Below, piece after piece: positions 1 to 64,000 of a stretch of 64,000 nucleotides of DNA; position 1 is the first letter of the stretch; the number at the start of each line of letters is the position of its first letter. The notes beneath the pieces are model-generated. The model saw nothing but the letters and a program-made list of their open reading frames with translations, had not been told where the DNA came from and did not search any database. The translations under genes and the position numbers were made by a program. Location: positions 14,515 through 78,514 of the forward strand of contig DAONEM010000005.1 in assembly GCA_035403085.1 (NCBI GenBank). The letters are read 5' to 3'. Source of the DNA: Candidatus Aminicenantes bacterium (GTDB lineage Bacteria > Acidobacteriota > Aminicenantia > JAMOAD01).

Positions 1-123
1 AGGTTCATCGGGTAAAAGGGAACCTTGTCGGCAGGGTGGAGAAGTGACGGCATGAGAGAGAGAAGAGCCAGTAAAGCGCCTCTCAGGCTCTGTCTCCCTT
101 GAAAGAAAGGTACCATTGAGGGG

Positions 124-633
124 TTACTCTTTCACGACTTCCCCGATGTAGGGGAGGTTCCTGAACTTTCCCTGGTAGTCCATTCCGAAACCGACCCAAT
201 AGGCCGTGTCCTTCGAGGAGAAGGCGTGAGCGTCGGGTTTTAAGAGAGCGTTCTCCTTCAGGACCATGGTGGCCGTAAGAAGTTGTGAGGGCTTGTGCCT
301 CTTCACTTCGGAGGAGACCTTAATGAGGGTTTCCCCGGATTTGATCAAATCGTCGACAACGACTACCACCTTTCCTTGAATCGCTTTAGGAGAGGGAAAA
401 TCCACGATGAGGATGTTTTTCTTCTCATCCTTCTTGACCATGGCGAACTCGACCTCGGCGTTGATGCCGAGTTTGTTCAACGAGCGCATGAGCTCTTGAA
501 TAAAGAAAATGCCCCCTCTGAGTATTCCGACCAGGGTAACCTCAGAAGAGGTGATCTTCTTCTTCAGCTCCTCGGCCATGGCGGAAATATTTGTCTTCAA
601 CTCCTCTTCGGTGACAATCTTTCTTACTTTCAT
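124..633 (-). CDS. hpt: hypoxanthine phosphoribosyltransferase
   Basis: PRTase PRPP-binding motif VVVVDDLIKSGETL; ~170 aa from the internal Met (MKVRKIV, cat at 631-633). The upstream ORF extension is probably not translated. Confidence 0.85.
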   Translation of the reverse strand: MKVRKIVTEEELKTNISAMAEELKKKITSSEVTLVGILRGGIFFIQELMRSLNKLGINAEVEFAMVKKDEKKNILIVDFPSPKAIQGKVVVVVDDLIKSGETLIKVSSEVKRHKPSQLLTATMVLKENALLKPDAHAFSSKDTAYWVGFGMDYQGKFRNLPYIGEVVKE

Positions 634-778
634 CGTACCATTCCTATTCGTTATCGTTTTCGCAACCGCAATGGCTAGGCGCCTTGGAAGGATCTCCAAG
701 AGAGCCGTCCCCATCTATCTTAATCATAGAACGGTTGTCAGGAAAGAGCAAGAGCTTTTTCCCAGGGCAGAGTATTTT

Positions 779-1387
779 TCACTCCCGGGCCCTCATCCAC
801 CGGGAATCCATGAAGAGGGGTCTACCGATGTCGATGTGGCCGGCAAGAGTCTCGCACTCCTTCCCGTCCAGGAGGATCTGAACGCCTTGAAGGGCGGAAA
901 AATTGTAGAGAACCGTGTCAACGATCGTGTAAACCGTAAGTATCTCCTGGGTGCTGCCGCCGTTGATCTTATCCCGAAGGGCGCTGTTCACGTCGATGAC
1001 GACAACGTTGTTCACGAGGAAGATCTCGTTGAGGCGGATCTTCTCTGAGAAGGGGTTCACCAAAGGAGGGGATCCTTCGCCGGGCCCCTGAAGAAGTGTC
1101 ACGACCACCTCCCTTACCTGGGCCTTCAACTCGTTGAACTTGGCGACTTCGATCCTCCTGGGGAGAAGATAATCGCCGGAGTAAGAGGGGAAGAAGAAAT
1201 CATAGGTGATCTTCTCTGTCGAAACGGGACGGGTCTCTTCGGTGGAGGCGTAGATGGAACCCCCTTTCTGCTCTTCCCGGTCGTTGCCGAGCCAGATTCT
1301 GGCCAGGAGGATTCCGACGATGAAGGAGACACAGACAGCGCCGCCTAGAAGGATAAAGAGCTTCTGCTTACCTGTGAGGGGTGTCAT
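779..1387 (-). CDS. GerMN-domain (spore germination GerM-like) envelope protein
   Basis: N-terminal TM/signal segment plus GerMN-like region (YDFFFPS..., VVVIDVN...DKINGGSTQE). Overlaps amiC start by 4 nt. Confidence 0.55.
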   Translation of the reverse strand: MTPLTGKQKLFILLGGAVCVSFIVGILLARIWLGNDREEQKGGSIYASTEETRPVSTEKITYDFFFPSYSGDYLLPRRIEVAKFNELKAQVREVVVTLLQGPGEGSPPLVNPFSEKIRLNEIFLVNNVVVIDVNSALRDKINGGSTQEILTVYTIVDTVLYNFSALQGVQILLDGKECETLAGHIDIGRPLFMDSRWMRARE

Positions 1388-2574
1388 CTACCGTTTGCCC
1401 TTAGCTCGCCGTAACGCTTGATACCGAGAAAGATGGCATAAGCGATCTTTCTCTGGAATTCGTCGTTTTTCAGCATCTGGCTCTCTTGCCCGTTGGAGAG
1501 GAAAGCCGTTTCAACGAGGACCGCCGGCATGGCGACGTTCATTAAGACCCTGAAGGGGGCCTGTTTGATTCCGCGATCCTTTGTCCCCAAGAGGATGTTC
1601 AGCTCTTTCTGAACGAGCTCAGCGAGAGAGGCGCTCTCTTTGAGGTATTCGACCTGGGCCATGTCCCAAAGAATCATCTTCAGGTCATCGTTCTCAACGG
1701 CAGGAGCCTGCTTTCTCTCGTCCTCTTCCTCGAAGGTGTTCTCGAAGAAAGCCAGTTTTCTCGCCTCCGTGTCGGTGGATTTCAGGCTGAGAATGAAGGT
1801 CTCCGATCCGTGGGCCTCTTTACTCCAGGAGGCGTTGCAGTGAAGGGAGACGAAGAGATCCGCCTTGCGGTTATTGGCCAGAGCCGCCCTCTCCTCCAAG
1901 GAGACCGTGGAGTCCCCGTCACGGGTCAGGAAGACGCGGATACCCAGTTGATCTTCGATAAACCTCTTCAAAATTTTGGCGATGGCCAGTGTGACGTCCT
2001 TCTCGTTGGTTCCTCCTGGGGCGATGGCCCCTGTCTCACTCCCGCCGTGGCCTGGATCGAGAACGATTCTCTCCAAGGGTTTTCCGGAGGGTAGAGGGCT
2101 GTCTTGACGGGAGGAGACTCCGGAAGGGGGAGTCGAAGCGGGGATGGACGGCGGAAGGGCCTTCTCTTCCATCGGCGGCGCCACCAGAGGGGGATTCACC
2201 TCTGAGGCGGCCTTGACCTCGGGGTCGTAAAGGTCCAGAACGACACGAAAGGGGTTCTTAAGGATAAAACTCTTCGTTTTCATGGGTGTCGTGGGTTTAA
2301 GGCGGAGAACGACTCCGCCTTTTCCCCTCTGGACGCGTTCGAGAGAGACTCTCTGGGAGGGGAGCCTCTTCTCTCCATCCCATTGGATCGCCTTGCCTTT
2401 GAGCTTAAGGAGAAGGTACCCTTGACTCTTCTCCAAGGTATACTCCATGGGGTTGTTGGATTCCACGACGACCCGTGTATAGGTGGGGTGGTCGTAGGTT
2501 CGGACCGTCACCGCTCCCAAGGAAAGGGAGAGAAGCAGGACCAAGAGAGAAGAGAAAAAGAGCCTCGCGTTCAT
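1384..2574 (-). CDS. amiC: N-acetylmuramoyl-L-alanine amidase (AMIN + Amidase_3)
   Basis: Signal peptide, then AMIN-like N-domain, then Amidase_3 core (DPGHGG..., ...VSLHCNA, ...MPAVLVETAFLSN). Confidence 0.85.
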   Translation of the reverse strand: MNARLFFSSLLVLLLSLSLGAVTVRTYDHPTYTRVVVESNNPMEYTLEKSQGYLLLKLKGKAIQWDGEKRLPSQRVSLERVQRGKGGVVLRLKPTTPMKTKSFILKNPFRVVLDLYDPEVKAASEVNPPLVAPPMEEKALPPSIPASTPPSGVSSRQDSPLPSGKPLERIVLDPGHGGSETGAIAPGGTNEKDVTLAIAKILKRFIEDQLGIRVFLTRDGDSTVSLEERAALANNRKADLFVSLHCNASWSKEAHGSETFILSLKSTDTEARKLAFFENTFEEEDERKQAPAVENDDLKMILWDMAQVEYLKESASLAELVQKELNILLGTKDRGIKQAPFRVLMNVAMPAVLVETAFLSNGQESQMLKNDEFQRKIAYAIFLGIKRYGELRANGR

Positions 2575-2725
2575 CGAACTCTCCTTTAAAGAAGTTTATA
2601 CCACATTTTTCCCATAGGGCAAAGAAGCCCTTGGAAGCAAGGGAGAAAAAGAAAGATCTTACTCTCTTGACAAAGGGTTTCGGGGGGATCATTCTTGAAA
2701 AAAGCAGGAGCCGAGAAGAAGAACT

Positions 2726-3181
2726 GTGCCTCTCGAAGAGGAGTTGGATTTGCATGGCATGAGCGTTGAAGAGGCCCTGTCAGCCTTCCGTTCTGCCTAT
2801 GCCCGTTCTGTGGCCTGGGGGTGTCGCTCCTTGAGGGTGATCCACGGTTACGGAGCTTCCGGAGAGGGTGGGACCATCAAGAAGCGGATTCGTGGTCTTT
2901 TGGAAAAGTACCCAGACCTTGTTCGCTACACCCCAGGGGAGAGTTACGGGAACCCCGGAGAGAGTGTGATCTATCCCTTACGGGCCTTGCCCGATGTGGA
3001 AGGGGATCTGCGGGGCGAGATCCTCCGCTACTGCCTCTCCCCCAAGAGCCAAGGGAAAATCGTGGGTCGCTTTCGCCGCTACAAAGACCCGGAGATCCGC
3101 AGACTTCTACAGGAACTTCAAGGGGAAGGGCTCTTGAAAATCGTTTTTAAGAGCGGCATCCGCCATTACCAGAGCCGTTGA
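2726..3181 (+). CDS. Smr domain-containing protein
   Basis: LDLHGMSVEEAL motif typical of Smr/MutS2 C-terminal domain; 151 aa. Confidence 0.7.
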   Translation: MPLEEELDLHGMSVEEALSAFRSAYARSVAWGCRSLRVIHGYGASGEGGTIKKRIRGLLEKYPDLVRYTPGESYGNPGESVIYPLRALPDVEGDLRGEILRYCLSPKSQGKIVGRFRRYKDPEIRRLLQELQGEGLLKIVFKSGIRHYQSR

Positions 3182-4411
3182 CTACCCCCGGCGACGAAGG
3201 TTGAAGAGTCGGCAGAACCCTTCGACTCTCTTCTCCTGGTCTCCGGGAACAACAACGATGTGGTTGCCCAGAGGATTTTCGAAGAAGTAGTCCAGAGAGC
3301 GGTTCAGCCGAAGGTTTATCCGAGTTCGGCAGAGGTTGGGGTCCGGCTGTGAATCTAAAAGCTCTCCGGAGGCAAGAAAGAATTCGTCCATTCTCGGGCC
3401 TCCCACTCTGAGGAGAGTCACTGGACCTGGGAGAAAGCTCCCTCCCAAGGCGGCTCCGATCTTTGTTTCGAAGTGGCTCTGCAACCTGTAGCCCTCGACG
3501 ATCTTCGTGGGAACCGTACAGTGGGCAAGGACGATCCGGTTGCCCTCCCTCTCGAGAAGTGAGGGGTTGGCCATGAAGGAGGGGACTCCCGAGAGGCATT
3601 CGAGCAAAACCATGGAGAAGAGGGAGGAGAGATCTCCTTCACAGCCACAGGTCAGCCCTCGGTCGTTAAGAAGAGAGAAGGCGGTGCAACCGGTGGTTGC
3701 CAGACTCTCTATGAGGCCGAAGCAGCGGACCGTGAGGGCCTTGAGAGCGTAGCGTTTGAAGAGCTCTTCCAGGGCCGGAAGAAGCCTACAGGCCTTTTCG
3801 AGTTCATTCCTTCCGATCTCACTGGACCGGGAGCCCTTCCAGAGGGAGTCGGCCTCTTCTTTGCCCGCCGAAGGGGGAAGGGCCTGGTAGAGTTCCTCCA
3901 ACTCCTCCATAGGGATCTCCACAACCTCGGATCCCCATTTTCTGCGAAGAAGCCCGTAATCGCACTCGCCGGCGATAAGCCACTCCGAGGGTCCTCCGAC
4001 GGTTCCGAAGGGGCCTTTGAGGCGTACTCGGGCGAGGTGGTAGAGATAATGTTCCCGAAGGCGCCATTGTAGAGACTCCGAAGATCCGTGGAGAAGCTCG
4101 GCGTGTCCTCCCTGTCCCTTGACCCAGGAGAGAATCTCGAGGGCCGCCGCGAGGGAGTTGTCACGGCCGTCCGCCAGGAGAAGAACGGGGCGTGTGAGGG
4201 CCTCTTCGGCATGAACACGAAAAACTCCCTCGGAGCCACCCGAAAGGATCAAGTCTACGAGGAAAGCCTCCTCGGGAACCTCGTCGGTGGGGGAGAGCCT
4301 CTCCACTTGGAAAGAGTCTGACAGAAAGCCTTCTGCTTGGGAGAGCTTCGCTTCCAGGTGGTGGGCGTCGTGGAGAGGAGAGGAGAAAGGCCGGAGATAG
4401 AGCTTCTTCAA
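3182..4411 (-). CDS. L-fucose/L-arabinose isomerase family protein (FucI/AraA-like)
   Basis: 409-aa ORF with weak similarity pattern to the short sugar-isomerase family. No signal peptide. Confidence 0.45.
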   Translation of the reverse strand: MKKLYLRPFSSPLHDAHHLEAKLSQAEGFLSDSFQVERLSPTDEVPEEAFLVDLILSGGSEGVFRVHAEEALTRPVLLLADGRDNSLAAALEILSWVKGQGGHAELLHGSSESLQWRLREHYLYHLARVRLKGPFGTVGGPSEWLIAGECDYGLLRRKWGSEVVEIPMEELEELYQALPPSAGKEEADSLWKGSRSSEIGRNELEKACRLLPALEELFKRYALKALTVRCFGLIESLATTGCTAFSLLNDRGLTCGCEGDLSSLFSMVLLECLSGVPSFMANPSLLEREGNRIVLAHCTVPTKIVEGYRLQSHFETKIGAALGGSFLPGPVTLLRVGGPRMDEFFLASGELLDSQPDPNLCRTRINLRLNRSLDYFFENPLGNHIVVVPGDQEKRVEGFCRLFNLRRRG

Positions 4412-4450
4412 GGGGAACCTCCTTTCAGGGTGAGGACTAGGATCTGGATT

Positions 4451-6157
4451 TCACTTTGCCGAAGGGGCGGGGTGCCTCTCCTTGGCGGGGGGAGCCTGTA
4501 TCAACCGGTCGTAAACGATTCGACCCTGGATGATTGTAAAGTCCACTCTAGCCTTAAGAATCTCCGAAGGGGGAAGGAGAAAGAGGTTTCTGTCCAGGAC
4601 CACGATGTCGGCGTCGTATCCAGGGGCGAGGGTTCCCCGGCGATCCTCTTGGAAATCCGCATAGGCGGAGCCTTGGGTGTAGGCTTCGACGGCCTGTTGA
4701 AGGTTTAACCTTTCCGAAGGGCTCCAAGAGTTTCCACCCCTTCTCGGACAGCGGGCGACGGCGGCATAGAGGCCCTCGCGTGGGTCGAGAGGGGCGAAGG
4801 GCCAATCGGTTCCGAAGGCCAGGACGACGCCGGAGCGTCTCAGAGAGTTGTAACGGTAGCCATGGGAAATCCTTGCCCCTAAGCGCTTTTCCGCCCAGGG
4901 CATGTCCTCCAGGAGGTGAACCGGCTGAACCGAGGCCACCACTCCCAGCTTCTGGAAGCGGTGGAGCTCCTCGTTTCTCAGAATCTGAGCATGCTCGATC
5001 CGGTGCCTGGAGTCGGGTCTGGGAAAAAGGGTCTGGGCCCTTTCAATTGCGTCGAGGATCATCCTGTTCGCCCTGTCGCCGATAGCGTGGGCGGCAATCT
5101 GAAATCCGCCTCTGTGAATGGCCTCCACTAAGGGGTTGAGGGTGTTCTCCTCATGGATGGCCAACCCGGAAGTGGAAGGCGCATCCTTGTAGGGAGAGAA
5201 GAGCAGCGCCGTTCGGGCTCCCAAGGAACCGTCGACGAAGATCTTGATCGTGTGGGGTTTGAAATCTTCCTTCATGGGAGAGAAGAGAAGCTGCCTGTAG
5301 TGTTCCAGGGATGTGGCTCGGAGCCAGGGGTTGAAGCGGAGGGGAAAATCCCCGGTTCTGTTCATCTCCTCCAGGAGGGGGAGATCCTCTGTGGCTGTGA
5401 TATCCTGAACCGAGGTGATACCCAAGGAGACTGCGTAGAGGGCGGCCGCCTTGAAGGCCTCCCTTCGCTCCTGGAGCGTTGGAGGGGGGATGATCCGTGA
5501 GACCAGGGTGATCGCCTGATCCTTCAGAATCCCGGTGGGTTCTCCCGTCAAGGGATCCTTAACGATTTCGCCACCCTGGGGGTTGGGGGTGGAAGCGGTG
5601 ATCCCCGCCAACTGGAGGGCCAGCGAGTTGGCCAGGGCCATGTGGCCGTCCACCCGGTCCAGCAGGACAGGGTTCTTCTCCGTGAAGCCGTCGATGGCGC
5701 TTCGGTTCGGATAACTCTTGGAGGGCCACTTTTCGTGGTCCCACTGCCCCTGAAGAACCCATTTCCCCTGGGGAAGAGTCTTGACGAAGGCTTCCAAGAT
5801 CCGGGCGAACTCCTTCTCGCTCCTCGCCCCCCGGAGGTTAACGGAAGTGAGGGAGAACCCCCCATCCCTGAGATGGAGGTGGGAGTCGTTAAAGCCTGGA
5901 AGAAGAAGACGCCCTTTCAGGTTGACGACACGGTTCGCCCTCTTGAGAAAAGGGGCCACCCCTCTGGTGCTTCCCGCGTAGAGGACTCTCCCCCCCCCGA
6001 TGGCTATGGCCTTCGCCCAAGGTTGAGAACGGTTTCCGGTAAAGATGGTCCCGTTGTAGAAAATCAGATCCACCACGGGTTCCTCTTGGGGAGCTCCGGC
6101 ACCGAGGAAGAAAAAGAGCGGAATCGCGACCAAGGCTAAAATTTTAGCGAAGTTCAT
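4451..6157 (-). CDS. amidohydrolase family protein (Amidohydro_3), secreted
   Basis: N-terminal signal peptide; metal-dependent amidohydrolase motifs (FNDSHLHL, ...AAHAIGD..., ...FGTDWP). Confidence 0.75.
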   Translation of the reverse strand: MNFAKILALVAIPLFFFLGAGAPQEEPVVDLIFYNGTIFTGNRSQPWAKAIAIGGGRVLYAGSTRGVAPFLKRANRVVNLKGRLLLPGFNDSHLHLRDGGFSLTSVNLRGARSEKEFARILEAFVKTLPQGKWVLQGQWDHEKWPSKSYPNRSAIDGFTEKNPVLLDRVDGHMALANSLALQLAGITASTPNPQGGEIVKDPLTGEPTGILKDQAITLVSRIIPPPTLQERREAFKAAALYAVSLGITSVQDITATEDLPLLEEMNRTGDFPLRFNPWLRATSLEHYRQLLFSPMKEDFKPHTIKIFVDGSLGARTALLFSPYKDAPSTSGLAIHEENTLNPLVEAIHRGGFQIAAHAIGDRANRMILDAIERAQTLFPRPDSRHRIEHAQILRNEELHRFQKLGVVASVQPVHLLEDMPWAEKRLGARISHGYRYNSLRRSGVVLAFGTDWPFAPLDPREGLYAAVARCPRRGGNSWSPSERLNLQQAVEAYTQGSAYADFQEDRRGTLAPGYDADIVVLDRNLFLLPPSEILKARVDFTIIQGRIVYDRLIQAPPAKERHPAPSAK

Positions 6158-6165
6158 GGAAGAGT

Positions 6166-6489
6166 TCAGTTTGTGGGATTAGGTTGGGGGCGGAATCCGG
6201 CCTCTTTTGCCTTTTCGATGAGCCACATGCCGACGGAATGGGCGATGTCGGGTCGGAGAACGAGACCAACCTGGGATTCTCTCGTATACTCAGACAGAGG
6301 CGGGACCTCTTCCTGAACAGGCTGTCCCTCTTCGAGGACGAGATGGATCGGCTCAGGGAAAGAGCTCCGCTCGACAAAACACTCCACGATGATCTCTCCG
6401 GAAGGGGAGACCCCGCCCCAAGTTCCGGTAACCGGGACGAGCCGATAACCTTCGGCCTTAGTGAAAACAATCTTCAGCTCTCTTTTCAT
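6166..6489 (-). CDS. hypothetical protein
   Basis: 108-aa ORF from Met at MKRELK; no recognisable motif. Co-directional with the amidohydrolase. Confidence 0.35.
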   Translation of the reverse strand: MKRELKIVFTKAEGYRLVPVTGTWGGVSPSGEIIVECFVERSSFPEPIHLVLEEGQPVQEEVPPLSEYTRESQVGLVLRPDIAHSVGMWLIEKAKEAGFRPQPNPTN

Positions 6490-6628
6490 GATCTTCCTCC
6501 ACCGTACCATTGTTACTCGAACCCGCTTCCTTTGTCAACGGGAAGGGGTTCTCCCACTCTGGGAGGCGACGAAAAAGGCCCCTCTCCGTTGACCCCCTCC
6601 TCTTCCTCCTGGTATCCTCTCCAAGGAG

Positions 6629-7231
6629 GTGTCTATGGGAGAGGATACTGTTCGTTGCCCCTGGCCCGGGGTAGACCCCTTGTACAGGAAATACCACGAT
6701 GAAGAGTGGGGGGTTCCCCTCCACGATGACCTCAAGCTCTTCGAATTCCTGGTCCTCGAAGGGATGCAGGCGGGGCTCAGCTGGAGTACGGTTCTTCGGA
6801 AGCGGGAAAACTTCCGCCGGCTCTTCGCCGGTTTTGACCCCGAGAGGGTCGCCCTCTTCGATTCTCGAAGAATCGAGCTTCTTCTCCAAGACCCTTCGAT
6901 CATCAGAAACCGGCGCAAGGTCGAGGGCGCAGTAACGAACGCCAGGGCCTTCTTGAAGGTGAGCGAGGAGTTCGGCTCCTTCGACGAATACATCTGGCGT
7001 TTCGTCGACGGTCGGCCGCTGATCAACCGGTGGGAGAGCCTCTCTCAGCTTCCGACGACCTCCCCGGAGTCGATCCTTCTCAGCAAAGATCTTGTGGCCA
7101 GAGGCTTCAAGTTCGTCGGCCCCACGATCTGTTACGCCCATATGCAGGCGACGGGGATGGTCAACGACCACCTGGTCTCCTGTTACCGCTACAGGGAACT
7201 CCTCTGCGGCGAATGCCGTTCTGTGTTATAA
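6629..7231 (+). CDS. tag: DNA-3-methyladenine glycosylase I
   Basis: CPWPGVDPLYRKYHDEEWGVP zinc-binding N-terminus characteristic of Tag; 200 aa. TAA at 7229-7231. Confidence 0.9.
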   Translation: MSMGEDTVRCPWPGVDPLYRKYHDEEWGVPLHDDLKLFEFLVLEGMQAGLSWSTVLRKRENFRRLFAGFDPERVALFDSRRIELLLQDPSIIRNRRKVEGAVTNARAFLKVSEEFGSFDEYIWRFVDGRPLINRWESLSQLPTTSPESILLSKDLVARGFKFVGPTICYAHMQATGMVNDHLVSCYRYRELLCGECRSVL

Positions 7232-7238
7232 TTCCAAT

Positions 7239-7673
7239 ATGGTTGAGCAGATTCTTTACCGATCACTCGCTCCCGATGTGGACCTCTCTCTCCCCCTAGC
7301 CCTCTACGAAGAAGCAGGTTGGATCACCACTGCCGAGAAGGAGAGGGAGACCGTTTCGGCCATCCTGAAGGGGAGCCTCCTCTTTCTCGGTGCCTGGAAG
7401 GGGGAAAAGTTGATCGGTATGGGGCGGGCGATCTCCGACGGGGGAAGCGACGCCTACATTCAGGATGTCTTTGTCTCCGCCCCCTACAGGAACCGGGGAA
7501 TCGGTGCAGGGATCGTCAGCACCTTGGTTCAGAAGTTACGGGAGAGGGGAATCGGTTGGATCGGACTCATCGGCGTTCCCGGGACGGAACGCTTCTACCG
7601 GGAGCTCGGTTTCCGCCCTTTAGAAGGGCATATCCCGATGAGATGGGAGGGTGGTGTTGACGGAAAGCCTTGA
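7239..7673 (+). CDS. GNAT family N-acetyltransferase
   Basis: ATG at 7239 eight nt after the tag stop. Acetyl-CoA motif (YRNRGIGAGIV) and ...FYRELGF. Confidence 0.75.
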   Translation: MVEQILYRSLAPDVDLSLPLALYEEAGWITTAEKERETVSAILKGSLLFLGAWKGEKLIGMGRAISDGGSDAYIQDVFVSAPYRNRGIGAGIVSTLVQKLRERGIGWIGLIGVPGTERFYRELGFRPLEGHIPMRWEGGVDGKP

Positions 7674-8559
7674 GATAGGTTCGCTGAACCCTCTCCGCCT
7701 CCCGGACCGTTCTCTCCTGGAGGGGTACTTCTTCCGGTACCGGAAGGCCCACTGTGAGTATAACTTCTCCACCCTCTACACATGGGATGGAACCAACCGG
7801 TACCTCTGGAAGGTCTACAAGGGGAGGCTTCTTATCTACACCGTGAATTACGACACCCTCATCATGCCGGTGGGGGAGGACTTTTCGCCGAAAGAGCTCC
7901 GGGAGATCTCCGACGCTTTCCGCCTTCAGGGAAGCCGTGGGGGGTTCCTGCTGGCCGACAAGGAGTACGTTCAACAGCGTCAAGGTGAGCTTGAAGCCCT
8001 CTTCTCGCTTGAGGAGGATCGAGACAACGGCGACTACGTCTATCTGACTGAGGAGTTGGCGGAGCTCAAGGGAAGAAAGTTCCACGGGAAGAAGAACCTT
8101 CTCAACCAGTTCCTCAAGGAGTACCCGGACTACTCTTTTCGCCCGGCCACATCCGAAGACGGAGACCTTTGCGTGGCCCTCGCGGAAAAGTGGTGCCGGG
8201 TCAAGGTCTGTGATCGTCCGGACTTCGCCATGGAACTCTCGGCGGTGAAGCGTTCCTTCGATGCCTTCGACGGGATCGGCCTCGGGGGAGTCCTCCTCTT
8301 TGTCTCCGGAGTTCTGGTGGGCTTCTCCCTCTACAGTCGGCAAAGAGAGGACATGGTGACAGTCCACTTCGAGAAGGCGGACCCGGAAGTCAAAGGCAGC
8401 GCGCAGGGGATCAACTGGCTTACGGCGAAGCAGCTGAAGGGGCAATGCCTCTACCTGAACAGGGAGCAGGATATGGGGCTGGAGGGCCTCAGACAGGCAA
8501 AACTCTCCTATCACCCGCGCTTTCTCGTAGAGACCTACCGTCTCTCTCCCCGAGGTTGA
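7651..8559 (+). CDS. DUF2156 domain protein (MprF/LPG-synthase C-terminal-like)
   Basis: 302 aa. Pattern FSTLYTW... and ...KKNLLNQF... resembles free-standing aminoacyl-PG synthase C-domain homologues. Overlaps the GNAT gene by 23 nt. Confidence 0.55.
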   Translation: MVLTESLEIGSLNPLRLPDRSLLEGYFFRYRKAHCEYNFSTLYTWDGTNRYLWKVYKGRLLIYTVNYDTLIMPVGEDFSPKELREISDAFRLQGSRGGFLLADKEYVQQRQGELEALFSLEEDRDNGDYVYLTEELAELKGRKFHGKKNLLNQFLKEYPDYSFRPATSEDGDLCVALAEKWCRVKVCDRPDFAMELSAVKRSFDAFDGIGLGGVLLFVSGVLVGFSLYSRQREDMVTVHFEKADPEVKGSAQGINWLTAKQLKGQCLYLNREQDMGLEGLRQAKLSYHPRFLVETYRLSPRG

Positions 8560-8617
8560 AGGAACTTTTTCTCTCCTCTCTCCGTCTTTTAGTGTAGTTA
8601 TGAACAAGGAGGAGACC

Positions 8618-9049
8618 ATGAAAAGATTGTACCGGAGTCGGAAGAATAAAGTCATTGCCGGCGTTTGCGGAGGCGTGGCAGAATATTTCTCCGTAGACCC
8701 GACCCTCATTCGTTTGGCGGCGGTTCTCATCTTCTTCATGGGAGGAGCCTCTCTGATCGCCTACATCATCGGGTGGGCCTTGATGCCCGTCTCCTATGAC
8801 GGGGAAGAGGGCGTCGTGAACGGGGAGGTTGTCAACGTCGAGAGGAGCGGAACCTCTAACAACGGGAAGAACGGGACTCTGATCTTCGGCATCATCCTGG
8901 TCTCCCTGGGGTGCCTCTTCCTCCTGGACGAAATCTCTTTCTTTAACCCCTTCTACCGGTGGTTTTGGCACCACGGGTGGGAGATTGCCGTCTCCTTGAC
9001 CTTCGTGGGCGTCGGGGCGGGCCTGCTTCTCAAGTCGTCCCGGAAGTAG
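8618..9049 (+). CDS. PspC domain-containing membrane protein
   Basis: ATG at 8618 preceded by AAGGAGG. Motif VIAGVCGGVAEYFSVDPTLIRL; two TM segments. Confidence 0.7.
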   Translation: MKRLYRSRKNKVIAGVCGGVAEYFSVDPTLIRLAAVLIFFMGGASLIAYIIGWALMPVSYDGEEGVVNGEVVNVERSGTSNNGKNGTLIFGIILVSLGCLFLLDEISFFNPFYRWFWHHGWEIAVSLTFVGVGAGLLLKSSRK

Positions 9050-9314
9050 GCTCCTGCTCACGGTTGTCGCTCATCTCCCGGAGGAGGGAAGCCACCTCCT
9101 CCTTTCTCTCCTCCGGGACGAAGAGATCGAAGGTTCCCAGCCCATCCAGAGAGACACCGCAGAGAGAGCCGATCGCCTCCTGTTCGGCGAAGAAGGGGAT
9201 CCCTTCCGACTGAAGAAGGTTTTTCACGATCTCCCCTTCCGGTCCCTGAGGAAAGGAGGCTAACCATACGAAACCGGGAATCCTTGAACGGGTCCTGTCT
9301 CTCTTGAAGAACAC
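9030..9314 (-). CDS. DUF2007 domain-containing protein (putative signal-transducing protein)
   Basis: 94 aa; pattern ...ASF...LLQSEGIPFF...GTFDLFVPEE...EVASLL resembles DUF2007. Confidence 0.4.
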   Translation of the reverse strand: MFFKRDRTRSRIPGFVWLASFPQGPEGEIVKNLLQSEGIPFFAEQEAIGSLCGVSLDGLGTFDLFVPEERKEEVASLLREMSDNREQEPTSGTT

Positions 9315-9316
9315 TC

Positions 9317-9922
9317 TTATTCCCCTCCCCAGGAGAGGAAGTTGACGAGAACCTTCACCCCCTGCTCCTTCGAGGCTTCGGGGTGAAACTGGACTCCGAA
9401 GAAGGGGAGACCCTTCACCTGAAAGGACTCCAGGAGGCCTTCGGAACTGACAGCCAAGGGGACGAGCCTATCCGCCGCCGGAGTCGGGTCGACCCTCTCC
9501 GAGTGGTGTTCGAAGAAGGATGTTCCCTGAGAGATCCCTCTGAAGAGAGAGTTCCCGTCGAGGATGTCGATCCTCTCGTCCCCTCGGTGTAACCTCTCTT
9601 CCCGGTAGACGCGCGCCCCGAAAAAGTTGGCCAGGAGCTGATGGCCGTAACAAACCCCCAGGAGAGGAACCTTGACCTTGCCGAGAAATGCGATCAGCTC
9701 CGGAGCGTACTCCCTCTGGCCGACCATCTTCTCCGAGCCGGTGAGGATCACCGAACCGTAGCCCTCCGGGAAGGGTCCCGAGTCTTTACACTCCAGCAGT
9801 GTAGGGGTGACTCCCAGAGAGGCGGCGGCGGTTTCGAGCCAGGAGCGGTAAGGGGGGAGCGGCTCCTTCAGGATTGTCCCATCGTAACAATCCACTAGGA
9901 GCAGGGGAAAGAGGTTTTTCAT
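9317..9922 (-). CDS. class I glutamine amidotransferase (peptidase C26 / gamma-glutamyl hydrolase-like)
   Basis: Catalytic triad elements GVCYGHQLL and FHPE. Start at MKNLF (alternative Met four codons upstream at 9934). Confidence 0.75.
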   Translation of the reverse strand: MKNLFPLLLVDCYDGTILKEPLPPYRSWLETAAASLGVTPTLLECKDSGPFPEGYGSVILTGSEKMVGQREYAPELIAFLGKVKVPLLGVCYGHQLLANFFGARVYREERLHRGDERIDILDGNSLFRGISQGTSFFEHHSERVDPTPAADRLVPLAVSSEGLLESFQVKGLPFFGVQFHPEASKEQGVKVLVNFLSWGGE

Positions 9923-10066
9923 GGAGGCCTCCATTAAAAAGTAAAAGAGTATACCACTCTCTCCGGGAGGGGAACAACTCTTGCCTCTCTTCACTTTCAG
10001 GGCTATAGTTGATAATCCGCCGAAAGCGGTGAAGCTCCTCGGCGGAATTCTTCCGGAGGTGAACCC

Positions 10067-11461
10067 TTGTTTGAGAAAGCAACCTATAGCAACCGCCGTC
10101 AAATGTTGCGGGAAAAGGTCGGAAACGGTCTGATCCTTCTGCTGACCAACGGAGAGAGCCCCATGAACTACCGGGACAACACCTACCGTTACCGTCAGGA
10201 CAGTACCTTCCTCTACTTCTTCGGTCTCGACACGCCTGGACTCGAAGGAGTCCTTGACGCCGAGTCCGGTGAGGAGATTCTCTTCGGTGACGAGATCACC
10301 TTAGACGATATCATCTGGAGCGGCCCTCAGGCGAGCCTGAAAGACCGCGCCGGAAGCGTGGGCGTCCAGAGTGTTCGGCCCCGTTCCGAACTGGGTCCCT
10401 ACCTGCGGGAAGCCATGACGAAGGGGAGGAGGGTCCACTTCCTTCCCCCCTACAGGGACGAACAGAGGAAGAGGATCGAGGAGCTTCTGGGGGTCAAGGG
10501 CGAGTGGGCCGAGATCCACCTCTCCACCAAGTTGATCTCTGCGGTCGTCGACCTGAGATCGGTGAAAGAGCCTCAGGAGATCGAAGAGATCGAAAAGGCG
10601 TTGGCGACTACCAGGAAGATGCACCTCGCCGCCATGGCCATGGCGAAACCGGGCGTCTGGGAGAGGGAAATCGCCGGTCGGGTCGAGGGAGAGGCCCTCT
10701 CCGGCGGAGGGGCCGTCGCCTTCCCGGTGATTCTGAGCGTTCACGGTGAGACCCTCCACAACCACACCCACCGTAACCGCTTGGAAGCTGGAAACCTTCT
10801 CATCAACGATTCCGGAGCGGAGACCGAGGCCCACTACTCCGGGGATATCACCAGGACGATCCCCGTGGGGGGAAGTTTTACGAAGATGCAGAGGGAGATC
10901 TACGACCTGGTCTTGACGACCCAAAAGAGGGCTATCGGCGCCATTCGTCCTGGAATCCCCTTCCGGGAGGTCCATCTTTTGGCGGCCAAGACCATCGCCG
11001 AAGGCCTCTCCGCCATAGGCCTGATGAAGGGAGACCCCGCCGAAGCGGTGGAGCAGGGTGCCCACGCCCTCTTCTTCCCCCACGGCCTGGGTCACATGAT
11101 GGGCCTCGACGTTCATGATATGGAGAATCTAGGGGAGAGTTATGTCGGTTACGGTCCTAAGTGGCAGAGGAGCCGCCAGTTCGGTCTTGCGGCCCTCCGG
11201 ATGGCCAGGGAACTCGAGAAGGGCTTTGTGGTCACCGTGGAACCGGGGCTCTACTTCATCCCCGCCCTGATCGATCAGTGGAAGAGAGAGAAGAGGCTCG
11301 AAGCCTTCATCGATTACAAAGTCGTCGAAAAGTATAAGGCCTTCGGGGGCATCCGCATCGAAGACGATGTCCTTGTTACCGAAGGCGGCTGTCGGATCCT
11401 GGGAGAGCCGATTCCCAAGGAACCGAAAGAGCTGGAAGAGATCGTCGGACGGGGACTTTAA
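10067..11461 (+). CDS. pepP: Xaa-Pro aminopeptidase (M24 family)
   Basis: N-terminal creatinase-like region and M24 metal ligands (...HGLGHMMGLDVHD, ...EPGLY..., ...GIRIEDDV). Probable TTG start at 10067. Confidence 0.85.
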   Translation: MFEKATYSNRRQMLREKVGNGLILLLTNGESPMNYRDNTYRYRQDSTFLYFFGLDTPGLEGVLDAESGEEILFGDEITLDDIIWSGPQASLKDRAGSVGVQSVRPRSELGPYLREAMTKGRRVHFLPPYRDEQRKRIEELLGVKGEWAEIHLSTKLISAVVDLRSVKEPQEIEEIEKALATTRKMHLAAMAMAKPGVWEREIAGRVEGEALSGGGAVAFPVILSVHGETLHNHTHRNRLEAGNLLINDSGAETEAHYSGDITRTIPVGGSFTKMQREIYDLVLTTQKRAIGAIRPGIPFREVHLLAAKTIAEGLSAIGLMKGDPAEAVEQGAHALFFPHGLGHMMGLDVHDMENLGESYVGYGPKWQRSRQFGLAALRMARELEKGFVVTVEPGLYFIPALIDQWKREKRLEAFIDYKVVEKYKAFGGIRIEDDVLVTEGGCRILGEPIPKEPKELEEIVGRGL

Positions 11462-11488
11462 GCCCCGTCCGACGGCTCCCCGAGGGGG

Positions 11489-12442
11489 TCAGCGTTTCTC
11501 CGTTGACTTCAGGTAACGGAGAAACTCCCCCTCTGTGGAGAAGATAAACCAAGTCTTATCATCAAAGGTCTTCCGGTAGGTCTCCATGGTTTTCATGAAC
11601 TGGTAGAACTCCGGGTCTTTCCCGTAGGCGGCGGCGTAGATTCGTGAGGCTTCGCCGTCGGCCTTTCCCCGCAGTTCCTGTGCCTTCTTGTAGGCTTCGC
11701 TCTGAATCTTCTTCAGCTCACGCTCTTTCTGGCCGCGGATCTCCGCGCTCTGTCCGTCCCCTTCCGAACGGTACTGGGCGGCGATTCGTTTCCTTTCGGC
11801 GATCATCCTCTCGAAAACCTTTTGTTGAACTTCATCCACATAGTTGACTCTGCGGATTCTCACATCTTTCAGCTCCACTCCGAACTCGGGGGTGATCTTG
11901 GAGGCCTGTTTAAGAATCAAGGCGGCGATCTTCACCCTCCCTGTGGAGATGTTGGAGACTGCTTGGTTAACGTCGGGGCCAAGGGCGCCGACCTCTGCGG
12001 AGGCTTCAAACTTCCGGTTCGAAGAGCGAACGATCTCGATGAGGTCGAAGTTGGCGATGGCGTTTCTGGTCTCGCCGTCGATGATGTCGTCGAGCCGTGA
12101 CTGCCCCCCCCTCTCGTCCCTCACCCTTTGGAAGAAGATCAAGGGGTCGTGAATCCGCCAGCGGGCATAGGTTTCCACCCAGATATACTTCTTGTCCTTT
12201 GTCGGGATCTGGTTGGAGTCTCCTTCCCATTCGAGCCATCTCTTCTCGAAGGAGTGGACGTCTTGAACGAAGGGGAGCTTGGTATGGATTCCGGGTTTGC
12301 TGATGGTGCCGCTCACGGGTTCTCCGAACTGGGTGATGATCACCTGGTTCATTTCGGAGACGATGAAGAAGGTGTCCCCCAGAACGAAGAGAACGATGAT
12401 GGTCAGGGAGATCAGGAAGATGATTCTCGTCTTGGGGTTCAT
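11489..12442 (-). CDS. hflC: protease modulator HflC (SPFH/band 7)
   Basis: N-terminal TM then band-7 domain; 4-nt overlap with hflK. Confidence 0.85.
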   Translation of the reverse strand: MNPKTRIIFLISLTIIVLFVLGDTFFIVSEMNQVIITQFGEPVSGTISKPGIHTKLPFVQDVHSFEKRWLEWEGDSNQIPTKDKKYIWVETYARWRIHDPLIFFQRVRDERGGQSRLDDIIDGETRNAIANFDLIEIVRSSNRKFEASAEVGALGPDVNQAVSNISTGRVKIAALILKQASKITPEFGVELKDVRIRRVNYVDEVQQKVFERMIAERKRIAAQYRSEGDGQSAEIRGQKERELKKIQSEAYKKAQELRGKADGEASRIYAAAYGKDPEFYQFMKTMETYRKTFDDKTWFIFSTEGEFLRYLKSTEKR

Positions 12443-13416
12443 GGTTTATCCTCCTCTTTCAGGTTGAGGAAGGGGAGAGGGGCCTTCAGCTTCTCGTCCA
12501 CGATGACCTTCCTGGGACTCTTGGAGAAGACCTCGGAGAGGGTCTCCAGGTAGAGTCGCTTCCTGGTTACCAGGGGCGCCCGGGCGTATTCGGTATGGAT
12601 GGCGTTGAAGAGCTCGATGTCCCCCTGGGCCCGGTTCACCCTCTCCAGGGCGTAACCTTCGGCCTCCCGGATCGTCTGCTCGGCCTCGCCACGGGCCTTG
12701 GGGACCGTCTGGTTGTAGTCGGACCAGGCTTCGTTGATCTTCCTCTCTTTCTCCTGAAGCGCTTCGTTGACTTCGTTGAACGAAGGCTTGACAGGGTCCG
12801 GAGGGTTGACGTCTTGAAGGATCAACTGGTTGACGTCTATGCCGATCTCGTAGAGGGCGCAGAGATCCTGCAACTCTTTCTTCGCCTCCGCGGCGATTCT
12901 GGCGCGACCGGTCGTGAGAACCTCGTCGACGGAGTTGTCGCCCACGATCTTCCGGACAACCGCTTCGTTCATGTAGCGAAAGGTCTGGTTGACATCGCGC
13001 ATCTTGAAGAGGTACTTGTAGACATCGCTGATCTTGTACTGAACGATCCATTCCACGACGACAACGTTAAGGTCTCCGGTCAACATGACGGCCTCCTTGG
13101 AGGCGTCCGGAGAGACCAAGTACCGGGTGGGGACCTCGTCTTTCGCCGAGCGGTACCCGAACTCCATCTTCAGCTGTCTCTGGACCGGAACCTTTTGGAG
13201 TGTCTCGAAAAGAAAGGGAAGCTTCATGTGAAGGCCCGGCTCCGCTGTGCGGTTGAAGCGCCCGAAGCGGAGAATGACCCCAACCTCCTCGGGGCTCACC
13301 TGGTAGATTGTGTCGAAAAGAAAGAGCCCGACGATGAGGACGATCAAAATCCACTTAATTTTAAGCCATTTGGGAGGACGGGGCGGAGCCTCGTTCCCTT
13401 CGTTCTCTTGCCACAT
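12439..13416 (-). CDS. hflK: protease modulator HflK (SPFH/band 7)
   Basis: TM segment and band-7 domain (VILRFGRF...); classic hflK-hflC pair. Confidence 0.85.
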   Translation of the reverse strand: MWQENEGNEAPPRPPKWLKIKWILIVLIVGLFLFDTIYQVSPEEVGVILRFGRFNRTAEPGLHMKLPFLFETLQKVPVQRQLKMEFGYRSAKDEVPTRYLVSPDASKEAVMLTGDLNVVVVEWIVQYKISDVYKYLFKMRDVNQTFRYMNEAVVRKIVGDNSVDEVLTTGRARIAAEAKKELQDLCALYEIGIDVNQLILQDVNPPDPVKPSFNEVNEALQEKERKINEAWSDYNQTVPKARGEAEQTIREAEGYALERVNRAQGDIELFNAIHTEYARAPLVTRKRLYLETLSEVFSKSPRKVIVDEKLKAPLPFLNLKEEDKP

Positions 13417-13525
13417 GGATACCTCCTACCGGAGAGGGCTTTGCGAAGGATCGACTTCGACAAAGGGTATGGGGCGTATGAGGTCTCCCCCTCCAAAGTT
13501 ACTTTAACACGTAAGGGGCCTTCTA

Positions 13526-14494
13526 TCAAGGAGAGGGGGAAGAAGGGTGTCGAGAGGGCCAAAGGAGGATCCCGAAGGAGAGAAGGCCCAGAAGGTATTC
13601 CCAGAGCTGTGTGACCGTGTGAATCAAGAGGCCGGTGATGAAGGGATTGGGGTGTTCCGGGGCGAGGAGGGAGAAGACGAGGTGAAATGCGGTTTCCCAG
13701 GTTCCAAACCCCGCCAGGCCTTGAACGGGGAGGAGGGAGGAGAGTTCGGTGGCGGCGATTCCGATCGAGAAGAGGGCTCCTCCGGCGGGAGAGGGGGGAA
13801 GGTTGGAGAAGCCTACGAAGAGAGCGTAGAGGGAGAGGTACTTGGTTGCCCGGATGGCGAGGCTGAGCAGGAGGAGGGGGCCGAAGAGGGGGAGGCGGGA
13901 GTTCTCCTTCAAAACCACGAAGAAGTGGGTCGGAAGGGAGCCAAAACGACTTCCGAAGAGGCGGGAAACGACTCTCGTGAGGGGGAGGGAGGAGAGGAGG
14001 AAGAAGATCCCTAGGGATCCCAAACCAAGGAGGAGGAGAAGGGCTCGGAGCCGGGGAAGGGGAAAGGGGAGGTTCAAGGGGACCAGGGTTAGCAGACCCA
14101 GGAAGAGAGCCAATGAGAGAAGATCGAAGAGGAGAATGACCAGGAAGTCTCCGGAACCCTTCTCGATCTCAATCCCCTCCTTACGGAGCAGCCCGGAGTA
14201 GAAGAGGAGCGAGGCGCTTCGGGCGGGGAGCAGGTCGGCCGTGCAGTTTTGGACGAGGGTGATCAGGAAGAGTCGGAAGAAGGGGAGGGGACGTTTCAGA
14301 AGCCATCGAAACCGTATGGCCCTCAGGAACCCTCCGCCCAGGGAGAGGGAGAGGTAGAGGAGAAGGCAGTTCCAGGGGAGGGAGAGGAGGCCCGAAAGAA
14401 TCTCCCGAGGCGGAGTGGAACGGAGAAAGAGCAGGAAGAGGAGGAGCGTGATCAGGAGGGGAATCGACCAAGAGAGTACCCTCTTAGCGCTCAT
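13526..14494 (-). CDS. flippase-like / lysylphosphatidylglycerol-synthase TM-domain protein (UPF0104)
   Basis: 322 aa, about 8 TM helices, Leu/Phe-rich. Overlaps upstream SGNH gene by 4 nt. Confidence 0.6.
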   Translation of the reverse strand: MSAKRVLSWSIPLLITLLLFLLFLRSTPPREILSGLLSLPWNCLLLYLSLSLGGGFLRAIRFRWLLKRPLPFFRLFLITLVQNCTADLLPARSASLLFYSGLLRKEGIEIEKGSGDFLVILLFDLLSLALFLGLLTLVPLNLPFPLPRLRALLLLLGLGSLGIFFLLSSLPLTRVVSRLFGSRFGSLPTHFFVVLKENSRLPLFGPLLLLSLAIRATKYLSLYALFVGFSNLPPSPAGGALFSIGIAATELSSLLPVQGLAGFGTWETAFHLVFSLLAPEHPNPFITGLLIHTVTQLWEYLLGLLSFGILLWPSRHPSSPSP

Positions 14495-15177
14495 GGCGGT
14501 GAGAGGGCTTTAACCAAGGAACGGCCGATGAGAAGGCCCATGGCCCGGTACCCCTCTGAGGAGGGGTGGACTCCGGGGAGAAGACGGGGGTGTTCCAAAA
14601 AGAGGGGCCTCAGGTCAACGATCTTCAGGTGCCTGGTCTTGGCGAGGCTTTCCAACTCCGGAACGATCTCCTCACGAAGGCGTCGGGGGGAATCGCCGTC
14701 GAAGGTCGGCAGATCCAAGCGTCGAAGGGGAGGGGGAATGATCAGGAAGATTTGGGGTGGGGAGTCGGGCGACCCTTGGGCCAAAACAAGGTCGATAATC
14801 CCGTTCATGTGGCGGCGAAAGCCCTCCCGGTCGGTCTTGTCGCCGTCGGAGCGGACATCGTTGGTGCCGAGCATGAGAAGAACGATGTCCGGCGAAGGGG
14901 TAAAGAGGGAGGGCGAGTTCCTCAAAAAGCTCAGGTACTCTCCAGAGGTGTGTCCGGGCCTCCCCCCGTCGACGATCTTGTGGGAAATCTCCGCCTTGTC
15001 CAGGGCCCGTCCCAAAGAGGGGAGGTAGGAGCCGTAGGAGCTCGAAGTGAGGCTGTCGCCCAGGGATAAGATGATCAAGGTTCGGTTTCGGGGGTGGAGG
15101 AAGAGGAAGAGCAAGAGAAAAGAGATGAGCAGAAGGGCTGTCCCTGCGAAGAGAAGGCGTCGCTTTCCCATACCCAT
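14491..15177 (-). CDS. SGNH/GDSL hydrolase family protein
   Basis: Signal/TM N-terminus; motifs LSLGDSLT (block I, Ser nucleophile) and LGTNDV (block III). Confidence 0.7.
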   Translation of the reverse strand: MGMGKRRLLFAGTALLLISFLLLFLFLHPRNRTLIILSLGDSLTSSSYGSYLPSLGRALDKAEISHKIVDGGRPGHTSGEYLSFLRNSPSLFTPSPDIVLLMLGTNDVRSDGDKTDREGFRRHMNGIIDLVLAQGSPDSPPQIFLIIPPPLRRLDLPTFDGDSPRRLREEIVPELESLAKTRHLKIVDLRPLFLEHPRLLPGVHPSSEGYRAMGLLIGRSLVKALSPP

Positions 15178-15210
15178 AAGGTAGAGAAAAAGAGGCCTTC
15201 GGTCAACAGT

Positions 15211-15996
15211 TCAGAAAAAGAGGAACCGCTTCTGGTGGACCAGGCAGAGAACCTCTTCGCTGAACTCCGCCAGATCCCAGCTGTAACGCTTGACGGCGTA
15301 GTCGTCCAGAGGTGTCGGGGTCCGGTTGATGATAACCATGCGCCCACCGGCGTTGAGGGTCAGTCCGGGGAGGGTTGACGCTGGAGAGACGATGAGGGAC
15401 GATCCCATGACCAGACAAAGGTCGGCCTGGGATGCGACCTGCTTCGCCTTTTGGAGGATGTCGCTCTTGACGCTCTCTCCGAAGAGGACCGCTTCGGGGC
15501 GGATGAGCCCTCCGCAGGGACAGTAGGGGACCAGGCCCTCAAGAACGGTGGGAAGGATTTCGGTCAGTGGAAAAGGCCTACGGCAGAGGGTGCAAGAGTA
15601 GCTTTCCAGAGAGCCGTGGAGGGGAAGAAGGGCGCGGCTTCCGGCCATCTGGTGGAGGGAGTCGATGTTCTGGGTCGCCGTGGCGATGAGGCGCTCTTTC
15701 TCCTCCAACTCCACCAGGAGCCTGTGGGCGGGGTTGGGACGGGAGGCGAGGATGAGCGGAAGGAACGTCTTGGCGAAGAGGTAGAAGGGTTTAGGGTCTC
15801 TGAAGAAGAGTTCCTTGTCGAAGACGGACCTGCTTCCAGAGGAGAGAATCCCTTGAGGACCTCGAAAATCGGGAATACCCGAAGGGGTGCTGATTCCCGC
15901 TCCGGTCACCGCGAAGATGGCCTTGGCGGAGCGGAGGGTCTCGAGGAGTTCCAGTGCATCCTGGTGAAGGTCTTTCGGGAAGAGAAGAGAGTTCAT
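15211..15996 (-). CDS. cobB: NAD-dependent protein deacylase (Sir2 family)
   Basis: GAGISTPSGIPDFRG NAD-binding motif and Zn-ribbon (CTLC...CPCGG). Overlaps folC by 4 nt. Confidence 0.85.
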   Translation of the reverse strand: MNSLLFPKDLHQDALELLETLRSAKAIFAVTGAGISTPSGIPDFRGPQGILSSGSRSVFDKELFFRDPKPFYLFAKTFLPLILASRPNPAHRLLVELEEKERLIATATQNIDSLHQMAGSRALLPLHGSLESYSCTLCRRPFPLTEILPTVLEGLVPYCPCGGLIRPEAVLFGESVKSDILQKAKQVASQADLCLVMGSSLIVSPASTLPGLTLNAGGRMVIINRTPTPLDDYAVKRYSWDLAEFSEEVLCLVHQKRFLFF

Positions 15997-17282
15997 TCCC
16001 TTTCCAGGAGCGCCTTGATGTTCCCCACCAGGTAGAGGGAACCCGTAACCAGGAGGGTCTCTTGGGGCCGGGCTCCCTTCCTGAGGCGGGCGAGAGCCTT
16101 TTGGGGGTCCAGTTCAACCTCCATGGGAATCCTCAGGCCGGCTTGATGGAGCATGTTGGAGAGCTCCAAGGGATCCTGGGCCTTGGCGACGTCCGAGCGG
16201 GTCAGAACGACCCGTCTGCAGAAGGGAAAGAGCAGCCTGGCCATGGTGATCATCCTCTTGTCGTTGGAGACGCCGAAGAGGCAGGAGAGGTTCCTGAGGC
16301 CCTTCGACTTCAGGTAGGCGACCAGGGTGGCCATTCCCGCAGGGTTGTGCGCTCCGTCAAGAAGCATGTTCTCCCGCGCCCACTCCAGGCGCCCTTCGAT
16401 CTTTGCCTCCTGGAGGCCGAGGAGGGCTTTTTCGCAGACCCTCTCGGGGTTCAGTGGGTCCAGGGAGAGGAGTTCCAGTGTCTTCAGGGCTATGGCCGCG
16501 TTGTAGGCCTGATGGACTCCCAAGAGGGAGGGACGGTAGAGGTAGTCCCCTCCTTCGCTCCGGTAGAGCCATCCGGCTCTTCCATTCCGGAGAAGCCGGC
16601 GTGGCGGGTCGAAGGCTCCGAAGAGGGGGGCGTTCCGTTCCTGGCAGGTCTCTTCGATGACCCTCCGGGCCGAAGGGGGAAGCTTTCCGATGATGACGGG
16701 TTTGCCGGGCTTTACGATTCCCGCCTTCTCCCGGGCGATCTGGGCCACGGTTTTACCGAGAATCTGGGTGTGGTCCAGAGCCACCGTGGTGATGACAGAA
16801 GCTTCGGGGTTCACGACGTTTGTGGCGTCGAGACGCCCTCCCAGTCCGATCTCCAGTACCGCCCAATCAACCTTCTCCTCCTTGAACCAGAGGAAGGCCG
16901 CGACGGTTAAGAGTTCGAAGAAGGTCAGGGGCTGGGGGAGGACTCCCTTGGAAATCGCTTCGTCCACCTTCTCCTTGAGGAAACCGACCAGGGAGGTGAG
17001 GGTCTCTTCGGGAATCTGGGCTCCGTCGATCTTGATCCGTTCTTCGACGCGGACAAGGTGGGGGGATGTGTAGAGGCCTGTCCTAAAACCCATGTGGGAG
17101 AGGGCGGAGGAAAGGTAGGTGGAAACGGAGCCCTTCCCGTTGGTGCCCGTCACGAGGAGGGCACGGAATCTCTCCGCGGGCCTCCCGAGCCCATCGAGGA
17201 AACGGGAGACCCGATCGAGTTCCAACTTGATTCCCAGGCGTTGAAGGGAATCCAGGTAACCGTTACGTTCTTCTAGGTTCAA
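15993..17282 (-). CDS. folC: bifunctional folylpolyglutamate synthase/dihydrofolate synthase
   Basis: P-loop VTGTNGKGS of the Mur-ligase family; 429 aa. Confidence 0.85.
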   Translation of the reverse strand: MNLEERNGYLDSLQRLGIKLELDRVSRFLDGLGRPAERFRALLVTGTNGKGSVSTYLSSALSHMGFRTGLYTSPHLVRVEERIKIDGAQIPEETLTSLVGFLKEKVDEAISKGVLPQPLTFFELLTVAAFLWFKEEKVDWAVLEIGLGGRLDATNVVNPEASVITTVALDHTQILGKTVAQIAREKAGIVKPGKPVIIGKLPPSARRVIEETCQERNAPLFGAFDPPRRLLRNGRAGWLYRSEGGDYLYRPSLLGVHQAYNAAIALKTLELLSLDPLNPERVCEKALLGLQEAKIEGRLEWARENMLLDGAHNPAGMATLVAYLKSKGLRNLSCLFGVSNDKRMITMARLLFPFCRRVVLTRSDVAKAQDPLELSNMLHQAGLRIPMEVELDPQKALARLRKGARPQETLLVTGSLYLVGNIKALLERE

Positions 17283-17291
17283 AGAGGACTC

Positions 17292-17534
17292 TTAGATCTC
17301 TTCCACCTCTTCCCCGCTCTCGGCGAACTCATCGGGTTCACCCAGGAGGGTCGCGGCGCCGTCGTAGATCTGTTTGATGACCTTCCTCTGGTTGTGGAGA
17401 GAGGCCATTCTCTCCTTGAAGGCTTTCACTTCATCTTTGACCTGTTGGTCGATGGAAATGATCTGGGACCGGGTCTGCTCGAGGGTGTTGCGATAAAAAT
17501 CTTCGTTGGTTTTGGTGATGTCCACCATCAGCAT
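17292..17534 (-). CDS. hypothetical small acidic protein
   Basis: 80-aa ORF between the RR-kinase gene and folC; acidic C-terminus, no known motif. Confidence 0.3.
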   Translation of the reverse strand: MLMVDITKTNEDFYRNTLEQTRSQIISIDQQVKDEVKAFKERMASLHNQRKVIKQIYDGAATLLGEPDEFAESGEEVEEI

Positions 17535-17569
17535 GTCTCCTTTGGTCTCTTATTTCTTGAAAACACCGT

Positions 17570-20500
17570 TTATTGAATCATCATGGAAACCGTTGTCCAG
17601 ACTTTGACCTTCACGCCTTGGCTGACGGGAGGTGTGAAACGCCATCCCGAGATGGCTCTCTCCATGGAGCTTTGAAGGGAAGAGAGGGCGGGGGAGACTT
17701 TCAGTATCATGAACTTTTCCGCTCGACCGTCGATTCCCACGAGAACCTGCATCATGATCCGGTAGGGGCCGCGGCGTCTCTCCTCGGAGGTTATGGAGGG
17801 GACACTCTTAGAGGTCGCCTTCACAGGGAAATCCAGGGCCGTCGCGGCGACAACGGAACCTTCCGCGGGCCCCGAGGGCTGCTGGGGCTGAGGACGGGGT
17901 TGAACGGTCTCTTGAGGTGTGCTCTGAACGGGAGAGGCGGCTGGAGTCTGTTGCTGGGGGGTCGGTTCGCTCGCCTTGGGCGGCTCGACCACGGGCTTGC
18001 TCTCCTCTTTGGGCTTGTCGTTCCCGATCTGAGCGGGGGCAGCAGCCTTAGGCTCCTGCTTCTTCTCCGGAGTGGGAGGCTGGACCTGAGCCGCAGCCTT
18101 AGGCTCCTCCTTCTGGTCTGTCCCCTTGGGCTCGGTCTGTGCCGGTGTCGTGGCAGGGAGCGCCGCGTCTTGAAGGCCTGTCTGAAGGGCTGGAGGCTGA
18201 GTCGATGTTGTCTGACCGGGGGTTTGAACCTGGGGAACCGTGGAGGGGGCGGAACCTCTCTTCAAGACGAAGAAGAGGACAACCGCTAAGACCAAAACGG
18301 CGATGCCGACGATCAGGGCGATAGGAGGACGTTTGGCCTCCTCCTTCAAGAGGGCGTCTAAATCTTGTTGGGCTTGGGAGTGCTTGTTGGGGACGAACTT
18401 GACCGGTTCCGGTTCTTTGACGGCTTTCTGGGGAGGGGGTTGCACCGCTTGGGGCTTGGGCGGCTTCGGCTCCTGAGGAGGGGCCTTCGGCAGAGGGGGC
18501 TCCATGGGAGGAGCCGGCGTCGGTGATGGGGCCGCCACGGGAGGAACGGTCTTCTCGCCTCTCTTCTTGAGGATGTCTTCAAACTCCTTCTGCTTGCGGA
18601 AGATCTCCTTGGTGTCGTCGACGGCAAATCCCTCGTGGGCCACCTCTTCGGGAAAGAGCTGGGCGATGGTTTTGCAGAGAAGATCCTTGGCCAGAGGAAG
18701 GTTGACGTCGACCTCCACCATGATCTTCTCCAGTTCCGAGGTGATTTCTTTGGCGGAACCGAACCGCTTCTCCGGGGAGAGTTGGAGGCAGTGTTTGATA
18801 AGCTCGCTTACCTCTCCGGGGATACTCGGGTCGAGGGACTCCGGAGGGAGAAACTCCGCCTTCTTCACCTTTTCGAGAATCCCGATCTCCGTGGTTTCCA
18901 GGAAGGGGTTGCGGAGGGTGAAGATCTCGTAGAGGAGAATGCCGTAGGCGAAGATGTCCGAACGGTGGTCAACCTCGGCCTCTCCCCGGGCCTGTTCGGG
19001 GGACATGTAGATGAACTTGCCCTTCAGGCCCCCTGCCTGAGTCTGGTGAATCTTGTTCTTCGCCTTGGAGATCCCGAAGTCGGTGAGCTTGACCTCACCG
19101 TTGAAGGAGATAAGGATGTTCTGAGGCGTCACATCCCTATGGACAATGTTCAAAGGGTTTCCCGAGTTGTCGTTCTTCTTATGGGCGTAGTCCAGCGCCT
19201 CGCTTACCTTGAGGGCGATGTGAAGGGCTACATCCAGAGGCATCTTCCTCTTCTCTTTGCGAAGCTTCCTCAGGATGGCTCCCAGATCCTTCCCGGGGAC
19301 GTACTCCATGGCGATGATGTACTCTCTGTCCATCTTCCCGAGATCGAAGATCTGGACGATGTTGGGGTGGGAGAGGGAGGCGGCGATTCGGGCCTCATCG
19401 GTGAACATGGCGATGAACTCTTCGTCGTTGGCGAACTGCGGGAGGATCTTCTTGATGGTGACGATCTTCTCAAAACCTCCGGGACCCCTTTGCCGGGCCT
19501 TGTAGATCTCCGCCATGCCTCCGGTGGCGATCTTCTCAAGGAGTTCGTACCTCCCTTCCGCCTTCACCTCTCTCTCAAGGGGCTTGGGTGGCTCTTGAAA
19601 GGAGGGGGCGTGAAACGGGAGGGGCTCCACCTTTTGAGGAGGGGGAGTCACGGGGAGTTCCTGGGCGGGAGCAGGAGCAGGAGGGGGGGGAGCCACGGGT
19701 GGTTCCTGGACAGGAGCAGGAGGAGGTTGGGGCGAAACCGGTTTTGGAGAGGAGACCGGAGCGGCCTTACCCTCGTGAACGGCCTTGGAAGGGACGCTCT
19801 CTCCGGCGGTCGGTTTTCGCCGAAGGTCGACCAGGGTCTTATGGATCAACTCGTCTATGTCGTCGTATTCGATGTTCCTTCTCTTCTTCTCCGGGGCCGG
19901 GGCGACCGGCGGAGGAGGAACGGGGGATGCCTGTCTTGGGGGCTCCGCGGCGATCTTGGGGGGCATGGGCTCCGTGTGGGAGACCGGGCGAGGAGCCGGG
20001 GGTTCCGCCTGGGCGATCGTAGGGCGGGGAGGGGCCGGAGAGGGGGCCGGGGATGCCACTGGGGTCGGGTGGTGCGAAGGGGCGGGTTGTTCGTCCAGTA
20101 GAGAATCCGGAAGGTCTTTGTTGATCTCGTCCAAGATGTCGCCGAAGAGGGAGTCCACGGAGAGAAGCTCCTCCCTCTTTGCCCGAGGTGTCGCAGGGGG
20201 AGGGGCGCTTACAACCGGAGGTGAGGGGGGCTCGGTGACCGGAGGGGGAGGGGCACTCACAACCGGAGGTGATGGGGGTTCGGCGACTGGAGCCACCCGG
20301 GTCATGTCTCCCTCTTCGGGAGCCTTGAACCCGGCGACCAACTCCAGTGCCTTCCAGACCTCTTCCAGAGGGAAGGGCTTCTCCAGGAAGGCGGAGGCCT
20401 TGCAGTCGTGGACGGCCTTGTGGCGAATGGCCTGTCCCTTGTAGATACCCGATACGACGATGATGGGAAGATCGGGAAGCTGGGCTCGGATCCTCGTTGT

Positions 20501-20698
20501 CAGTTTCAGCCCGTCGATCTTGGGAATAACGATTTCGCAGATGACCGCGTGAAAATTCTCCCGCAGCCTGTCTAGCGCGTCAAGACCGTCGGCAGCCGTT
20601 TCCACCACGATATCGAAGGAACTCAGAAAGTGGGTAAGATTCTTCACGAAACGGGCATCGGTGTCGACGATCAAAATCTTTTTCCGGTCGTTTTCCAC
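17570..20698 (-). CDS. multidomain REC (Asp->Glu) - Pro-rich linker - Ser/Thr protein kinase - TM - TonB C-terminal domain protein
   Basis: GTG start at 20698 with GAGGTAGG RBS. REC domain has Glu at the phospho-acceptor position. Kinase motifs present (TGGMAEIYKA, ...HRDVTPQN, DFGISK, SPE). TM segment IALIVGIAVLVLAVVLFFVL. C-terminus ...GPYRIMMQVLVGIDGRAEKFMIL... resembles TonB_C. Confidence 0.8.
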   Translation of the reverse strand: MENDRKKILIVDTDARFVKNLTHFLSSFDIVVETAADGLDALDRLRENFHAVICEIVIPKIDGLKLTTRIRAQLPDLPIIVVSGIYKGQAIRHKAVHDCKASAFLEKPFPLEEVWKALELVAGFKAPEEGDMTRVAPVAEPPSPPVVSAPPPPVTEPPSPPVVSAPPPATPRAKREELLSVDSLFGDILDEINKDLPDSLLDEQPAPSHHPTPVASPAPSPAPPRPTIAQAEPPAPRPVSHTEPMPPKIAAEPPRQASPVPPPPVAPAPEKKRRNIEYDDIDELIHKTLVDLRRKPTAGESVPSKAVHEGKAAPVSSPKPVSPQPPPAPVQEPPVAPPPPAPAPAQELPVTPPPQKVEPLPFHAPSFQEPPKPLEREVKAEGRYELLEKIATGGMAEIYKARQRGPGGFEKIVTIKKILPQFANDEEFIAMFTDEARIAASLSHPNIVQIFDLGKMDREYIIAMEYVPGKDLGAILRKLRKEKRKMPLDVALHIALKVSEALDYAHKKNDNSGNPLNIVHRDVTPQNILISFNGEVKLTDFGISKAKNKIHQTQAGGLKGKFIYMSPEQARGEAEVDHRSDIFAYGILLYEIFTLRNPFLETTEIGILEKVKKAEFLPPESLDPSIPGEVSELIKHCLQLSPEKRFGSAKEITSELEKIMVEVDVNLPLAKDLLCKTIAQLFPEEVAHEGFAVDDTKEIFRKQKEFEDILKKRGEKTVPPVAAPSPTPAPPMEPPLPKAPPQEPKPPKPQAVQPPPQKAVKEPEPVKFVPNKHSQAQQDLDALLKEEAKRPPIALIVGIAVLVLAVVLFFVLKRGSAPSTVPQVQTPGQTTSTQPPALQTGLQDAALPATTPAQTEPKGTDQKEEPKAAAQVQPPTPEKKQEPKAAAPAQIGNDKPKEESKPVVEPPKASEPTPQQQTPAASPVQSTPQETVQPRPQPQQPSGPAEGSVVAATALDFPVKATSKSVPSITSEERRRGPYRIMMQVLVGIDGRAEKFMILKVSPALSSLQSSMERAISGWRFTPPVSQGVKVKVWTTVSMMIQ
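20196..20291 (-). repeat. tandem ~48-nt direct repeat (2 copies) encoding a PPSPPVVSAPPP proline-rich unit
   Basis: Visible copies ggggaggggcgcttacaaccggaggtgaggggggctcggtgacc and gggggaggggcactcacaaccggaggtgatgggggttcggcgactgg inside the kinase gene linker. Confidence 0.7.
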
Positions 20699-20802
20699 TA
20701 TCCTACCTCATCAAAGGGGATTTCGATTAAAAGGAGCTCAGCAAGACCTTACCGACCATTCTAATCAAATTCAAATCCTTTGTCAAAAGGAAAAGGAACC
20801 CC

Positions 20803-22269
20803 CTATTCTCTCTCCGGGGGCAGGGAGGAGAGGGCTTTCGCCAAGGCTTCCTTGATCAAAGAGGGATCAGGGGAGGGGATGATCCCCGATGAGAGAAGGC
20901 TCTTCCAGGAGAGTCGGGCTCTTTGGATGTCTTCCAGGGTCTCCCTACGGACCTCCGCGGCGGTGATGATCCTCGTGGCGACCCCATCCCGACGGGCCTG
21001 CTCCGCCACGGCGACCGCCTCTTCGGCGTAGAGCTCGGTCTCGTCCATGGTGGGGAGAATCCTCTCGGGGGTTAAGCCCTTGAGGAGGGCGAAATCCGCT
21101 AAAGCCTGCGAAGCGGCCAGGGCCATGGAGTCCGTGATCTTGGAAGCTCCGCTCAGGAGAGTCCCTTTCAGGATTCCCGGGAAGCCCAGGGAGTTGTTGA
21201 CTTGGTTGGGAAAGTCTCCGCGCCCGGTGGCCACGATGAAGGCTCCCGCCTCTTTCGCCTCATGGGGGTAGATCTCCGGTACGGGGTTGGCGCAAGCGAA
21301 GACGATCGAACGGGGCGCCATGAGGCGTATCCACTCCCCTCTGATGGTTCCAGGCCCGGGTTTGCTAAGGGCGATCAAGGCGTCGGCGTTCTTGAAGGCC
21401 TCTTCGGGTGTGGAGATCCCCTTGGGGTTCGTTCTCTTACAGAGCTCCCAGACCGATTCCAGCCTCGGGTCTTTTCTAAACTCCTCCCTCCCCTTGTGGA
21501 GGGAGCCGAAGGCGTCGAAGAGGATCATCCTTTCAGGGTTTCCCCCGGCCTGGATGATCAGCCTGGCGATGGAGGTGTTGGCCGCTCCGGCTCCGAAGAA
21601 GACCAGGGAGACATCGGAAATCTTCTTCTCCGCTAGGCGCAGGGCGTTGATGAGAGCGGCGACGGTGACGCTCCCGGTCCCTTGGGCGTCGTCGTGCCAA
21701 ACGGGGATGGGGCACTCCTTCCGCAAAACCTCCAGCACCCTGTAACAGTTCGGTTGGGAGATGTCCTCCAGGTTGACGGCCCCGAAGGAGGGGGCGGCCA
21801 TCCGGACGAAATCGATGATCTTGTCGGCGTCGGGTTCCCCGAGAGCGTTGCGGCTGTTGATGCAGAGGGGGACCCCGTCGACCCCTCCCAGGTATTTCAT
21901 CAGGAAAACCTTCCCCTCCATGACCCCCAGGCCGCCGGGGGGGGTGCAGTCTCCGTCTCCCAAGACCCGGGTCGAGTCGGAGACCACAGCGACCAGGTTC
22001 CCACGGCCAGAAAGCTCGTAGGAAAGGGCGTTGTCGTCGCGGATCGAAGTGGAGACCGCCGAGACGCCGGGGGTATACCAGAGGCTGAACCAGTTGAACC
22101 CGTAGAGGGGGACCTTCGGGAGGACCGTGAGCTTCCCCCGGTAGAAGCGGTGTAGGCTCAGGGAGAGCTCCTTGAGAAAGAGGGTCTTGGCGGCGGCCCT
22201 TCGGGCGGGAGAGAGCTCCTTGGGAAAGAGGCTCTCGAGATCGTCCAGGGTCAGGGAGGAATTCTTCAT
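20803..22269 (-). CDS. NAD(P)-dependent malic enzyme
   Basis: Start at MKNSSLTL (cat at 22267-22269). Malic-enzyme motifs (VVSDSTRVLGDGD, ...FFGAGAA...); ~488 aa short form. Confidence 0.85.
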   Translation of the reverse strand: MKNSSLTLDDLESLFPKELSPARRAAAKTLFLKELSLSLHRFYRGKLTVLPKVPLYGFNWFSLWYTPGVSAVSTSIRDDNALSYELSGRGNLVAVVSDSTRVLGDGDCTPPGGLGVMEGKVFLMKYLGGVDGVPLCINSRNALGEPDADKIIDFVRMAAPSFGAVNLEDISQPNCYRVLEVLRKECPIPVWHDDAQGTGSVTVAALINALRLAEKKISDVSLVFFGAGAANTSIARLIIQAGGNPERMILFDAFGSLHKGREEFRKDPRLESVWELCKRTNPKGISTPEEAFKNADALIALSKPGPGTIRGEWIRLMAPRSIVFACANPVPEIYPHEAKEAGAFIVATGRGDFPNQVNNSLGFPGILKGTLLSGASKITDSMALAASQALADFALLKGLTPERILPTMDETELYAEEAVAVAEQARRDGVATRIITAAEVRRETLEDIQRARLSWKSLLSSGIIPSPDPSLIKEALAKALSSLPPERE

Positions 22270-22351
22270 GGTCACCTCGTCGGCGGAATGGGCCGGAGAC
22301 CTTATATACAAGGTATGGAGCAAAAAGTCAAAGCCTCTCCTGGAGCCTCTG

Positions 22352-22380
22352 TTGTCACAGGATTTAAAATCTAGTAAGAT
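22352..22380 (+). promoter_or_regulatory. sigma70-like promoter TTGTCA-N17-TAAGAT for the EF-G paralogue
   Basis: TTGTCA at 22352-22357 and TAAGAT at 22375-22380. GGAGG RBS at 22398-22402, five nt before ATG 22408. Confidence 0.45.
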
Positions 22381-22407
22381 CATAAGATATACTCCGAGGA
22401 GGTAGTG

Positions 22408-24504
22408 ATGAAAGAGTTCATGACCGAGAACATCCGAAACGTGGCTCTCATTGGCCACGGGAACTCCGGGAAGACCTCTCTGGCGTCGGCCTTTCTCTTC
22501 GATGCCGGAGCCGTCAACCGGTTAACCAAGGTAGAACAGGGAAACACGATCACCGATTACGATTCCGAAGAGATCGAAAGAAAGATCACGATCTTTACCG
22601 CCCTTGCCAACTTGGAGTGGAATAACCATAAAATCAACCTCTTGGACACCCCAGGTTATGGAAACTTCCTTTGGGACACCAAGGCCGCCCTCAGGGTCTC
22701 CGAGGGAGCCATCGTCATGGTGGACGCCACCGCCGGAGTCGAGGTTCAGACCGAAAAAGGCTGGAGCTTCGCCGCTGAGTATGGGGTCTCCCGGATGATT
22801 GCCATCAACAAGATCGACAGGGAAAGGGCCTCTTTCGCCAACACCATGGAGAGCATCCACGACTTCTTCGGCCGTAGCGCCGTTCCCGTCCAGATTCCTA
22901 TCGGCCAGGAAGCCTCCTTCAAAGGTGTTGTCGACCTGATCAAGGGGAAAGCCTACCTCTTCGCCGCCGATGAGAGCGGGAAAATGACCGAGGCGGAGAT
23001 TCCCGCCGACCTGAAGGGCGAGTACGACGAAGCCCGTCAGGCTCTCGTCGAGATGGTCGCCGAGCAAGACGAAAGCATCATGAACAAGTACCTGGAAGAG
23101 GGAGACCTCTCCGGTGAAGATATTATGACCGCCTTGAAGAAGGGTGTGACTTCCGGTGAGCTCGCGCCGGTCTTCATCCTCTCCGCGGCAAAGAACATGG
23201 GTGTTCAGCCCCTTCTGGACGCCATGGTCTCTCTGATCCCCTCCCCGGCGCAGAAGGGGAGTCTCTCCGCTACACTGGGAGGAAAAGAGGCCCCCGTGAA
23301 GGTCGACGCGAAAGAGCCCTTCTCGGGAATCGTCTTCAAGACCCTCTCGGATCCTTACGCAGGGCGGATCAACCTTCTGAAGATCGTCTCCGGCGTTTTG
23401 GCCGTCGACGCCACCGTGGCCAACACCTCCCGGGAGATCGAGGAGAAGATCACCTCCCTCGCCTTCCCCATGGGCAAACAGCTCAATGCCGTTGAAAAGG
23501 CCTATGCAGGCGATATCATCGCGACTTCCAAGCTCAAGGAGACTCTGACCGGAGAGACCCTTGCCGCGAAGGAACGGCAGGTTATCCTCGACCCGATCGT
23601 CTTCCCCGCCTCCTCCATCAGCTTCGCCCTCGAACCTAAGACGCGGCAGGACGAGGACAAGCTCTCCACGGCTCTGGTGAGAATCACAGAAGAGGATCCG
23701 ACGGTGAAGTTCAAGAGGGATCCTCAGACGAAGGAGTTGATCATCTCCGGGAACGGACAACTCCATATCGAGATTCTCGTTGCCAGGCTGAAGAAAAAAT
23801 TCAACGTTGATGTGATCCTGAAGCCCCCGAAGATCGCCTACCTTGAAACGATCAAGGGGAAGGCCGATGTTGAGCACAAGCATAAGAAACAGACCGGTGG
23901 ACGTGGCCAGTACGGTCATGTCAAGATCCGTTTGGAGCCTCTTCCCAGGGGAGGGGACTTCGAGTTTTCCAACGACATCTTCGGAGGCGCCATTCCGAAG
24001 AACTATGTTCCCTCGGTGGAGAAGGGGATTCAGGATGCCCGGCTCAAGGGCGTTCTGGCCGGTTACCCCACTGTAGACTTCAAGGTGAGCCTCTACGATG
24101 GCTCTTACCACGAGGTGGATTCTTCGGATATGGCCTTCAAGATCGCCGCTTCCCGCGCCTTCAAGAAGGGGGCTAAAGAGGCCAAGCCCACTCTGCTGGA
24201 GCCTATCGCCAACGTTGAGATTTACGCTCCCGAAGAACTTCTCGGGGATATCATGGGCAACCTCAACGGCCGCCGGGGGAAACCCTTGGGGACCGACAAG
24301 AAGGGGAAGATCAGCATTATTAAGGCTCAGGTTCCCCTGGTGGAGATGCTCGACTTCGAACCTACCCTCACCTCCATCACCGGAGGCAGGGGTTCCTATA
24401 CCATGGAGTTTTCCCATTACGAAGAGGTTCCAGGAATGCTCCAGCCTAAAGTCATTGAGGCGGCCGCCAAAGAGGGCCGTACCCAGGAGGAAGAGGAGGA
24501 TTGA
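22408..24504 (+). CDS. elongation factor G paralogue (EF-G2-like translational GTPase)
   Basis: G1 motif AxxGHxxSGKT and DTPG, then EF-G domains II-V. ATG at 22408 (ORF track begins at in-frame GTG 22405). Confidence 0.85.
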   Translation: MKEFMTENIRNVALIGHGNSGKTSLASAFLFDAGAVNRLTKVEQGNTITDYDSEEIERKITIFTALANLEWNNHKINLLDTPGYGNFLWDTKAALRVSEGAIVMVDATAGVEVQTEKGWSFAAEYGVSRMIAINKIDRERASFANTMESIHDFFGRSAVPVQIPIGQEASFKGVVDLIKGKAYLFAADESGKMTEAEIPADLKGEYDEARQALVEMVAEQDESIMNKYLEEGDLSGEDIMTALKKGVTSGELAPVFILSAAKNMGVQPLLDAMVSLIPSPAQKGSLSATLGGKEAPVKVDAKEPFSGIVFKTLSDPYAGRINLLKIVSGVLAVDATVANTSREIEEKITSLAFPMGKQLNAVEKAYAGDIIATSKLKETLTGETLAAKERQVILDPIVFPASSISFALEPKTRQDEDKLSTALVRITEEDPTVKFKRDPQTKELIISGNGQLHIEILVARLKKKFNVDVILKPPKIAYLETIKGKADVEHKHKKQTGGRGQYGHVKIRLEPLPRGGDFEFSNDIFGGAIPKNYVPSVEKGIQDARLKGVLAGYPTVDFKVSLYDGSYHEVDSSDMAFKIAASRAFKKGAKEAKPTLLEPIANVEIYAPEELLGDIMGNLNGRRGKPLGTDKKGKISIIKAQVPLVEMLDFEPTLTSITGGRGSYTMEFSHYEEVPGMLQPKVIEAAAKEGRTQEEEED

Positions 24505-26627
24505 CGCTGATTTCCAAGAGGGGACGTCGCCCTTTAGGGGGAGCGTCCCCTCTCCTCCCCTCCGCCCTCCGTCTTTCCCTGGGCATTTTTTCTCTTCTTT
24601 TTCCCTCGTTTCTCGGCGCCTACGTAGGACCGGGGGCGGGGTTCGCCTTTCTCGGCTCCTTCTTCCTCGTTTTCCTCGCCTTCTTCTTCGCCCTCTTCAA
24701 CCTGATAACCCTGCCCTTTCGAGCTTTGGTGCGGAGGGTAAGGCGCCTCAGGAGGCGAAGCAAAAGCCGGTTCCGTCGGGTGATTCTCTTGGGGTTCGAT
24801 GGAATGGACTACACTCTGACCGAAGGGATGATGGACCGAGGGGAGCTCCCCAATTTCGATAGGCTCCGGAAGGAGGGTTCTTTTTGTCCCTTGAGAAGTA
24901 CCGACCCTCCGCTCTCCCCGGTCGCCTGGTCGACCTTCGCCACCGGGGTGAACCCCGGGAAGCACAACATCTTCGATTTTCTCTCCCGGGATCCGAAAAA
25001 CTACCTTCCCCTCCTCTCCTGCTCTTCTGTCCACCCTGGGAAGAGTTATCGGTGGGGGCGTTGGCTGGTTCCCCTCTCGAAGGCCAGGATCTCTCTTCTA
25101 CGCAAGAGCCGTTCTTACTGGTCTCTCCTGGGGCAAGAGGGGATTCCTTCCCTGGTGCTTCGGGTTCCGATCACCTTCCCCCCCGAGAAGTTTAAAGGGA
25201 TACAGTTGGCCGGGCTGGGAACGCCGGACCTCCGGGGAACCCAGGGGAGTTCGACCCTCTTCTCGACCTCTCTCTCCGACGCCTCTCTTCTGGCGGACAA
25301 CAGGGTCTGCCTCCTGGAGAGGGAGGGGGAGATTCTGAAGGGGGAGATCGAAGGCCCTCCCCATCCCTTTCTCGACGGCTCTCCTCTCATGAGGGTTCCC
25401 TTCACCCTCCGGCTTCTCCCGGACGGGGGGGCTGAACTGAAGGTTCAGAGGGAACGGGTGGTTCTCAGGGTCAACGCTTTCTCCCCTTGGGTACGGATCG
25501 CCTTCTCCGCGGGGCCCTTGAAAGTCTGGGGGCTGAGCCGCTGGGTCCTCCGTCGGACAGAGCCGGACGTGGAGGTCTACCTGGCTCCCCTTCAGATCGA
25601 CCCTGAGGAGCCCTCTATGCCGATCTCCTACCCAGGGACCTTCGCCCCCTATCTGGCCAAGAGGTTCGGTTCCTTCGCGACTCTGGGTATGGCGGAGGAC
25701 ACATGGGCCTTGAACGAGGCGATTCTGGACGACCGGCTCTTCCTGGACCAGGTCTATGACGCTCAGGTCGAGAGGGAGAGGGCCTTCTGGGATGGATGGG
25801 AAAAGCAGAGGGAGGGAGTTCTCACCGCGGTCTTCGAGGCTACCGATCGGATCCAGCACATGTTTTGGCGCTACACCGACTCCAGCTCTCCGGCCCCCAG
25901 GGACACGGACTCTCCCGCCTCGACCGACGCGATTCCCGAGGTCTACCGAAGGATGGACCGTTTCCTCGGGGAGGTCCTGAGCCGCAAGAAGAGCGATGAG
26001 GCGGTTCTCGTGGTCTCCGACCACGGGTTCAACCTCTTTCGCAGGGGGTTTCACCTCAACTCATGGCTCAAGAGGGAGGGGTACCTGGTGCTTCAGGAGG
26101 GCTTCACCGAGAGCGGGAAGTGGTTCGCCAACGTCGATTGGTCCAAGACCAAGGCCTACGGGACAGGGTTGAGCGGCCTCTTCCTCAACAGGAAAGGGCG
26201 GGAGAGGGACGGTTTCCTCACCCGGCAGGAGGCGGAGGCTCTCCAACGGGAGATTCAAGAGAAGTTGACCGAGGTGAAGGATGGGGACGAGAGGGTCTTC
26301 GACGCGGTCTTCCGCCGGGAAGAGATCTACGAAGGCCCCTATGTGGAGAACGCCCCGGATATCGTCTTGGGCTATAGGCCCGGTTTCAGGGTCTCTTGGG
26401 AATCCGCCGTCGGTTTTGTGGATGACCGGCTTCTCTCGGATAACACCCGAAGGTGGAGCGGCGACCACTCCTTCACCGCCGCCAAGGTTCCGGGAATCTT
26501 CTTCTCCGACCGGAAGGTCGGCGTCACGGACCCCGGGCTGATCGACATCGCCCCGACCCTTCTCTCCCTCTTCGGCGTCCCCAAGCCCTCCTTCCTGGAG
26601 GGGCGGGATTTGGAGGTGAAAGGGTGA
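24501..26627 (+). CDS. alkaline-phosphatase-superfamily protein (nucleotide pyrophosphatase/phosphodiesterase-like), membrane anchored
   Basis: N-terminal hydrophobic helices and Arg-rich stretch, then LGFDGMD...DPPLSPVAWSTFATG catalytic-core pattern; 708 aa. Confidence 0.6.
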   Translation: MTLISKRGRRPLGGASPLLPSALRLSLGIFSLLFPSFLGAYVGPGAGFAFLGSFFLVFLAFFFALFNLITLPFRALVRRVRRLRRRSKSRFRRVILLGFDGMDYTLTEGMMDRGELPNFDRLRKEGSFCPLRSTDPPLSPVAWSTFATGVNPGKHNIFDFLSRDPKNYLPLLSCSSVHPGKSYRWGRWLVPLSKARISLLRKSRSYWSLLGQEGIPSLVLRVPITFPPEKFKGIQLAGLGTPDLRGTQGSSTLFSTSLSDASLLADNRVCLLEREGEILKGEIEGPPHPFLDGSPLMRVPFTLRLLPDGGAELKVQRERVVLRVNAFSPWVRIAFSAGPLKVWGLSRWVLRRTEPDVEVYLAPLQIDPEEPSMPISYPGTFAPYLAKRFGSFATLGMAEDTWALNEAILDDRLFLDQVYDAQVERERAFWDGWEKQREGVLTAVFEATDRIQHMFWRYTDSSSPAPRDTDSPASTDAIPEVYRRMDRFLGEVLSRKKSDEAVLVVSDHGFNLFRRGFHLNSWLKREGYLVLQEGFTESGKWFANVDWSKTKAYGTGLSGLFLNRKGRERDGFLTRQEAEALQREIQEKLTEVKDGDERVFDAVFRREEIYEGPYVENAPDIVLGYRPGFRVSWESAVGFVDDRLLSDNTRRWSGDHSFTAAKVPGIFFSDRKVGVTDPGLIDIAPTLLSLFGVPKPSFLEGRDLEVKG

Positions 26628-28609
26628 ACCGTCGACAGTTTCTCAAGACCGGAGGTGTTCTGGCCGCTTCGACCCTCCTGGCTTCGCCGCAGTTGATCTC
26701 CCGGAGCCACTCCGCCAGGAAACTGCTGGTCCTGGGCTTCGATGGAATGGACCCCAGAATCGTCCGTCTCCTGGTCGAACAGGGTCGTCTCCCCGCCTTC
26801 AGGCGCCTCATGGAACGCGGAACGCTTCAGAGTATGTTCTCCACCGACCCTCCCGCGAGCCCCGTGGCTTGGGCCTCCTTTATCACCGGCCTCGACCCGG
26901 CGGGCCACGGTATCTTCGACTTTGTTCACCGAGATCCGGAGAACTACCTTCCCCACTTCGCCATCAGCGAGGCCGAGGCGCCCCGTCGGTTCCTTAAGCT
27001 CGGCTCCTGGAAGCTTCCCATGGAAAAGGGAGGAATCCGTCTGTGCCGTGAGGGCAAGCCCTTTTGGAATCTTCTGGAAGAGGCCGGACAGGACTGTACG
27101 ATCTTCAAGATTCCCTCCAACTATCCCCCTTCGCCCATGGAGAGGGGGAGGAGCATCGCCGGGATGGGAACCCCCGACATCACCGGCGATTCCTATGGGG
27201 TTTACACGATCTTCACCACCGACGAGGGCGAGGCTTCCCGTTCTTTCTCGGCCGCCAAGGCTCTCTTCCTGATCTTCGACCCCCAAGGGGCGGCGGAGAG
27301 TGAGATCGTCGGTCCCCCCCATCCGCTCAAAGAGGAGGAGACCCTCTCCCTTCCCCTCAAGGTCTACTGGGATAAACGCCACCGAACCGCCCGGCTGGAC
27401 GTTGCCGGAAGAGAGATTCTCTTGGCCGAAGGCGGTGTCTCCCCCTGGATCCCCCTTAAGTTCCCTCTGATGCCTTTCAAGGAGTTGCCGGCTATGGTCC
27501 GCTTTCAGCTCCTTGAGGCGGGGGAGCGTTTCCGCCTCTACCTCTCCCCCCTCTCTCTAGACCCCGCCGATCCGGCCCAGCCTATCTGCGAGCCTTCGGA
27601 CTACGGCAAGGAGCTGGTCCATCGCTATGGGCGGTTCCATACCCTCGGCCTTCCCGCGGATACGAAAGCTTTCAGCGATGGGACCTTCGATGTCCAGGAC
27701 TTTCTCTCCCACAGCGAAACCATTCTCCACGAGAGCGAGAGGATCTTCGCCGGAGAGCTGGAGAGGTTCTCTTCCCTTTCTCGGGGAGGGATGCTCTTCT
27801 TCTACTTCTCCTCCGTCGATCAGGGAAGTCACATGTTCTGGTCCCTCCGGGACGAGGGTCATCCCCTTCACAAACCGGAAGAACGAAAGCGGTACGGCGA
27901 CCCCGTGGAGAATCTCTACCTCCGGTTCGACAGGATTCTCGATCGGGCGATGAAGGGTCTTCCCAAGGGAGCCGATCTGATCGTCCTCTCCGATCACGGC
28001 TTCACGACCTTCCGCAGGAAGGTGAACATCAACACCCTCCTTCAAAGGGACGGTTTTCTGAAACTGAAGAGTGGGTACGATCTCCCGGTCTCCCTCTACG
28101 AGGGGGCCCTCTGGGGCGAGACCCAAGCCTACGCCCTCGGCCTCAACGGTCTCTATCTGAACCTGAAGGGGCGGGAGGGGGAGGGCGCCGTCGACCCTTC
28201 GGAGCGTTCTCGGAAGGTTCAGGAGTTGAAAACGTGGCTTCTCTCGCTGAAAGATCCCGGGAACGGCGCCGCTCTGGTGACCAAGGTGACGGTTCCGGAG
28301 AGGGAGTTTTCGGGACCCTGGATGAAGAGGGGGCCGGATATCGTCGTGGGTTTCAACGACACCTACCGCATTGACAACGATTCGGCGTTGGGAACCCTTA
28401 CCCCCGAAGGGGTAAAGGAGAACAGGGACCGCTGGTCCGGAGACCACTGTGTGGACTCCCGTGTCGTCCCCGCCCTTTTGATGACAAGCTTTCCATGCAA
28501 GACAAACAGGGCGCCGGTCATCTGGGACCTGGCGCCGACGATCTTGAAGCTCTTCTCCCTGACTCCTCCGTCGGAGATGCGGGGGAAGAGTCTGATTGAA
28601 GCGAGGTGA
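26624..28609 (+). CDS. alkaline-phosphatase-superfamily paralogue with twin-arginine (Tat) signal
   Basis: GTG start overlapping upstream stop (GTGA). Tat motif RRQFLKTGG; same LGFDGMD...DPPASPVAWASFITG pattern as its neighbour. Confidence 0.6.
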   Translation: MNRRQFLKTGGVLAASTLLASPQLISRSHSARKLLVLGFDGMDPRIVRLLVEQGRLPAFRRLMERGTLQSMFSTDPPASPVAWASFITGLDPAGHGIFDFVHRDPENYLPHFAISEAEAPRRFLKLGSWKLPMEKGGIRLCREGKPFWNLLEEAGQDCTIFKIPSNYPPSPMERGRSIAGMGTPDITGDSYGVYTIFTTDEGEASRSFSAAKALFLIFDPQGAAESEIVGPPHPLKEEETLSLPLKVYWDKRHRTARLDVAGREILLAEGGVSPWIPLKFPLMPFKELPAMVRFQLLEAGERFRLYLSPLSLDPADPAQPICEPSDYGKELVHRYGRFHTLGLPADTKAFSDGTFDVQDFLSHSETILHESERIFAGELERFSSLSRGGMLFFYFSSVDQGSHMFWSLRDEGHPLHKPEERKRYGDPVENLYLRFDRILDRAMKGLPKGADLIVLSDHGFTTFRRKVNINTLLQRDGFLKLKSGYDLPVSLYEGALWGETQAYALGLNGLYLNLKGREGEGAVDPSERSRKVQELKTWLLSLKDPGNGAALVTKVTVPEREFSGPWMKRGPDIVVGFNDTYRIDNDSALGTLTPEGVKENRDRWSGDHCVDSRVVPALLMTSFPCKTNRAPVIWDLAPTILKLFSLTPPSEMRGKSLIEAR

Positions 28610-28613
28610 TAGT

Positions 28614-28805
28614 ATGCTTTTCGGTAAGAAACTGGCTTTGAGAAAAGAGATCTTCGAGAAGGCCGAGGCCCTTCGGGAAGTGAAGGGGTACAGTTCTCTG
28701 GAAGAGTTGGTGGAACACCTGATCGACAAAGAGTTCGAACTGATCCGCGAAGGCGGTGACGAGAAGACCATCGAGAAGCTGAAGGGCTTGGGCTACATCT
28801 CCTGA
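28614..28805 (+). CDS. hypothetical small protein
   Basis: 63-aa charged helical ORF (MLFGKKLALRKEIFEK...); no motif. Confidence 0.3.
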   Translation: MLFGKKLALRKEIFEKAEALREVKGYSSLEELVEHLIDKEFELIREGGDEKTIEKLKGLGYIS

Positions 28806-28806
28806 C

Positions 28807-29637
28807 ATGTTCTTGAGACTCTTCGCAGGACTCTACAAGGCGGCCGACCTCTTCTTCGCCCTCATCGCCCCCCTTCCCCCCTGGGTCGGTGTCACCCTTT
28901 TCAGCCTCTTGACAGCCCTGTTGGTCCTGGGGGTGACAAGAACCGTCTCCTCGGCGAAGGCAATCAGGGAGAGAAAGAACAGGATCAAGGCGGAGATTCT
29001 CGCGATTCGCCTCTACGGCGAATTCCCTTCCGTTGTCGCCCTCTCTTTCCTGCGCAGTCTCGGTCATACGGCGGTCTACTTCTTCCTCAACCTCCGCCCT
29101 CTGGTCTTCCTTTTCCCCCTCCTCTTCCTCTTCTTCCTGCCCGCCGAGAGCCGTTACGGGAGGAGGGCTCTGGAAGTGGGCGAACGCACTGTGCTGAAGA
29201 TCAAGCTTCAACCCGGTGTGGACTGGGACAAACTCCAGGTGGTCCTTCCCGAGGGGGGAGGGCTTCGTCAGACGATCCCCCCGGTATTCATCCCGGCCCT
29301 TGACGAAGTGGATCAGGAGGTCGAAATCCTGAAGGCTCCCATGGAGGGCGCCATTTCGTTGAGAATCGGCGGTGGTGTCTACCGGAAGGGCCTTCTCGTC
29401 TCGACCCCCTTTGGATCCTATGTGGAAACCCGTTTCTGGAACCTTGCCCCCTCCTACTGGACTGATCCGGGGGAAGGGGCTCCAAGAGGGGATTCCCTGG
29501 TCAAGAGCGTCTCTCTCGACTACCCCTCTCACCGGATCTCCTTTCTGGGCTGGCGGGTCTCCTGGCTCCTGCTCTACCTCGTGGAGACTTTCCTCCTCGC
29601 CTGGTTTCTTAGAAAACCTTTCGGCGTCGAGTTCTAA
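28807..29637 (+). CDS. hypothetical membrane protein
   Basis: 276 aa; hydrophobic N-terminal and C-terminal segments; begins 2 nt after the preceding small ORF. Confidence 0.4.
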   Translation: MFLRLFAGLYKAADLFFALIAPLPPWVGVTLFSLLTALLVLGVTRTVSSAKAIRERKNRIKAEILAIRLYGEFPSVVALSFLRSLGHTAVYFFLNLRPLVFLFPLLFLFFLPAESRYGRRALEVGERTVLKIKLQPGVDWDKLQVVLPEGGGLRQTIPPVFIPALDEVDQEVEILKAPMEGAISLRIGGGVYRKGLLVSTPFGSYVETRFWNLAPSYWTDPGEGAPRGDSLVKSVSLDYPSHRISFLGWRVSWLLLYLVETFLLAWFLRKPFGVEF

Positions 29638-29696
29638 GGGCTTCCTCCCTTGTCAGGTCGGGGAGAAGTAGGCTAAAATAGGGGAACCCCCACCCT

Positions 29697-29725
29697 GAGA
29701 GAAGAAGTGCGCCCTTCTTCTCTCT
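29697..29725. other. perfect 11-bp stem / 7-nt loop hairpin (GAGAGAAGAAG-tgcgccc-CTTCTTCTCTC)
   Basis: Read directly from the intergenic gap 29638-29753. No U-tract follows. Confidence 0.5.
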
Positions 29726-29753
29726 GTGGAGAGGGGCAAAACGACCGGGAAGA

Positions 29754-31022
29754 ATGGTAAAGACTGGATTTCTCTTTCTTGTGTTTCTGCTTCTGAGCGC
29801 GTTCTTTTCCGCCTCAGAGACCGCTCTAACCACACTCAACAGGGACAGGCTTCTCTTCCTCTCCAGGAAGGGGTCCAAGAGGGCCAAGAACCTGGCCGCC
29901 TTCGTCGCCCACCCAGGGGATTTCCTGGCCACCATACTGATCGGGAACACCCTGGTGAACGCCGCTCTCGCCGCTTTGGCGACGATTCTCACCGATACCC
30001 TCCTGGGCGACCTGAAGGGTTCCCTCGCCCTCTCGACGCTCTCGGTCACACTGGTCATTCTGATCTTTGGGGAGATCACACCGAAGACCGTCGCCGCCCT
30101 CAACGGCGAGAGAATCTCTTTCCTCTTCTTCCCACTCCTGAGGTTCTGCCACATCCTCTTTCGGCCCCTGGGAAAGCTCTTGACAAGTTTTTCCAACTTT
30201 TTCCTCCGCAGGACCAAGGGGGGGACGAAGGTGGAACCGCCGAAGCTCAACGAAGATCTTCTCACCTACCTTGTAGAGAGCAAGAAGGTGGAGCTCGAAT
30301 CCGAAGAGAAGGAGAGGCTTTACCTGAGGTTTTTCTCTTTCTCCCGCAAGAGGGTTAAAGAGGCGATGGTCCAGCGTACCAGGACCGTCACTCTCCCCCT
30401 GGACTGCAAGAGGGACGAGGTTCTGGAGGTCATGAGGCGTCATGGGTTCTCCCGCTACCCGGTTTACCGGAGAGACCCCGACGATATCGTGGGCATTCTT
30501 CTCACCCGTCACTACCTCCAAGCCTCTCTGGAGGGGGGAGTCGAGAGTCTGGAAGGCTATGTTCACAAACCTCTCTTCCTCCCGGAGTCCACGCTTCTTC
30601 CCCACGCCCTGGAGAGGATCAGGACCGAGAGAAGCCATCTGGCCGTCGTTGTCGACGAATTCGGCAGTTTCGAGGGGATCGTCACCCTCGAGGACATTCT
30701 TGAGGAGCTCACAGGGGAGATTAGCGACGAAAAGGATCCGGGGATGCGGCCTCTCCTGAGGAAGGAGAAGAAGCGGTGGGTTCTTCCAGGGGATTTCGGC
30801 ACCGCGGCCTTCTACTTGGAGGTGGCCGGACGGGCTCCCGAGGAGGAGAGCGAGGACTTCGTCACCCTCGCGGGGTTCCTCCTGGACCGTTTGGGCCACA
30901 TACCGGAAGTCGGCGAAGAGGTTCGGGAAAAGGGCTTCCGCTTCTCGGTGCTGGAGATGGAGAGGCAGACGATCAAGTCAATTCTAGTGGAGATGGACAA
31001 TGAAGATTCTTGCGACCAATAA
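29754..31022 (+). CDS. hemolysin-family protein (CNNM/DUF21 TM domain + CBS pair + CorC_HlyC)
   Basis: N-terminal DUF21 TM region, two CBS modules, C-terminal transporter-associated domain; 422 aa. Confidence 0.8.
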   Translation: MVKTGFLFLVFLLLSAFFSASETALTTLNRDRLLFLSRKGSKRAKNLAAFVAHPGDFLATILIGNTLVNAALAALATILTDTLLGDLKGSLALSTLSVTLVILIFGEITPKTVAALNGERISFLFFPLLRFCHILFRPLGKLLTSFSNFFLRRTKGGTKVEPPKLNEDLLTYLVESKKVELESEEKERLYLRFFSFSRKRVKEAMVQRTRTVTLPLDCKRDEVLEVMRRHGFSRYPVYRRDPDDIVGILLTRHYLQASLEGGVESLEGYVHKPLFLPESTLLPHALERIRTERSHLAVVVDEFGSFEGIVTLEDILEELTGEISDEKDPGMRPLLRKEKKRWVLPGDFGTAAFYLEVAGRAPEEESEDFVTLAGFLLDRLGHIPEVGEEVREKGFRFSVLEMERQTIKSILVEMDNEDSCDQ

Positions 31023-31455
31023 AAAGGCTTACGGGGAGTACGAGATCCTCGAATCCCTCGAGGCGGGCATCGTCTTGACAGGACCGGAGGTGAAGTCCTC
31101 CCGGCGGGGAAGCTTCAACCTGAAGGACAGCTTCTGCAGGTTCAAGGCGGGAGAGGCCTTCCTGGTCAATTCGTATATCGCCCCTTACGTGCAGGCCTCA
31201 TACAACAACCTGGACCCCTCCAGGGATAGGAAGTTGCTCCTGAACCGACGGGAGATTCTCCGTTGGTTCTCCAAGGTGAAGGAGAAGGGGCTGACCGTTA
31301 TTCCCCTCAAGGTTTACCTCAACCCCAAGGGCCTCGTGAAGGTTGAGATCGCGCTGGCCAAAGGGAAGAGGGTTCACGAGAAGAAGGATAAGATCAAGGA
31401 GAAGGTTGAGCGCCGTGAGACCGATCGCTTCCTGAAGAGGGGCGGCCGGGAGTAG
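31000..31455 (+). CDS. smpB: SsrA-binding protein
   Basis: MKILATNKKAYGEYEILE...GIVLTGPEVKS canonical SmpB N-terminus; 151 aa. Confidence 0.9.
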   Translation: MKILATNKKAYGEYEILESLEAGIVLTGPEVKSSRRGSFNLKDSFCRFKAGEAFLVNSYIAPYVQASYNNLDPSRDRKLLLNRREILRWFSKVKEKGLTVIPLKVYLNPKGLVKVEIALAKGKRVHEKKDKIKEKVERRETDRFLKRGGRE

Positions 31456-31456
31456 A

Positions 31457-31861
31457 ATGCTTCTCCTTCGCCTGAAACGGTTCCTGTTGAAGAGGCTCTT
31501 GGCCCTTCCAGAGCCGAACGGGCGAAGAACCGGGCGGCTGGGGGAACTCTTCGCCCTCATGACGCTTAGGCTTGAGGGGTACCGCATCCTGGAAACAAAC
31601 CGGCATCTCTCCTTTGCCGAGGCGGACATCGTTGCCGAAAGGAACGGGGAGATCGTGGTCGTGGAGGTGAAGGTTCGTCGAGGAGGGGTCTACGGCGATG
31701 CCAGGGACTCTCTCTCGGCCAAGAAGATCGAGCGGCTGAGGAAACTGGCCCTCTTCTGGAGTGAAGGAGAACAGAGGAACGCCCGCCCTCTCCTCTTCGC
31801 GATCGATGTGAAGGGATCGAAAGTGTGTTATAGTATTTTGGAGGTCTTGGAATATGGCTGA
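31457..31861 (+). CDS. yraN: YraN family (UPF0102) predicted PD-(D/E)xK endonuclease
   Basis: Pattern ...FAEADIVAERNGEIVVVEVKVRRG. Starts 2 nt after smpB. Confidence 0.7.
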   Translation: MLLLRLKRFLLKRLLALPEPNGRRTGRLGELFALMTLRLEGYRILETNRHLSFAEADIVAERNGEIVVVEVKVRRGGVYGDARDSLSAKKIERLRKLALFWSEGEQRNARPLLFAIDVKGSKVCYSILEVLEYG

Positions 31862-34115
31862 GTCCGGAAAACCGCTGGAAGCGTTGTTTGCCCGTTCCCA
31901 AGACTTCAACGATCTGGACTTTCGGCTTCTCCTCGAACAGCTTCTCAAGAGGGGGGGGAAAGAGATCGAGGACGGCGTAGCCCTCTCCTTGGTGAACGGC
32001 TCCCTCTCCCTGCGGATACGGATGAACCTGATTCGTGTCACCGGCTATGTTCAGAGGAGCCTCTTCCTGGTGAACCTGAAGAGGGTCCTGGAGAACGAGA
32101 ACAACCCCTCTCTGGTCAAGGAGTCCATCCTGGCCGTCTCCAAATACAACGACCGTAGGGCCCTGAACATTCTGAGCAGCGCCCTCTCCCGGATCAAGGA
32201 CCCCTCCCTGGAGGGGATCATCAGGACCGAAATGGCCAGGATCAAGGACAACAACCCTCTGCTGGCCCTTATGCCCCGTTTCCTCGAGGGAAAGGCGAAG
32301 ATGAAGAACTTCCGGACCACCGTGGAGATCTTGAAGAAGGTCTTGTCCCCCGCGGACTGTCGCACCTTCCTCCCCTTCCTCAAGGGGCAGGAACCGACTC
32401 TTGCGTACGGGGCCTTCGAGGTTCTCTGCTACCGGGGGGACGAGGGTCACTTCCCTTCTCTCCGGGCCTTCTATCAGGAGAAGGCCGGCCTCTTCATCGA
32501 AGGGCATCGGGAGGAGACGGAGCTCTTCTACGTGGCCTCCGGCGCATGGGAGAACTATGTGGAGCGTTTTCACAAGATCGCCTCCGAGATCCTGTCGGAG
32601 ACCATCGATCTCTTCCAGCGTATCGAGGAGACCCGGATTCGGGAGCACCTTCTCGGGATCATCGCCGCCGAAGAGAAGGGGGTCCTCTTCCTTGGACAGG
32701 TTTACAAAGAGAGGGAAGAGCTCCGGGCGGTTTGCCGGGAGAAGCTCTCTTCCTCCGAGGAGGGGGCCGAGATTCTTCTCTCCTCTTATGGAGAAGACCC
32801 GAAACCGGAGACTACGGCGGCCCTGCTTAAGAGCGAAAAGGGGCGTAACCACTTCCTCGCCCTCTGGAACGAACTCCCCCTAGAGGAGAAAGAGAGGCTT
32901 CTCGCTCTCCTGAGAGAGGAGAGCTACGAAGATTTCCGCGAGAGGGTCTATGAGGCTCTCGTCGCTCCCAACGTGAACCTCCAGAAGCAGGCTCTCCAGA
33001 CGGTCCTCTCCTTCCGGGACCTCGGAGCCGAGGCGACTCTTCTCGACCCCGCCAAGAGGGGGTGTTTCGGGACGCTGGAGAGGGAGTACATCAACCTTGT
33101 TTCCGAGCTCTTTCCCTCGAGGCTTATCAACCTTGCCGTGGAAGAGGCGGGACAGAGTGGAGAGTTCTCCGCCTCCCGGTTCAGGCTTATCTGGGAGAAG
33201 ATCGCCCTCTTCGGTCAGTGGGAGCCACTGCTCCGGTGGGAGAACAGGGACAGCTTCCTGACCCTTACCGAGAAGGTGGCGAAGTTGGGTGCCCCCGATA
33301 TCGGCGTTCCCTTCATTCAGGCCTACAGTAGGCTGAAAACCATCAGCCCCGCCACCTTTGCCATCCTTCAGAAGGGGTGGACCACTTTTCTCTCCCTGCG
33401 AAAGGAGGAGATCTCCGACGAGGAGAGGGCGGAGGTGCCTAAGGCCGAAGAGAACCTCGAGGCCTTGGGAAGGCTCCTCAACCCTCTGGAAGAACCGGTG
33501 AAGTCAGCCCTCTACATCCTCCAGAAGGAGACCCTTGACCCTGCAGCCCTCAGGGCCTTTTGGGAAACGAACCCTCTGGCCTTTGCCCTGCTCAGGGAGC
33601 GAATCTGTGAGAGGGTCAAGAACGCGCTTCTTTCAACAGACGCTCCGGAACAGACCCTCGCGGTCTTGGGGGTCTTAGGCCTCTCCCCTCTCTTCTCCTC
33701 CTACTTTGCCAAGGAGATCGAAGAGTTGAGTCGTTCCGAGAAGTACCTTGTTAAGAGTGAGGCGGAACGCCTTCTTTCAAGGATGTCTAAGGAGAGGCTC
33801 ATCCTGGTAGAGACCGAGGATCCGAAGCTTAAGTGGACCGTGGAGGCCCAGATTCGGGAACTCCTGCCGGACTTCAAGATCATCTCCAACCTGAACCAGG
33901 GGGAGCCCGCGCAGGTTTTGGCCGATCACGAGAATCTCCGCCGAGAGAGCGCCCTTCAAGGGGGACCCTGGGGGGTGACCGCGTTCCTGAAGGATCCCAC
34001 CGAGCACGGGGAACTCCAGGGTGAAGGCTCTGTCCGTGCTTTCCTCCCCCCCTACAGTATGGCCAAGATCTTCTACCCCCTCTTTAAGGACCTTTTCCCA
34101 TGGCGCAGATCCTAA
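31854..34115 (+). CDS. large uncharacterised alpha-helical protein (753 aa)
   Basis: Long Leu/Glu/Arg-rich ORF; no recognisable catalytic motif. Overlaps yraN by 8 nt and mutL by 16 nt. Confidence 0.5.
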   Translation: MAESGKPLEALFARSQDFNDLDFRLLLEQLLKRGGKEIEDGVALSLVNGSLSLRIRMNLIRVTGYVQRSLFLVNLKRVLENENNPSLVKESILAVSKYNDRRALNILSSALSRIKDPSLEGIIRTEMARIKDNNPLLALMPRFLEGKAKMKNFRTTVEILKKVLSPADCRTFLPFLKGQEPTLAYGAFEVLCYRGDEGHFPSLRAFYQEKAGLFIEGHREETELFYVASGAWENYVERFHKIASEILSETIDLFQRIEETRIREHLLGIIAAEEKGVLFLGQVYKEREELRAVCREKLSSSEEGAEILLSSYGEDPKPETTAALLKSEKGRNHFLALWNELPLEEKERLLALLREESYEDFRERVYEALVAPNVNLQKQALQTVLSFRDLGAEATLLDPAKRGCFGTLEREYINLVSELFPSRLINLAVEEAGQSGEFSASRFRLIWEKIALFGQWEPLLRWENRDSFLTLTEKVAKLGAPDIGVPFIQAYSRLKTISPATFAILQKGWTTFLSLRKEEISDEERAEVPKAEENLEALGRLLNPLEEPVKSALYILQKETLDPAALRAFWETNPLAFALLRERICERVKNALLSTDAPEQTLAVLGVLGLSPLFSSYFAKEIEELSRSEKYLVKSEAERLLSRMSKERLILVETEDPKLKWTVEAQIRELLPDFKIISNLNQGEPAQVLADHENLRRESALQGGPWGVTAFLKDPTEHGELQGEGSVRAFLPPYSMAKIFYPLFKDLFPWRRS

Positions 34116-35821
34116 AACTGCCTCCGGAGATCGCCGGCAAGATCGCGGCCGGGGAGGTGATCGAAAACCCCCTCTCCGTGGTGAAGGAGTTGGTGGAAAA
34201 CTCCTTGGACGCCGGAGCGGAGAGGGTGGAGGTGCGCCTCGAAGAGGGGGGGCGACGGCTGATCGAGGTGAAGGACGATGGAGAGGGGATGGCTCCGGAA
34301 GAGCTCTCTTTGGCCGTCGAGCGTCACGCGACCTCCAAGATCAGGGAGGTGGAGGATTTGGAAACAGTGGCCACCCTGGGGTTCCGGGGAGAGGCCTTGG
34401 CGAGCGTTGCGGAGATCTCCCGGCTCTCCCTCCTCTCCACCAAGAGGGGAAACTCCTCCTGTTACGGGATAGAGGTGGAGGGGGGACACCTCTTGAAGGG
34501 GCCTGAGGAGCAGCCCTTCATGAGAGGGACCCGGCTTCGGGTGGAGGATCTCTTCTACAACCTTCCCGCCAGACGCCACTTCCTCCGGAGCATCGCCACC
34601 GAGGGCAGGAGCGTCAGCTCCTTTCTTCGCAGCATGGCCCTTGCCTACCCGACCGTGGGATTCTCCCTCCATTCGGATGGTCGGGAGGTCTTCTTCTACG
34701 AACCGGTGGAGGATCCGGGAAACCGCTTCTTCCAAGTTTATGGGAGGGAACCCTGGTACCGCTTCTTCCGTCCCCACCAAGACGAAAGGGGGAACTTGGG
34801 CCTGGAGGGGTTTTTCCTGAAGCCCGGCCTGGAAGAGGAGAGACGGCTTCCCCAGGTACTCTTCGTTAACCGAAGGCTGGTTCGTGAGAAGTGCTCGATA
34901 CAGGCGGTCTACTCGGCCTATGAAACCTTCTTGAAAAAGGGGGTGAAACCCGGATATGTTCTCTTCCTCTCGGTTCCCCACTCCCAAGTGGAAGTGAACA
35001 TCCACCCGACCAAGGCGGAGGTGAAATTTCGCGAGACCGACAGGATCTTCTCGTTCCTACGCTCCTCTCTCAGACTCTTCCTGGAGGGAAGGGCGGCGGA
35101 GGGAATCAGCCCTGAAGAGGCTTCGGCCGAAAGTTTCACCCCCTCTCTCTCTAAACCGCTCTCTTCCTCTGGTTCTGGGAGCCTTGGCTATCGGGAACCT
35201 TCCCCGCGGGAGGGAGAAGAGACGCGCTCCCCGAAGGGGCAGGGGCCTGAACCCTCCCTCTTTCCCTCACCGGGTCCACTCTTTCGGGTGATTGGTCAGT
35301 ACCGGGAGAGCTACATCCTCATCGAGAAAGGGGGAGACCTGGTTGTGGTCGATCAGCACAACGCCGACGAGAGAGTCCGCTACGACAGACTCTCCAACGG
35401 CGAGGGGAGAAGCGAGAAGAGGAGCCCCCTCTTCCCCATCATCCTGGAGGTGGACGGTTGCGAGGACCGGGAGGAGAGGCTCGCCAAGTTGGAACCCTGG
35501 GGGTGGGAGGTGGAGGCTTGGGGGGAGAGGAGCGTCGTGGTCAAGGCTTTTCCCGTGGAGATGGACCCCGCAGGGGTGGGGGAGTTCCTCCGGGAGTACC
35601 TGGAGGGGGACGGTAAGGGAGAGGCGCCGAGGGAGGATCTGCTGAAAATGATGGCCTGCAAAGGGGCCATCAAGGTCAACCACCCCTTGACCCTTCAGGA
35701 GATGGAGAACCTTGTGGGGTCGCTCTTGGTGAGCTCCAACCCCCTCTTCTGTCCCCACGGCCGACCGATTCTCTTCACCCTTTCCGAAGAGGATGTCCGT
35801 CGTCCCCTCCAGAGGAAGTAA
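34100..35821 (+). CDS. mutL: DNA mismatch repair protein MutL
   Basis: GHKL ATPase N-terminus (IAAGEVIENPLSVVKELVENSLDAG) and C-terminal dimerisation domain. Confidence 0.9.
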   Translation: MAQILKLPPEIAGKIAAGEVIENPLSVVKELVENSLDAGAERVEVRLEEGGRRLIEVKDDGEGMAPEELSLAVERHATSKIREVEDLETVATLGFRGEALASVAEISRLSLLSTKRGNSSCYGIEVEGGHLLKGPEEQPFMRGTRLRVEDLFYNLPARRHFLRSIATEGRSVSSFLRSMALAYPTVGFSLHSDGREVFFYEPVEDPGNRFFQVYGREPWYRFFRPHQDERGNLGLEGFFLKPGLEEERRLPQVLFVNRRLVREKCSIQAVYSAYETFLKKGVKPGYVLFLSVPHSQVEVNIHPTKAEVKFRETDRIFSFLRSSLRLFLEGRAAEGISPEEASAESFTPSLSKPLSSSGSGSLGYREPSPREGEETRSPKGQGPEPSLFPSPGPLFRVIGQYRESYILIEKGGDLVVVDQHNADERVRYDRLSNGEGRSEKRSPLFPIILEVDGCEDREERLAKLEPWGWEVEAWGERSVVVKAFPVEMDPAGVGEFLREYLEGDGKGEAPREDLLKMMACKGAIKVNHPLTLQEMENLVGSLLVSSNPLFCPHGRPILFTLSEEDVRRPLQRK

Positions 35822-37505
35822 CCCCTTGCAGAGAGGAGACCCTCTCCTCTAAGGCGAACCGCTTCCCCCGTCTCTCCCCTTCCTCCCCGGAGAGGTACTC
35901 GTCGCTTCTACTCCAGAGGGAGAAGAACTCCCGGAAAGCCTGGAAAAACTCTTGATTCTTTAAAGCCGCGAGGAGAGCCTCGGAGCGTTGGGGGTCGACG
36001 GCGAGGGAGAGGAGGGAATCCGCCGGTTCTTCTCTCTCCACGACGGGGTAGGAGAGCAGGGGCGGTGTTGTCTCCAAGAGGGCCTTGAGGCGTATGCGGG
36101 GCTCCGGCAGGGAGATCCGATTGCGGTAGGCCTCGGTGTAGGGGTAGGGGATGAGGTAGGGGCTCGTGGGGAGGAGGTGAAACCGGGGGAACCTTGTGGA
36201 GAGCTCCCAGAGGAGAAAGAACTCCTGCCAGAACTCGTCCCATGTGGAGTCCCCGTCTAGGATGATCCAATAGTGGTAGTGGTCGACCCCTAGGTCCTCT
36301 GCCATCTTCCCTAACTCTTCGAAGAAGGCCTTGGGAACGGGTCTCTTTCCCAACCGCTCCTCTCTTCGAGGGAGAAAGGCATCCGTGCCGATCCAAAAGA
36401 GGGGGGAACCGAGGAAAAAGACGGGGTCGCTCAGGGTTTCGAAGAGGTCCCGCCGCAGGGTCCCCCTCCCCGTCGAGAGGGCTCCCAAGGAGGTCTGGAG
36501 GCCGTGGACCCTGTATCCCTTCTTGGAAAGAGTCTTCAAGAGGGGAAGGGCGACTTTCGGGGAGGCGGGAAGGTCGTCGTCGTTGATGTTTACGGAGAGG
36601 GCCTGTCGGGTTGGGGAGATCTTCCGGAGCTCCAGCTCGTTCCGGTGGTCTTCGAGGAGGCGTTCTAAGGCCTCCGGGGAGGTGGAGCGGATTCTTCGGC
36701 CGTGAACATGGGAACAGAAACGGCAGCGGCCGATACACCCACGGGAGAGGTTCAGCTCCAGACCCAGCGCGAGGGCCCGATCGTCGAGAAGGGAAAAATC
36801 CAGGGGAGCGTCCAGATTCTCGGCAAGGTTGACCTTGTCCAAGGAGGCCAGGAGAAAGAGCCCCTTATCACGGAAGAGGAGCCCCTCCCAGGATAAGCTT
36901 CTCTCCAGGAGCGCTTCCGCGCTCAGGGTCCGCCATCGGACCATCTCCTTCAGGAGGGGGCCGATCCGCCCCTCCCCTTCGCCCCGGTAGAGAAAGTTGA
37001 GCTGGGGAAGGTGGACGGCTGTGGCCAGGGGAGCCAGGGAGGGGAGGGGACCTCCCGCACCGAGGAGCCCCGGGTAGCTTGCCCGGATACTCTTGAGCCG
37101 TGGAAGGATGGAGGGAAGGAAGTCGTCGTAGAGGGTAAACCCCCAGACTTCGGCCTCAGGAGGGCGGGGAAGGGCTCCTTCCAAGGGGAGTAGGGAGAGA
37201 GAGCTTTCGAGCCCCTCCCTCCGGCACTCACCGGCCAGGATCAGAGGCGCTGGAGGAACGGGAAGGCTCTCCCAACGGGTATCTTGGGGGGAGTAAAAGG
37301 TGGAAAAGTGGGTGGAGGGAGAGGAGAGAGGGGGGGGAGAGGAGGGAACCTCCTTGACCGGAAGCTCTTCCCAGAGGAAGGAGGTCTCCGGTGTCGGGAG
37401 GGAGAGGAAGTCCCGTCCCCGAATCCTGAGGCGGGAGGGGGTCCCATCCCCTCCGATGAGCCCGCCGGCGAACTCTCCCTTCCGCCGAAGGGAGAGGATA
37501 TCCAT
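35775..37505 (-). CDS. radical SAM protein with N-terminal B12-binding-like region
   Basis: CxxxCxxC motif (CIGRCRFC) about 270 aa from the chosen start at MDILSL (cat 37503-37505). ~577 aa. The longer ORF to 37826 would overlap the upstream gene. Confidence 0.55.
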   Translation of the reverse strand: MDILSLRRKGEFAGGLIGGDGTPSRLRIRGRDFLSLPTPETSFLWEELPVKEVPSSPPPLSSPSTHFSTFYSPQDTRWESLPVPPAPLILAGECRREGLESSLSLLPLEGALPRPPEAEVWGFTLYDDFLPSILPRLKSIRASYPGLLGAGGPLPSLAPLATAVHLPQLNFLYRGEGEGRIGPLLKEMVRWRTLSAEALLERSLSWEGLLFRDKGLFLLASLDKVNLAENLDAPLDFSLLDDRALALGLELNLSRGCIGRCRFCSHVHGRRIRSTSPEALERLLEDHRNELELRKISPTRQALSVNINDDDLPASPKVALPLLKTLSKKGYRVHGLQTSLGALSTGRGTLRRDLFETLSDPVFFLGSPLFWIGTDAFLPRREERLGKRPVPKAFFEELGKMAEDLGVDHYHYWIILDGDSTWDEFWQEFFLLWELSTRFPRFHLLPTSPYLIPYPYTEAYRNRISLPEPRIRLKALLETTPPLLSYPVVEREEPADSLLSLAVDPQRSEALLAALKNQEFFQAFREFFSLWSRSDEYLSGEEGERRGKRFALEERVSSLQGVTSSGGDDGHPLRKG

Positions 37506-37588
37506 GAGCAGATCTTCACACCGTTTTTGGGCGATTTCGCCGAAGAAGAGCCAGTGGCCCTTCCAGAGAAGAGAATCCGCGGGGGGTG

Positions 37589-38320
37589 TCAAAGGCGAAA
37601 CCTGATGGTCACCGGACCGTCGCCGGTTCCCTTGAGGGTCTTCAGGTAAGCGGAGATGACGTTTCTCAGAGCGTTTCCGGTAAAACCGTTCAGACTCAGC
37701 CTCTGGTTGCCGACCTGAACTGAGATCTCCTGGGACGAGTCGTTGACGCACTCCTTCGGTGAGGCCTTCCCGGCGACAATCTCTCGGGCCAGGGCGCGGC
37801 AACTCTTCTTTCCGCAACCCCCGCAATCGAAGCCGGGGAGGAGAAAACCAGAGGTTAAGAGACGGGCCGTCAATTCGGGAATCTCCTGTGGCCCGAAGAG
37901 GGTGACTCCGGGGATTTCCATGGGGGAGAGGGAGAAACAGGCCAGCTCAAGGCCAGTGGATAGCTCTTCCCACTCTTGAGGGCTGCGGAGGCAAAGGATT
38001 CTCGGAAGCCGGAAAACCTCTTTGAACCCCTCTAGGAGGAGGAGATCGCCCTCCACCTCCTCAGGGTAGGTGGGTAGAGGGAGGAGCTTGTGGGTGAGGA
38101 GAGCCGAGCCCTCACGAAAGAGTCCCTCCACAGTGGAGGCGTGGGGGAAGAGGCGCATGGTGTCTTCCATCCCTGAAGGAAGGGGCTCTTGGCTGTGCTT
38201 GATCACGTGGGGCCGAAGGTGGGGCGAATCCCTGTGAAGGGTCTCCAGAATGCCCTCTAGAAGAAGGGTTTTCCCGCTCTTCTTGTAACCCACGACGGCG
38301 ACGGCCGGGAAGGGGATCAT
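37589..38320 (-). CDS. MobB-like P-loop NTPase with C-terminal Cys-rich (CGGC-type) domain
   Basis: Walker A VVGYKKSGKT and VIKH motif as in MobB; C-terminal DCGGCGKKSC...ECV cysteine cluster. Confidence 0.5.
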   Translation of the reverse strand: MIPFPAVAVVGYKKSGKTLLLEGILETLHRDSPHLRPHVIKHSQEPLPSGMEDTMRLFPHASTVEGLFREGSALLTHKLLPLPTYPEEVEGDLLLLEGFKEVFRLPRILCLRSPQEWEELSTGLELACFSLSPMEIPGVTLFGPQEIPELTARLLTSGFLLPGFDCGGCGKKSCRALAREIVAGKASPKECVNDSSQEISVQVGNQRLSLNGFTGNALRNVISAYLKTLKGTGDGPVTIRFRL

Positions 38321-38346
38321 CTTTCACCTCCGAAAATAAGGAAACC

Positions 38347-41300
38347 TCACGCCGGAGAGGCCTCACCGGCGCTTCGGTCGATAGAGAAGATCGTCGAGAC
38401 TCCAGGCTCTTTCATGGTGATTCCGAAGACCGCGTCGGCGACCTCCATGGTCTTGGGGTGGTGGGTGATCAGGATGAACTGGGTGGAGAGCTCGTAAGTC
38501 TTGAGCAGCTTCTTGAGGCTTTCGACGTTGATTTCGTCCAGAGGGGCGTCGATCTCGTCGAGGACGCAGATAGGGGCCGGCTTTAACCTGAACATGGCGA
38601 AAAGGAAGGCCAGGGAGGCTAAGGCCTTCTCCCCTCCTGAAAGGAGTTGAAGGTTTTGGAGCCTCTTGCCGGGGAGCCTGACGTTGAGCTCCACTCCCGT
38701 GTTGAGGAGGTCTTCCGGGTCCAGGAGGGTGACCTCCGCGCTGCCTCCGGGGAAGAGGATGGCGAAGACCTCTCTGAACCCTTGGTTGACGGCTTCGACG
38801 GTCTCGGAAAACCGTTTCTTACTCTCTTGGTCGATCTTTTCGATGATCTGTTGCGTGTTCAGGATGGATTCTTCTACATCGACCTTCTGCTTCGTGTAGA
38901 AATCCGTTTTTTCACGGAACTTGGTCAACTCGCTCTCGGATTCGAAGCGGACGTCCGCGAAGAGGTCGAGCTCTTCCTTGAGCTCTTCACACTGTTTCGT
39001 CAGGTCTCCTTCGTCGCCGGTGCAGGGGTTGCGCAGAAGCTCCTCCCTGTTCAGTGTCAACTCGTTCCAAAGATTCTCTTCCAAGTTGATGAGATCACGT
39101 TCCAGGGCCGCTTTCTCTACCTCTTTCTCCCCTTGGGAGGCGGTGAGCTGAGAGATCTTACGGGCGAAACTCTTGACGCTCTTCTCACGGTCGTCCATGA
39201 GGGCCTTTAACTCTCCCTCCCGACCGAGAACCTCAACGAGCTTGGCCTCCTCTGCTTTCAAGAGGGTCAGGGCCTCTCCTTTCTCCCGCTCCTTCTCTTC
39301 CTTCTCCCCCTTCAGCCTCTCCCGTTCCCTTTCCAGGTCCAGAGCCTCTCTCTTCCATTGGCTCTGGTGGGCTTCTTCGGTTTTTTTCCTCTCCTTGAGC
39401 CCTTCGGCCTCCTTCTCGAGGGAGATCAGCTCCTTCTCGCTCTTGGTGATCCCCTCTCTTCGCAGGTCCACCTCTTTGAGCCTCTCTTGGCGGGCTTTCT
39501 TCGCGTTCTCCCATCGGCTTTCGCTCTCCCTCTTCCGGGCCAAGAGCCTCTCCTCTTCGAAGGACAACTTCTCGATTTTCTCTTCCAGGGCCAGAATCTG
39601 GCCCTCCAAGGCGGCCTCCTCCTGTTCGGCGGCGAGAATCTCCTTGTTGACAACCCGGAGCCGTTCCTCCATCCCTTCCGTCTTCACGGCCAGGAGCTTC
39701 TTCTCTTGAGCGATCTTCTCTCCCCTCTTCTCTTCCTCTCTCTGACGCTGTTCCCAGAGGGCGACATCGTTAAAGGCTTCGCTCTTCTGCTTCCTCAAGG
39801 CTTCGGCGGCGCTCTTCGCCTCATCCCGTTCCCTCTCCCTCTCCTTGAGACGGGAATCCAGGTCCCGAAGGCGTTCCTTCAGGAGGAGGAGACCCTGCTT
39901 CTCCCCGCGGGTGACCTGACCGTTGTAGGAGAGGAAGTAACCGTCGCCGGTTATGAAGTTGCGGCGCCTCTTCCTCCATTCGACGACGGCCTCCTGAAGG
40001 GATGGGGAGTGCTCGAGGGGGGGGAGAAAGTCCAGGGATGGGGAGTCGATGTACTGGTCGTAGAGGGGGCACCGTTCGACTTGAGAGAGGATGTAGGCAC
40101 GTTTCGGGTCGTGTTGAATCTCTTCGCAACTCTGAGCCGGACTCAGGTCGAGAAGGGATTCGAGAAACCAGGAGAGGGCTTCCGGGAGGTCCCCCTTGAG
40201 GGAGATCTCCTTGCCCAAGGCGAGGGAGCGTTTCTTCAGGATCTCTTCGGTTTGGCGGTGGTACTCCTTGCTCAGGGCGGAGACCTTCTCGTAGTGAAGT
40301 TCAGCCTCTCTCAGGGCGGCCTCACACCCTTCAGACTCCCTCTTCAGCCGTTCCCTTTTTCCCTTGGCCTCCTCCAGGGGTTTGCTGAAATCCTCGATAC
40401 CCTGGTCACTCAGCTCCTTCCCCTTGGCCAGCCAGAGGTCTCTCTCCTTCTCCCACTCCTGGACCATCTTCAGGGAGTGCTCCCGCTTCTGCTTCGAACT
40501 CTGAAGCAGTTTTTCCAGGGAGACTTTTCTGTTGGAAAGGTCTGTCTTGCGGGAGAGGGCTTCCAGGTAGAGTTGGCGGTGGTCCTGGACCTCATCCTCC
40601 AAGACGCGCTCACCTTCCTCCTCCTTCTCCCACTTTCTCTTCAGATCTTCCAGGGCGCTCTTCTCCCCCTCCCATCTGGCCAGGACTCCCTGGCGAAGCG
40701 AGACGATCTCCTCCTCTCTCTTGGCCATGGCGGCGAGGTTCTTGCCGCTCTCCTCTTCCCAACGGCGGTTCTTGGCCAAAGCTTCTTCAACCTCTTGGCT
40801 CCTCTTCCCGTTGGCTCCGAGGAGGTTGATCAGGAGGTCCCTGCGGGAAGTGCATCGGAAACAGCTCTCCCTTTGAGCCTTTACATCTTCTTGAAGGGTC
40901 CAGAAGGAGGAGTTCGTCCGGGCCAGTTCGCTCTCCGCCCCCTTCTGCTGAATCCGGAGCTCTTCCAGGCGCTTCCACATCTCCTTGACCGCTCCCAGAA
41001 GTTCCTCCCGCCTCCTCTCCATCCCCTCCAGACGAATACGGTAGAAGGATCGGCGCAGGTCGCGGTACTTCGTCTTCAGTGTTCTGTAGCGGAGGAGCTT
41101 CTCCCACTCCTTTTCCCAAAAAAGCCTCTCCGTTTCGACTTCCTTGAGAATGTTCTCAACCACGGTCAGGTTGTTCTGGCTCTCGATGAGCTTGAGGGTC
41201 GCCTCCCTCTTCTTCTCCCTGTAACGGGAGATCCCCGCGGCCTCCTCCAGGAGGCTTCTCTTCTCCAGGGGGCCCATGGTGGCCAGACTTCCCACCATCC

Positions 41301-41718
41301 CCTGTTCGATGAAGAAGTAACGCCGGTCCCCCAGACCAAGGGAGTAGAGATCGTCGGTCAGGTCTTTCAGGCGAACCTTCTGGGAGTTGATCCGAAAGAC
41401 CGACTCCCCGTCTCTGAAGGATTTCCGTAAGAAGACCTTCTCTTCGTCGTCCTGGGAGAGGGTGAAGACCAGAGAGACCTCCGCGGAGGCCATAGGCTTA
41501 CGCCTGTGGTTGCCGTTGAAGATGATGTCTTGTGTGTTGGTCCCCCGGAGAGTGGAGATCCGTGTCTCTCCGAGTCCCCAGAGGAGGGCGTCCAGCACGT
41601 TGCTCTTCCCGCTCCCGTTGGGGCCGATGATCACGTTGATTCCCCTCTTCAGGATCATCTCCTGACGGTCGGGGAAAGATTTGAAACCGAACAGGTCGAT
41701 CTTTTTCAAGTAAGCCAT
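38347..41718 (-). CDS. smc: chromosome segregation protein SMC
   Basis: N-terminal Walker A (IIGPNGSGKSN), long coiled coils, C-terminal signature and Walker B; 1123 aa. Confidence 0.9.
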   Translation of the reverse strand: MAYLKKIDLFGFKSFPDRQEMILKRGINVIIGPNGSGKSNVLDALLWGLGETRISTLRGTNTQDIIFNGNHRRKPMASAEVSLVFTLSQDDEEKVFLRKSFRDGESVFRINSQKVRLKDLTDDLYSLGLGDRRYFFIEQGMVGSLATMGPLEKRSLLEEAAGISRYREKKREATLKLIESQNNLTVVENILKEVETERLFWEKEWEKLLRYRTLKTKYRDLRRSFYRIRLEGMERRREELLGAVKEMWKRLEELRIQQKGAESELARTNSSFWTLQEDVKAQRESCFRCTSRRDLLINLLGANGKRSQEVEEALAKNRRWEEESGKNLAAMAKREEEIVSLRQGVLARWEGEKSALEDLKRKWEKEEEGERVLEDEVQDHRQLYLEALSRKTDLSNRKVSLEKLLQSSKQKREHSLKMVQEWEKERDLWLAKGKELSDQGIEDFSKPLEEAKGKRERLKRESEGCEAALREAELHYEKVSALSKEYHRQTEEILKKRSLALGKEISLKGDLPEALSWFLESLLDLSPAQSCEEIQHDPKRAYILSQVERCPLYDQYIDSPSLDFLPPLEHSPSLQEAVVEWRKRRRNFITGDGYFLSYNGQVTRGEKQGLLLLKERLRDLDSRLKERERERDEAKSAAEALRKQKSEAFNDVALWEQRQREEEKRGEKIAQEKKLLAVKTEGMEERLRVVNKEILAAEQEEAALEGQILALEEKIEKLSFEEERLLARKRESESRWENAKKARQERLKEVDLRREGITKSEKELISLEKEAEGLKERKKTEEAHQSQWKREALDLERERERLKGEKEEKEREKGEALTLLKAEEAKLVEVLGREGELKALMDDREKSVKSFARKISQLTASQGEKEVEKAALERDLINLEENLWNELTLNREELLRNPCTGDEGDLTKQCEELKEELDLFADVRFESESELTKFREKTDFYTKQKVDVEESILNTQQIIEKIDQESKKRFSETVEAVNQGFREVFAILFPGGSAEVTLLDPEDLLNTGVELNVRLPGKRLQNLQLLSGGEKALASLAFLFAMFRLKPAPICVLDEIDAPLDEINVESLKKLLKTYELSTQFILITHHPKTMEVADAVFGITMKEPGVSTIFSIDRSAGEASPA

Positions 41719-41769
41719 GGCTATGGTCCCTCTATTATAGGTGAAAAGGGGGAAAGGGAGAAGAGGGCC

Positions 41770-43218
41770 TCAGCCCAGTGTCGGTAGGGAGACCTCTACA
41801 CAGGCTCCCCCTGAGGGGGAGTTGAAAGCGCGGACCGAACCCCCGTGCTCGGAGACGATCTTTTGGGTCAGAGGGAGACCCATCCCTTTGTTCAGATCGT
41901 TGACTTTCGTGGTGTAGAAGGGGGTGAAGATCCGCTCGAAGTCCTGAAACCCCGGCCCGTTGTCCTCAATGGTGAGGGTGATCTCCTGAGCCTCTTGCTG
42001 GCGGGAGAAGATACGGATGGTCCCTTTCGCCAGGTCTCCCTCCCTCAGGGCTTCCCAGGAGTTGCGGACAAGGTGGGTGAAGACTTCCCGAAGCTGGGTG
42101 TAGTTGCCGAAGACTCTCAACTGAGGGGGAATCTCGATGCGAACGTTCAAGGAGGAGGGGAGTTTGAGTGAGGTCACAGCTTCGACGACCAGACAGGCCA
42201 GAGAGAAAGAGGCCTTCGTCACCCGGGCCTGAGAGCTGAGGGATGCCATCTGGTCGAGAAGGGTCAAGATCTTTTCGGCGGAGGCGTAGATTTTTAAGAT
42301 CTTCTTCTGCCCCTCTTCGCTGAGCTCTTTCATGGAGAGCCACTCCTCTGTCGAGGCGATGAGGCTCCGCAGAGGGAGCTGAATCTTCTCGTTCACATCG
42401 AAGAAGAGCTTCGTCATCATCTCCTGCTTCTCCGAGAGGATGAGCTTCTCCTTGGTCGTTTGGAACTCCCTCTGGAGCTCTTCTATCCTTCGGATGTTGT
42501 CGAGCAACCGTCTCCTCCTCTGGTCGATGGTCTCTTCCAGAAGGGATTGGTACTTCTCCCGGTCCTTGAGGGCGGAGCCGACCTGGGCGATCAGGTCGTT
42601 GATCAGAGAGACGATGGGGTAAAGCTCCGAGGAGGAGGCGATCTGAATGGGTTGAGGCGTGTCCGAGAGTTCGAGCCTGCTCGTGACATCCTGAAGTTCT
42701 TGAAGGTAACGGCGGACAAAGACGGCCAAAAGGGTGTTGATGACCAGAATGAGGAAGAGAGAAGAGGAGGCGAAAAAGAGACCCGATCTCCAGAGGGGGG
42801 AGGAGATCTTGCGGGGCGAGACGGCCAAGAGGACCTGACCGAGGTACTTCTGGTTGTGGTAGATCGGCGTCTTGAAGGAGAGGGGGGGCAACTTCTCCCG
42901 ACTCCATCCCTTCGCGTAGGGGGAGGAGAGAATCGCCAGAGGCAGCCCATCCTTGTCAGAGATCTCCATATAGTCCAGGGAAGGGGTGAAGAAGAGAGAG
43001 GACTTTCTTTGAATCTGGGCGGGGTTGAAGAGCCAGAGGGGGATACGCATCTCTTGGGCGACCAGAAGTCCTGTGTCCCTGAGAAACTCCCGCTGGTTCC
43101 TGATGAGGTTGTTCTTCTGGACGTTCAAGAAAAAAAAGGTGGCCGCCAGGAAGAGGAGCGAGGAGAAGAGGACCGAAAGGATGAGGATACGGCGACGGAT
43201 GCTTTTGTAGTGTTTCAT
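41770..43218 (-). CDS. sensor histidine kinase (HisKA + HATPase_c)
   Basis: N-terminal TM, second TM near residue ~150, H-box region, and G-boxes (IEDNGPGF..., ...GMGLPL). Overlaps SBP gene by 4 nt. Confidence 0.8.
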   Translation of the reverse strand: MKHYKSIRRRILILSVLFSSLLFLAATFFFLNVQKNNLIRNQREFLRDTGLLVAQEMRIPLWLFNPAQIQRKSSLFFTPSLDYMEISDKDGLPLAILSSPYAKGWSREKLPPLSFKTPIYHNQKYLGQVLLAVSPRKISSPLWRSGLFFASSSLFLILVINTLLAVFVRRYLQELQDVTSRLELSDTPQPIQIASSSELYPIVSLINDLIAQVGSALKDREKYQSLLEETIDQRRRRLLDNIRRIEELQREFQTTKEKLILSEKQEMMTKLFFDVNEKIQLPLRSLIASTEEWLSMKELSEEGQKKILKIYASAEKILTLLDQMASLSSQARVTKASFSLACLVVEAVTSLKLPSSLNVRIEIPPQLRVFGNYTQLREVFTHLVRNSWEALREGDLAKGTIRIFSRQQEAQEITLTIEDNGPGFQDFERIFTPFYTTKVNDLNKGMGLPLTQKIVSEHGGSVRAFNSPSGGACVEVSLPTLG

Positions 43219-44717
43219 CGGTTAGGTAAGCGGATCTCTCTAAAATCGTAGAATCCGAAGGAGGAGATAGGGAAGGAGAGGACCTCTTTGCCGGCCAGAA
43301 TATGGATCGGAGGGTAGTAGAGGGGAAGAAGGGGGATCTCCGCCCGGATGTGGGAGAGGATCCTCTGGACCTCCTCTCGCTTCTGGCTGTCCGTGAGAGA
43401 GGAGAGCCGTACGAGGGAGGAGGTTACCTTGGGGTTTGAGTACCCCCCAAAGTTGTACTGTCCCTGGGGGGAGAGGAAGTCTTGAAGAAAGGCCTGAGCG
43501 GGAAGAAAACCCGCATCGGGGTTGTGGGTGATAAGGTAGAGATCAGCTGGGTTGGAGGCACTTCCGGAGCGAACCGTCCTGACATACTCTTCATGGGACT
43601 GGACGATAAGCTTGGTGGGAATCTTCTTCTCTTTGAGAAACTCGAGAAGCCTTTTGGAAAAGCGCTCTCTCCCGCGGTAGGATGTGGTGAGTACGGTGAC
43701 CGGCCGGTAGGGTCGTCTCTTGAGGATGAAGGGGCCTTGCCCTGGCTTCGATTGGGGGAACGGGGCCAGGGAGAAGTACTTCAACCCCATGGAAAGAAGG
43801 CCGTAAACAGAGGATGAAGAGAGCTTCTCTTCCGCTAAGACCTTAGGGATGTCGAACTCTTCGGCGATGAGGCGGCGGAACTCGCTCCGCCGACCCCAGG
43901 GACGATGGAAGTTGAAAAAGAGGTATTCCACGGAGGTGGAGGGGGTCTGAAGGTGGCGTGAGGAGCGTTCCCACCCTTGAGGAGGGTCGAAGTTCTCCTC
44001 CAGGAGGCAGACTTCGTTGGCGGAGAGGGCCCTCTGCCGGGAGTAGGGGCGAACGGTGATGGTCCGCGGCGCGTGAGGCAGGGGGATGAAATACCGGGGA
44101 GAGAGTCCTAGCAGAAGTTCATGGGGGGAGGAGATCAGGATTCGGTAAGGCCCGCTTCCGATGTACCCGCCGGGACCTCTCTTGAAGATAGAGAAGTTGA
44201 TATCCGCTAAGACGTAGAAGAAGTGAGGGTCAGGGCGGATGAGGGTGAAGCGGAGAGTCGTGGGGTTCAGGACCTGAATCCCTCTGACCTCACTCCGCCT
44301 CTTCTTGATGAAGTCGGAAAAACCCTCGAGAGAGGCGACCTGCGGGGAAAAGTAGGGGTTGAACCTCTCCAAGGAGGTCTCAAGGCTTCTCTTCACCGAG
44401 GCGGCGTCCAGGGGGGAGCCGTCTTCGAAGGAGATCCCAGGGCGGAGGAAGAAGGTAAAGACCCTCTTGGAGGGGTCGATCTTCCAGCGGTAGGCCAGGT
44501 CGGCCGTCAGTGTGCCGGTGCCATCGAAGGAGACGAGACGGCTGAAGAGGTTCTGTACGAGGTAGGAACGGCTCGTCTCAAGGATGGGGAGGCGGACGGT
44601 CTCCCAGCTCTTCACAGAAAGGATCAAATCCGCTTTCGTGGGCAAGGCGGAAAGAGTTGAAGAGAAGAGAAGAGAGAGGAGCAGAAGAACCCGGAGAAAG
44701 AGACTCTGCGCCGCCAT
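43215..44717 (-). CDS. ABC-type substrate-binding protein (family 5-like), secreted
   Basis: Signal peptide (Met at 44717), ~500 aa periplasmic solute-binding fold pattern. Translationally coupled to the HK. Confidence 0.55.
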   Translation of the reverse strand: MAAQSLFLRVLLLLSLLFSSTLSALPTKADLILSVKSWETVRLPILETSRSYLVQNLFSRLVSFDGTGTLTADLAYRWKIDPSKRVFTFFLRPGISFEDGSPLDAASVKRSLETSLERFNPYFSPQVASLEGFSDFIKKRRSEVRGIQVLNPTTLRFTLIRPDPHFFYVLADINFSIFKRGPGGYIGSGPYRILISSPHELLLGLSPRYFIPLPHAPRTITVRPYSRQRALSANEVCLLEENFDPPQGWERSSRHLQTPSTSVEYLFFNFHRPWGRRSEFRRLIAEEFDIPKVLAEEKLSSSSVYGLLSMGLKYFSLAPFPQSKPGQGPFILKRRPYRPVTVLTTSYRGRERFSKRLLEFLKEKKIPTKLIVQSHEEYVRTVRSGSASNPADLYLITHNPDAGFLPAQAFLQDFLSPQGQYNFGGYSNPKVTSSLVRLSSLTDSQKREEVQRILSHIRAEIPLLPLYYPPIHILAGKEVLSFPISSFGFYDFREIRLPNR

Positions 44718-44821
44718 GAAACCACTATAAGACAATCCAGGAAGGGTGTCAACAACCTGGGGTTTGACTTGCCTTGGCCTTTTCATTACAATGTTTTTCT
44801 GCGAGTATGAGGAGAGGGACG

Positions 44822-46735
44822 ATGGAAGGTTTCTTCAGAAAAACGGTCAAGGTGGTACTTCGCTTTGTCTTCCTGGGGGTGGCCGGAGCATGCCTTCTCC
44901 TCCTTTCCGGTTGTGCCGGGCCCGTCAGAGTGGAGTACCCCGGAGGAACTACACTGAAGGCGCCTGTGATCCGAGTCGGTCTTGTTCAGGGGGCAGAGGC
45001 CTTGGAATTGGGATCCACGGGCGGGATGAGGATCTACAAAGGGATGAACCTTCTGAGGGACTATCCGGCCGGGAAGATTCTCTGTGTCCCAGTGGAGGGA
45101 GGAATCGAGGTTCGATCGGGGGAGGAGAGGAGCAGGGTCTCCGAGATAACCCTGGTCCCTGAGAGAGACTCTCTCCTCAAGTCTGGAGAGCGGACCTACC
45201 GGGGGCTCTTCACCCTGAGCCTCCGAAACGGCAAGCTTTTGTTGATCAACCTCCTCTCTCTGGAAGATTACGTGCGGGGGGTCCTGCCCTACGAACTCTC
45301 TTCGGAGAAGTATCCGGAGATTGAGGCCCTTAAGGCTCAAGCGGTGGCAGCGCGAACCTACGCCCTCTACACCCGGGGGAAGTTCGAAGCCCAAGGGTTC
45401 GATATTTGCAGTACCGAAGAGTGCCAGGTCTACGGGGGAACCGAGCGGGAAACCCTCCTTTCCAACAAAGCCGTTGAGGAGACCGAGGGAAAGGTTGTCG
45501 TTTACGGCGGCTCCTTTGCCAAAACGCTCTATTCCTCTACCTGCGGCGGCCATACCGAGAGCAACGGCGCGGTCTTCCTCGAAAAGGAACTGCCCTACCT
45601 TGTGGGAAGGCCTTGCCAGTACGACAACTTCCGCCTCCAGTGGATCCGCACATCCTCTTCCTCGGGCTTTCCTCCCGAGATCGGCTTGGCCCTGGCCCTA
45701 AACCTTGTGGACGACCGAGCCATGAAAGGCTTGGACCTTCCTCTGACTGCGTCCAAGGCGGAGGAGTATTTCGGCAACCTGGGAAAGATTACCGGTCGGG
45801 CCTGGAAAGGAAGGGTGGAGGGAACGACCGTTAAGGCCCTTCTGCCCGTTTTCGACCATTTTTTCTCCCTCCGGGAGAAGTCCGGTAAGGAGCACGGCGA
45901 GGCGGCTCCGGAGGAAAGGGTTCTCCTCTATCTCCAGAAGAGGGGCTTCTCGGGGGAGAAGGGGGAGGCTCTGGAGCGGCCTCTCACCTTCCGGTCACTC
46001 CTGGTCCTCTCTGGGCGTCTTTTCATGGGGAGCTATACGATCTTCACGGAAGGGACGTTCCTGAAGATGGGGAAAGAGGGGCTCATCTTTCAGGAGAGAG
46101 GGGCCCTTCCTCAGAGTGGGAAACCCTCGCCGGCGGTGGAGAAGGAGTACTCCGTCGACCCTGCGGCTTTCCTCTACCGCGATGCGGAAGGGGTTGTCTC
46201 TCCGGCGACACTTCTCTTTCTCACCGGCGCCGAGAGAGTTCAGTTTCTTGAGGTAAGAGGGAAGATCCTCTTCATGAAAGTTCTCTACCCTCCCTTCTTT
46301 TCCAATCCGGATTCCAACAGCCTCTACCCGTTCTGGCATAAACGGTACTCCCGGGATGAGCTTGAGGCGAGGCTTCGCCAATATATGACCCTGGATAGGC
46401 TTGTCGACATCGTCCCGGTAGCCCACGGGGCCTCTGGAAGGGTCACAGGGTTGGAGGTTCAGGGAATCGAGGGCTCCAAGAGGTTCGAAGGGATAAAGAT
46501 CAAGACCATCCTTGGACTCAGAGATCTCAACTTCTTCTTGGATAGAGAGTTCGGCCCCTCCGGAGAGATAACGGGGCTGACCTTTCTCGGGCGAGGGTGG
46601 GGCCACGGTGTCGGACTCTGCCAAGTCGGGGCCTACGGGATGGCCAAGGAAGGTTCTAAGTACAAGGAGATCCTTCTCCATTACTATCCCGGTACCCGGG
46701 TGGAGAACCTCTCGAAGGTGGAAAAGAGGGAGTAA
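44822..46735 (+). CDS. SpoIID/LytB domain lipoprotein
   Basis: Lipobox LLSGCAG; SpoIID-like core (AQAVAARTYAL... and ...STCGGHTE). Confidence 0.7.
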   Translation: MEGFFRKTVKVVLRFVFLGVAGACLLLLSGCAGPVRVEYPGGTTLKAPVIRVGLVQGAEALELGSTGGMRIYKGMNLLRDYPAGKILCVPVEGGIEVRSGEERSRVSEITLVPERDSLLKSGERTYRGLFTLSLRNGKLLLINLLSLEDYVRGVLPYELSSEKYPEIEALKAQAVAARTYALYTRGKFEAQGFDICSTEECQVYGGTERETLLSNKAVEETEGKVVVYGGSFAKTLYSSTCGGHTESNGAVFLEKELPYLVGRPCQYDNFRLQWIRTSSSSGFPPEIGLALALNLVDDRAMKGLDLPLTASKAEEYFGNLGKITGRAWKGRVEGTTVKALLPVFDHFFSLREKSGKEHGEAAPEERVLLYLQKRGFSGEKGEALERPLTFRSLLVLSGRLFMGSYTIFTEGTFLKMGKEGLIFQERGALPQSGKPSPAVEKEYSVDPAAFLYRDAEGVVSPATLLFLTGAERVQFLEVRGKILFMKVLYPPFFSNPDSNSLYPFWHKRYSRDELEARLRQYMTLDRLVDIVPVAHGASGRVTGLEVQGIEGSKRFEGIKIKTILGLRDLNFFLDREFGPSGEITGLTFLGRGWGHGVGLCQVGAYGMAKEGSKYKEILLHYYPGTRVENLSKVEKRE

Positions 46736-46762
46736 GAGGGGAGGAGGAGCTCCCCCCCTCTT
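46734..46762. terminator. putative bidirectional terminator hairpin between convergent genes
   Basis: AAGAGGGG (46734-46741) pairs with CCCCTCTT (46755-46762) around a 13-nt loop, followed by a T-containing stretch. Confidence 0.4.
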
Positions 46763-46770
46763 CTTTGCAG

Positions 46771-47070
46771 CTACCCGACGAAGATTTTGTCTTTGAGCTT
46801 CAGAAAGGTCTTTTCCCCGATTCCCTTCACCTTCATCAGATCTTCGATCTTCTGAAAACGTCCGTTTTTTGTCCGGTAATCGAGGATTCTCTGGGCGGTC
46901 TTCTCTCCGATCTTCGGTAGAGTCACCAACTCTTGAACCGTAGCAGAGTTAAGGTTGATCTTCTTGACCCCTGAGGGTGGAGTGGGGCTCTTCTGAGCCT
47001 GGGCGATCAGGGGCGCGGCGAGAAGAAAGAAAACGATGAAAAGGGCTGTCACAGAACGGGTTGTTCTCAT
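46771..47070 (-). CDS. comEA: ComEA-like helix-hairpin-helix DNA-binding protein
   Basis: Signal peptide then INLNSATVQELVTLPKIGEKTAQRILDYR...GIGEKT tandem HhH. Confidence 0.75.
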   Translation of the reverse strand: MRTTRSVTALFIVFFLLAAPLIAQAQKSPTPPSGVKKINLNSATVQELVTLPKIGEKTAQRILDYRTKNGRFQKIEDLMKVKGIGEKTFLKLKDKIFVG

Positions 47071-47351
47071 TTTCCCTCCTTGGTAAACGCGGAATACCTT
47101 CCGACGTCAAGAGCCGTGCCAGAGAAAAAAGGGGGGGAAAAGGCCGTAGCGGGGGCGAAGCGTAAAGTTTCTTTTCCTCTTTCAGGGAGGGGACTTTACA
47201 AACATCTCGATGGCGTTTCCGAAAACGTAAAGAAAAGTATTCGTTCTCTTCTTTTGAGAGAGAAAAGAGGAGGAAAGAGCGGGGAGAGAGCATATCTGCG
47301 GCAGGAAGAGAGTTGGCACCGTTGTTGCCTAACAAAAGAGAGGAGGCGGCA

Positions 47352-47678
47352 ATGGAAGGTAGAGGGGAGAGAGGCTTCACCCTGTTGGAGACGGTGGTGG
47401 CATTGGCTGTTTTTGCGGGAGCCCTTCTTTTGCTTGTGCGGGGGCTGGGGGCTTTGGAGGAGCTTCGACGGCGCTCCTGTTGGGAGAGGGAGCTCTTCGA
47501 GCGGCTGAACAGTATGGGGGACGGGCTCCATTTTCCTGAGGGTCGGGAGAGCTGGAGGAACCGCCCCCTCCTCTACTGCCTGGAAAGGATCGAAGGGGAG
47601 GGGACGCTCTACTCCCTAGAGGATTCCAAGGGAAGGAGGAGGTACCTCTTCTTCCGGTCCGACCTTTTCAACCTTTAG
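47352..47678 (+). CDS. prepilin-type minor pseudopilin (GspI-like)
   Basis: AGGAGG RBS then ATG 47352; GFTLLETVVALAVFA class III signal/methylation motif. Confidence 0.6.
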   Translation: MEGRGERGFTLLETVVALAVFAGALLLLVRGLGALEELRRRSCWERELFERLNSMGDGLHFPEGRESWRNRPLLYCLERIEGEGTLYSLEDSKGRRRYLFFRSDLFNL

Positions 47679-47687
47679 GAGGAGAGG

Positions 47688-48359
47688 ATGAAGAAAGGAA
47701 TCGGTCTTGTGGAAACGTTGGTCTCTCTCTTGTTGGCGTCTCTGATGATGGCTTCCGCTTGGAGCCTTCTGAGAAGTGTCACCACGAGGGGAAAAGAAAA
47801 CATGCAGGTGAGTGGCGGTTTGGCGGAAGGGCAGACGGTCTTTTTCCTCATCGATTCCTTGGCCGGCAGGTGCGGTCAAAAGATGGGAGACGAAGAGGCC
47901 CTGGAGGTGGAAGCGAAAGAGGTCTCCTTCAAGAGCGCCATCGCCCTCCTCTCTCTTCAGGAGAGCGCTCCTGCGGGGGCGGTGGTTCTCAAAGGCCGCA
48001 TCGAAGGGTTGAGAAAAGGGCAGAAGATGCGCCTGGGAACGGAGACCCTGGAAGTGAAAGGGACGGAGGGGGAAACCGTGACGCTGGAACTCCCCACAAC
48101 GAGAGCCCATGGGGTCGGGGAGGTGGGACGGGTCGTGAAAAGCCACCGGTTGAGCGTTCGAGGGGAGGGGCTTGCGCTCAAGGTGGATGGGGCTCCCTTC
48201 CAGATGCTGACGGAAGAGATGAAAAACCTCTCCTTCCGGCTCGATTCGGGGCCAACCCTCGTCTTTCAAGGAGAAGAGCGGAGGGGAAAGGAGTGGCGGG
48301 AGTTTATCTTCTACGCCGGACTCCCTTTTCTAAGAAACAACGGCGGAGGCCTCCCATGA
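47688..48359 (+). CDS. prepilin-type minor pseudopilin (GspJ/PilW-like)
   Basis: KGIGLVETLVSLLLASL N-terminal prepilin helix; 223 aa. Confidence 0.5.
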   Translation: MKKGIGLVETLVSLLLASLMMASAWSLLRSVTTRGKENMQVSGGLAEGQTVFFLIDSLAGRCGQKMGDEEALEVEAKEVSFKSAIALLSLQESAPAGAVVLKGRIEGLRKGQKMRLGTETLEVKGTEGETVTLELPTTRAHGVGEVGRVVKSHRLSVRGEGLALKVDGAPFQMLTEEMKNLSFRLDSGPTLVFQGEERRGKEWREFIFYAGLPFLRNNGGGLP

Positions 48360-49705
48360 AAGGGAGCATTCTTCTGACAATGTTGGTGGTTCTCTCTCTG
48401 GTGGGGGTTTTCATGACGGCCTTTATCTCAACTGCTCAGCTCTCACAGAGGGCTCAGCGGGGGATGGTTGAGCGGTACTACCGGGAGAGCCTCTTGAGGG
48501 GGTTCCTTTCCAAGGGAATCGGTCACGAGTTGGAGAAGGTGAACCATAAGGAGGGGATGATCCGTTCCGTCGCTGACGCGGGAATCTTGGAGGGAAGCTA
48601 CGGGGACTCTTTGCGGGAGGAGGCGGCCCGGCTGGAGGTGAAGGTGGAGGAAGAGAGCCGCCTCTACGGTGAGGGGAGGGAGATCGATGCCCATCTGACC
48701 ATGAAGGCTCTCTTGGGGCGGGGGGGACGGATGGGCGCCTCGGTGGATCTGGAAATCTTCTCCGGTTTTCCCCCCTTCCTCTTCTTTCCGGTCTCCCCCT
48801 TGGGGGGGGTCATGGGGCACTACTTCTTTCCCTACCATAGATCCGCGAAAGAGTATGGGGCGGAGTTTCTCTTCCCAAGGGAGTCGGCCATGGGGAGACT
48901 CCTGAACCCAAGGGAGGGAGAGTCCCTGCGGGCCGCCCTTCGTCGTAAGTGCGGCCTGGAACCTGGGGAGATGCCGATAGTGGACGGCATCTACGTGGGA
49001 GAGGGTGACGATGGCCTCTTTCTCTACATCAAAGGGAATGTCGAGCGCCTTCTTTTGGGTTGGGACGGCGAGAAGGAGTACATCTTTGTGGAGGAAGAGG
49101 AGCATACGCTCTTGTTGAGTTACCCTCCCGAGGGAGGCGAGACCAGGTATGCCAAAGATGGAGCGGGAGGATCCTACCACGGTCTCTTCTCGGGAGTCCT
49201 CCTTGTGGAAGGGGATGTGAAGAGTTTTGGCTCGGGGGAGCCTATGGGCGAGAGGCTTGTGGAGGCTCCGGACTCTCCGGCTCTGGGGGAGGGCGTTGAG
49301 CTTCAACTCTATCTGGGAGGGGACGTAGCCATCGATCTTCCCCTTCGCTACGACGGGGTCTCTATCGCCAGAGGCAGCTTTAAGAGGGAGAAGAGCCGAC
49401 TCTGCCTTGTACAGAGCCCAGGGCTCTTGGAGGAGAAGCCCTCGCTCCCCGTCCAGGAAGTGTTCTTACGGGGCGAACCGGGAGAGTTCCATGGGAACCT
49501 CTTCACCCGGGGTATCCTTAGGTCTGAAGAGGATGTGAAGGTTTTCGGCGCCCTCAGAGGGGGAGAGGTCCAAGGGACCGGTCTGTGGACGGTCTATGAG
49601 GATCCTGACAACTTCTTCCGCCCCTGGAAATGGCCCCTTCCCCGAGGAGAGGGGGAGTGGACTCTAGTCAAACGGGTGGTTCTCAGGGATGTGGAGGGAC
49701 CATGA
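48356..49705 (+). CDS. GspK-like minor pseudopilin
   Basis: ATG 48356 overlapping upstream stop (ATGA); N-terminus MKGSILLTMLVVLSLVGVFMTAF; ~449 aa. Confidence 0.5.
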   Translation: MKGSILLTMLVVLSLVGVFMTAFISTAQLSQRAQRGMVERYYRESLLRGFLSKGIGHELEKVNHKEGMIRSVADAGILEGSYGDSLREEAARLEVKVEEESRLYGEGREIDAHLTMKALLGRGGRMGASVDLEIFSGFPPFLFFPVSPLGGVMGHYFFPYHRSAKEYGAEFLFPRESAMGRLLNPREGESLRAALRRKCGLEPGEMPIVDGIYVGEGDDGLFLYIKGNVERLLLGWDGEKEYIFVEEEEHTLLLSYPPEGGETRYAKDGAGGSYHGLFSGVLLVEGDVKSFGSGEPMGERLVEAPDSPALGEGVELQLYLGGDVAIDLPLRYDGVSIARGSFKREKSRLCLVQSPGLLEEKPSLPVQEVFLRGEPGEFHGNLFTRGILRSEEDVKVFGALRGGEVQGTGLWTVYEDPDNFFRPWKWPLPRGEGEWTLVKRVVLRDVEGP

Positions 49706-50124
49706 GGGAGAGAGGTGTAAGCCTGATCGAAGCGGTCGCCGTCTTGGGGCTCTCGCTCTGGATGGTCGTCGCTGTTTGGGGTTGGGGGAGGAACTGCTGG
49801 AGGCAGTGGAGGGAGTCGGGAGAGCTCTTTCAGATCAAGGTTTTCCTCGAAGCTTCCAGGCTTGAGGCCATTGTCAAGGGAGAAGAGAGGAGAGTTTTCT
49901 TTGTATCTGATGGGATGGAACGGCAGAGACGGTTTGGAGGGAAATGGGTCGCTTGCCGGCGGGTGAGCATCCCCTTCTTTCGGTTCAAAGCGAACAACAC
50001 CCCTCTCTTTACCCCCACGGGAACGGTTTCCAACTTCTTTACCTTAACCCTGGTCGGCCCTGACAGGGTGAGGAAGATCACCATGAACTCCGTGGGAAGA
50101 GTACGGGTCTGCGAAATTGAATAA
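49702..50124 (+). CDS. prepilin-type minor pseudopilin (GspH/FimT-like)
   Basis: ATG 49702 overlapping upstream stop (ATGA); RGVSLIEAVAVLGL prepilin motif; 140 aa. Confidence 0.5.
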   Translation: MRERGVSLIEAVAVLGLSLWMVVAVWGWGRNCWRQWRESGELFQIKVFLEASRLEAIVKGEERRVFFVSDGMERQRRFGGKWVACRRVSIPFFRFKANNTPLFTPTGTVSNFFTLTLVGPDRVRKITMNSVGRVRVCEIE

Positions 50125-50135
50125 GGGAGGAGAGA

Positions 50136-50570
50136 ATGGCACAAAACTTCAAGGATCTGAGAGTTTGGCAGAAGAGTATGGACCTCTGGACGGCGACGCT
50201 TTCTCTCGCGGAGGGACGCGGGGGGGAGCAGGCCGAGATGAAAGCCCTGCGGGAGGTGACGGTCTCGATTCCCTGCCTCCTCGCCGAGGGGTATCAGAGG
50301 AGGGACACTTCGGGCTTTCTGGAGAAGCTGACGCGGGTTCAGGATGGCCTTGTTAAGGCCTTTGTCCTCCTGGAGATGGCTTTACGTCGGGGAAACGGAT
50401 GCGAGAGTGCGGTGAACCGGTGCCTTCAGGAGGGTGACGATTTGGGCAAGATGGTTTACCGTCTCAAGAAGGCCTTGGAAGAGGGACGAGAAGAAGGCGG
50501 AGAGAGAGGCAGGGATAAAGGGACGGCATCAGGGCAACAGAGCCGTTCCAACGGCCCTGCCAGGGCCTGA
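50136..50570 (+). CDS. four-helix-bundle protein (TIGR02436 / 23S rRNA IVS-protein family)
   Basis: FKDLRVWQKSMDL N-terminal signature; 144 aa. Confidence 0.7.
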   Translation: MAQNFKDLRVWQKSMDLWTATLSLAEGRGGEQAEMKALREVTVSIPCLLAEGYQRRDTSGFLEKLTRVQDGLVKAFVLLEMALRRGNGCESAVNRCLQEGDDLGKMVYRLKKALEEGREEGGERGRDKGTASGQQSRSNGPARA

Positions 50571-50641
50571 AGAAAGCGGGCGAAAAGGCCGGTGGCGAAG
50601 GCTCGCCTTGACAATCGGGGTTATGTGTTATACCTTAAGAG

Positions 50642-51079
50642 ATGAAAATAGCCCTGGGAGCCGATCACGCCGGCTTTTCGCTCAAAGAGATCTTAGCCGA
50701 AACCCTTCGCCAACAAGGCTATGGGGTAGAAGATAAGGGGACCTACGGGAGAGATTCCTGCGACTACACCGATTACGCCTCCGCTGTTGCCGAAGCGGTT
50801 GCCTCGGGAGAGGTGGAACGGGGTGTACTCGTCTGTGGCACCGGCATCGGTATGTCCATTGCCGCAAACAGGGTCCCCGGTGTTCGGGCGGCGCTTGTCC
50901 AAAGCGAGTATCAAGCCCGAAAGTGCCGTGAACACAACGATTCCAACATCCTTGTCTTAGGGGCGAGGGTCACGACGACGGAGATGGCGGAGCTCTACCT
51001 CTCCCTCTGGTTAACCACACCCTTCGCCGAAGGAAGGCACAGAGTTCGAATCGAAAAGCTGGACAAGAGAAAGAGTTAA
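50642..51079 (+). CDS. rpiB: ribose-5-phosphate isomerase B
   Basis: MKIALGADHAGF...VLVCGTGIGMSIAANR canonical RpiB/LacAB motifs. Confidence 0.9.
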   Translation: MKIALGADHAGFSLKEILAETLRQQGYGVEDKGTYGRDSCDYTDYASAVAEAVASGEVERGVLVCGTGIGMSIAANRVPGVRAALVQSEYQARKCREHNDSNILVLGARVTTTEMAELYLSLWLTTPFAEGRHRVRIEKLDKRKS

Positions 51080-51110
51080 GGCAAACCCTGGGATAGGAGG
51101 AGGTTGATCT

Positions 51111-52388
51111 ATGTTTTATGAGAATCTATCCGTCATGGACAGAGAGGTAACAGAAGCTCTTCTGCAGGAGCTGAACCGTCAAAACGACAACATCGAGCTT
51201 ATCGCTTCCGAGAACTTCGTGCCCGAATCGATCATGGAAGCCATGGGCTCCGCCTTTACGAACAAATACGCCGAGGGGTATCCCGGAAAGAGATACTACG
51301 GTGGTTGTCACAACGTCGACATTGTGGAGTCTCTGGCCATCGAAAGGGCGAAGAGCCTCTTCGGTGCAGACCACGCCAACGTCCAGCCCCATTCCGGAAC
51401 CCAGGCCAACATGGGCGTTTACTTTTCCGTCTGTCAGCCCGGCGATACGGTTCTCGGCATGAACCTCTCCCATGGCGGACATCTTTCCCACGGTCATCCT
51501 CTCAACTTCTCGGGCTTGTTCTACAAGATCGTACCTTACGGCGTCTCAAAGGAGACGGAGACGATCGATTACGACGAGATGGAGAGGCTGGCTTTGGAGC
51601 ATCGCCCCAAGATGATCATCGCCGGAGCGAGCGCGTACCCCAGAACGATAGACTTCCGCCGGATAAGGCAGATCGCCGACAAGGTCGGGGCTGTCATGAC
51701 CGTCGATATGGCCCACATCGCAGGGCTCGTTGCCGCCGGGGTACACCCTTCACCGGTCCCCTTCGCAGACTTCGTCACCTCCACGACCCATAAGACCCTT
51801 CGAGGGCCCAGGGGTGGTTTCATCCTCTGCCGGGAGCCTTTCAAGAAGAATCTCAACAAGAACGTCTTCCCTGGCATGCAAGGCGGTCCCCTCATGCACG
51901 TGATCGCCGCCAAGGCGCTCTGCTTTAAGATGGCCATGACCGAGGAGTTCAAGGCTTATCAGAAGCAGGTTGTGGCCAACGCCAAGGTCCTCGCCGGAGC
52001 CCTTCAGGACAACGGCTTCCGGATCGTCTCGGGAGGAACGGACAACCATCTCATGCTTGTGGACCTTACCTCCAAAGGGGTCTCCGGGAAAGATGTCGAG
52101 ATCGCCCTGGACAAGGCCCACATCACGGTGAACAAGAACACGATTCCCTTCGATCCCAACCCGCCTCTGGTTACGTCGGGGATCCGCCTGGGAACGCCGG
52201 CCGTTACCACCAGAGGCATGAAGGAAGAGGAGATGAAGACGATCGCGGTCCTCATCGCGGAAGCGGTCCACAACATTAAGGATGACGCGCTCCTGGAGAA
52301 GGTGGCCGGAAAGGTTCGTGATCTGACGAAAGGCTTTCCCCTCTACCCCAACCTTAGGGAGAAGTACCAGAAAGACCTGCACTCCTGA
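51111..52388 (+). CDS. glyA: serine hydroxymethyltransferase
   Basis: ELIASENF and PLP-lysine region [13 protein letters not shown]; 425 aa. Confidence 0.95.
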
Positions 52389-52437
52389 GGTTGATCGGTT
52401 CACCTGAAGGGCCCCGGAGGAAGAGACCGGATAGTGG

Positions 52438-53856
52438 ATGGGTGAAATAGACGGGTTCCAGGTTCTTGCCAGCTTTTCTGACGACGAGATGGAGGGGTTC
52501 GTCACAGTCATCTCGTCGTCAGAGCCCAGACAGCCCATCCCCGATATCGATCAGCTTGTTCAAGAGATTAAGCGACAAGGGATCGTTTTCGGTCTCGACA
52601 TGGAGAGGGTTTGGCAAGCTCTCCACGATTACAACGACGGTAAACCCGTCCAAAATTATTCCGTCGCATTAGGCCAGCCTGTGGAAGAGGGAATGGACGG
52701 GCGAATCGAGTTCAAGATCGATATGTCCGTCCAGCCTAAGATTGTAGACAGCCGCGTCGATTACAAAGAAATCGATCAATTCAAGAGCGTAGAGAAAGGG
52801 GATCTTCTCGCGGTGAAGTGGAAGCCCCGCCCTGGGAGCCGTGGAACGACGGTGACCGGGATGGCCAAGAGCCCGCGCACGGGAAAGACGACCCTTCTCT
52901 TCCCGGGAAAGAATGTGGTGACCCAGGAGAACACGGATGCGGTCTACTTCTACGCCGGGGAGAACGGGTACGTCATCGTCCAGAGCGATCGGCTCTCCGT
53001 CTTTCCCGTTCTCACGATCAAGAAGGACGTTGACTTTTCCATTGGGAACATCCGCTTCAAAGGGGATGTGACGATCATGGGGGATGTCCTTCCCGATTTC
53101 GTCGTCGAAACCACAGGGAAGGTGACCATATACGGAACGGTGTTGGGGAGCCGTATAGAGGCTGGAGGAGCTGTGACCATCCGGGGGGGGGTCTCAGGGA
53201 AAGATAAAGGCATGGTCCTCTCGAACGAGGATATTGACATATCCTACGTAGAGAGAGGAAACATCGAAGGAAAGAAGGATGTTTACGTAAAGACCGGAGT
53301 ACTCAACAGCACTGTTCTTTGCTACGGTAAGTTCTATGGAGACTCTCCCGGCGGGAGGATCATGGAGAGCGTCATCAAGGCCGGGCAAGGGATCATGGCC
53401 TTCAACGTGGGTTCCCCTTTCACGAAGAGACTCGACCTGATCTGCGGTATGGACGTTGAGAAGGAAAAGCAGTTGGAGACGGCCAACGAAAACCTCAACA
53501 ACCTTGTCGTAGAACTACGACAGCTCAAGCAGAAATACGGGGAAGAGAATCTGAAGACCCAGGAACTCGCGTACTTCTTAAGACAGTACTCCGGCTCCAA
53601 ACAGGTGGAGACCGACTACCACCGCTACAAGGAGCTGGGAGCCCTGATACAGGATTGTTACAACCTTGTGAAACAACTTCAGGGCGAGGCCTTTAACGTC
53701 AACGCCATGGTGAAGGTGAAGGGTGTCGTCTACCCCGGGACACGTATCGTCATCGGGGAGTATGAACTTCTGGTGCCAAAGGAGTTGCACAATGTCGTTT
53801 TCTACAAGAACACCGAGGAAGGAGCCGTAAAATGGACCTCCGAAATCAGAGGGTAG
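52438..53856 (+). CDS. FapA family protein (DUF342)
   Basis: 472 aa; repetitive beta-rich central region (hexapeptide-like V/I-G repeats) and C-terminal coiled coil. Confidence 0.65.
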   Translation: MGEIDGFQVLASFSDDEMEGFVTVISSSEPRQPIPDIDQLVQEIKRQGIVFGLDMERVWQALHDYNDGKPVQNYSVALGQPVEEGMDGRIEFKIDMSVQPKIVDSRVDYKEIDQFKSVEKGDLLAVKWKPRPGSRGTTVTGMAKSPRTGKTTLLFPGKNVVTQENTDAVYFYAGENGYVIVQSDRLSVFPVLTIKKDVDFSIGNIRFKGDVTIMGDVLPDFVVETTGKVTIYGTVLGSRIEAGGAVTIRGGVSGKDKGMVLSNEDIDISYVERGNIEGKKDVYVKTGVLNSTVLCYGKFYGDSPGGRIMESVIKAGQGIMAFNVGSPFTKRLDLICGMDVEKEKQLETANENLNNLVVELRQLKQKYGEENLKTQELAYFLRQYSGSKQVETDYHRYKELGALIQDCYNLVKQLQGEAFNVNAMVKVKGVVYPGTRIVIGEYELLVPKELHNVVFYKNTEEGAVKWTSEIRG

Positions 53857-54680
53857 GGGTTTGCCAGTTCCGTCCCCTGCTGGGAGACATTGAGAAGAAC
53901 CTCTCGAAACACCTCGAATGGGTCGAACGGGGGAGAGAGGGTGGGGCGGATTTCCTGGTCTTCCCCGAACTGAGCCTGACGGGCTACCGTCTCAGGGACC
54001 TGGCGGGAGAGGTGGCCGTCGAGGCGGATTCCCCTTTCTGGAAGCCTCTTCAGGAAGCCTCCCGGGAGATGACACTGCTGGTGGGTTTCGTGGAGAAGGA
54101 CAGGGACGGAGTACTCTACAACTCCATGGCTCTTTTCAAGCCGGGTTGTACCTCCCCCTTCATCTACAGGAAGCTTCGGTTGCCTAACTTCGGGATGTTC
54201 GAAGAGAAACGTTTCTTCAAGGCGGGAGAGAAACTTGGTATCTGTGAGACGGTTCTTGGGAGGACCGGGCTTTTGGTCTGCAGGGACTTCCTCTTCCCCT
54301 CCCTGGCCTACTGCCATTTTTCTCAGGGAGTGAAAGTCATCGTCTGCCCCTCTAACGCCCCCTTGCGTGGCGTCGAAGGAGCGGAGTTCGACAGCCAGAG
54401 GCTTTGGGAGGATGCGGCGGCGGCCTATTCCCGCTTCTTCTCCGCCTTGGTCGTCTACGTCAACCGGACGGGGTTCGAGGATGGGTACGGCTTTGCCGGA
54501 GGTTCCTTTGTCATGGAACCAGGCGCCAAGATGGTCTGGAAGGCGCCTCCCCTGGAAGAGACCCTGGGAATCGTCGAATTCGACAAGAGGTGCTTCGCTC
54601 GGTACGAAGCCCTCTCCGGGTATCTCAAAGAGGAGGACCACGGCCAGATACGCCGGTTCCTCCTTTCGGAGGGAAGATGA
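53832..54680 (+). CDS. carbon-nitrogen hydrolase family protein (nitrilase superfamily)
   Basis: Catalytic E-K-C pattern (FPELSLTGY, ...YRKLRLP, LLVCRDFLFP). Overlaps nadE start by 4 nt. Confidence 0.75.
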   Translation: MDLRNQRVGVCQFRPLLGDIEKNLSKHLEWVERGREGGADFLVFPELSLTGYRLRDLAGEVAVEADSPFWKPLQEASREMTLLVGFVEKDRDGVLYNSMALFKPGCTSPFIYRKLRLPNFGMFEEKRFFKAGEKLGICETVLGRTGLLVCRDFLFPSLAYCHFSQGVKVIVCPSNAPLRGVEGAEFDSQRLWEDAAAAYSRFFSALVVYVNRTGFEDGYGFAGGSFVMEPGAKMVWKAPPLEETLGIVEFDKRCFARYEALSGYLKEEDHGQIRRFLLSEGR

Positions 54681-55489
54681 AGATCAACGCTGAGCTTGTT
54701 GAGAAGACGCTGGTTCTCTTCCTCCGCGAAGAGATTCACAAGTTCGGGTTTCAGAAGGGGATCCTCGGCCTCTCGGGGGGCCTCGACTCCGCGGTGGTCG
54801 CCTACCTTGCGGCGAAGGCCCTGGGGCCGGAGAACCTTCTCCTTCTCCTCCTTCCCTACCAGAGTTCGGATCGAAACAACCTGGAAGACGCCAGGGACGT
54901 GGTCTTGCGGCTCAAGACGCCCTCTTACGAGATCGATGTGACCCCCCAGATCGACGCCTACTTCTCTGCCAACCCGACCGACGACCGTCTGGCCTTTGGG
55001 AACAAGATCGCCCGGGAGAGGATGTCCATCCTCTTCGACTTCTCCCAGAGGGAGAAGGCCATGGTGTTGGGGACGTCGAACAAGACCGAGCTCCTCCTCG
55101 GGTATGGAACATGGTACGGAGACATGGCCTCATCCCTTAACCCGCTAGGGGACCTCTACAAGACACAGGTTTTCCAGCTGGCGGAGGCCTTGGGCGTTTC
55201 AGAAGCGGTTCGAGCGAAAGCGCCTTCCGCGGACCTTTGGCCGGGGCAGACCGACGAAGGGGAGATGGGGCTGACCTACGCGGAGGCCGACAAGATCCTC
55301 TACCTCCTGGTGGACCGGAGAATGACACCCGAAGAGGTTGCCGAGGAGGGATACCCCTCTTCCCTGGTACAAAAAATCTGCGCTATGGTGAAGAGGAACC
55401 AGTTCAAACGTCAGCTTCCTGTGATCGCCAAGCTCTCCCACCGAACGGTGGAGAAGGATTTTCTCTACCCCCGGGATTGGGGAGTCTGA
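54677..55489 (+). CDS. nadE: NAD+ synthetase (ammonia-ligase domain)
   Basis: PP-loop GLSGGLDSAVVAYLA; 270 aa. Confidence 0.85.
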   Translation: MKINAELVEKTLVLFLREEIHKFGFQKGILGLSGGLDSAVVAYLAAKALGPENLLLLLLPYQSSDRNNLEDARDVVLRLKTPSYEIDVTPQIDAYFSANPTDDRLAFGNKIARERMSILFDFSQREKAMVLGTSNKTELLLGYGTWYGDMASSLNPLGDLYKTQVFQLAEALGVSEAVRAKAPSADLWPGQTDEGEMGLTYAEADKILYLLVDRRMTPEEVAEEGYPSSLVQKICAMVKRNQFKRQLPVIAKLSHRTVEKDFLYPRDWGV

Positions 55490-55549
55490 GGTCGTTCCCT
55501 TCCCGCTCGCCGGTCAGCCCTGGAGAGTTCCCTGGGCTAGGAGGAACCC

Positions 55550-57187
55550 ATGGTTTCGAAAGCGCTTCTGCCCGTTAACGGCATCGACTATCTGATTATC
55601 GGCGCCTACCTCTTCATAACGGTCTTCGTTGGGTACAGCCTCAAGAAGTATATGAAGACCGGCGAGGACTTCTTTCTCTCCGGCCGGTCCCTTCCCACCT
55701 GGATCACAAGCCTCGCTTTCCTCTCCGCCAACCTCGGGGCCTTGGAGATCATAGGCATGGCGGGAAACTCCGCAAAGTACGGCATCATGACCGCTCACTT
55801 CTACTGGATTGGAGCCATTCCGGCCATGATCTTTCTCGGCCTTTTCATGATGCCCTTCTACTATGAGAACAGGGTCAAGAGCGTGCCGGAGTACCTGAAA
55901 CTCCGGTACAACAATGCGACCCATGCCCTCAACGCCGTCTCCTTCGCCATTATGACGGTGCTCATGAGCGGTATCAGCATGTACGCTATGGCATTGCTCT
56001 TCAAGCTGATGTTGGGTTGGTCCCTCACTTCGAGCATTCTCCTCTCCGCCTCGGTCGTTCTCGTTTACATCTTCTGGGGAGGGCTCTCTTCTTCGATCTA
56101 CAACGAAGTCATCCAATTCTTTCTGATCTGGTTGGGCCTCCTCCCGGTGGTTCTCCTCGGCCTCAAGGAGGTGGGTGGTTTTCAAGGTTTCATCGAAAGG
56201 GTCCCCGCTGAGTTTCTCCACAGCTGGAAGAATCTGGGGAGCGCCACGCAGAACCCCCTCGGAATCGAATGGGTCGGTGTCGTCCTGGGCCTCGGCTTCG
56301 TCCTCTCCTTCGGGTACTGGACGACCGACTTCCTGGTCGTTCAACGGGCCTTGGCCTCCAGGAGCCTTAACAGCGCCAGACTCACACCGATCGTCGCCTC
56401 CTTTCCCAAGATGATCATCCCGATTCTCGTCATCGTTCCAGGCTTGTTGGTGGTCGCCCTACTTCCTGCCTTTCAGCCCGGCGCGGCGGGGGGTGCACCG
56501 GATTACAACTCCGCGATTCTCCTTCTCATGGGACGGTATCTGCCCAACGGGATCCTCGGTCTCGCGGTAACGGCCCTCCTGGCAAGCTTCATGTCCGGGA
56601 TGGCCGGAAACGTTACGGCGTTCAACACGGTCTGGACCTACGACATCTACGGAAGCTACATCGCCCCCGGGCGCTCGGATCAACACTACCTGACCATGGG
56701 GAAGGCGGTCACCGTGGTAGGCGTTCTTTTCAGTATCCTGACGGCCTATATCGTCCAGCACTTCTCCAACATCATGGACTACATGCAGTTGGTCTTCTCC
56801 TTCTTCAACGCTCCTCTCTTCGCCACCTTTCTCCTGGGGATGTTCTGGAAAAGGGCGACCCCTGCCGGCGGATTCTGGGGGCTTCTGTCAGGGATCCTGG
56901 CCGCCGTCGCCCACTACCTGCTCTACAAGAGCGGGATTCTCCCCTACAGCAGCGATATGGGGGCCAACTTCTACCAAGCCTGGTGGGCCTGGCTCGTTGA
57001 CTTTGTGGTGACCATCCTTGTCAGTCTCTTCACCAAAAGGAAGAGCGATCAGGAGCTCAAAGGCCTTGTCTACTCCCTCTCTTCGAGGAGCGGGAGGGAT
57101 GCCTCCCGGCGCTGGTTTCTCCGGCCCGAGATCTGGGGCTCTCTCAGCCTTCTGCTGGTGGTGATTCTCAACGTTCTCTTCTGGTAG
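55550..57187 (+). CDS. sodium:solute symporter family transporter
   Basis: About 13 TM helices, SSF pattern (GRSLPTW..., ...LGALEIIGMAG); 545 aa. Confidence 0.85.
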   Translation: MVSKALLPVNGIDYLIIGAYLFITVFVGYSLKKYMKTGEDFFLSGRSLPTWITSLAFLSANLGALEIIGMAGNSAKYGIMTAHFYWIGAIPAMIFLGLFMMPFYYENRVKSVPEYLKLRYNNATHALNAVSFAIMTVLMSGISMYAMALLFKLMLGWSLTSSILLSASVVLVYIFWGGLSSSIYNEVIQFFLIWLGLLPVVLLGLKEVGGFQGFIERVPAEFLHSWKNLGSATQNPLGIEWVGVVLGLGFVLSFGYWTTDFLVVQRALASRSLNSARLTPIVASFPKMIIPILVIVPGLLVVALLPAFQPGAAGGAPDYNSAILLLMGRYLPNGILGLAVTALLASFMSGMAGNVTAFNTVWTYDIYGSYIAPGRSDQHYLTMGKAVTVVGVLFSILTAYIVQHFSNIMDYMQLVFSFFNAPLFATFLLGMFWKRATPAGGFWGLLSGILAAVAHYLLYKSGILPYSSDMGANFYQAWWAWLVDFVVTILVSLFTKRKSDQELKGLVYSLSSRSGRDASRRWFLRPEIWGSLSLLLVVILNVLFW

Positions 57188-57204
57188 TTTGAAGGAGGCG
57201 GCAA

Positions 57205-57423
57205 ATGCCGGGAAAGGAAAGCAACCACTTCTTAGACTTGAAACTCCCTCTGGGGGCTCTTTTAAGCTTCTACGGGGTGGTCTTGGGCCTCTACGGGATC
57301 TTCTCAGACCCTTCGGTCTATACGAAGAGCTTCCATATCAACGTTAACCTCTACTGGGGGGGGCTCCTCTTGGCCCTAGGCCTTCTGCTTCTCCTCTTGA
57401 CCTTCCGCAGGAGGAGAGGATGA
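57205..57423 (+). CDS. small hydrophobic protein, possibly symporter-associated
   Basis: 72 aa, two predicted TM helices, Arg-rich tail; 4-nt overlap with galK start. Confidence 0.35.
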   Translation: MPGKESNHFLDLKLPLGALLSFYGVVLGLYGIFSDPSVYTKSFHINVNLYWGGLLLALGLLLLLLTFRRRRG

Positions 57424-58595
57424 GGCGGGAAGAGGCTGTCAGTGCGCTGAAGAACCGCTTTCTGGAGAGGTTCGGCCCCTTTAAGGAGGGAGACCTCCTC
57501 TTCTCCATGGCTCCTGGTCGGGTGAACCTCATTGGAGAGCATACGGACTACAACGGTGGGTTCGTTCTTCCCTTGACGATTCCCCGGGCGGCCTATCTGC
57601 TTGTCAGGCAGAGAGGGGACAGGAGGGTCTCTCTCTGGTCCGAGAACTTCTCAGAAGGGGTGGAGTGGAACCTGGACGATCCTCCGAGGAAGGAGGGGCG
57701 CCGGTGGTTTCACTACCCTCTGGGGGTCGTGGAGGCGCTGAGAGGGCGGTTCCCCCTCGGAGGTTTCGAGGGCGTCGTGACCGGGGACGTACCCCTGGCT
57801 TCGGGCCTCAGCTCTTCGGCAGCCTTGGAGGTGGCGTTTGTCGGTGCCGTGAAGGGCCTCTTCTCCCTCCCTCTCGACCCCCTCGAGGAGATCGATGCCG
57901 CCTTGAGGGCGGAGCGGGAGTACGTGGGCGTTCAGTGTGGAATCATGGACCAGTTCGTTTCTCGTTTAGGACGGAGCGGAGAGGCCCTCTTTCTGGACTG
58001 TCGAAACGCCGAATACAGGGCCGTTCCCTGGAGGCCCGAAGGAATCTCCCTGCTTGTGGTCGACACCGGGGCTCAGAGGGAACTCGCCGCTTCGGCCTAC
58101 AACACCCGCAGAGAGGAGTGCGAAGAGGGAGTCTCCTTCTTCCAAAGGCACGATTCCTCCATCAAGAGCCTGAGAGAGCTCTCTTGGGAGCTTTTCCAGA
58201 GATACGGCGGAGGGCTTCCGGAGGGGGTCGCCTCTCGGGTCCGCCATGTTCTGGAAGAGAACCGGAGGGTCCGGGAGGCGGTTAACGCCCTGGAGAGGGG
58301 GGACTTTCAGGCGCTGGGAGAGCTCTTTACCGCTTCCCACCGGAGCCTGAGAGACCTCTACCTTGTCAGCTCCCCGGAGCTCGACCGCGTTGTCGCCAGC
58401 TCCCTCGAGGCCGGAGCCCTGGGCGCCCGCCTGACCGGCGCGGGTTTCGGCGGTTGCGCTATCGCCCTCTTTCGGGAGAGTGATCTGGAGAGAGGGAAGA
58501 TGGCCATCCAGAGGGACTTTGAGGAGAGTTTTCACCGCCTCCCCCTTTTCTTAGAGTTAAGGGAGAATTTCGGATCCCAGGTTGCGAGAGTCTAA
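57420..58595 (+). CDS. galK: galactokinase
   Basis: Galactokinase signature PGRVNLIGEHTDYNGG and GHMP ATP motif PLASGLSSSAALEVA. Confidence 0.85.
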   Translation: MRREEAVSALKNRFLERFGPFKEGDLLFSMAPGRVNLIGEHTDYNGGFVLPLTIPRAAYLLVRQRGDRRVSLWSENFSEGVEWNLDDPPRKEGRRWFHYPLGVVEALRGRFPLGGFEGVVTGDVPLASGLSSSAALEVAFVGAVKGLFSLPLDPLEEIDAALRAEREYVGVQCGIMDQFVSRLGRSGEALFLDCRNAEYRAVPWRPEGISLLVVDTGAQRELAASAYNTRREECEEGVSFFQRHDSSIKSLRELSWELFQRYGGGLPEGVASRVRHVLEENRRVREAVNALERGDFQALGELFTASHRSLRDLYLVSSPELDRVVASSLEAGALGARLTGAGFGGCAIALFRESDLERGKMAIQRDFEESFHRLPLFLELRENFGSQVARV

Positions 58596-58604
58596 GAGAC
58601 GGCC

Positions 58605-59762
58605 ATGAGCACTTCCTGCCAACGGACCCTCTTTCGCCAACGGAGGTGGACCGAAACCCTGCGGTGGCTGAACGGCTCCTCATCCCAACGCTCTCTCCGG
58701 GAGAGAGGGGAGGGGGAGTCCCGTTACTTCGGCCAAGGGGGCGTGCAACACTGGAGCCGGTCCCTCCCTTGGAAAGAGGAGGAGGGAGAGTTTTGTGAGG
58801 CCTACTACCGGGGAAAGGGGGAGGAGCTGGCCACTCTCTTTCCCGAAGCGGAGGTTGTCGTTCGGGTTTGGAGGGACCACCGGGAGATCCTGGGTCCTCA
58901 GGGCGGTGAAGGCGTCAAGAGGGAGTATGGAGAGACCCTGAAGTTGACCCATCCCCGTAAACCTTGGGCCGAATACACCGCCTACTCCTCCCAGGAGAGG
59001 GGCGTCGCCTATGCCGCCGCCGGCGAAGCCTTCAAGGCCCTTCTCGCGGAGAGAGAACCTCGGCCCTTGCCCAAGGGCCCGAGGGACTTCCTCTTCGAGG
59101 GGCGGGGGGCGGGGATCTTCTTCCATGAGATTCTCGGCCACCTGCTGGAGGCGGACACGGCCCTCTACCCAGGGTCCCCTTTCCGGTTGGAGAGGATAGG
59201 GGAGAGACTCTTCCCGGAGGGGCTGGGGGTTGTCGATCTGGCCGACGGCCTTGGCGTCCAGGATGATGAGGGGACTCCCTCGCAGAGGGTGGTCCTTGTG
59301 GAGGGGGGTGTCCTGAGAGGCTTTGTCTCGGATAAGAAGCATCTTCTCCTGGGGTTTCCCCAGGGGGGGAGAGGGAGGAGGGAGAGCTACCGGTTCCCTC
59401 CCCTGCCAAGGCAGAACATCATCTCCGTGGAACCTGGCCGGAAGGAGCGGCGGCAGATTCTCGAGGAGTCCAGCGGAGCGGTTTGGATCAAAAACCTACG
59501 GAGCGGTCTTATGGACAGGCGGTCTCTCACCTTCGAACTCCAGATTACCGAAGCCTACCTCTTGGGCAAGAACGTTTCGGAGACGACTCTCTTGCGCCCC
59601 TTTTCCATCAGGGCCCACCTGGGAAGTTTTCTGGGTAGGATCAGCGATCTCTCTCGGGAGGTCTATGCGGGAGGGCGGGAGGGAATCTGCATGAAATCCG
59701 GTCAGATGGTGCGGATAGGGTACCGGGTTCCTCTGGTGAAGGTCCGGGGAGTGGAGCCATGA
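58605..59762 (+). CDS. TldD-like metallopeptidase (short form)
   Basis: HExxxGH motif FHEILGHLLEAD; 385 aa, shorter than canonical TldD. Confidence 0.6.
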   Translation: MSTSCQRTLFRQRRWTETLRWLNGSSSQRSLRERGEGESRYFGQGGVQHWSRSLPWKEEEGEFCEAYYRGKGEELATLFPEAEVVVRVWRDHREILGPQGGEGVKREYGETLKLTHPRKPWAEYTAYSSQERGVAYAAAGEAFKALLAEREPRPLPKGPRDFLFEGRGAGIFFHEILGHLLEADTALYPGSPFRLERIGERLFPEGLGVVDLADGLGVQDDEGTPSQRVVLVEGGVLRGFVSDKKHLLLGFPQGGRGRRESYRFPPLPRQNIISVEPGRKERRQILEESSGAVWIKNLRSGLMDRRSLTFELQITEAYLLGKNVSETTLLRPFSIRAHLGSFLGRISDLSREVYAGGREGICMKSGQMVRIGYRVPLVKVRGVEP

Positions 59763-60871
59763 GAGAGGTCGGTGCCGATCTGGTCGAGAGGGGCTACCGC
59801 TCTTTTGACCTCTTCCATGAGAACCGATGGGTAGATACGCTCTCCATCTCCCCTTCAGGGAAGATGGAGGAGCACAGGAGGGAGGAGGGATGGGCCTTTC
59901 GCTTCTTTACCGGAGGCCTCCGGGTCCACTCCTACTCCGGCACCTCCTCCCTCCCCCCCTTCCCGCCTCCGCAGGTTCTCCACGGGCCCTCGCCCTTCGA
60001 CCTTCTTCCAGAGGGGATCCCCTCTCCTGCGCAGAGACACCCTGGCCAGGAGTCAGATCTTTGGAAGGAGCTCAGGGACGACCTCTTCGGCGGAGCCGCC
60101 GGAGAGGTCCGGCGACTCCGTTTCGTCAAGGGTCAGAGGGAGTTCTTCAACGCCAAAGGGGCCTGGGGTGAGTACCCCTTCTCGTGGGCCGAGATTCTTC
60201 TCGTCACCCCCACCTTCTCCGCAACCCTCCGCTCCGGGGATGTCAAGGCCCTTCTCTCTCAGTGGAGAGAGGCGAAGAAGAGCCTTCAGCCTTGTGAAGG
60301 GAAGAGGCTTTGCCGTGCCTCCTCCCTCAGATTTTCCCCTTGGGCGGCCTCCCAGCTTCTCGATTTCTTAATCCCCTATCTCTACCGCCTTCCCCTCTAC
60401 ACCTGGACCGGTAACCCCTCCCTCTCCCTCTTCGACGACCCTCTCCTTGCCGGGGGAAGCCGGGGGTACCCCTTCGACGGGGAAGGGGTACCCGCACAAA
60501 GGAGAGCCATCCTGAGCAAGGGTACCGTTGTAGGGAGGATCGTCGACGCCCGCTCCTCCTTTCGTGACGGGGGTGCCTTGACGGGAAACCTTGCCCGGAT
60601 CGACCCCTGGACGGCTCCGCTCCTTCTCCCTTCCAACGTGGAGCTGATCCTGGACGAAACCACCGACCGGGAGGCTCCCCAGGTCATGAGGGTGGAGGAG
60701 AGCGACCTGGAGGGCGGAGAGCTCTTCCTGAGGCTGGTTCTGGAAGATGGAACTACCACCTTGCTTGCCGAAAAGATCGAAGATTTTATCCGGCGGTTGT
60801 CCAGAGCCTCCGGGGAAAAAGCCCTCTTCGGGGGCTTCTCGGTCCCGCCCCTCTTCTGGGGGAGACCCTAG
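59759..60871 (+). CDS. TldE/PmbA-like partner protein
   Basis: 370 aa, translationally coupled (4-nt overlap) to the TldD-like gene; PmbA/TldD family pattern without HExxxH. Confidence 0.5.
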   Translation: MREVGADLVERGYRSFDLFHENRWVDTLSISPSGKMEEHRREEGWAFRFFTGGLRVHSYSGTSSLPPFPPPQVLHGPSPFDLLPEGIPSPAQRHPGQESDLWKELRDDLFGGAAGEVRRLRFVKGQREFFNAKGAWGEYPFSWAEILLVTPTFSATLRSGDVKALLSQWREAKKSLQPCEGKRLCRASSLRFSPWAASQLLDFLIPYLYRLPLYTWTGNPSLSLFDDPLLAGGSRGYPFDGEGVPAQRRAILSKGTVVGRIVDARSSFRDGGALTGNLARIDPWTAPLLLPSNVELILDETTDREAPQVMRVEESDLEGGELFLRLVLEDGTTTLLAEKIEDFIRRLSRASGEKALFGGFSVPPLFWGRP

Positions 60872-61009
60872 AGAGGAAAAGTCGCCCCCCTCTTCCTGGC
60901 TGTTCCCGAAGGGAAACACCAAGGGGGAGGTTATCGAAGCCTGCGGTGAAGCTCTCCGTCGCCGCAGGTCGCCCTCAACACCGATCAGCGGTGGAGGAAG
61001 GTCGGAGGA

Positions 61010-61630
61010 TCAGGAGTAGGCCAGTTCACAGAGTTTGTAGTACCAAACGGATTGTTTGGTGGTGTGAAGCTTGAACCAGGCCTCTAAGATCTCAGGGGCG
61101 TAGAGATGAAGAGCTTCGAAGATAGAGCGCGCGAACTCAACCGGTGCAATCCCCGAGGCGGTAATGATGTTCTGGTCGCTAACGGCGAGAGCCTCTTGGT
61201 ACCGATCCTGCCCCCGGTATTCACCAAGGTGGAGAAACTCCGGAGCATTGCTTGTGTGGTTGACGGTGTTGAGGAATCCTCTCTTTGCCAGCCCGAGAGT
61301 TGCTCCGCAGATGGCCGCCACGGGGACCTGTGCCTTTATGAACCTCTCCGCGACGGAGAGAGCGAGATCGTGCCTATCGCCATCCCAACCGCTGCCTCCG
61401 CAAAGGACAAACATGGCGCACTCTTCGACCCTTACGTTTTGCAGAAGCGCGTCTGGAGCAATCCTGATGCCGCCGGCGGTCGTGATAGGGTCAAGAGAGC
61501 TTGCGCAGGTCTCCACGACGAGACGTTCGGGAGCGTTCTGGAAGGTGGAATCGTTGATCCCGGGGGCAAGATACCCATACTCCCAGTCAGAGAGGGAATC
61601 GTAAACGTAGAGGCTGACTTTCTTTTGCAT
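61010..61630 (-). CDS. DJ-1/PfpI family protein
   Basis: Nucleophile elbow AICGATLGLA; start at MQKKVSLYV (cat 61628-61630). Confidence 0.7.
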   Translation of the reverse strand: MQKKVSLYVYDSLSDWEYGYLAPGINDSTFQNAPERLVVETCASSLDPITTAGGIRIAPDALLQNVRVEECAMFVLCGGSGWDGDRHDLALSVAERFIKAQVPVAAICGATLGLAKRGFLNTVNHTSNAPEFLHLGEYRGQDRYQEALAVSDQNIITASGIAPVEFARSIFEALHLYAPEILEAWFKLHTTKQSVWYYKLCELAYS

Positions 61631-61650
61631 ACCGTCTCCTAAGGGAAAAC

Positions 61651-62286
61651 TTACAACCCTAGCTCTTCGCCGATGAGTATAACCTTGATTCTCCTCTTGG
61701 GGTAGCACTTTTCGATGATGGACCAGACATTGCAGATCCTCTGATCACTGCTGCAGTTCACGCAAGATCCCGTCTTCTGGCATGGTGTTTGGAAGTTTGG
61801 ATGCCGCTTGATGTTCCCTGGAGCGCAATGGGTCTTGATTCTTTCCATGCCCTCTTCAAGATCTTTCACGATTTTGTTCTTTCCCACGGTTAACACCACG
61901 TTCCTCGGGCCGAAGACGATTCCCCCGATTCTGTTCCCCGTCATGTCCATGTTGAGAATTTGCCCCCTCTCTGTAACCGCGTTTGATCCGGTGAGGAAGA
62001 GATCGACGCTCAAGGCCTCCCTTCTCGCCTTTACCCGCTCCTTTCCGGTCTGGTCCATGTTGAAGGTTTCGATGAAAAGGATCTTCTTGTTCGCCTTGAG
62101 ATCCTCGAGGATTCTTGTTCCTTTCAGCGTTTCAGAATCGCCGTATGAGACGCTCTGAGGCTCTATGGAGGGGAGCATCTCCCTTGCGAAGAGCTCTCTC
62201 GCCTCAGCGGCGCTTCCGCAAAGGTAGACTTCGAACCCGTTGTGCTCGAGAGCGGCCTTTGTCGTGTTCATGGATTCCGAGAACAT
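61651..62286 (-). CDS. LUD domain protein (LutC/YkgG-like) with C-terminal Cys cluster
   Basis: LFLTGSNAVTERGQIL and ...GPRNVVLTVG pattern of LUD/DUF162; extra CxxxxC...C...C tail. Confidence 0.5.
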   Translation of the reverse strand: MFSESMNTTKAALEHNGFEVYLCGSAAEARELFAREMLPSIEPQSVSYGDSETLKGTRILEDLKANKKILFIETFNMDQTGKERVKARREALSVDLFLTGSNAVTERGQILNMDMTGNRIGGIVFGPRNVVLTVGKNKIVKDLEEGMERIKTHCAPGNIKRHPNFQTPCQKTGSCVNCSSDQRICNVWSIIEKCYPKRRIKVILIGEELGL

Positions 62287-62388
62287 AGATCACCCGTAGT
62301 AAAAAAAGTCTCAACAGCGTGTCAGCATAGCATAGGCTCAACCTGTGTGACAAACGCCGAGGGAAGTTGAAGAGGTTGCGAGTCCAGT

Positions 62389-63276
62389 TCAACCCACCCA
62401 CTGGACGCTCTTCATCTTTCGAGATATGCCCCGTTGGAACCGGTGTCTTGGATATCCTACAATGATCGACGAAACAACCTCTTGATCATCGCTTAGGCCG
62501 AAGAGGGCCCGAAGTTCCCTCTTGTTGTTGATTGCGGGGGGGATGATGTCCATGATGGAAGCGCCTAAACCGAGGGAGTGTGCGGAAAGCATCCCATAAG
62601 CCGCGGCAATGTGGATGTCCGCGGAGATCTCTTCTTCCCCTTTTCGAGACAAGAGCAAGATCATTGCCGGAGCGCCTCGGGTGATCGTGTCTTCACTGCC
62701 CTCTCTTAACCCCGGAAGACTCCTCTTCAACGAGGGGACCAAATGCCTCTGCATTGTCAAGAAGCGTCTCTTCCCGACCTCCCTTTTTATGAAATGCCTC
62801 TTGATGGGGTTGCCGAGAGCTTTCAACAGGGAATCGTAGAGATCGACCATGAGGGGAAGAGACTCTTTCATGACGCTTTTGCTGTTGACAACGATGAGCT
62901 CGAACTTCAACGGTGGAAAGCCGGGAGGGGAGAAGGATATGGCGTTCACGATGTCTTCGAGCTTTTCGGCTTCCACCTCTCTATCGGTGAAGTTTCGTAC
63001 CGCCCTCCTCGTGGAAATCAGGTCGTAAAAAGGTTTTGGCTCAATCTTGACCTCCGGTAAGGGAAAGAAGTCTTTCCCGTAATCCAATCCGCTGACGACC
63101 ACGGACTCGGTCGGGCAGATCGCCATACAATGTCCGCACCGGAAACAGGCCTCGACCCTTAAGGGATCCGCGTACACAGAATTAGACGCATCGAATCGGG
63201 GGATTCTGTTCGGACAAACATCTACACAAAGGCCACATCTTGTACAGGTGCTGGTATCGAAAGTCATCTTCGTCAT
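62389..63276 (-). CDS. 4Fe-4S ferredoxin domain + nitroreductase family protein
   Basis: Two CxxCxxCxxxCP clusters (CTRCGLCVDVCP, CFRCGHCMAICP), then nitroreductase-like fold (RRAVRNF...). Confidence 0.75.
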   Translation of the reverse strand: MTKMTFDTSTCTRCGLCVDVCPNRIPRFDASNSVYADPLRVEACFRCGHCMAICPTESVVVSGLDYGKDFFPLPEVKIEPKPFYDLISTRRAVRNFTDREVEAEKLEDIVNAISFSPPGFPPLKFELIVVNSKSVMKESLPLMVDLYDSLLKALGNPIKRHFIKREVGKRRFLTMQRHLVPSLKRSLPGLREGSEDTITRGAPAMILLLSRKGEEEISADIHIAAAYGMLSAHSLGLGASIMDIIPPAINNKRELRALFGLSDDQEVVSSIIVGYPRHRFQRGISRKMKSVQWVG

Positions 63277-63380
63277 TGGTCTCTCCGAATTTGCCGAAGG
63301 CCTCCCCGGGAAAGCTAAACCGGGCTTCCGCCGGAGCGTAGGAGAATTGTTTGTCCGGTAAGTAGGGCTGTTGTAGGGCT

Positions 63381-63788
63381 TTATTTTAATCCTTTCTCGT
63401 TGAAGAACTGTGAATATTTCATGTCACTCCCTTTGATATGGTTCTTGAGCCAATCGCTTAAAAAAGTCATGATTTCGATAGACAGAGTCAGTTTTCCCTT
63501 TTCAAATCCATCTTTAAACTCTAAAACCTTTTTAACAAAGGCGGCATGCTCTTTCTTATGGCTGTCGGCCTCTGGATACTTAAACCGGGCGAAGTATTTT
63601 TCTTCTGTGCTGAAGTGAGTCGAAGTGTAACCGACCAATCCATTTACAATCTTGTCCAAGACATCTTTCCCTTTCCCCTGTTTCATGGCGTCGTTAAGGT
63701 CGTTGATCATAGACACCAGCTTTTGATGTTGTTGGTCAATCTCTACAACCTTTACGCTGAGGCTTTCATTCCACTGAATCAACGCCAT
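63381..63788 (-). CDS. bacteriohemerythrin (hemerythrin-like metal-binding protein)
   Basis: W..S..V....ID.QH..L...IN....A, His/Glu ligands (HF..EE, H...H, ...D...HI); 135 aa. Confidence 0.85.
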   Translation of the reverse strand: MALIQWNESLSVKVVEIDQQHQKLVSMINDLNDAMKQGKGKDVLDKIVNGLVGYTSTHFSTEEKYFARFKYPEADSHKKEHAAFVKKVLEFKDGFEKGKLTLSIEIMTFLSDWLKNHIKGSDMKYSQFFNEKGLK

Positions 63789-64000
63789 TTTAATTCTCCT
63801 TGTCGTTTTGTTTCACGAAATCGATCTCGGTCTCAATCTCCTCAAGGGGCATCTCGAATTACGCAGATCTGGTTGTTCTCTGTCATTAACACCTCCTCTG
63901 CAAACGCTGTCCTGTAAGATAGAATTGGGAAAAGCACAACCCCTATCCATGTCCCCTTTTCTTTTTCAAAACACCGTTGGGCCGAGAAACCGCGGTATAC

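Follow-up and report, generated by a model that had tools for sequence, protein, structure and literature searches.

The minus strand of the window, by which we mean the whole 64-kb stretch of DNA that was analysed, encodes a 1042-aa protein (17570..20698) in which a pseudo-receiver, a Hanks-type kinase, a transmembrane (TM) helix and a TonB C-terminal domain (TonB_C) are joined. With a probability of roughly 0.5, we propose that this is a bitopic, receptor-type Hanks Ser/Thr kinase in which TonB_C would serve for docking or sensing and not for energy transduction, a proposal that draws on domain logic and gene neighbourhood. The gene, from a Candidatus Aminicenantes MAG, comprises 1042 codons with a GTG start, no internal stops and a stop codon at 17570–17572. 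Its orientation had been left unstated in the preliminary description; the four modules named there (receiver, kinase, one TM helix and TonB_C) were all found in this single ORF, in the order receiver, disordered linker with two motifs, Hanks kinase, TM helix, tether and TonB_C. A GAGG Shine-Dalgarno sequence lies ~9 nt before the GTG, and a sigma-70-like promoter (TTGACA-17-TAGAAT, 20758..20786, minus strand) with 11 of 12 consensus matches is present upstream, in a region holding five promoter-like sites where shuffled sequences gave an expectation of 0.7.

The window protein (P0121) is identical to HPS99350.1 and occurs on 55 contigs, and variants with 1–6 residue differences are found on many more. 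Over 110 homologues of 900–1200 aa share the module order, down to ~30% identity. The earlier view of this architecture as uncharacterised stands for the literature searched, in which no publication on a pseudo-receiver/kinase/TonB_C protein was found; the architecture is common rather than rare, however, for it defines a large Acidobacteriota family whose members already carry the database labels "TonB family protein" or "protein kinase."

TonB_C occupies residues ~945–1042 (17573..17866, minus strand), as judged by profile searches, AF2 modelling and Foldseek. The full-length protein, which gave clear Pfam matches to Response_reg (E 3.5e-18) and Pkinase (E 5e-42), matched TonB_C at residues 981–1037 with only 20 bits (E 9e-4), under the gathering cut-off of 24.6 bits; its last 100 residues alone scored 25.1 bits. 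PF03544 was matched by all 33 family C-termini, and a profile built from these retrieved solved TonB C-terminal domains (CTDs) from PDB at E 2e-11. The AF2 model of the domain has a pLDDT of 94.7, and with it a Foldseek search of PDB gave a TonB CTD or a TonB homologue (FusB) for each of the top 14 matches, 6i97_D ranking first (TM 0.68/0.74, rmsd 2.2 A). The resemblance to TonB suspected at the outset is thus well founded. There is next to no chance that two genes were fused by a sequencing frameshift, or that a low-complexity tail on a kinase mimics TonB_C: long, repetitive, Pro-rich linkers and the sub-threshold full-length match would agree with such an artefact, but the family TonB_C profile is matched by 116 of 120 members (of the four that do not match, two or more are named partial by NCBI), and we rejected it on the recurrence of the identical protein on 55 independent contigs, the module order of the homologues and the high-confidence TonB CTD fold.

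The N-terminal domain (residues 8–118; 20345..20677, minus strand) was assigned as a pseudo-receiver, or aspartate-less receiver, from its Response_reg match and from alignments to CheY and Spo0A. Its key positions are D12, T13, E55, P59, S83 and K107. MAFFT aligns Glu55 with CheY Asp57, and HMMER alignments to CheY and Spo0A give the same placement independently, which bears out the replacement of the phospho-acceptor Asp by Glu noted previously. Ser83 and Lys107 are retained as had been stated; the acidic pocket is not, the second metal-binding Asp being Thr13 in the window protein, with Tyr taking this place in 96 of the 113 homologues. Nor is a phosphomimetic Glu a property of the family. 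Among the 113 homologues the Asp57 position is never Asp; it is mostly Ser (67), followed by Ala (21), Gly (9), Glu (8), Thr (4), Arg (3) and Tyr (1), and Glu is confined to the clade of the window protein. Judged from these alignments, what the family has in common is a pseudo-receiver rather than a receiver locked in the on state. Aspartate-less receivers such as those of ShkA, CikA, FrzS and ChxR likewise have the receiver fold but lack the phospho-acceptor and the second metal-binding Asp, and Glu and Ser are among their commonest substitutions (PMC4395418). In the window protein the fusion partner is a Hanks Ser/Thr kinase rather than a histidine kinase or a DNA-binding domain, a pairing of which we found no description in the literature searched. 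The domain would not accept phosphate from a histidine kinase, and its most likely role is to recruit partners or to act on the kinase in cis as a regulator; inhibition in cis of a kinase by its own pseudo-receiver is on record for ShkA and CikA (PMC12632262).

The cytoplasmic linker that follows is Pro-rich and disordered outside two conserved motifs. The first (residues 178–193, LLSVDSLFGDILDEIN; 20120..20167, minus strand; consensus LTS.DIF[GS]D.L) has an occupancy of 0.89 among 114 full-length homologues as against 0.3–0.6 in the flanking linker, and the second (residues 279–292, DDIDELIHKTLVDL; 19823..19864, minus strand) follows the family consensus D.D....DTLSGL. One family variant, at locus L009, has the second motif in two copies. 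It lacks TonB_C in any frame and keeps the pseudo-receiver, kinase and TM helix, both linker motifs and the small ORF found downstream of these genes, showing that the core of the family can function when TonB_C is missing.

The kinase domain (residues 384–652; 18743..19549, minus strand) is closest, among solved structures, to PknA and PknB of Mycobacterium tuberculosis (E ~1e-36), with StkP also near. Its Ala-x-Gly-Gly-Met Gly-loop is shared with PknA in the alignment, and its activation-loop Thr (T553) aligns with PknB T171. K416, E435, H520-R521-D522, N527, D540-F541-G542, S566-P567-E568 and the activation-loop Thr are invariant in all 120 homologues. To this extent the earlier description of the kinase as looking catalytically competent holds; it does not extend to the catalytic-loop Lys of HRDxKxxN, which is Thr524 in the window protein and Ser, Asn or Thr in 120/120 members, or to the P+1 loop (K559-G560-K561), where "GK" replaces "GT," again in all 120. 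The catalytic-loop Lys (K168 in PKA) contacts the gamma-phosphate, and its loss could mean low or altered activity. If phosphotransfer were abolished, the protein would be a pseudokinase scaffold whose sole role is to link cytoplasmic partners with an anchor that spans the envelope. We consider this quite improbable: the family-wide loss of the HRDxK Lys speaks for it, but the invariance of every other catalytic residue is atypical of pseudokinases. In PKA the P+1 Thr contacts the catalytic Asp and Lys, so the invariant Lys at this site, a further point against a pseudokinase, suggests that the charge may have been shifted to a new position. WNK kinases, in which the beta3 Lys has moved to the Gly loop, offer an analogy only, in that a catalytic Lys is apparently supplied from a non-canonical position; in the present family it is the catalytic-loop Lys that is lost and the P+1 loop that bears a Lys, and a functional swap may be supposed by analogy.

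A single TM helix (about residues 793–812, IALIVGIAVLVLAVVLFFVL; 18263..18322, minus strand) lies within the sole hydrophobic segment of the protein (residues ~788–818), and one such segment is present in every homologue inspected (40 listed), as the preliminary description had it for the window protein. Because a signal peptide is absent and an ATP-dependent kinase precedes the only TM helix, we infer that the protein has its N-terminus in the cytoplasm and its C-terminus in the periplasm. The tether of ~130 residues (813–944; 17867..18262, minus strand) is rich in Pro, Gln, Ala, Thr, Lys and Glu. Across 116 members it measures 113–385 residues with a median of 140 (A 19%, P 17%, T 10%, Q 9%, E 9%, K 8%), in keeping with the Pro-rich periplasmic spacer proposed earlier; in E. 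coli TonB the stretch from the TM helix to the C-domain is about 118 residues long.

These features invite comparison with the TonB of E. coli and Pseudomonas, the energy transducer of the ExbB-ExbD-TonB system, to which the protein is alike in its TonB_C alpha/beta fold (Foldseek TM up to 0.74), in a Pro-rich spacer of similar, canonical length and in a single N-in TM anchor. Might it then be an energy-transducing TonB paralogue, with the TM helix coupling to ExbB-ExbD, TonB_C pulling a transporter plug, and the kinase and pseudo-receiver only regulating or reporting? The YP motif, said to be conserved more strongly than any other feature of TonB, is kept in 82 of 118 members, BtuFCD-like genes lie downstream in four loci, an exbB-exbD-exbD-tonB operon is found ~1 kb away in L010, and Bacteroides TonB homologues with extra N-terminal domains are on record (bioRxiv 10.1101/2023.07.07.548152). 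We nonetheless hold this reading to be unlikely and favour signalling over energy transduction, since the TM sequence is unconserved, exbBD is absent from the 64 kb, the related genome represented by L010 already has a separate canonical TonB system, and L009 dispenses with TonB_C while keeping all else. In E. coli TonB, S16 and H20 of the TM helix are required for action with ExbBD. No such Ser/His signature is conserved here, with His in the TM core of 0/120 family members and no conserved polar residue. The YP motif has become I-T (SVPSITSEE) in the window protein and is lost throughout its clade; taken with the TM helix, this makes canonical energised TonB behaviour unlikely. In place of the ~10-residue cytoplasmic tail of TonB, moreover, there is an extension of ~790 residues bearing pseudo-receiver and kinase. 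TonB1 and TonB10 of Bacteroides thetaiotaomicron also have TonB_C appended to a signalling-type N-terminal module, but there it is a multi-pass M56 peptidase and the YP motif is kept, whereas here it is a cytoplasmic kinase; such M56/BlaR1-TonB_C proteins are stated not to have been functionally characterised (bioRxiv 10.1101/2023.07.07.548152).

Downstream of the kinase gene by 35 nt is a conserved gene for an 80-aa partner protein (17292..17534, minus strand), modelled as one long alpha-helix (residues 8–64) with an acidic tail (AF2 pLDDT 85). It belongs to no Pfam family, and 2054 homologues were found. A ~75-aa single-helix protein is encoded directly downstream of the kinase in all 11 loci compared, with gaps of 9–233 nt, of which ten do not exceed 76 nt. 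Next comes folC (folylpolyglutamate synthase, Mur ligase family; 15993..17282, minus strand; identified by Pfam and synteny), which is probably co-transcribed; no minus-strand terminator-like site was found between the kinase, small ORF and folC genes. Nine of the 11 loci keep the order kinase, small ORF, (accD), folC, and ruvC/yebC adjoins several. Other genes of the window neighbourhood (HflK/C, LPG_synthase_TM, an amidase and a SpoIID-domain protein) are housekeeping or envelope-related. The window contains no ExbB, ExbD, second TonB_C, TonB-dependent receptor or BtuFCD genes, and no histidine kinase adjoins the kinase gene, the nearest HATPase_c protein (41770–43218) being about 21 kb off; the absence of adjacent ExbBD and histidine kinase remarked upon before is thus borne out, and for ExbBD it extends across the 64 kb.

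The receptor kinases PknB, PrkC and StkP, together with PknA, are the obvious relatives in layout. They too are bitopic, with a cytoplasmic Hanks kinase, juxtamembrane disorder, one TM helix and an extracytoplasmic sensor, and share the RD-type catalytic loop and activation-loop Thr. The window protein differs in having a TonB_C ectodomain for PASTA repeats, an extra N-terminal pseudo-receiver, a diderm host, and the substitutions of the catalytic-loop Lys (Thr/Ser/Asn) and the P+1 "GT." TonB_C might be a mere envelope anchor, holding to peptidoglycan or an outer-membrane lipoprotein and positioning a kinase for growth or envelope homeostasis; the protein would then be the Gram-negative equivalent of the PASTA kinases, with outputs in lipid and one-carbon metabolism or cell division rather than transporter occupancy. 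The accD-folC linkage, the ruvC/yebC neighbours, the kinship to PknA, PknB and StkP, a small coiled-coil partner with a single long helix like many division or scaffold proteins, the housekeeping or envelope-related surroundings and a YP-less TonB_C suggestive of an altered ligand are all consistent with this. We regard it as rather doubtful, as peptidoglycan binding by this TonB_C domain is not indicated by any result, and the synteny may be inherited order of no functional import: L012 and L013 have lost it and retain the importer genes.

Those importer genes, BtuF/BtuC-like ABC components following the small ORF in 4/11 loci (L004, L005, L012 and L013), provide circumstantial evidence for outer-membrane transporter sensing; L013 also has a Plug-domain outer-membrane protein 1.8 kb upstream. 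No cobalamin riboswitch was found beside the importer genes. Several observations weigh against the docking or sensor reading, namely the importer in only four loci and without that riboswitch, a window devoid of TonB-dependent receptors and BtuFCD genes, the missing YP motif of the clade, the L009 variant without TonB_C and the lost catalytic-loop Lys. Since the TonB_C of its clade lacks the YP motif, the window protein itself is the member for which docking to a TonB box in the canonical way is least certain.

In the docking or sensor reading that we prefer, TonB_C would span the periplasm without transducing energy. In the manner of the TonB and TolA C-domains, it would attach through beta-strand addition to a partner located at the outer membrane or close to it, most plausibly a peptide that resembles a TonB box and belongs to a TonB-dependent transporter. 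This contact might cluster or reorient the kinases and so lead to trans-autophosphorylation on Thr553, the signal passing to cytoplasmic targets, among which the small helical protein is the prime candidate substrate or adaptor. The concept resembles FecA-FecR-FecI cell-surface signalling, where information also runs from an outer-membrane TonB-dependent transporter through a single-pass inner-membrane protein to the cytoplasm. Fec-type systems employ a transporter N-terminal signalling domain, the FecR anti-sigma factor, regulated proteolysis and an ECF sigma factor, whereas the window protein has a TonB_C periplasmic module and a Ser/Thr kinase output, and no sigma or anti-sigma genes were found near its gene. 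If the proposal is true, members of this family would carry outer-membrane information inward by way of phosphorylation.

The kinase gene (17570–20698, minus strand) is an uninterrupted reading frame of 1042 codons with no internal stops. It opens with GTG, preceded at about 9 nt by a GAGG ribosome-binding site, and upstream lies a near-perfect sigma-70-type promoter (TTGACA(N17)TAGAAT, 20786–20758, minus strand). The product is 100% identical to HPS99350.1 (P0121; "protein kinase [Candidatus Aminicenantes bacterium]"), the strain variants of which differ from it by 1–6 residues, mainly Thr/Ala swaps within low-complexity spacers. Because the identical protein is recorded on 55 contigs, near-identical strain variants exist and homologues show the same domain order, a frameshift or assembly artefact, including the two-gene alternative raised in the preliminary description, is refuted. 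The four modules originally proposed are all present in this intact frame: Pfam detects Response_reg and Pkinase, there is one hydrophobic segment, and the C-terminus has the TonB_C fold.

The full-length protein retrieved 1093 matches, the best 120 of which are nearly all 900–1200 aa long with the domain order unchanged. Homologues are labelled "TonB family protein" or "protein kinase" and derive from Acidobacteriota, Thermoanaerobaculia and Aminicenantes MAGs. NCBIfam returned generic kinase and response-regulator models only, all far below their equivalog cut-offs. A search of protein representatives with residues 1–300 gave 1000 matches at E≤1e-10, mostly of unrelated architectures, and yields no estimate of family size since ordinary receivers score equal to distant family members. 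Scanning genome contigs with back-translated full-protein patterns, which are too specific, recovered just two unrelated Firmicutes kinases.

The hydrophobic segment spans residues ~793–812, and exactly one such segment occurs in each of 40 homologues inspected. A signal peptide is absent and the kinase must lie where it can draw on cytoplasmic ATP, which presumably places the last ~230 residues in the periplasm. They include a spacer of ~130 residues (113–385, median 140, across 116 members), rich in Ala, Pro, Thr, Gln, Glu and Lys (Pro 17%), which is long enough to cross the periplasm, as is expected of TonB. On the full protein the TonB_C match (PF03544, residues 981–1037) is weak, its E value of 9e-4 and 20 bits lying below the 24.6-bit cut-off. 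Taken alone, the last 100 residues reach 25.1 bits; PF03544 also matches each of the 33 family C-termini examined (best 4.5e-22), and a profile built from these 33 finds solved TonB C-domains at E 2e-11 and TolA at just E ~0.5. The AlphaFold2 model of the domain has a mean pLDDT of 94.7, and in a Foldseek comparison with the PDB all 14 top places go to TonB C-terminal domains or TonB homologues (FusB). Among these are FoxA-bound TonB [6i97_D; TM 0.68/0.74, rmsd 2.2 Å] and BtuB-bound TonB [2gsk_B]. We therefore regard the TonB_C assignment, proposed from the sequence by eye, as secure. A generic low-complexity tail was rejected as its explanation, given the shared architecture of the homologues, the AlphaFold2 model and the Foldseek TonB matches.

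Residues 8–118 match Pfam Response_reg (E 3.5e-18, 66.2 bits against a cut-off of 30.2), and HMMER relates them to the structures of CheY, Spo0A and PhoP at E ~1e-9. Glu55 sits at the CheY Asp57 position, both in a MAFFT alignment with CheY and in HMMER alignments to the CheY and Spo0A structures, so that the Glu-for-Asp alignment first suggested was right. Among 113 homologues this position is occupied by Ser (67), Ala (21), Gly (9), Glu (8), Thr (4), Arg (3) and Tyr (1), and in the family alignment by Asp in none. As Glu is limited to the window's own clade and Asp never occurs, the conserved trait is the loss of Asp phosphorylation and not a locked-on receiver; the phosphomimetic Glu is no family trait, Ser being the commonest residue. 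Nor is the acidic pocket intact, as had been claimed, because the second metal-binding Asp is replaced: the equivalent of CheY D12 remains, and that of D13 is Thr13 in the window protein and Tyr in 96/113 homologues. The Ser and Lys equivalent to CheY T87 and K109 are indeed retained (S83 and K107); in the family the K109 position is Lys or Arg in 105/113 and the T87 position varies (V/S/M/T). Being a receiver by profile that lacks the phospho-acceptor Asp, this domain is, as judged from sequence, a pseudo-receiver or aspartate-less receiver (ALR) as defined in PMC4395418 and PMC12632262. Its aligned substitutions agree with the published classes, where Glu ranks first and Ser third in frequency among the substitutions (PMC4395418). 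The pseudo-receivers of ShkA and CikA inhibit their attached kinase in cis (PMC12632262); fusion of a pseudo-receiver to a Hanks kinase or to TonB appears in neither paper.

In the disordered, Pro-rich linker that joins receiver to kinase, two islands are conserved across the family, motif 1 (LTS.DIF[GS]D.L, residues 178–193) and motif 2 (D.D....DTLSGL, residues 279–292). The linker also carries two in-frame tandem duplications, at 20195–20292 (48 bp twice, encoding EPPSPPVVSAPPP twice) and 19636–19726 (45 bp twice). Homologue P0002, with 90% identity, falls 16 residues short of the window protein, most of the difference being a 12-residue gap close to the second repeat.

The kinase domain (PF00069, residues 384–652; E 5e-42, 144.6 bits against a cut-off of 31.7) was initially described as catalytically competent on the basis of its Gly loop, beta3 Lys, HRD, DFG and SPE, and these features are all present. 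K416 (beta3 Lys), E435 (alphaC Glu), HRD 520–522 with D522, N527, DFG 540–542 with D540, and SPE 566–568 (the APE motif) are kept by 120/120 homologues, as is T553 of the activation loop, which aligns with PknB T171. The Gly loop reads A-T-G-G-M-A, and I-A-T-G-G-M is common to M. tuberculosis PknA, the closest solved kinase. What the description missed is that the catalytic-loop Lys of HRDxKxxN, the Ser/Thr-kinase signature, has been lost; it is Thr524 here and Ser (111), Asn (7) or Thr (2) across the 120 homologues. The P+1 loop "G-T" moreover reads "G-K", inside an L-K-G-K invariant in 120/120. In PKA the P+1 residue Thr201 contacts Asp166 and Lys168, from which we infer that the positive charge may have shifted out of the catalytic loop and into the P+1 loop. 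No paper containing an HRDVSPQN-type motif was found in the literature searched, which excludes most subscription journals. A pseudokinase acting as a scaffold, to which the missing Lys might be taken to point, is very unlikely beside catalytic residues kept without exception in 120 homologues.

We conclude that TonB_C, on a passive tether, probably serves here for docking or sensing and does not transduce energy; five observations lead to this. The YP motif (E. coli Y163-P164), described as better conserved than any other feature of TonB proteins (bioRxiv 10.1101/2023.07.07.548152), reads I-T in the window protein (SITSEE). While [YF]P is kept by 82/118 family members, it is lost throughout the window clade (P0001–P0011). 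E. coli TonB requires its S16/H20 face for coupling to ExbBD; the TM helix of this family is unconserved in sequence and has His in its core in 0/120 homologues. The 64-kb window holds no ExbB or ExbD homologue, bearing out the earlier remark that none is adjacent, and no second TonB_C. Only 1/11 related loci (L010) has exbBD near the kinase gene, in a canonical exbB-exbD-exbD-tonB operon (L010:1–2138, minus strand) lying ~1 kb away with ruvC between; as this operon includes its own canonical tonB, a separate conventional TonB system exists in these bacteria. Finally, a 1294-aa family variant (L009:1883–5767, plus strand) has no TonB_C in any reading frame, its periplasmic tail being acidic and of low complexity, and retains the TM helix, a kinase with HRDVSPQN and LKGK, the pseudo-receiver, and in the linker motif 1 and a doubled motif 2. 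An ExbBD-coupled TonB placed under phosphorylation control would share the TonB fold and the [YF]P of most members; on the evidence of the window clade, the TM helix and the gene neighborhoods we consider it doubtful.

Directly 3' of the kinase gene, after 35 nt, lies a small gene encoding 80 aa (17292–17534, minus strand). A small gene of ~71–84 aa occupies this position on the same strand in 11/11 distinct loci (the window, L001, L002/3, L004, L005, L006, L009, L010, L011, L012 and L013; eight found via the kinase and three via the small gene), the gap being 9–233 nt overall and ≤76 nt in 10/11. The small protein has 2054 homologues, family members being ~74–80 aa long, and zero Pfam matches. 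Twelve positions are invariant in 41 sequences, Thr17 is the sole near-invariant Ser/Thr, and the predicted structure is one long helix (residues 8–64, pLDDT 85) followed by an acidic tail. Further 3', accD and/or folC occur in 9/11 loci. Besides the docking or sensor kinase, one might propose a growth or lipid kinase anchored in the envelope, in the manner of the PASTA kinases; these neighbors could accommodate it, and we think it unlikely. PatA_N (PF14332) proteins are encoded ~2–7 kb from the kinase gene, in varying position and strand, in four related loci (L002:5086–5634, L004:7609–8445, L005:5748–6629 and L006:17884–19029).

In four loci the small gene is directly followed by a Peripla_BP_2/FecCD/ABC_tran importer, that is, a BtuF/BtuC/BtuD-like type II ABC importer (L004:13276–15813, L005:11251–13732, L012:11508–14208 and L013:11170–13714), present in L012 and L013 in the absence of accD-folC; a Plug-domain outer-membrane protein is moreover encoded 1.8 kb upstream in L013. 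The best NCBIfam matches of the importer are BtuF and BtuC, both under their equivalog cut-offs. Substrates of this importer class enter the periplasm via TonB-dependent transporters, and the importer genes thus lend circumstantial support to a link with TonB-dependent uptake. The window itself contains neither a BtuFCD-like importer nor a TonB-dependent receptor. Rfam searches of the window and ten loci revealed no cobalamin or other riboswitch near the kinase or importer genes, and cobalamin specificity is therefore unsupported; elsewhere they matched only tRNAs and Acido-Lenti-1 RNAs. Two of the latter (RF01687, ~47 bits against a gathering score of 37) form an inverted pair ~100 nt apart in L006 (2474–2519, minus strand; 2615–2660, plus strand), 5' of an unannotated 162-aa gene.

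As for other genes of the window, an SBP_bac_5 solute-binding protein is followed by a 482-aa HATPase_c protein, probably a histidine kinase (41770–44786, minus strand). This is the two-component-type gene nearest the kinase gene, ~21 kb off, in accord with the statement that no histidine kinase is adjacent. Two adjacent paralogous ORFs of ~710 aa (24501–26627 and 26453–28609, plus strand) resemble each other by eye, the first matching type I phosphodiesterase/nucleotide pyrophosphatase (PF01663); the second probably starts later, because the mechanical ORFs overlap by ~175 nt. Several long ORFs of 390–753 aa, putative genes without a Pfam match at E≤1e-5, lie at 31854–34115 (plus), 35775–37826 (minus), 47759–49705 (plus), 3182–4411 (minus) and 7567–8739 (minus).

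The best-supported mechanism, to which we give roughly even odds, is a receptor-type Ser/Thr kinase with TonB_C as its outer-membrane docking or sensing ectodomain; the domains, the logic of the topology, the conservation patterns and the gene linkage are what the analysis shows. The ectodomain would reach the outer membrane on its tether of at least 113 residues and bind, through beta-strand addition, a partner at that membrane for which a TonB-box-like segment is the most plausible candidate. Such docking would control trans-autophosphorylation at T553 as well as the phosphorylation of targets in the cytoplasm, with the co-encoded small helical protein as the prime candidate, and the pseudo-receiver might be a cis-regulator or docking surface. 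Ligand, direction of signalling and substrates are here what we infer.

A more specific version, improbable when all its parts are taken jointly, would make this a Ser/Thr-phosphorylation form of cell-surface signalling. The tethered TonB_C would capture the TonB box exposed by a ligand-loaded outer-membrane transporter and so switch the kinase on, the cargo perhaps being of corrinoid, haem or siderophore type, which would fit the BtuFCD-like operon genes of several lineages. The kinase, catalyzing by means of a Lys that would have relocated to the P+1 loop, might then phosphorylate the residue that replaces Asp in its own pseudo-receiver, which is Ser in most members, or the small helical partner, in which Thr17 is the one near-invariant hydroxyl residue, or both. 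The receiver would thereby have been rewired from His-Asp to Ser/Thr phosphorylation, and the Glu of the Aminicenantes clade would mimic the phospho-Ser of other members.

The individual domains are known. TonB homologues with extra domains have been recorded and remain uncharacterised (bioRxiv 10.1101/2023.07.07.548152). We found no paper describing a TonB_C-Pkinase architecture in the literature searched, most subscription journals excluded, which agrees with the preliminary description, whose author was not aware of a characterisation; the central observation made there stands confirmed, the interpretation is supported in part, and several details are corrected. Nor does the same literature describe the combination, the pseudo-receiver found across the family, the altered active site or the invariant small partner.

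Bacterial Hanks kinases bear many types of sensor domain, and the Acidobacteriota are abundant yet little-studied bacteria. It has reportedly been speculated that Hanks kinases control Ser-type aspartate-less receivers; if the mechanism is true, this family would be a natural test of that idea, and its family-wide active-site change, the exchange of a Lys in the catalytic loop for one in the P+1 loop, would be directly testable by kinase enzymologists. The invariant 75-aa partner is the obvious first experimental target. The combination defines a large and strongly conserved family across the Acidobacteriota (Aminicenantes, Thermoanaerobaculia and others). If the proposal holds, the family would provide the first example of a TonB C-domain serving as the sensor of a Ser/Thr kinase, and would represent a third trans-envelope signalling route in diderms, beside two-component systems and sigma/anti-sigma cell-surface signalling.
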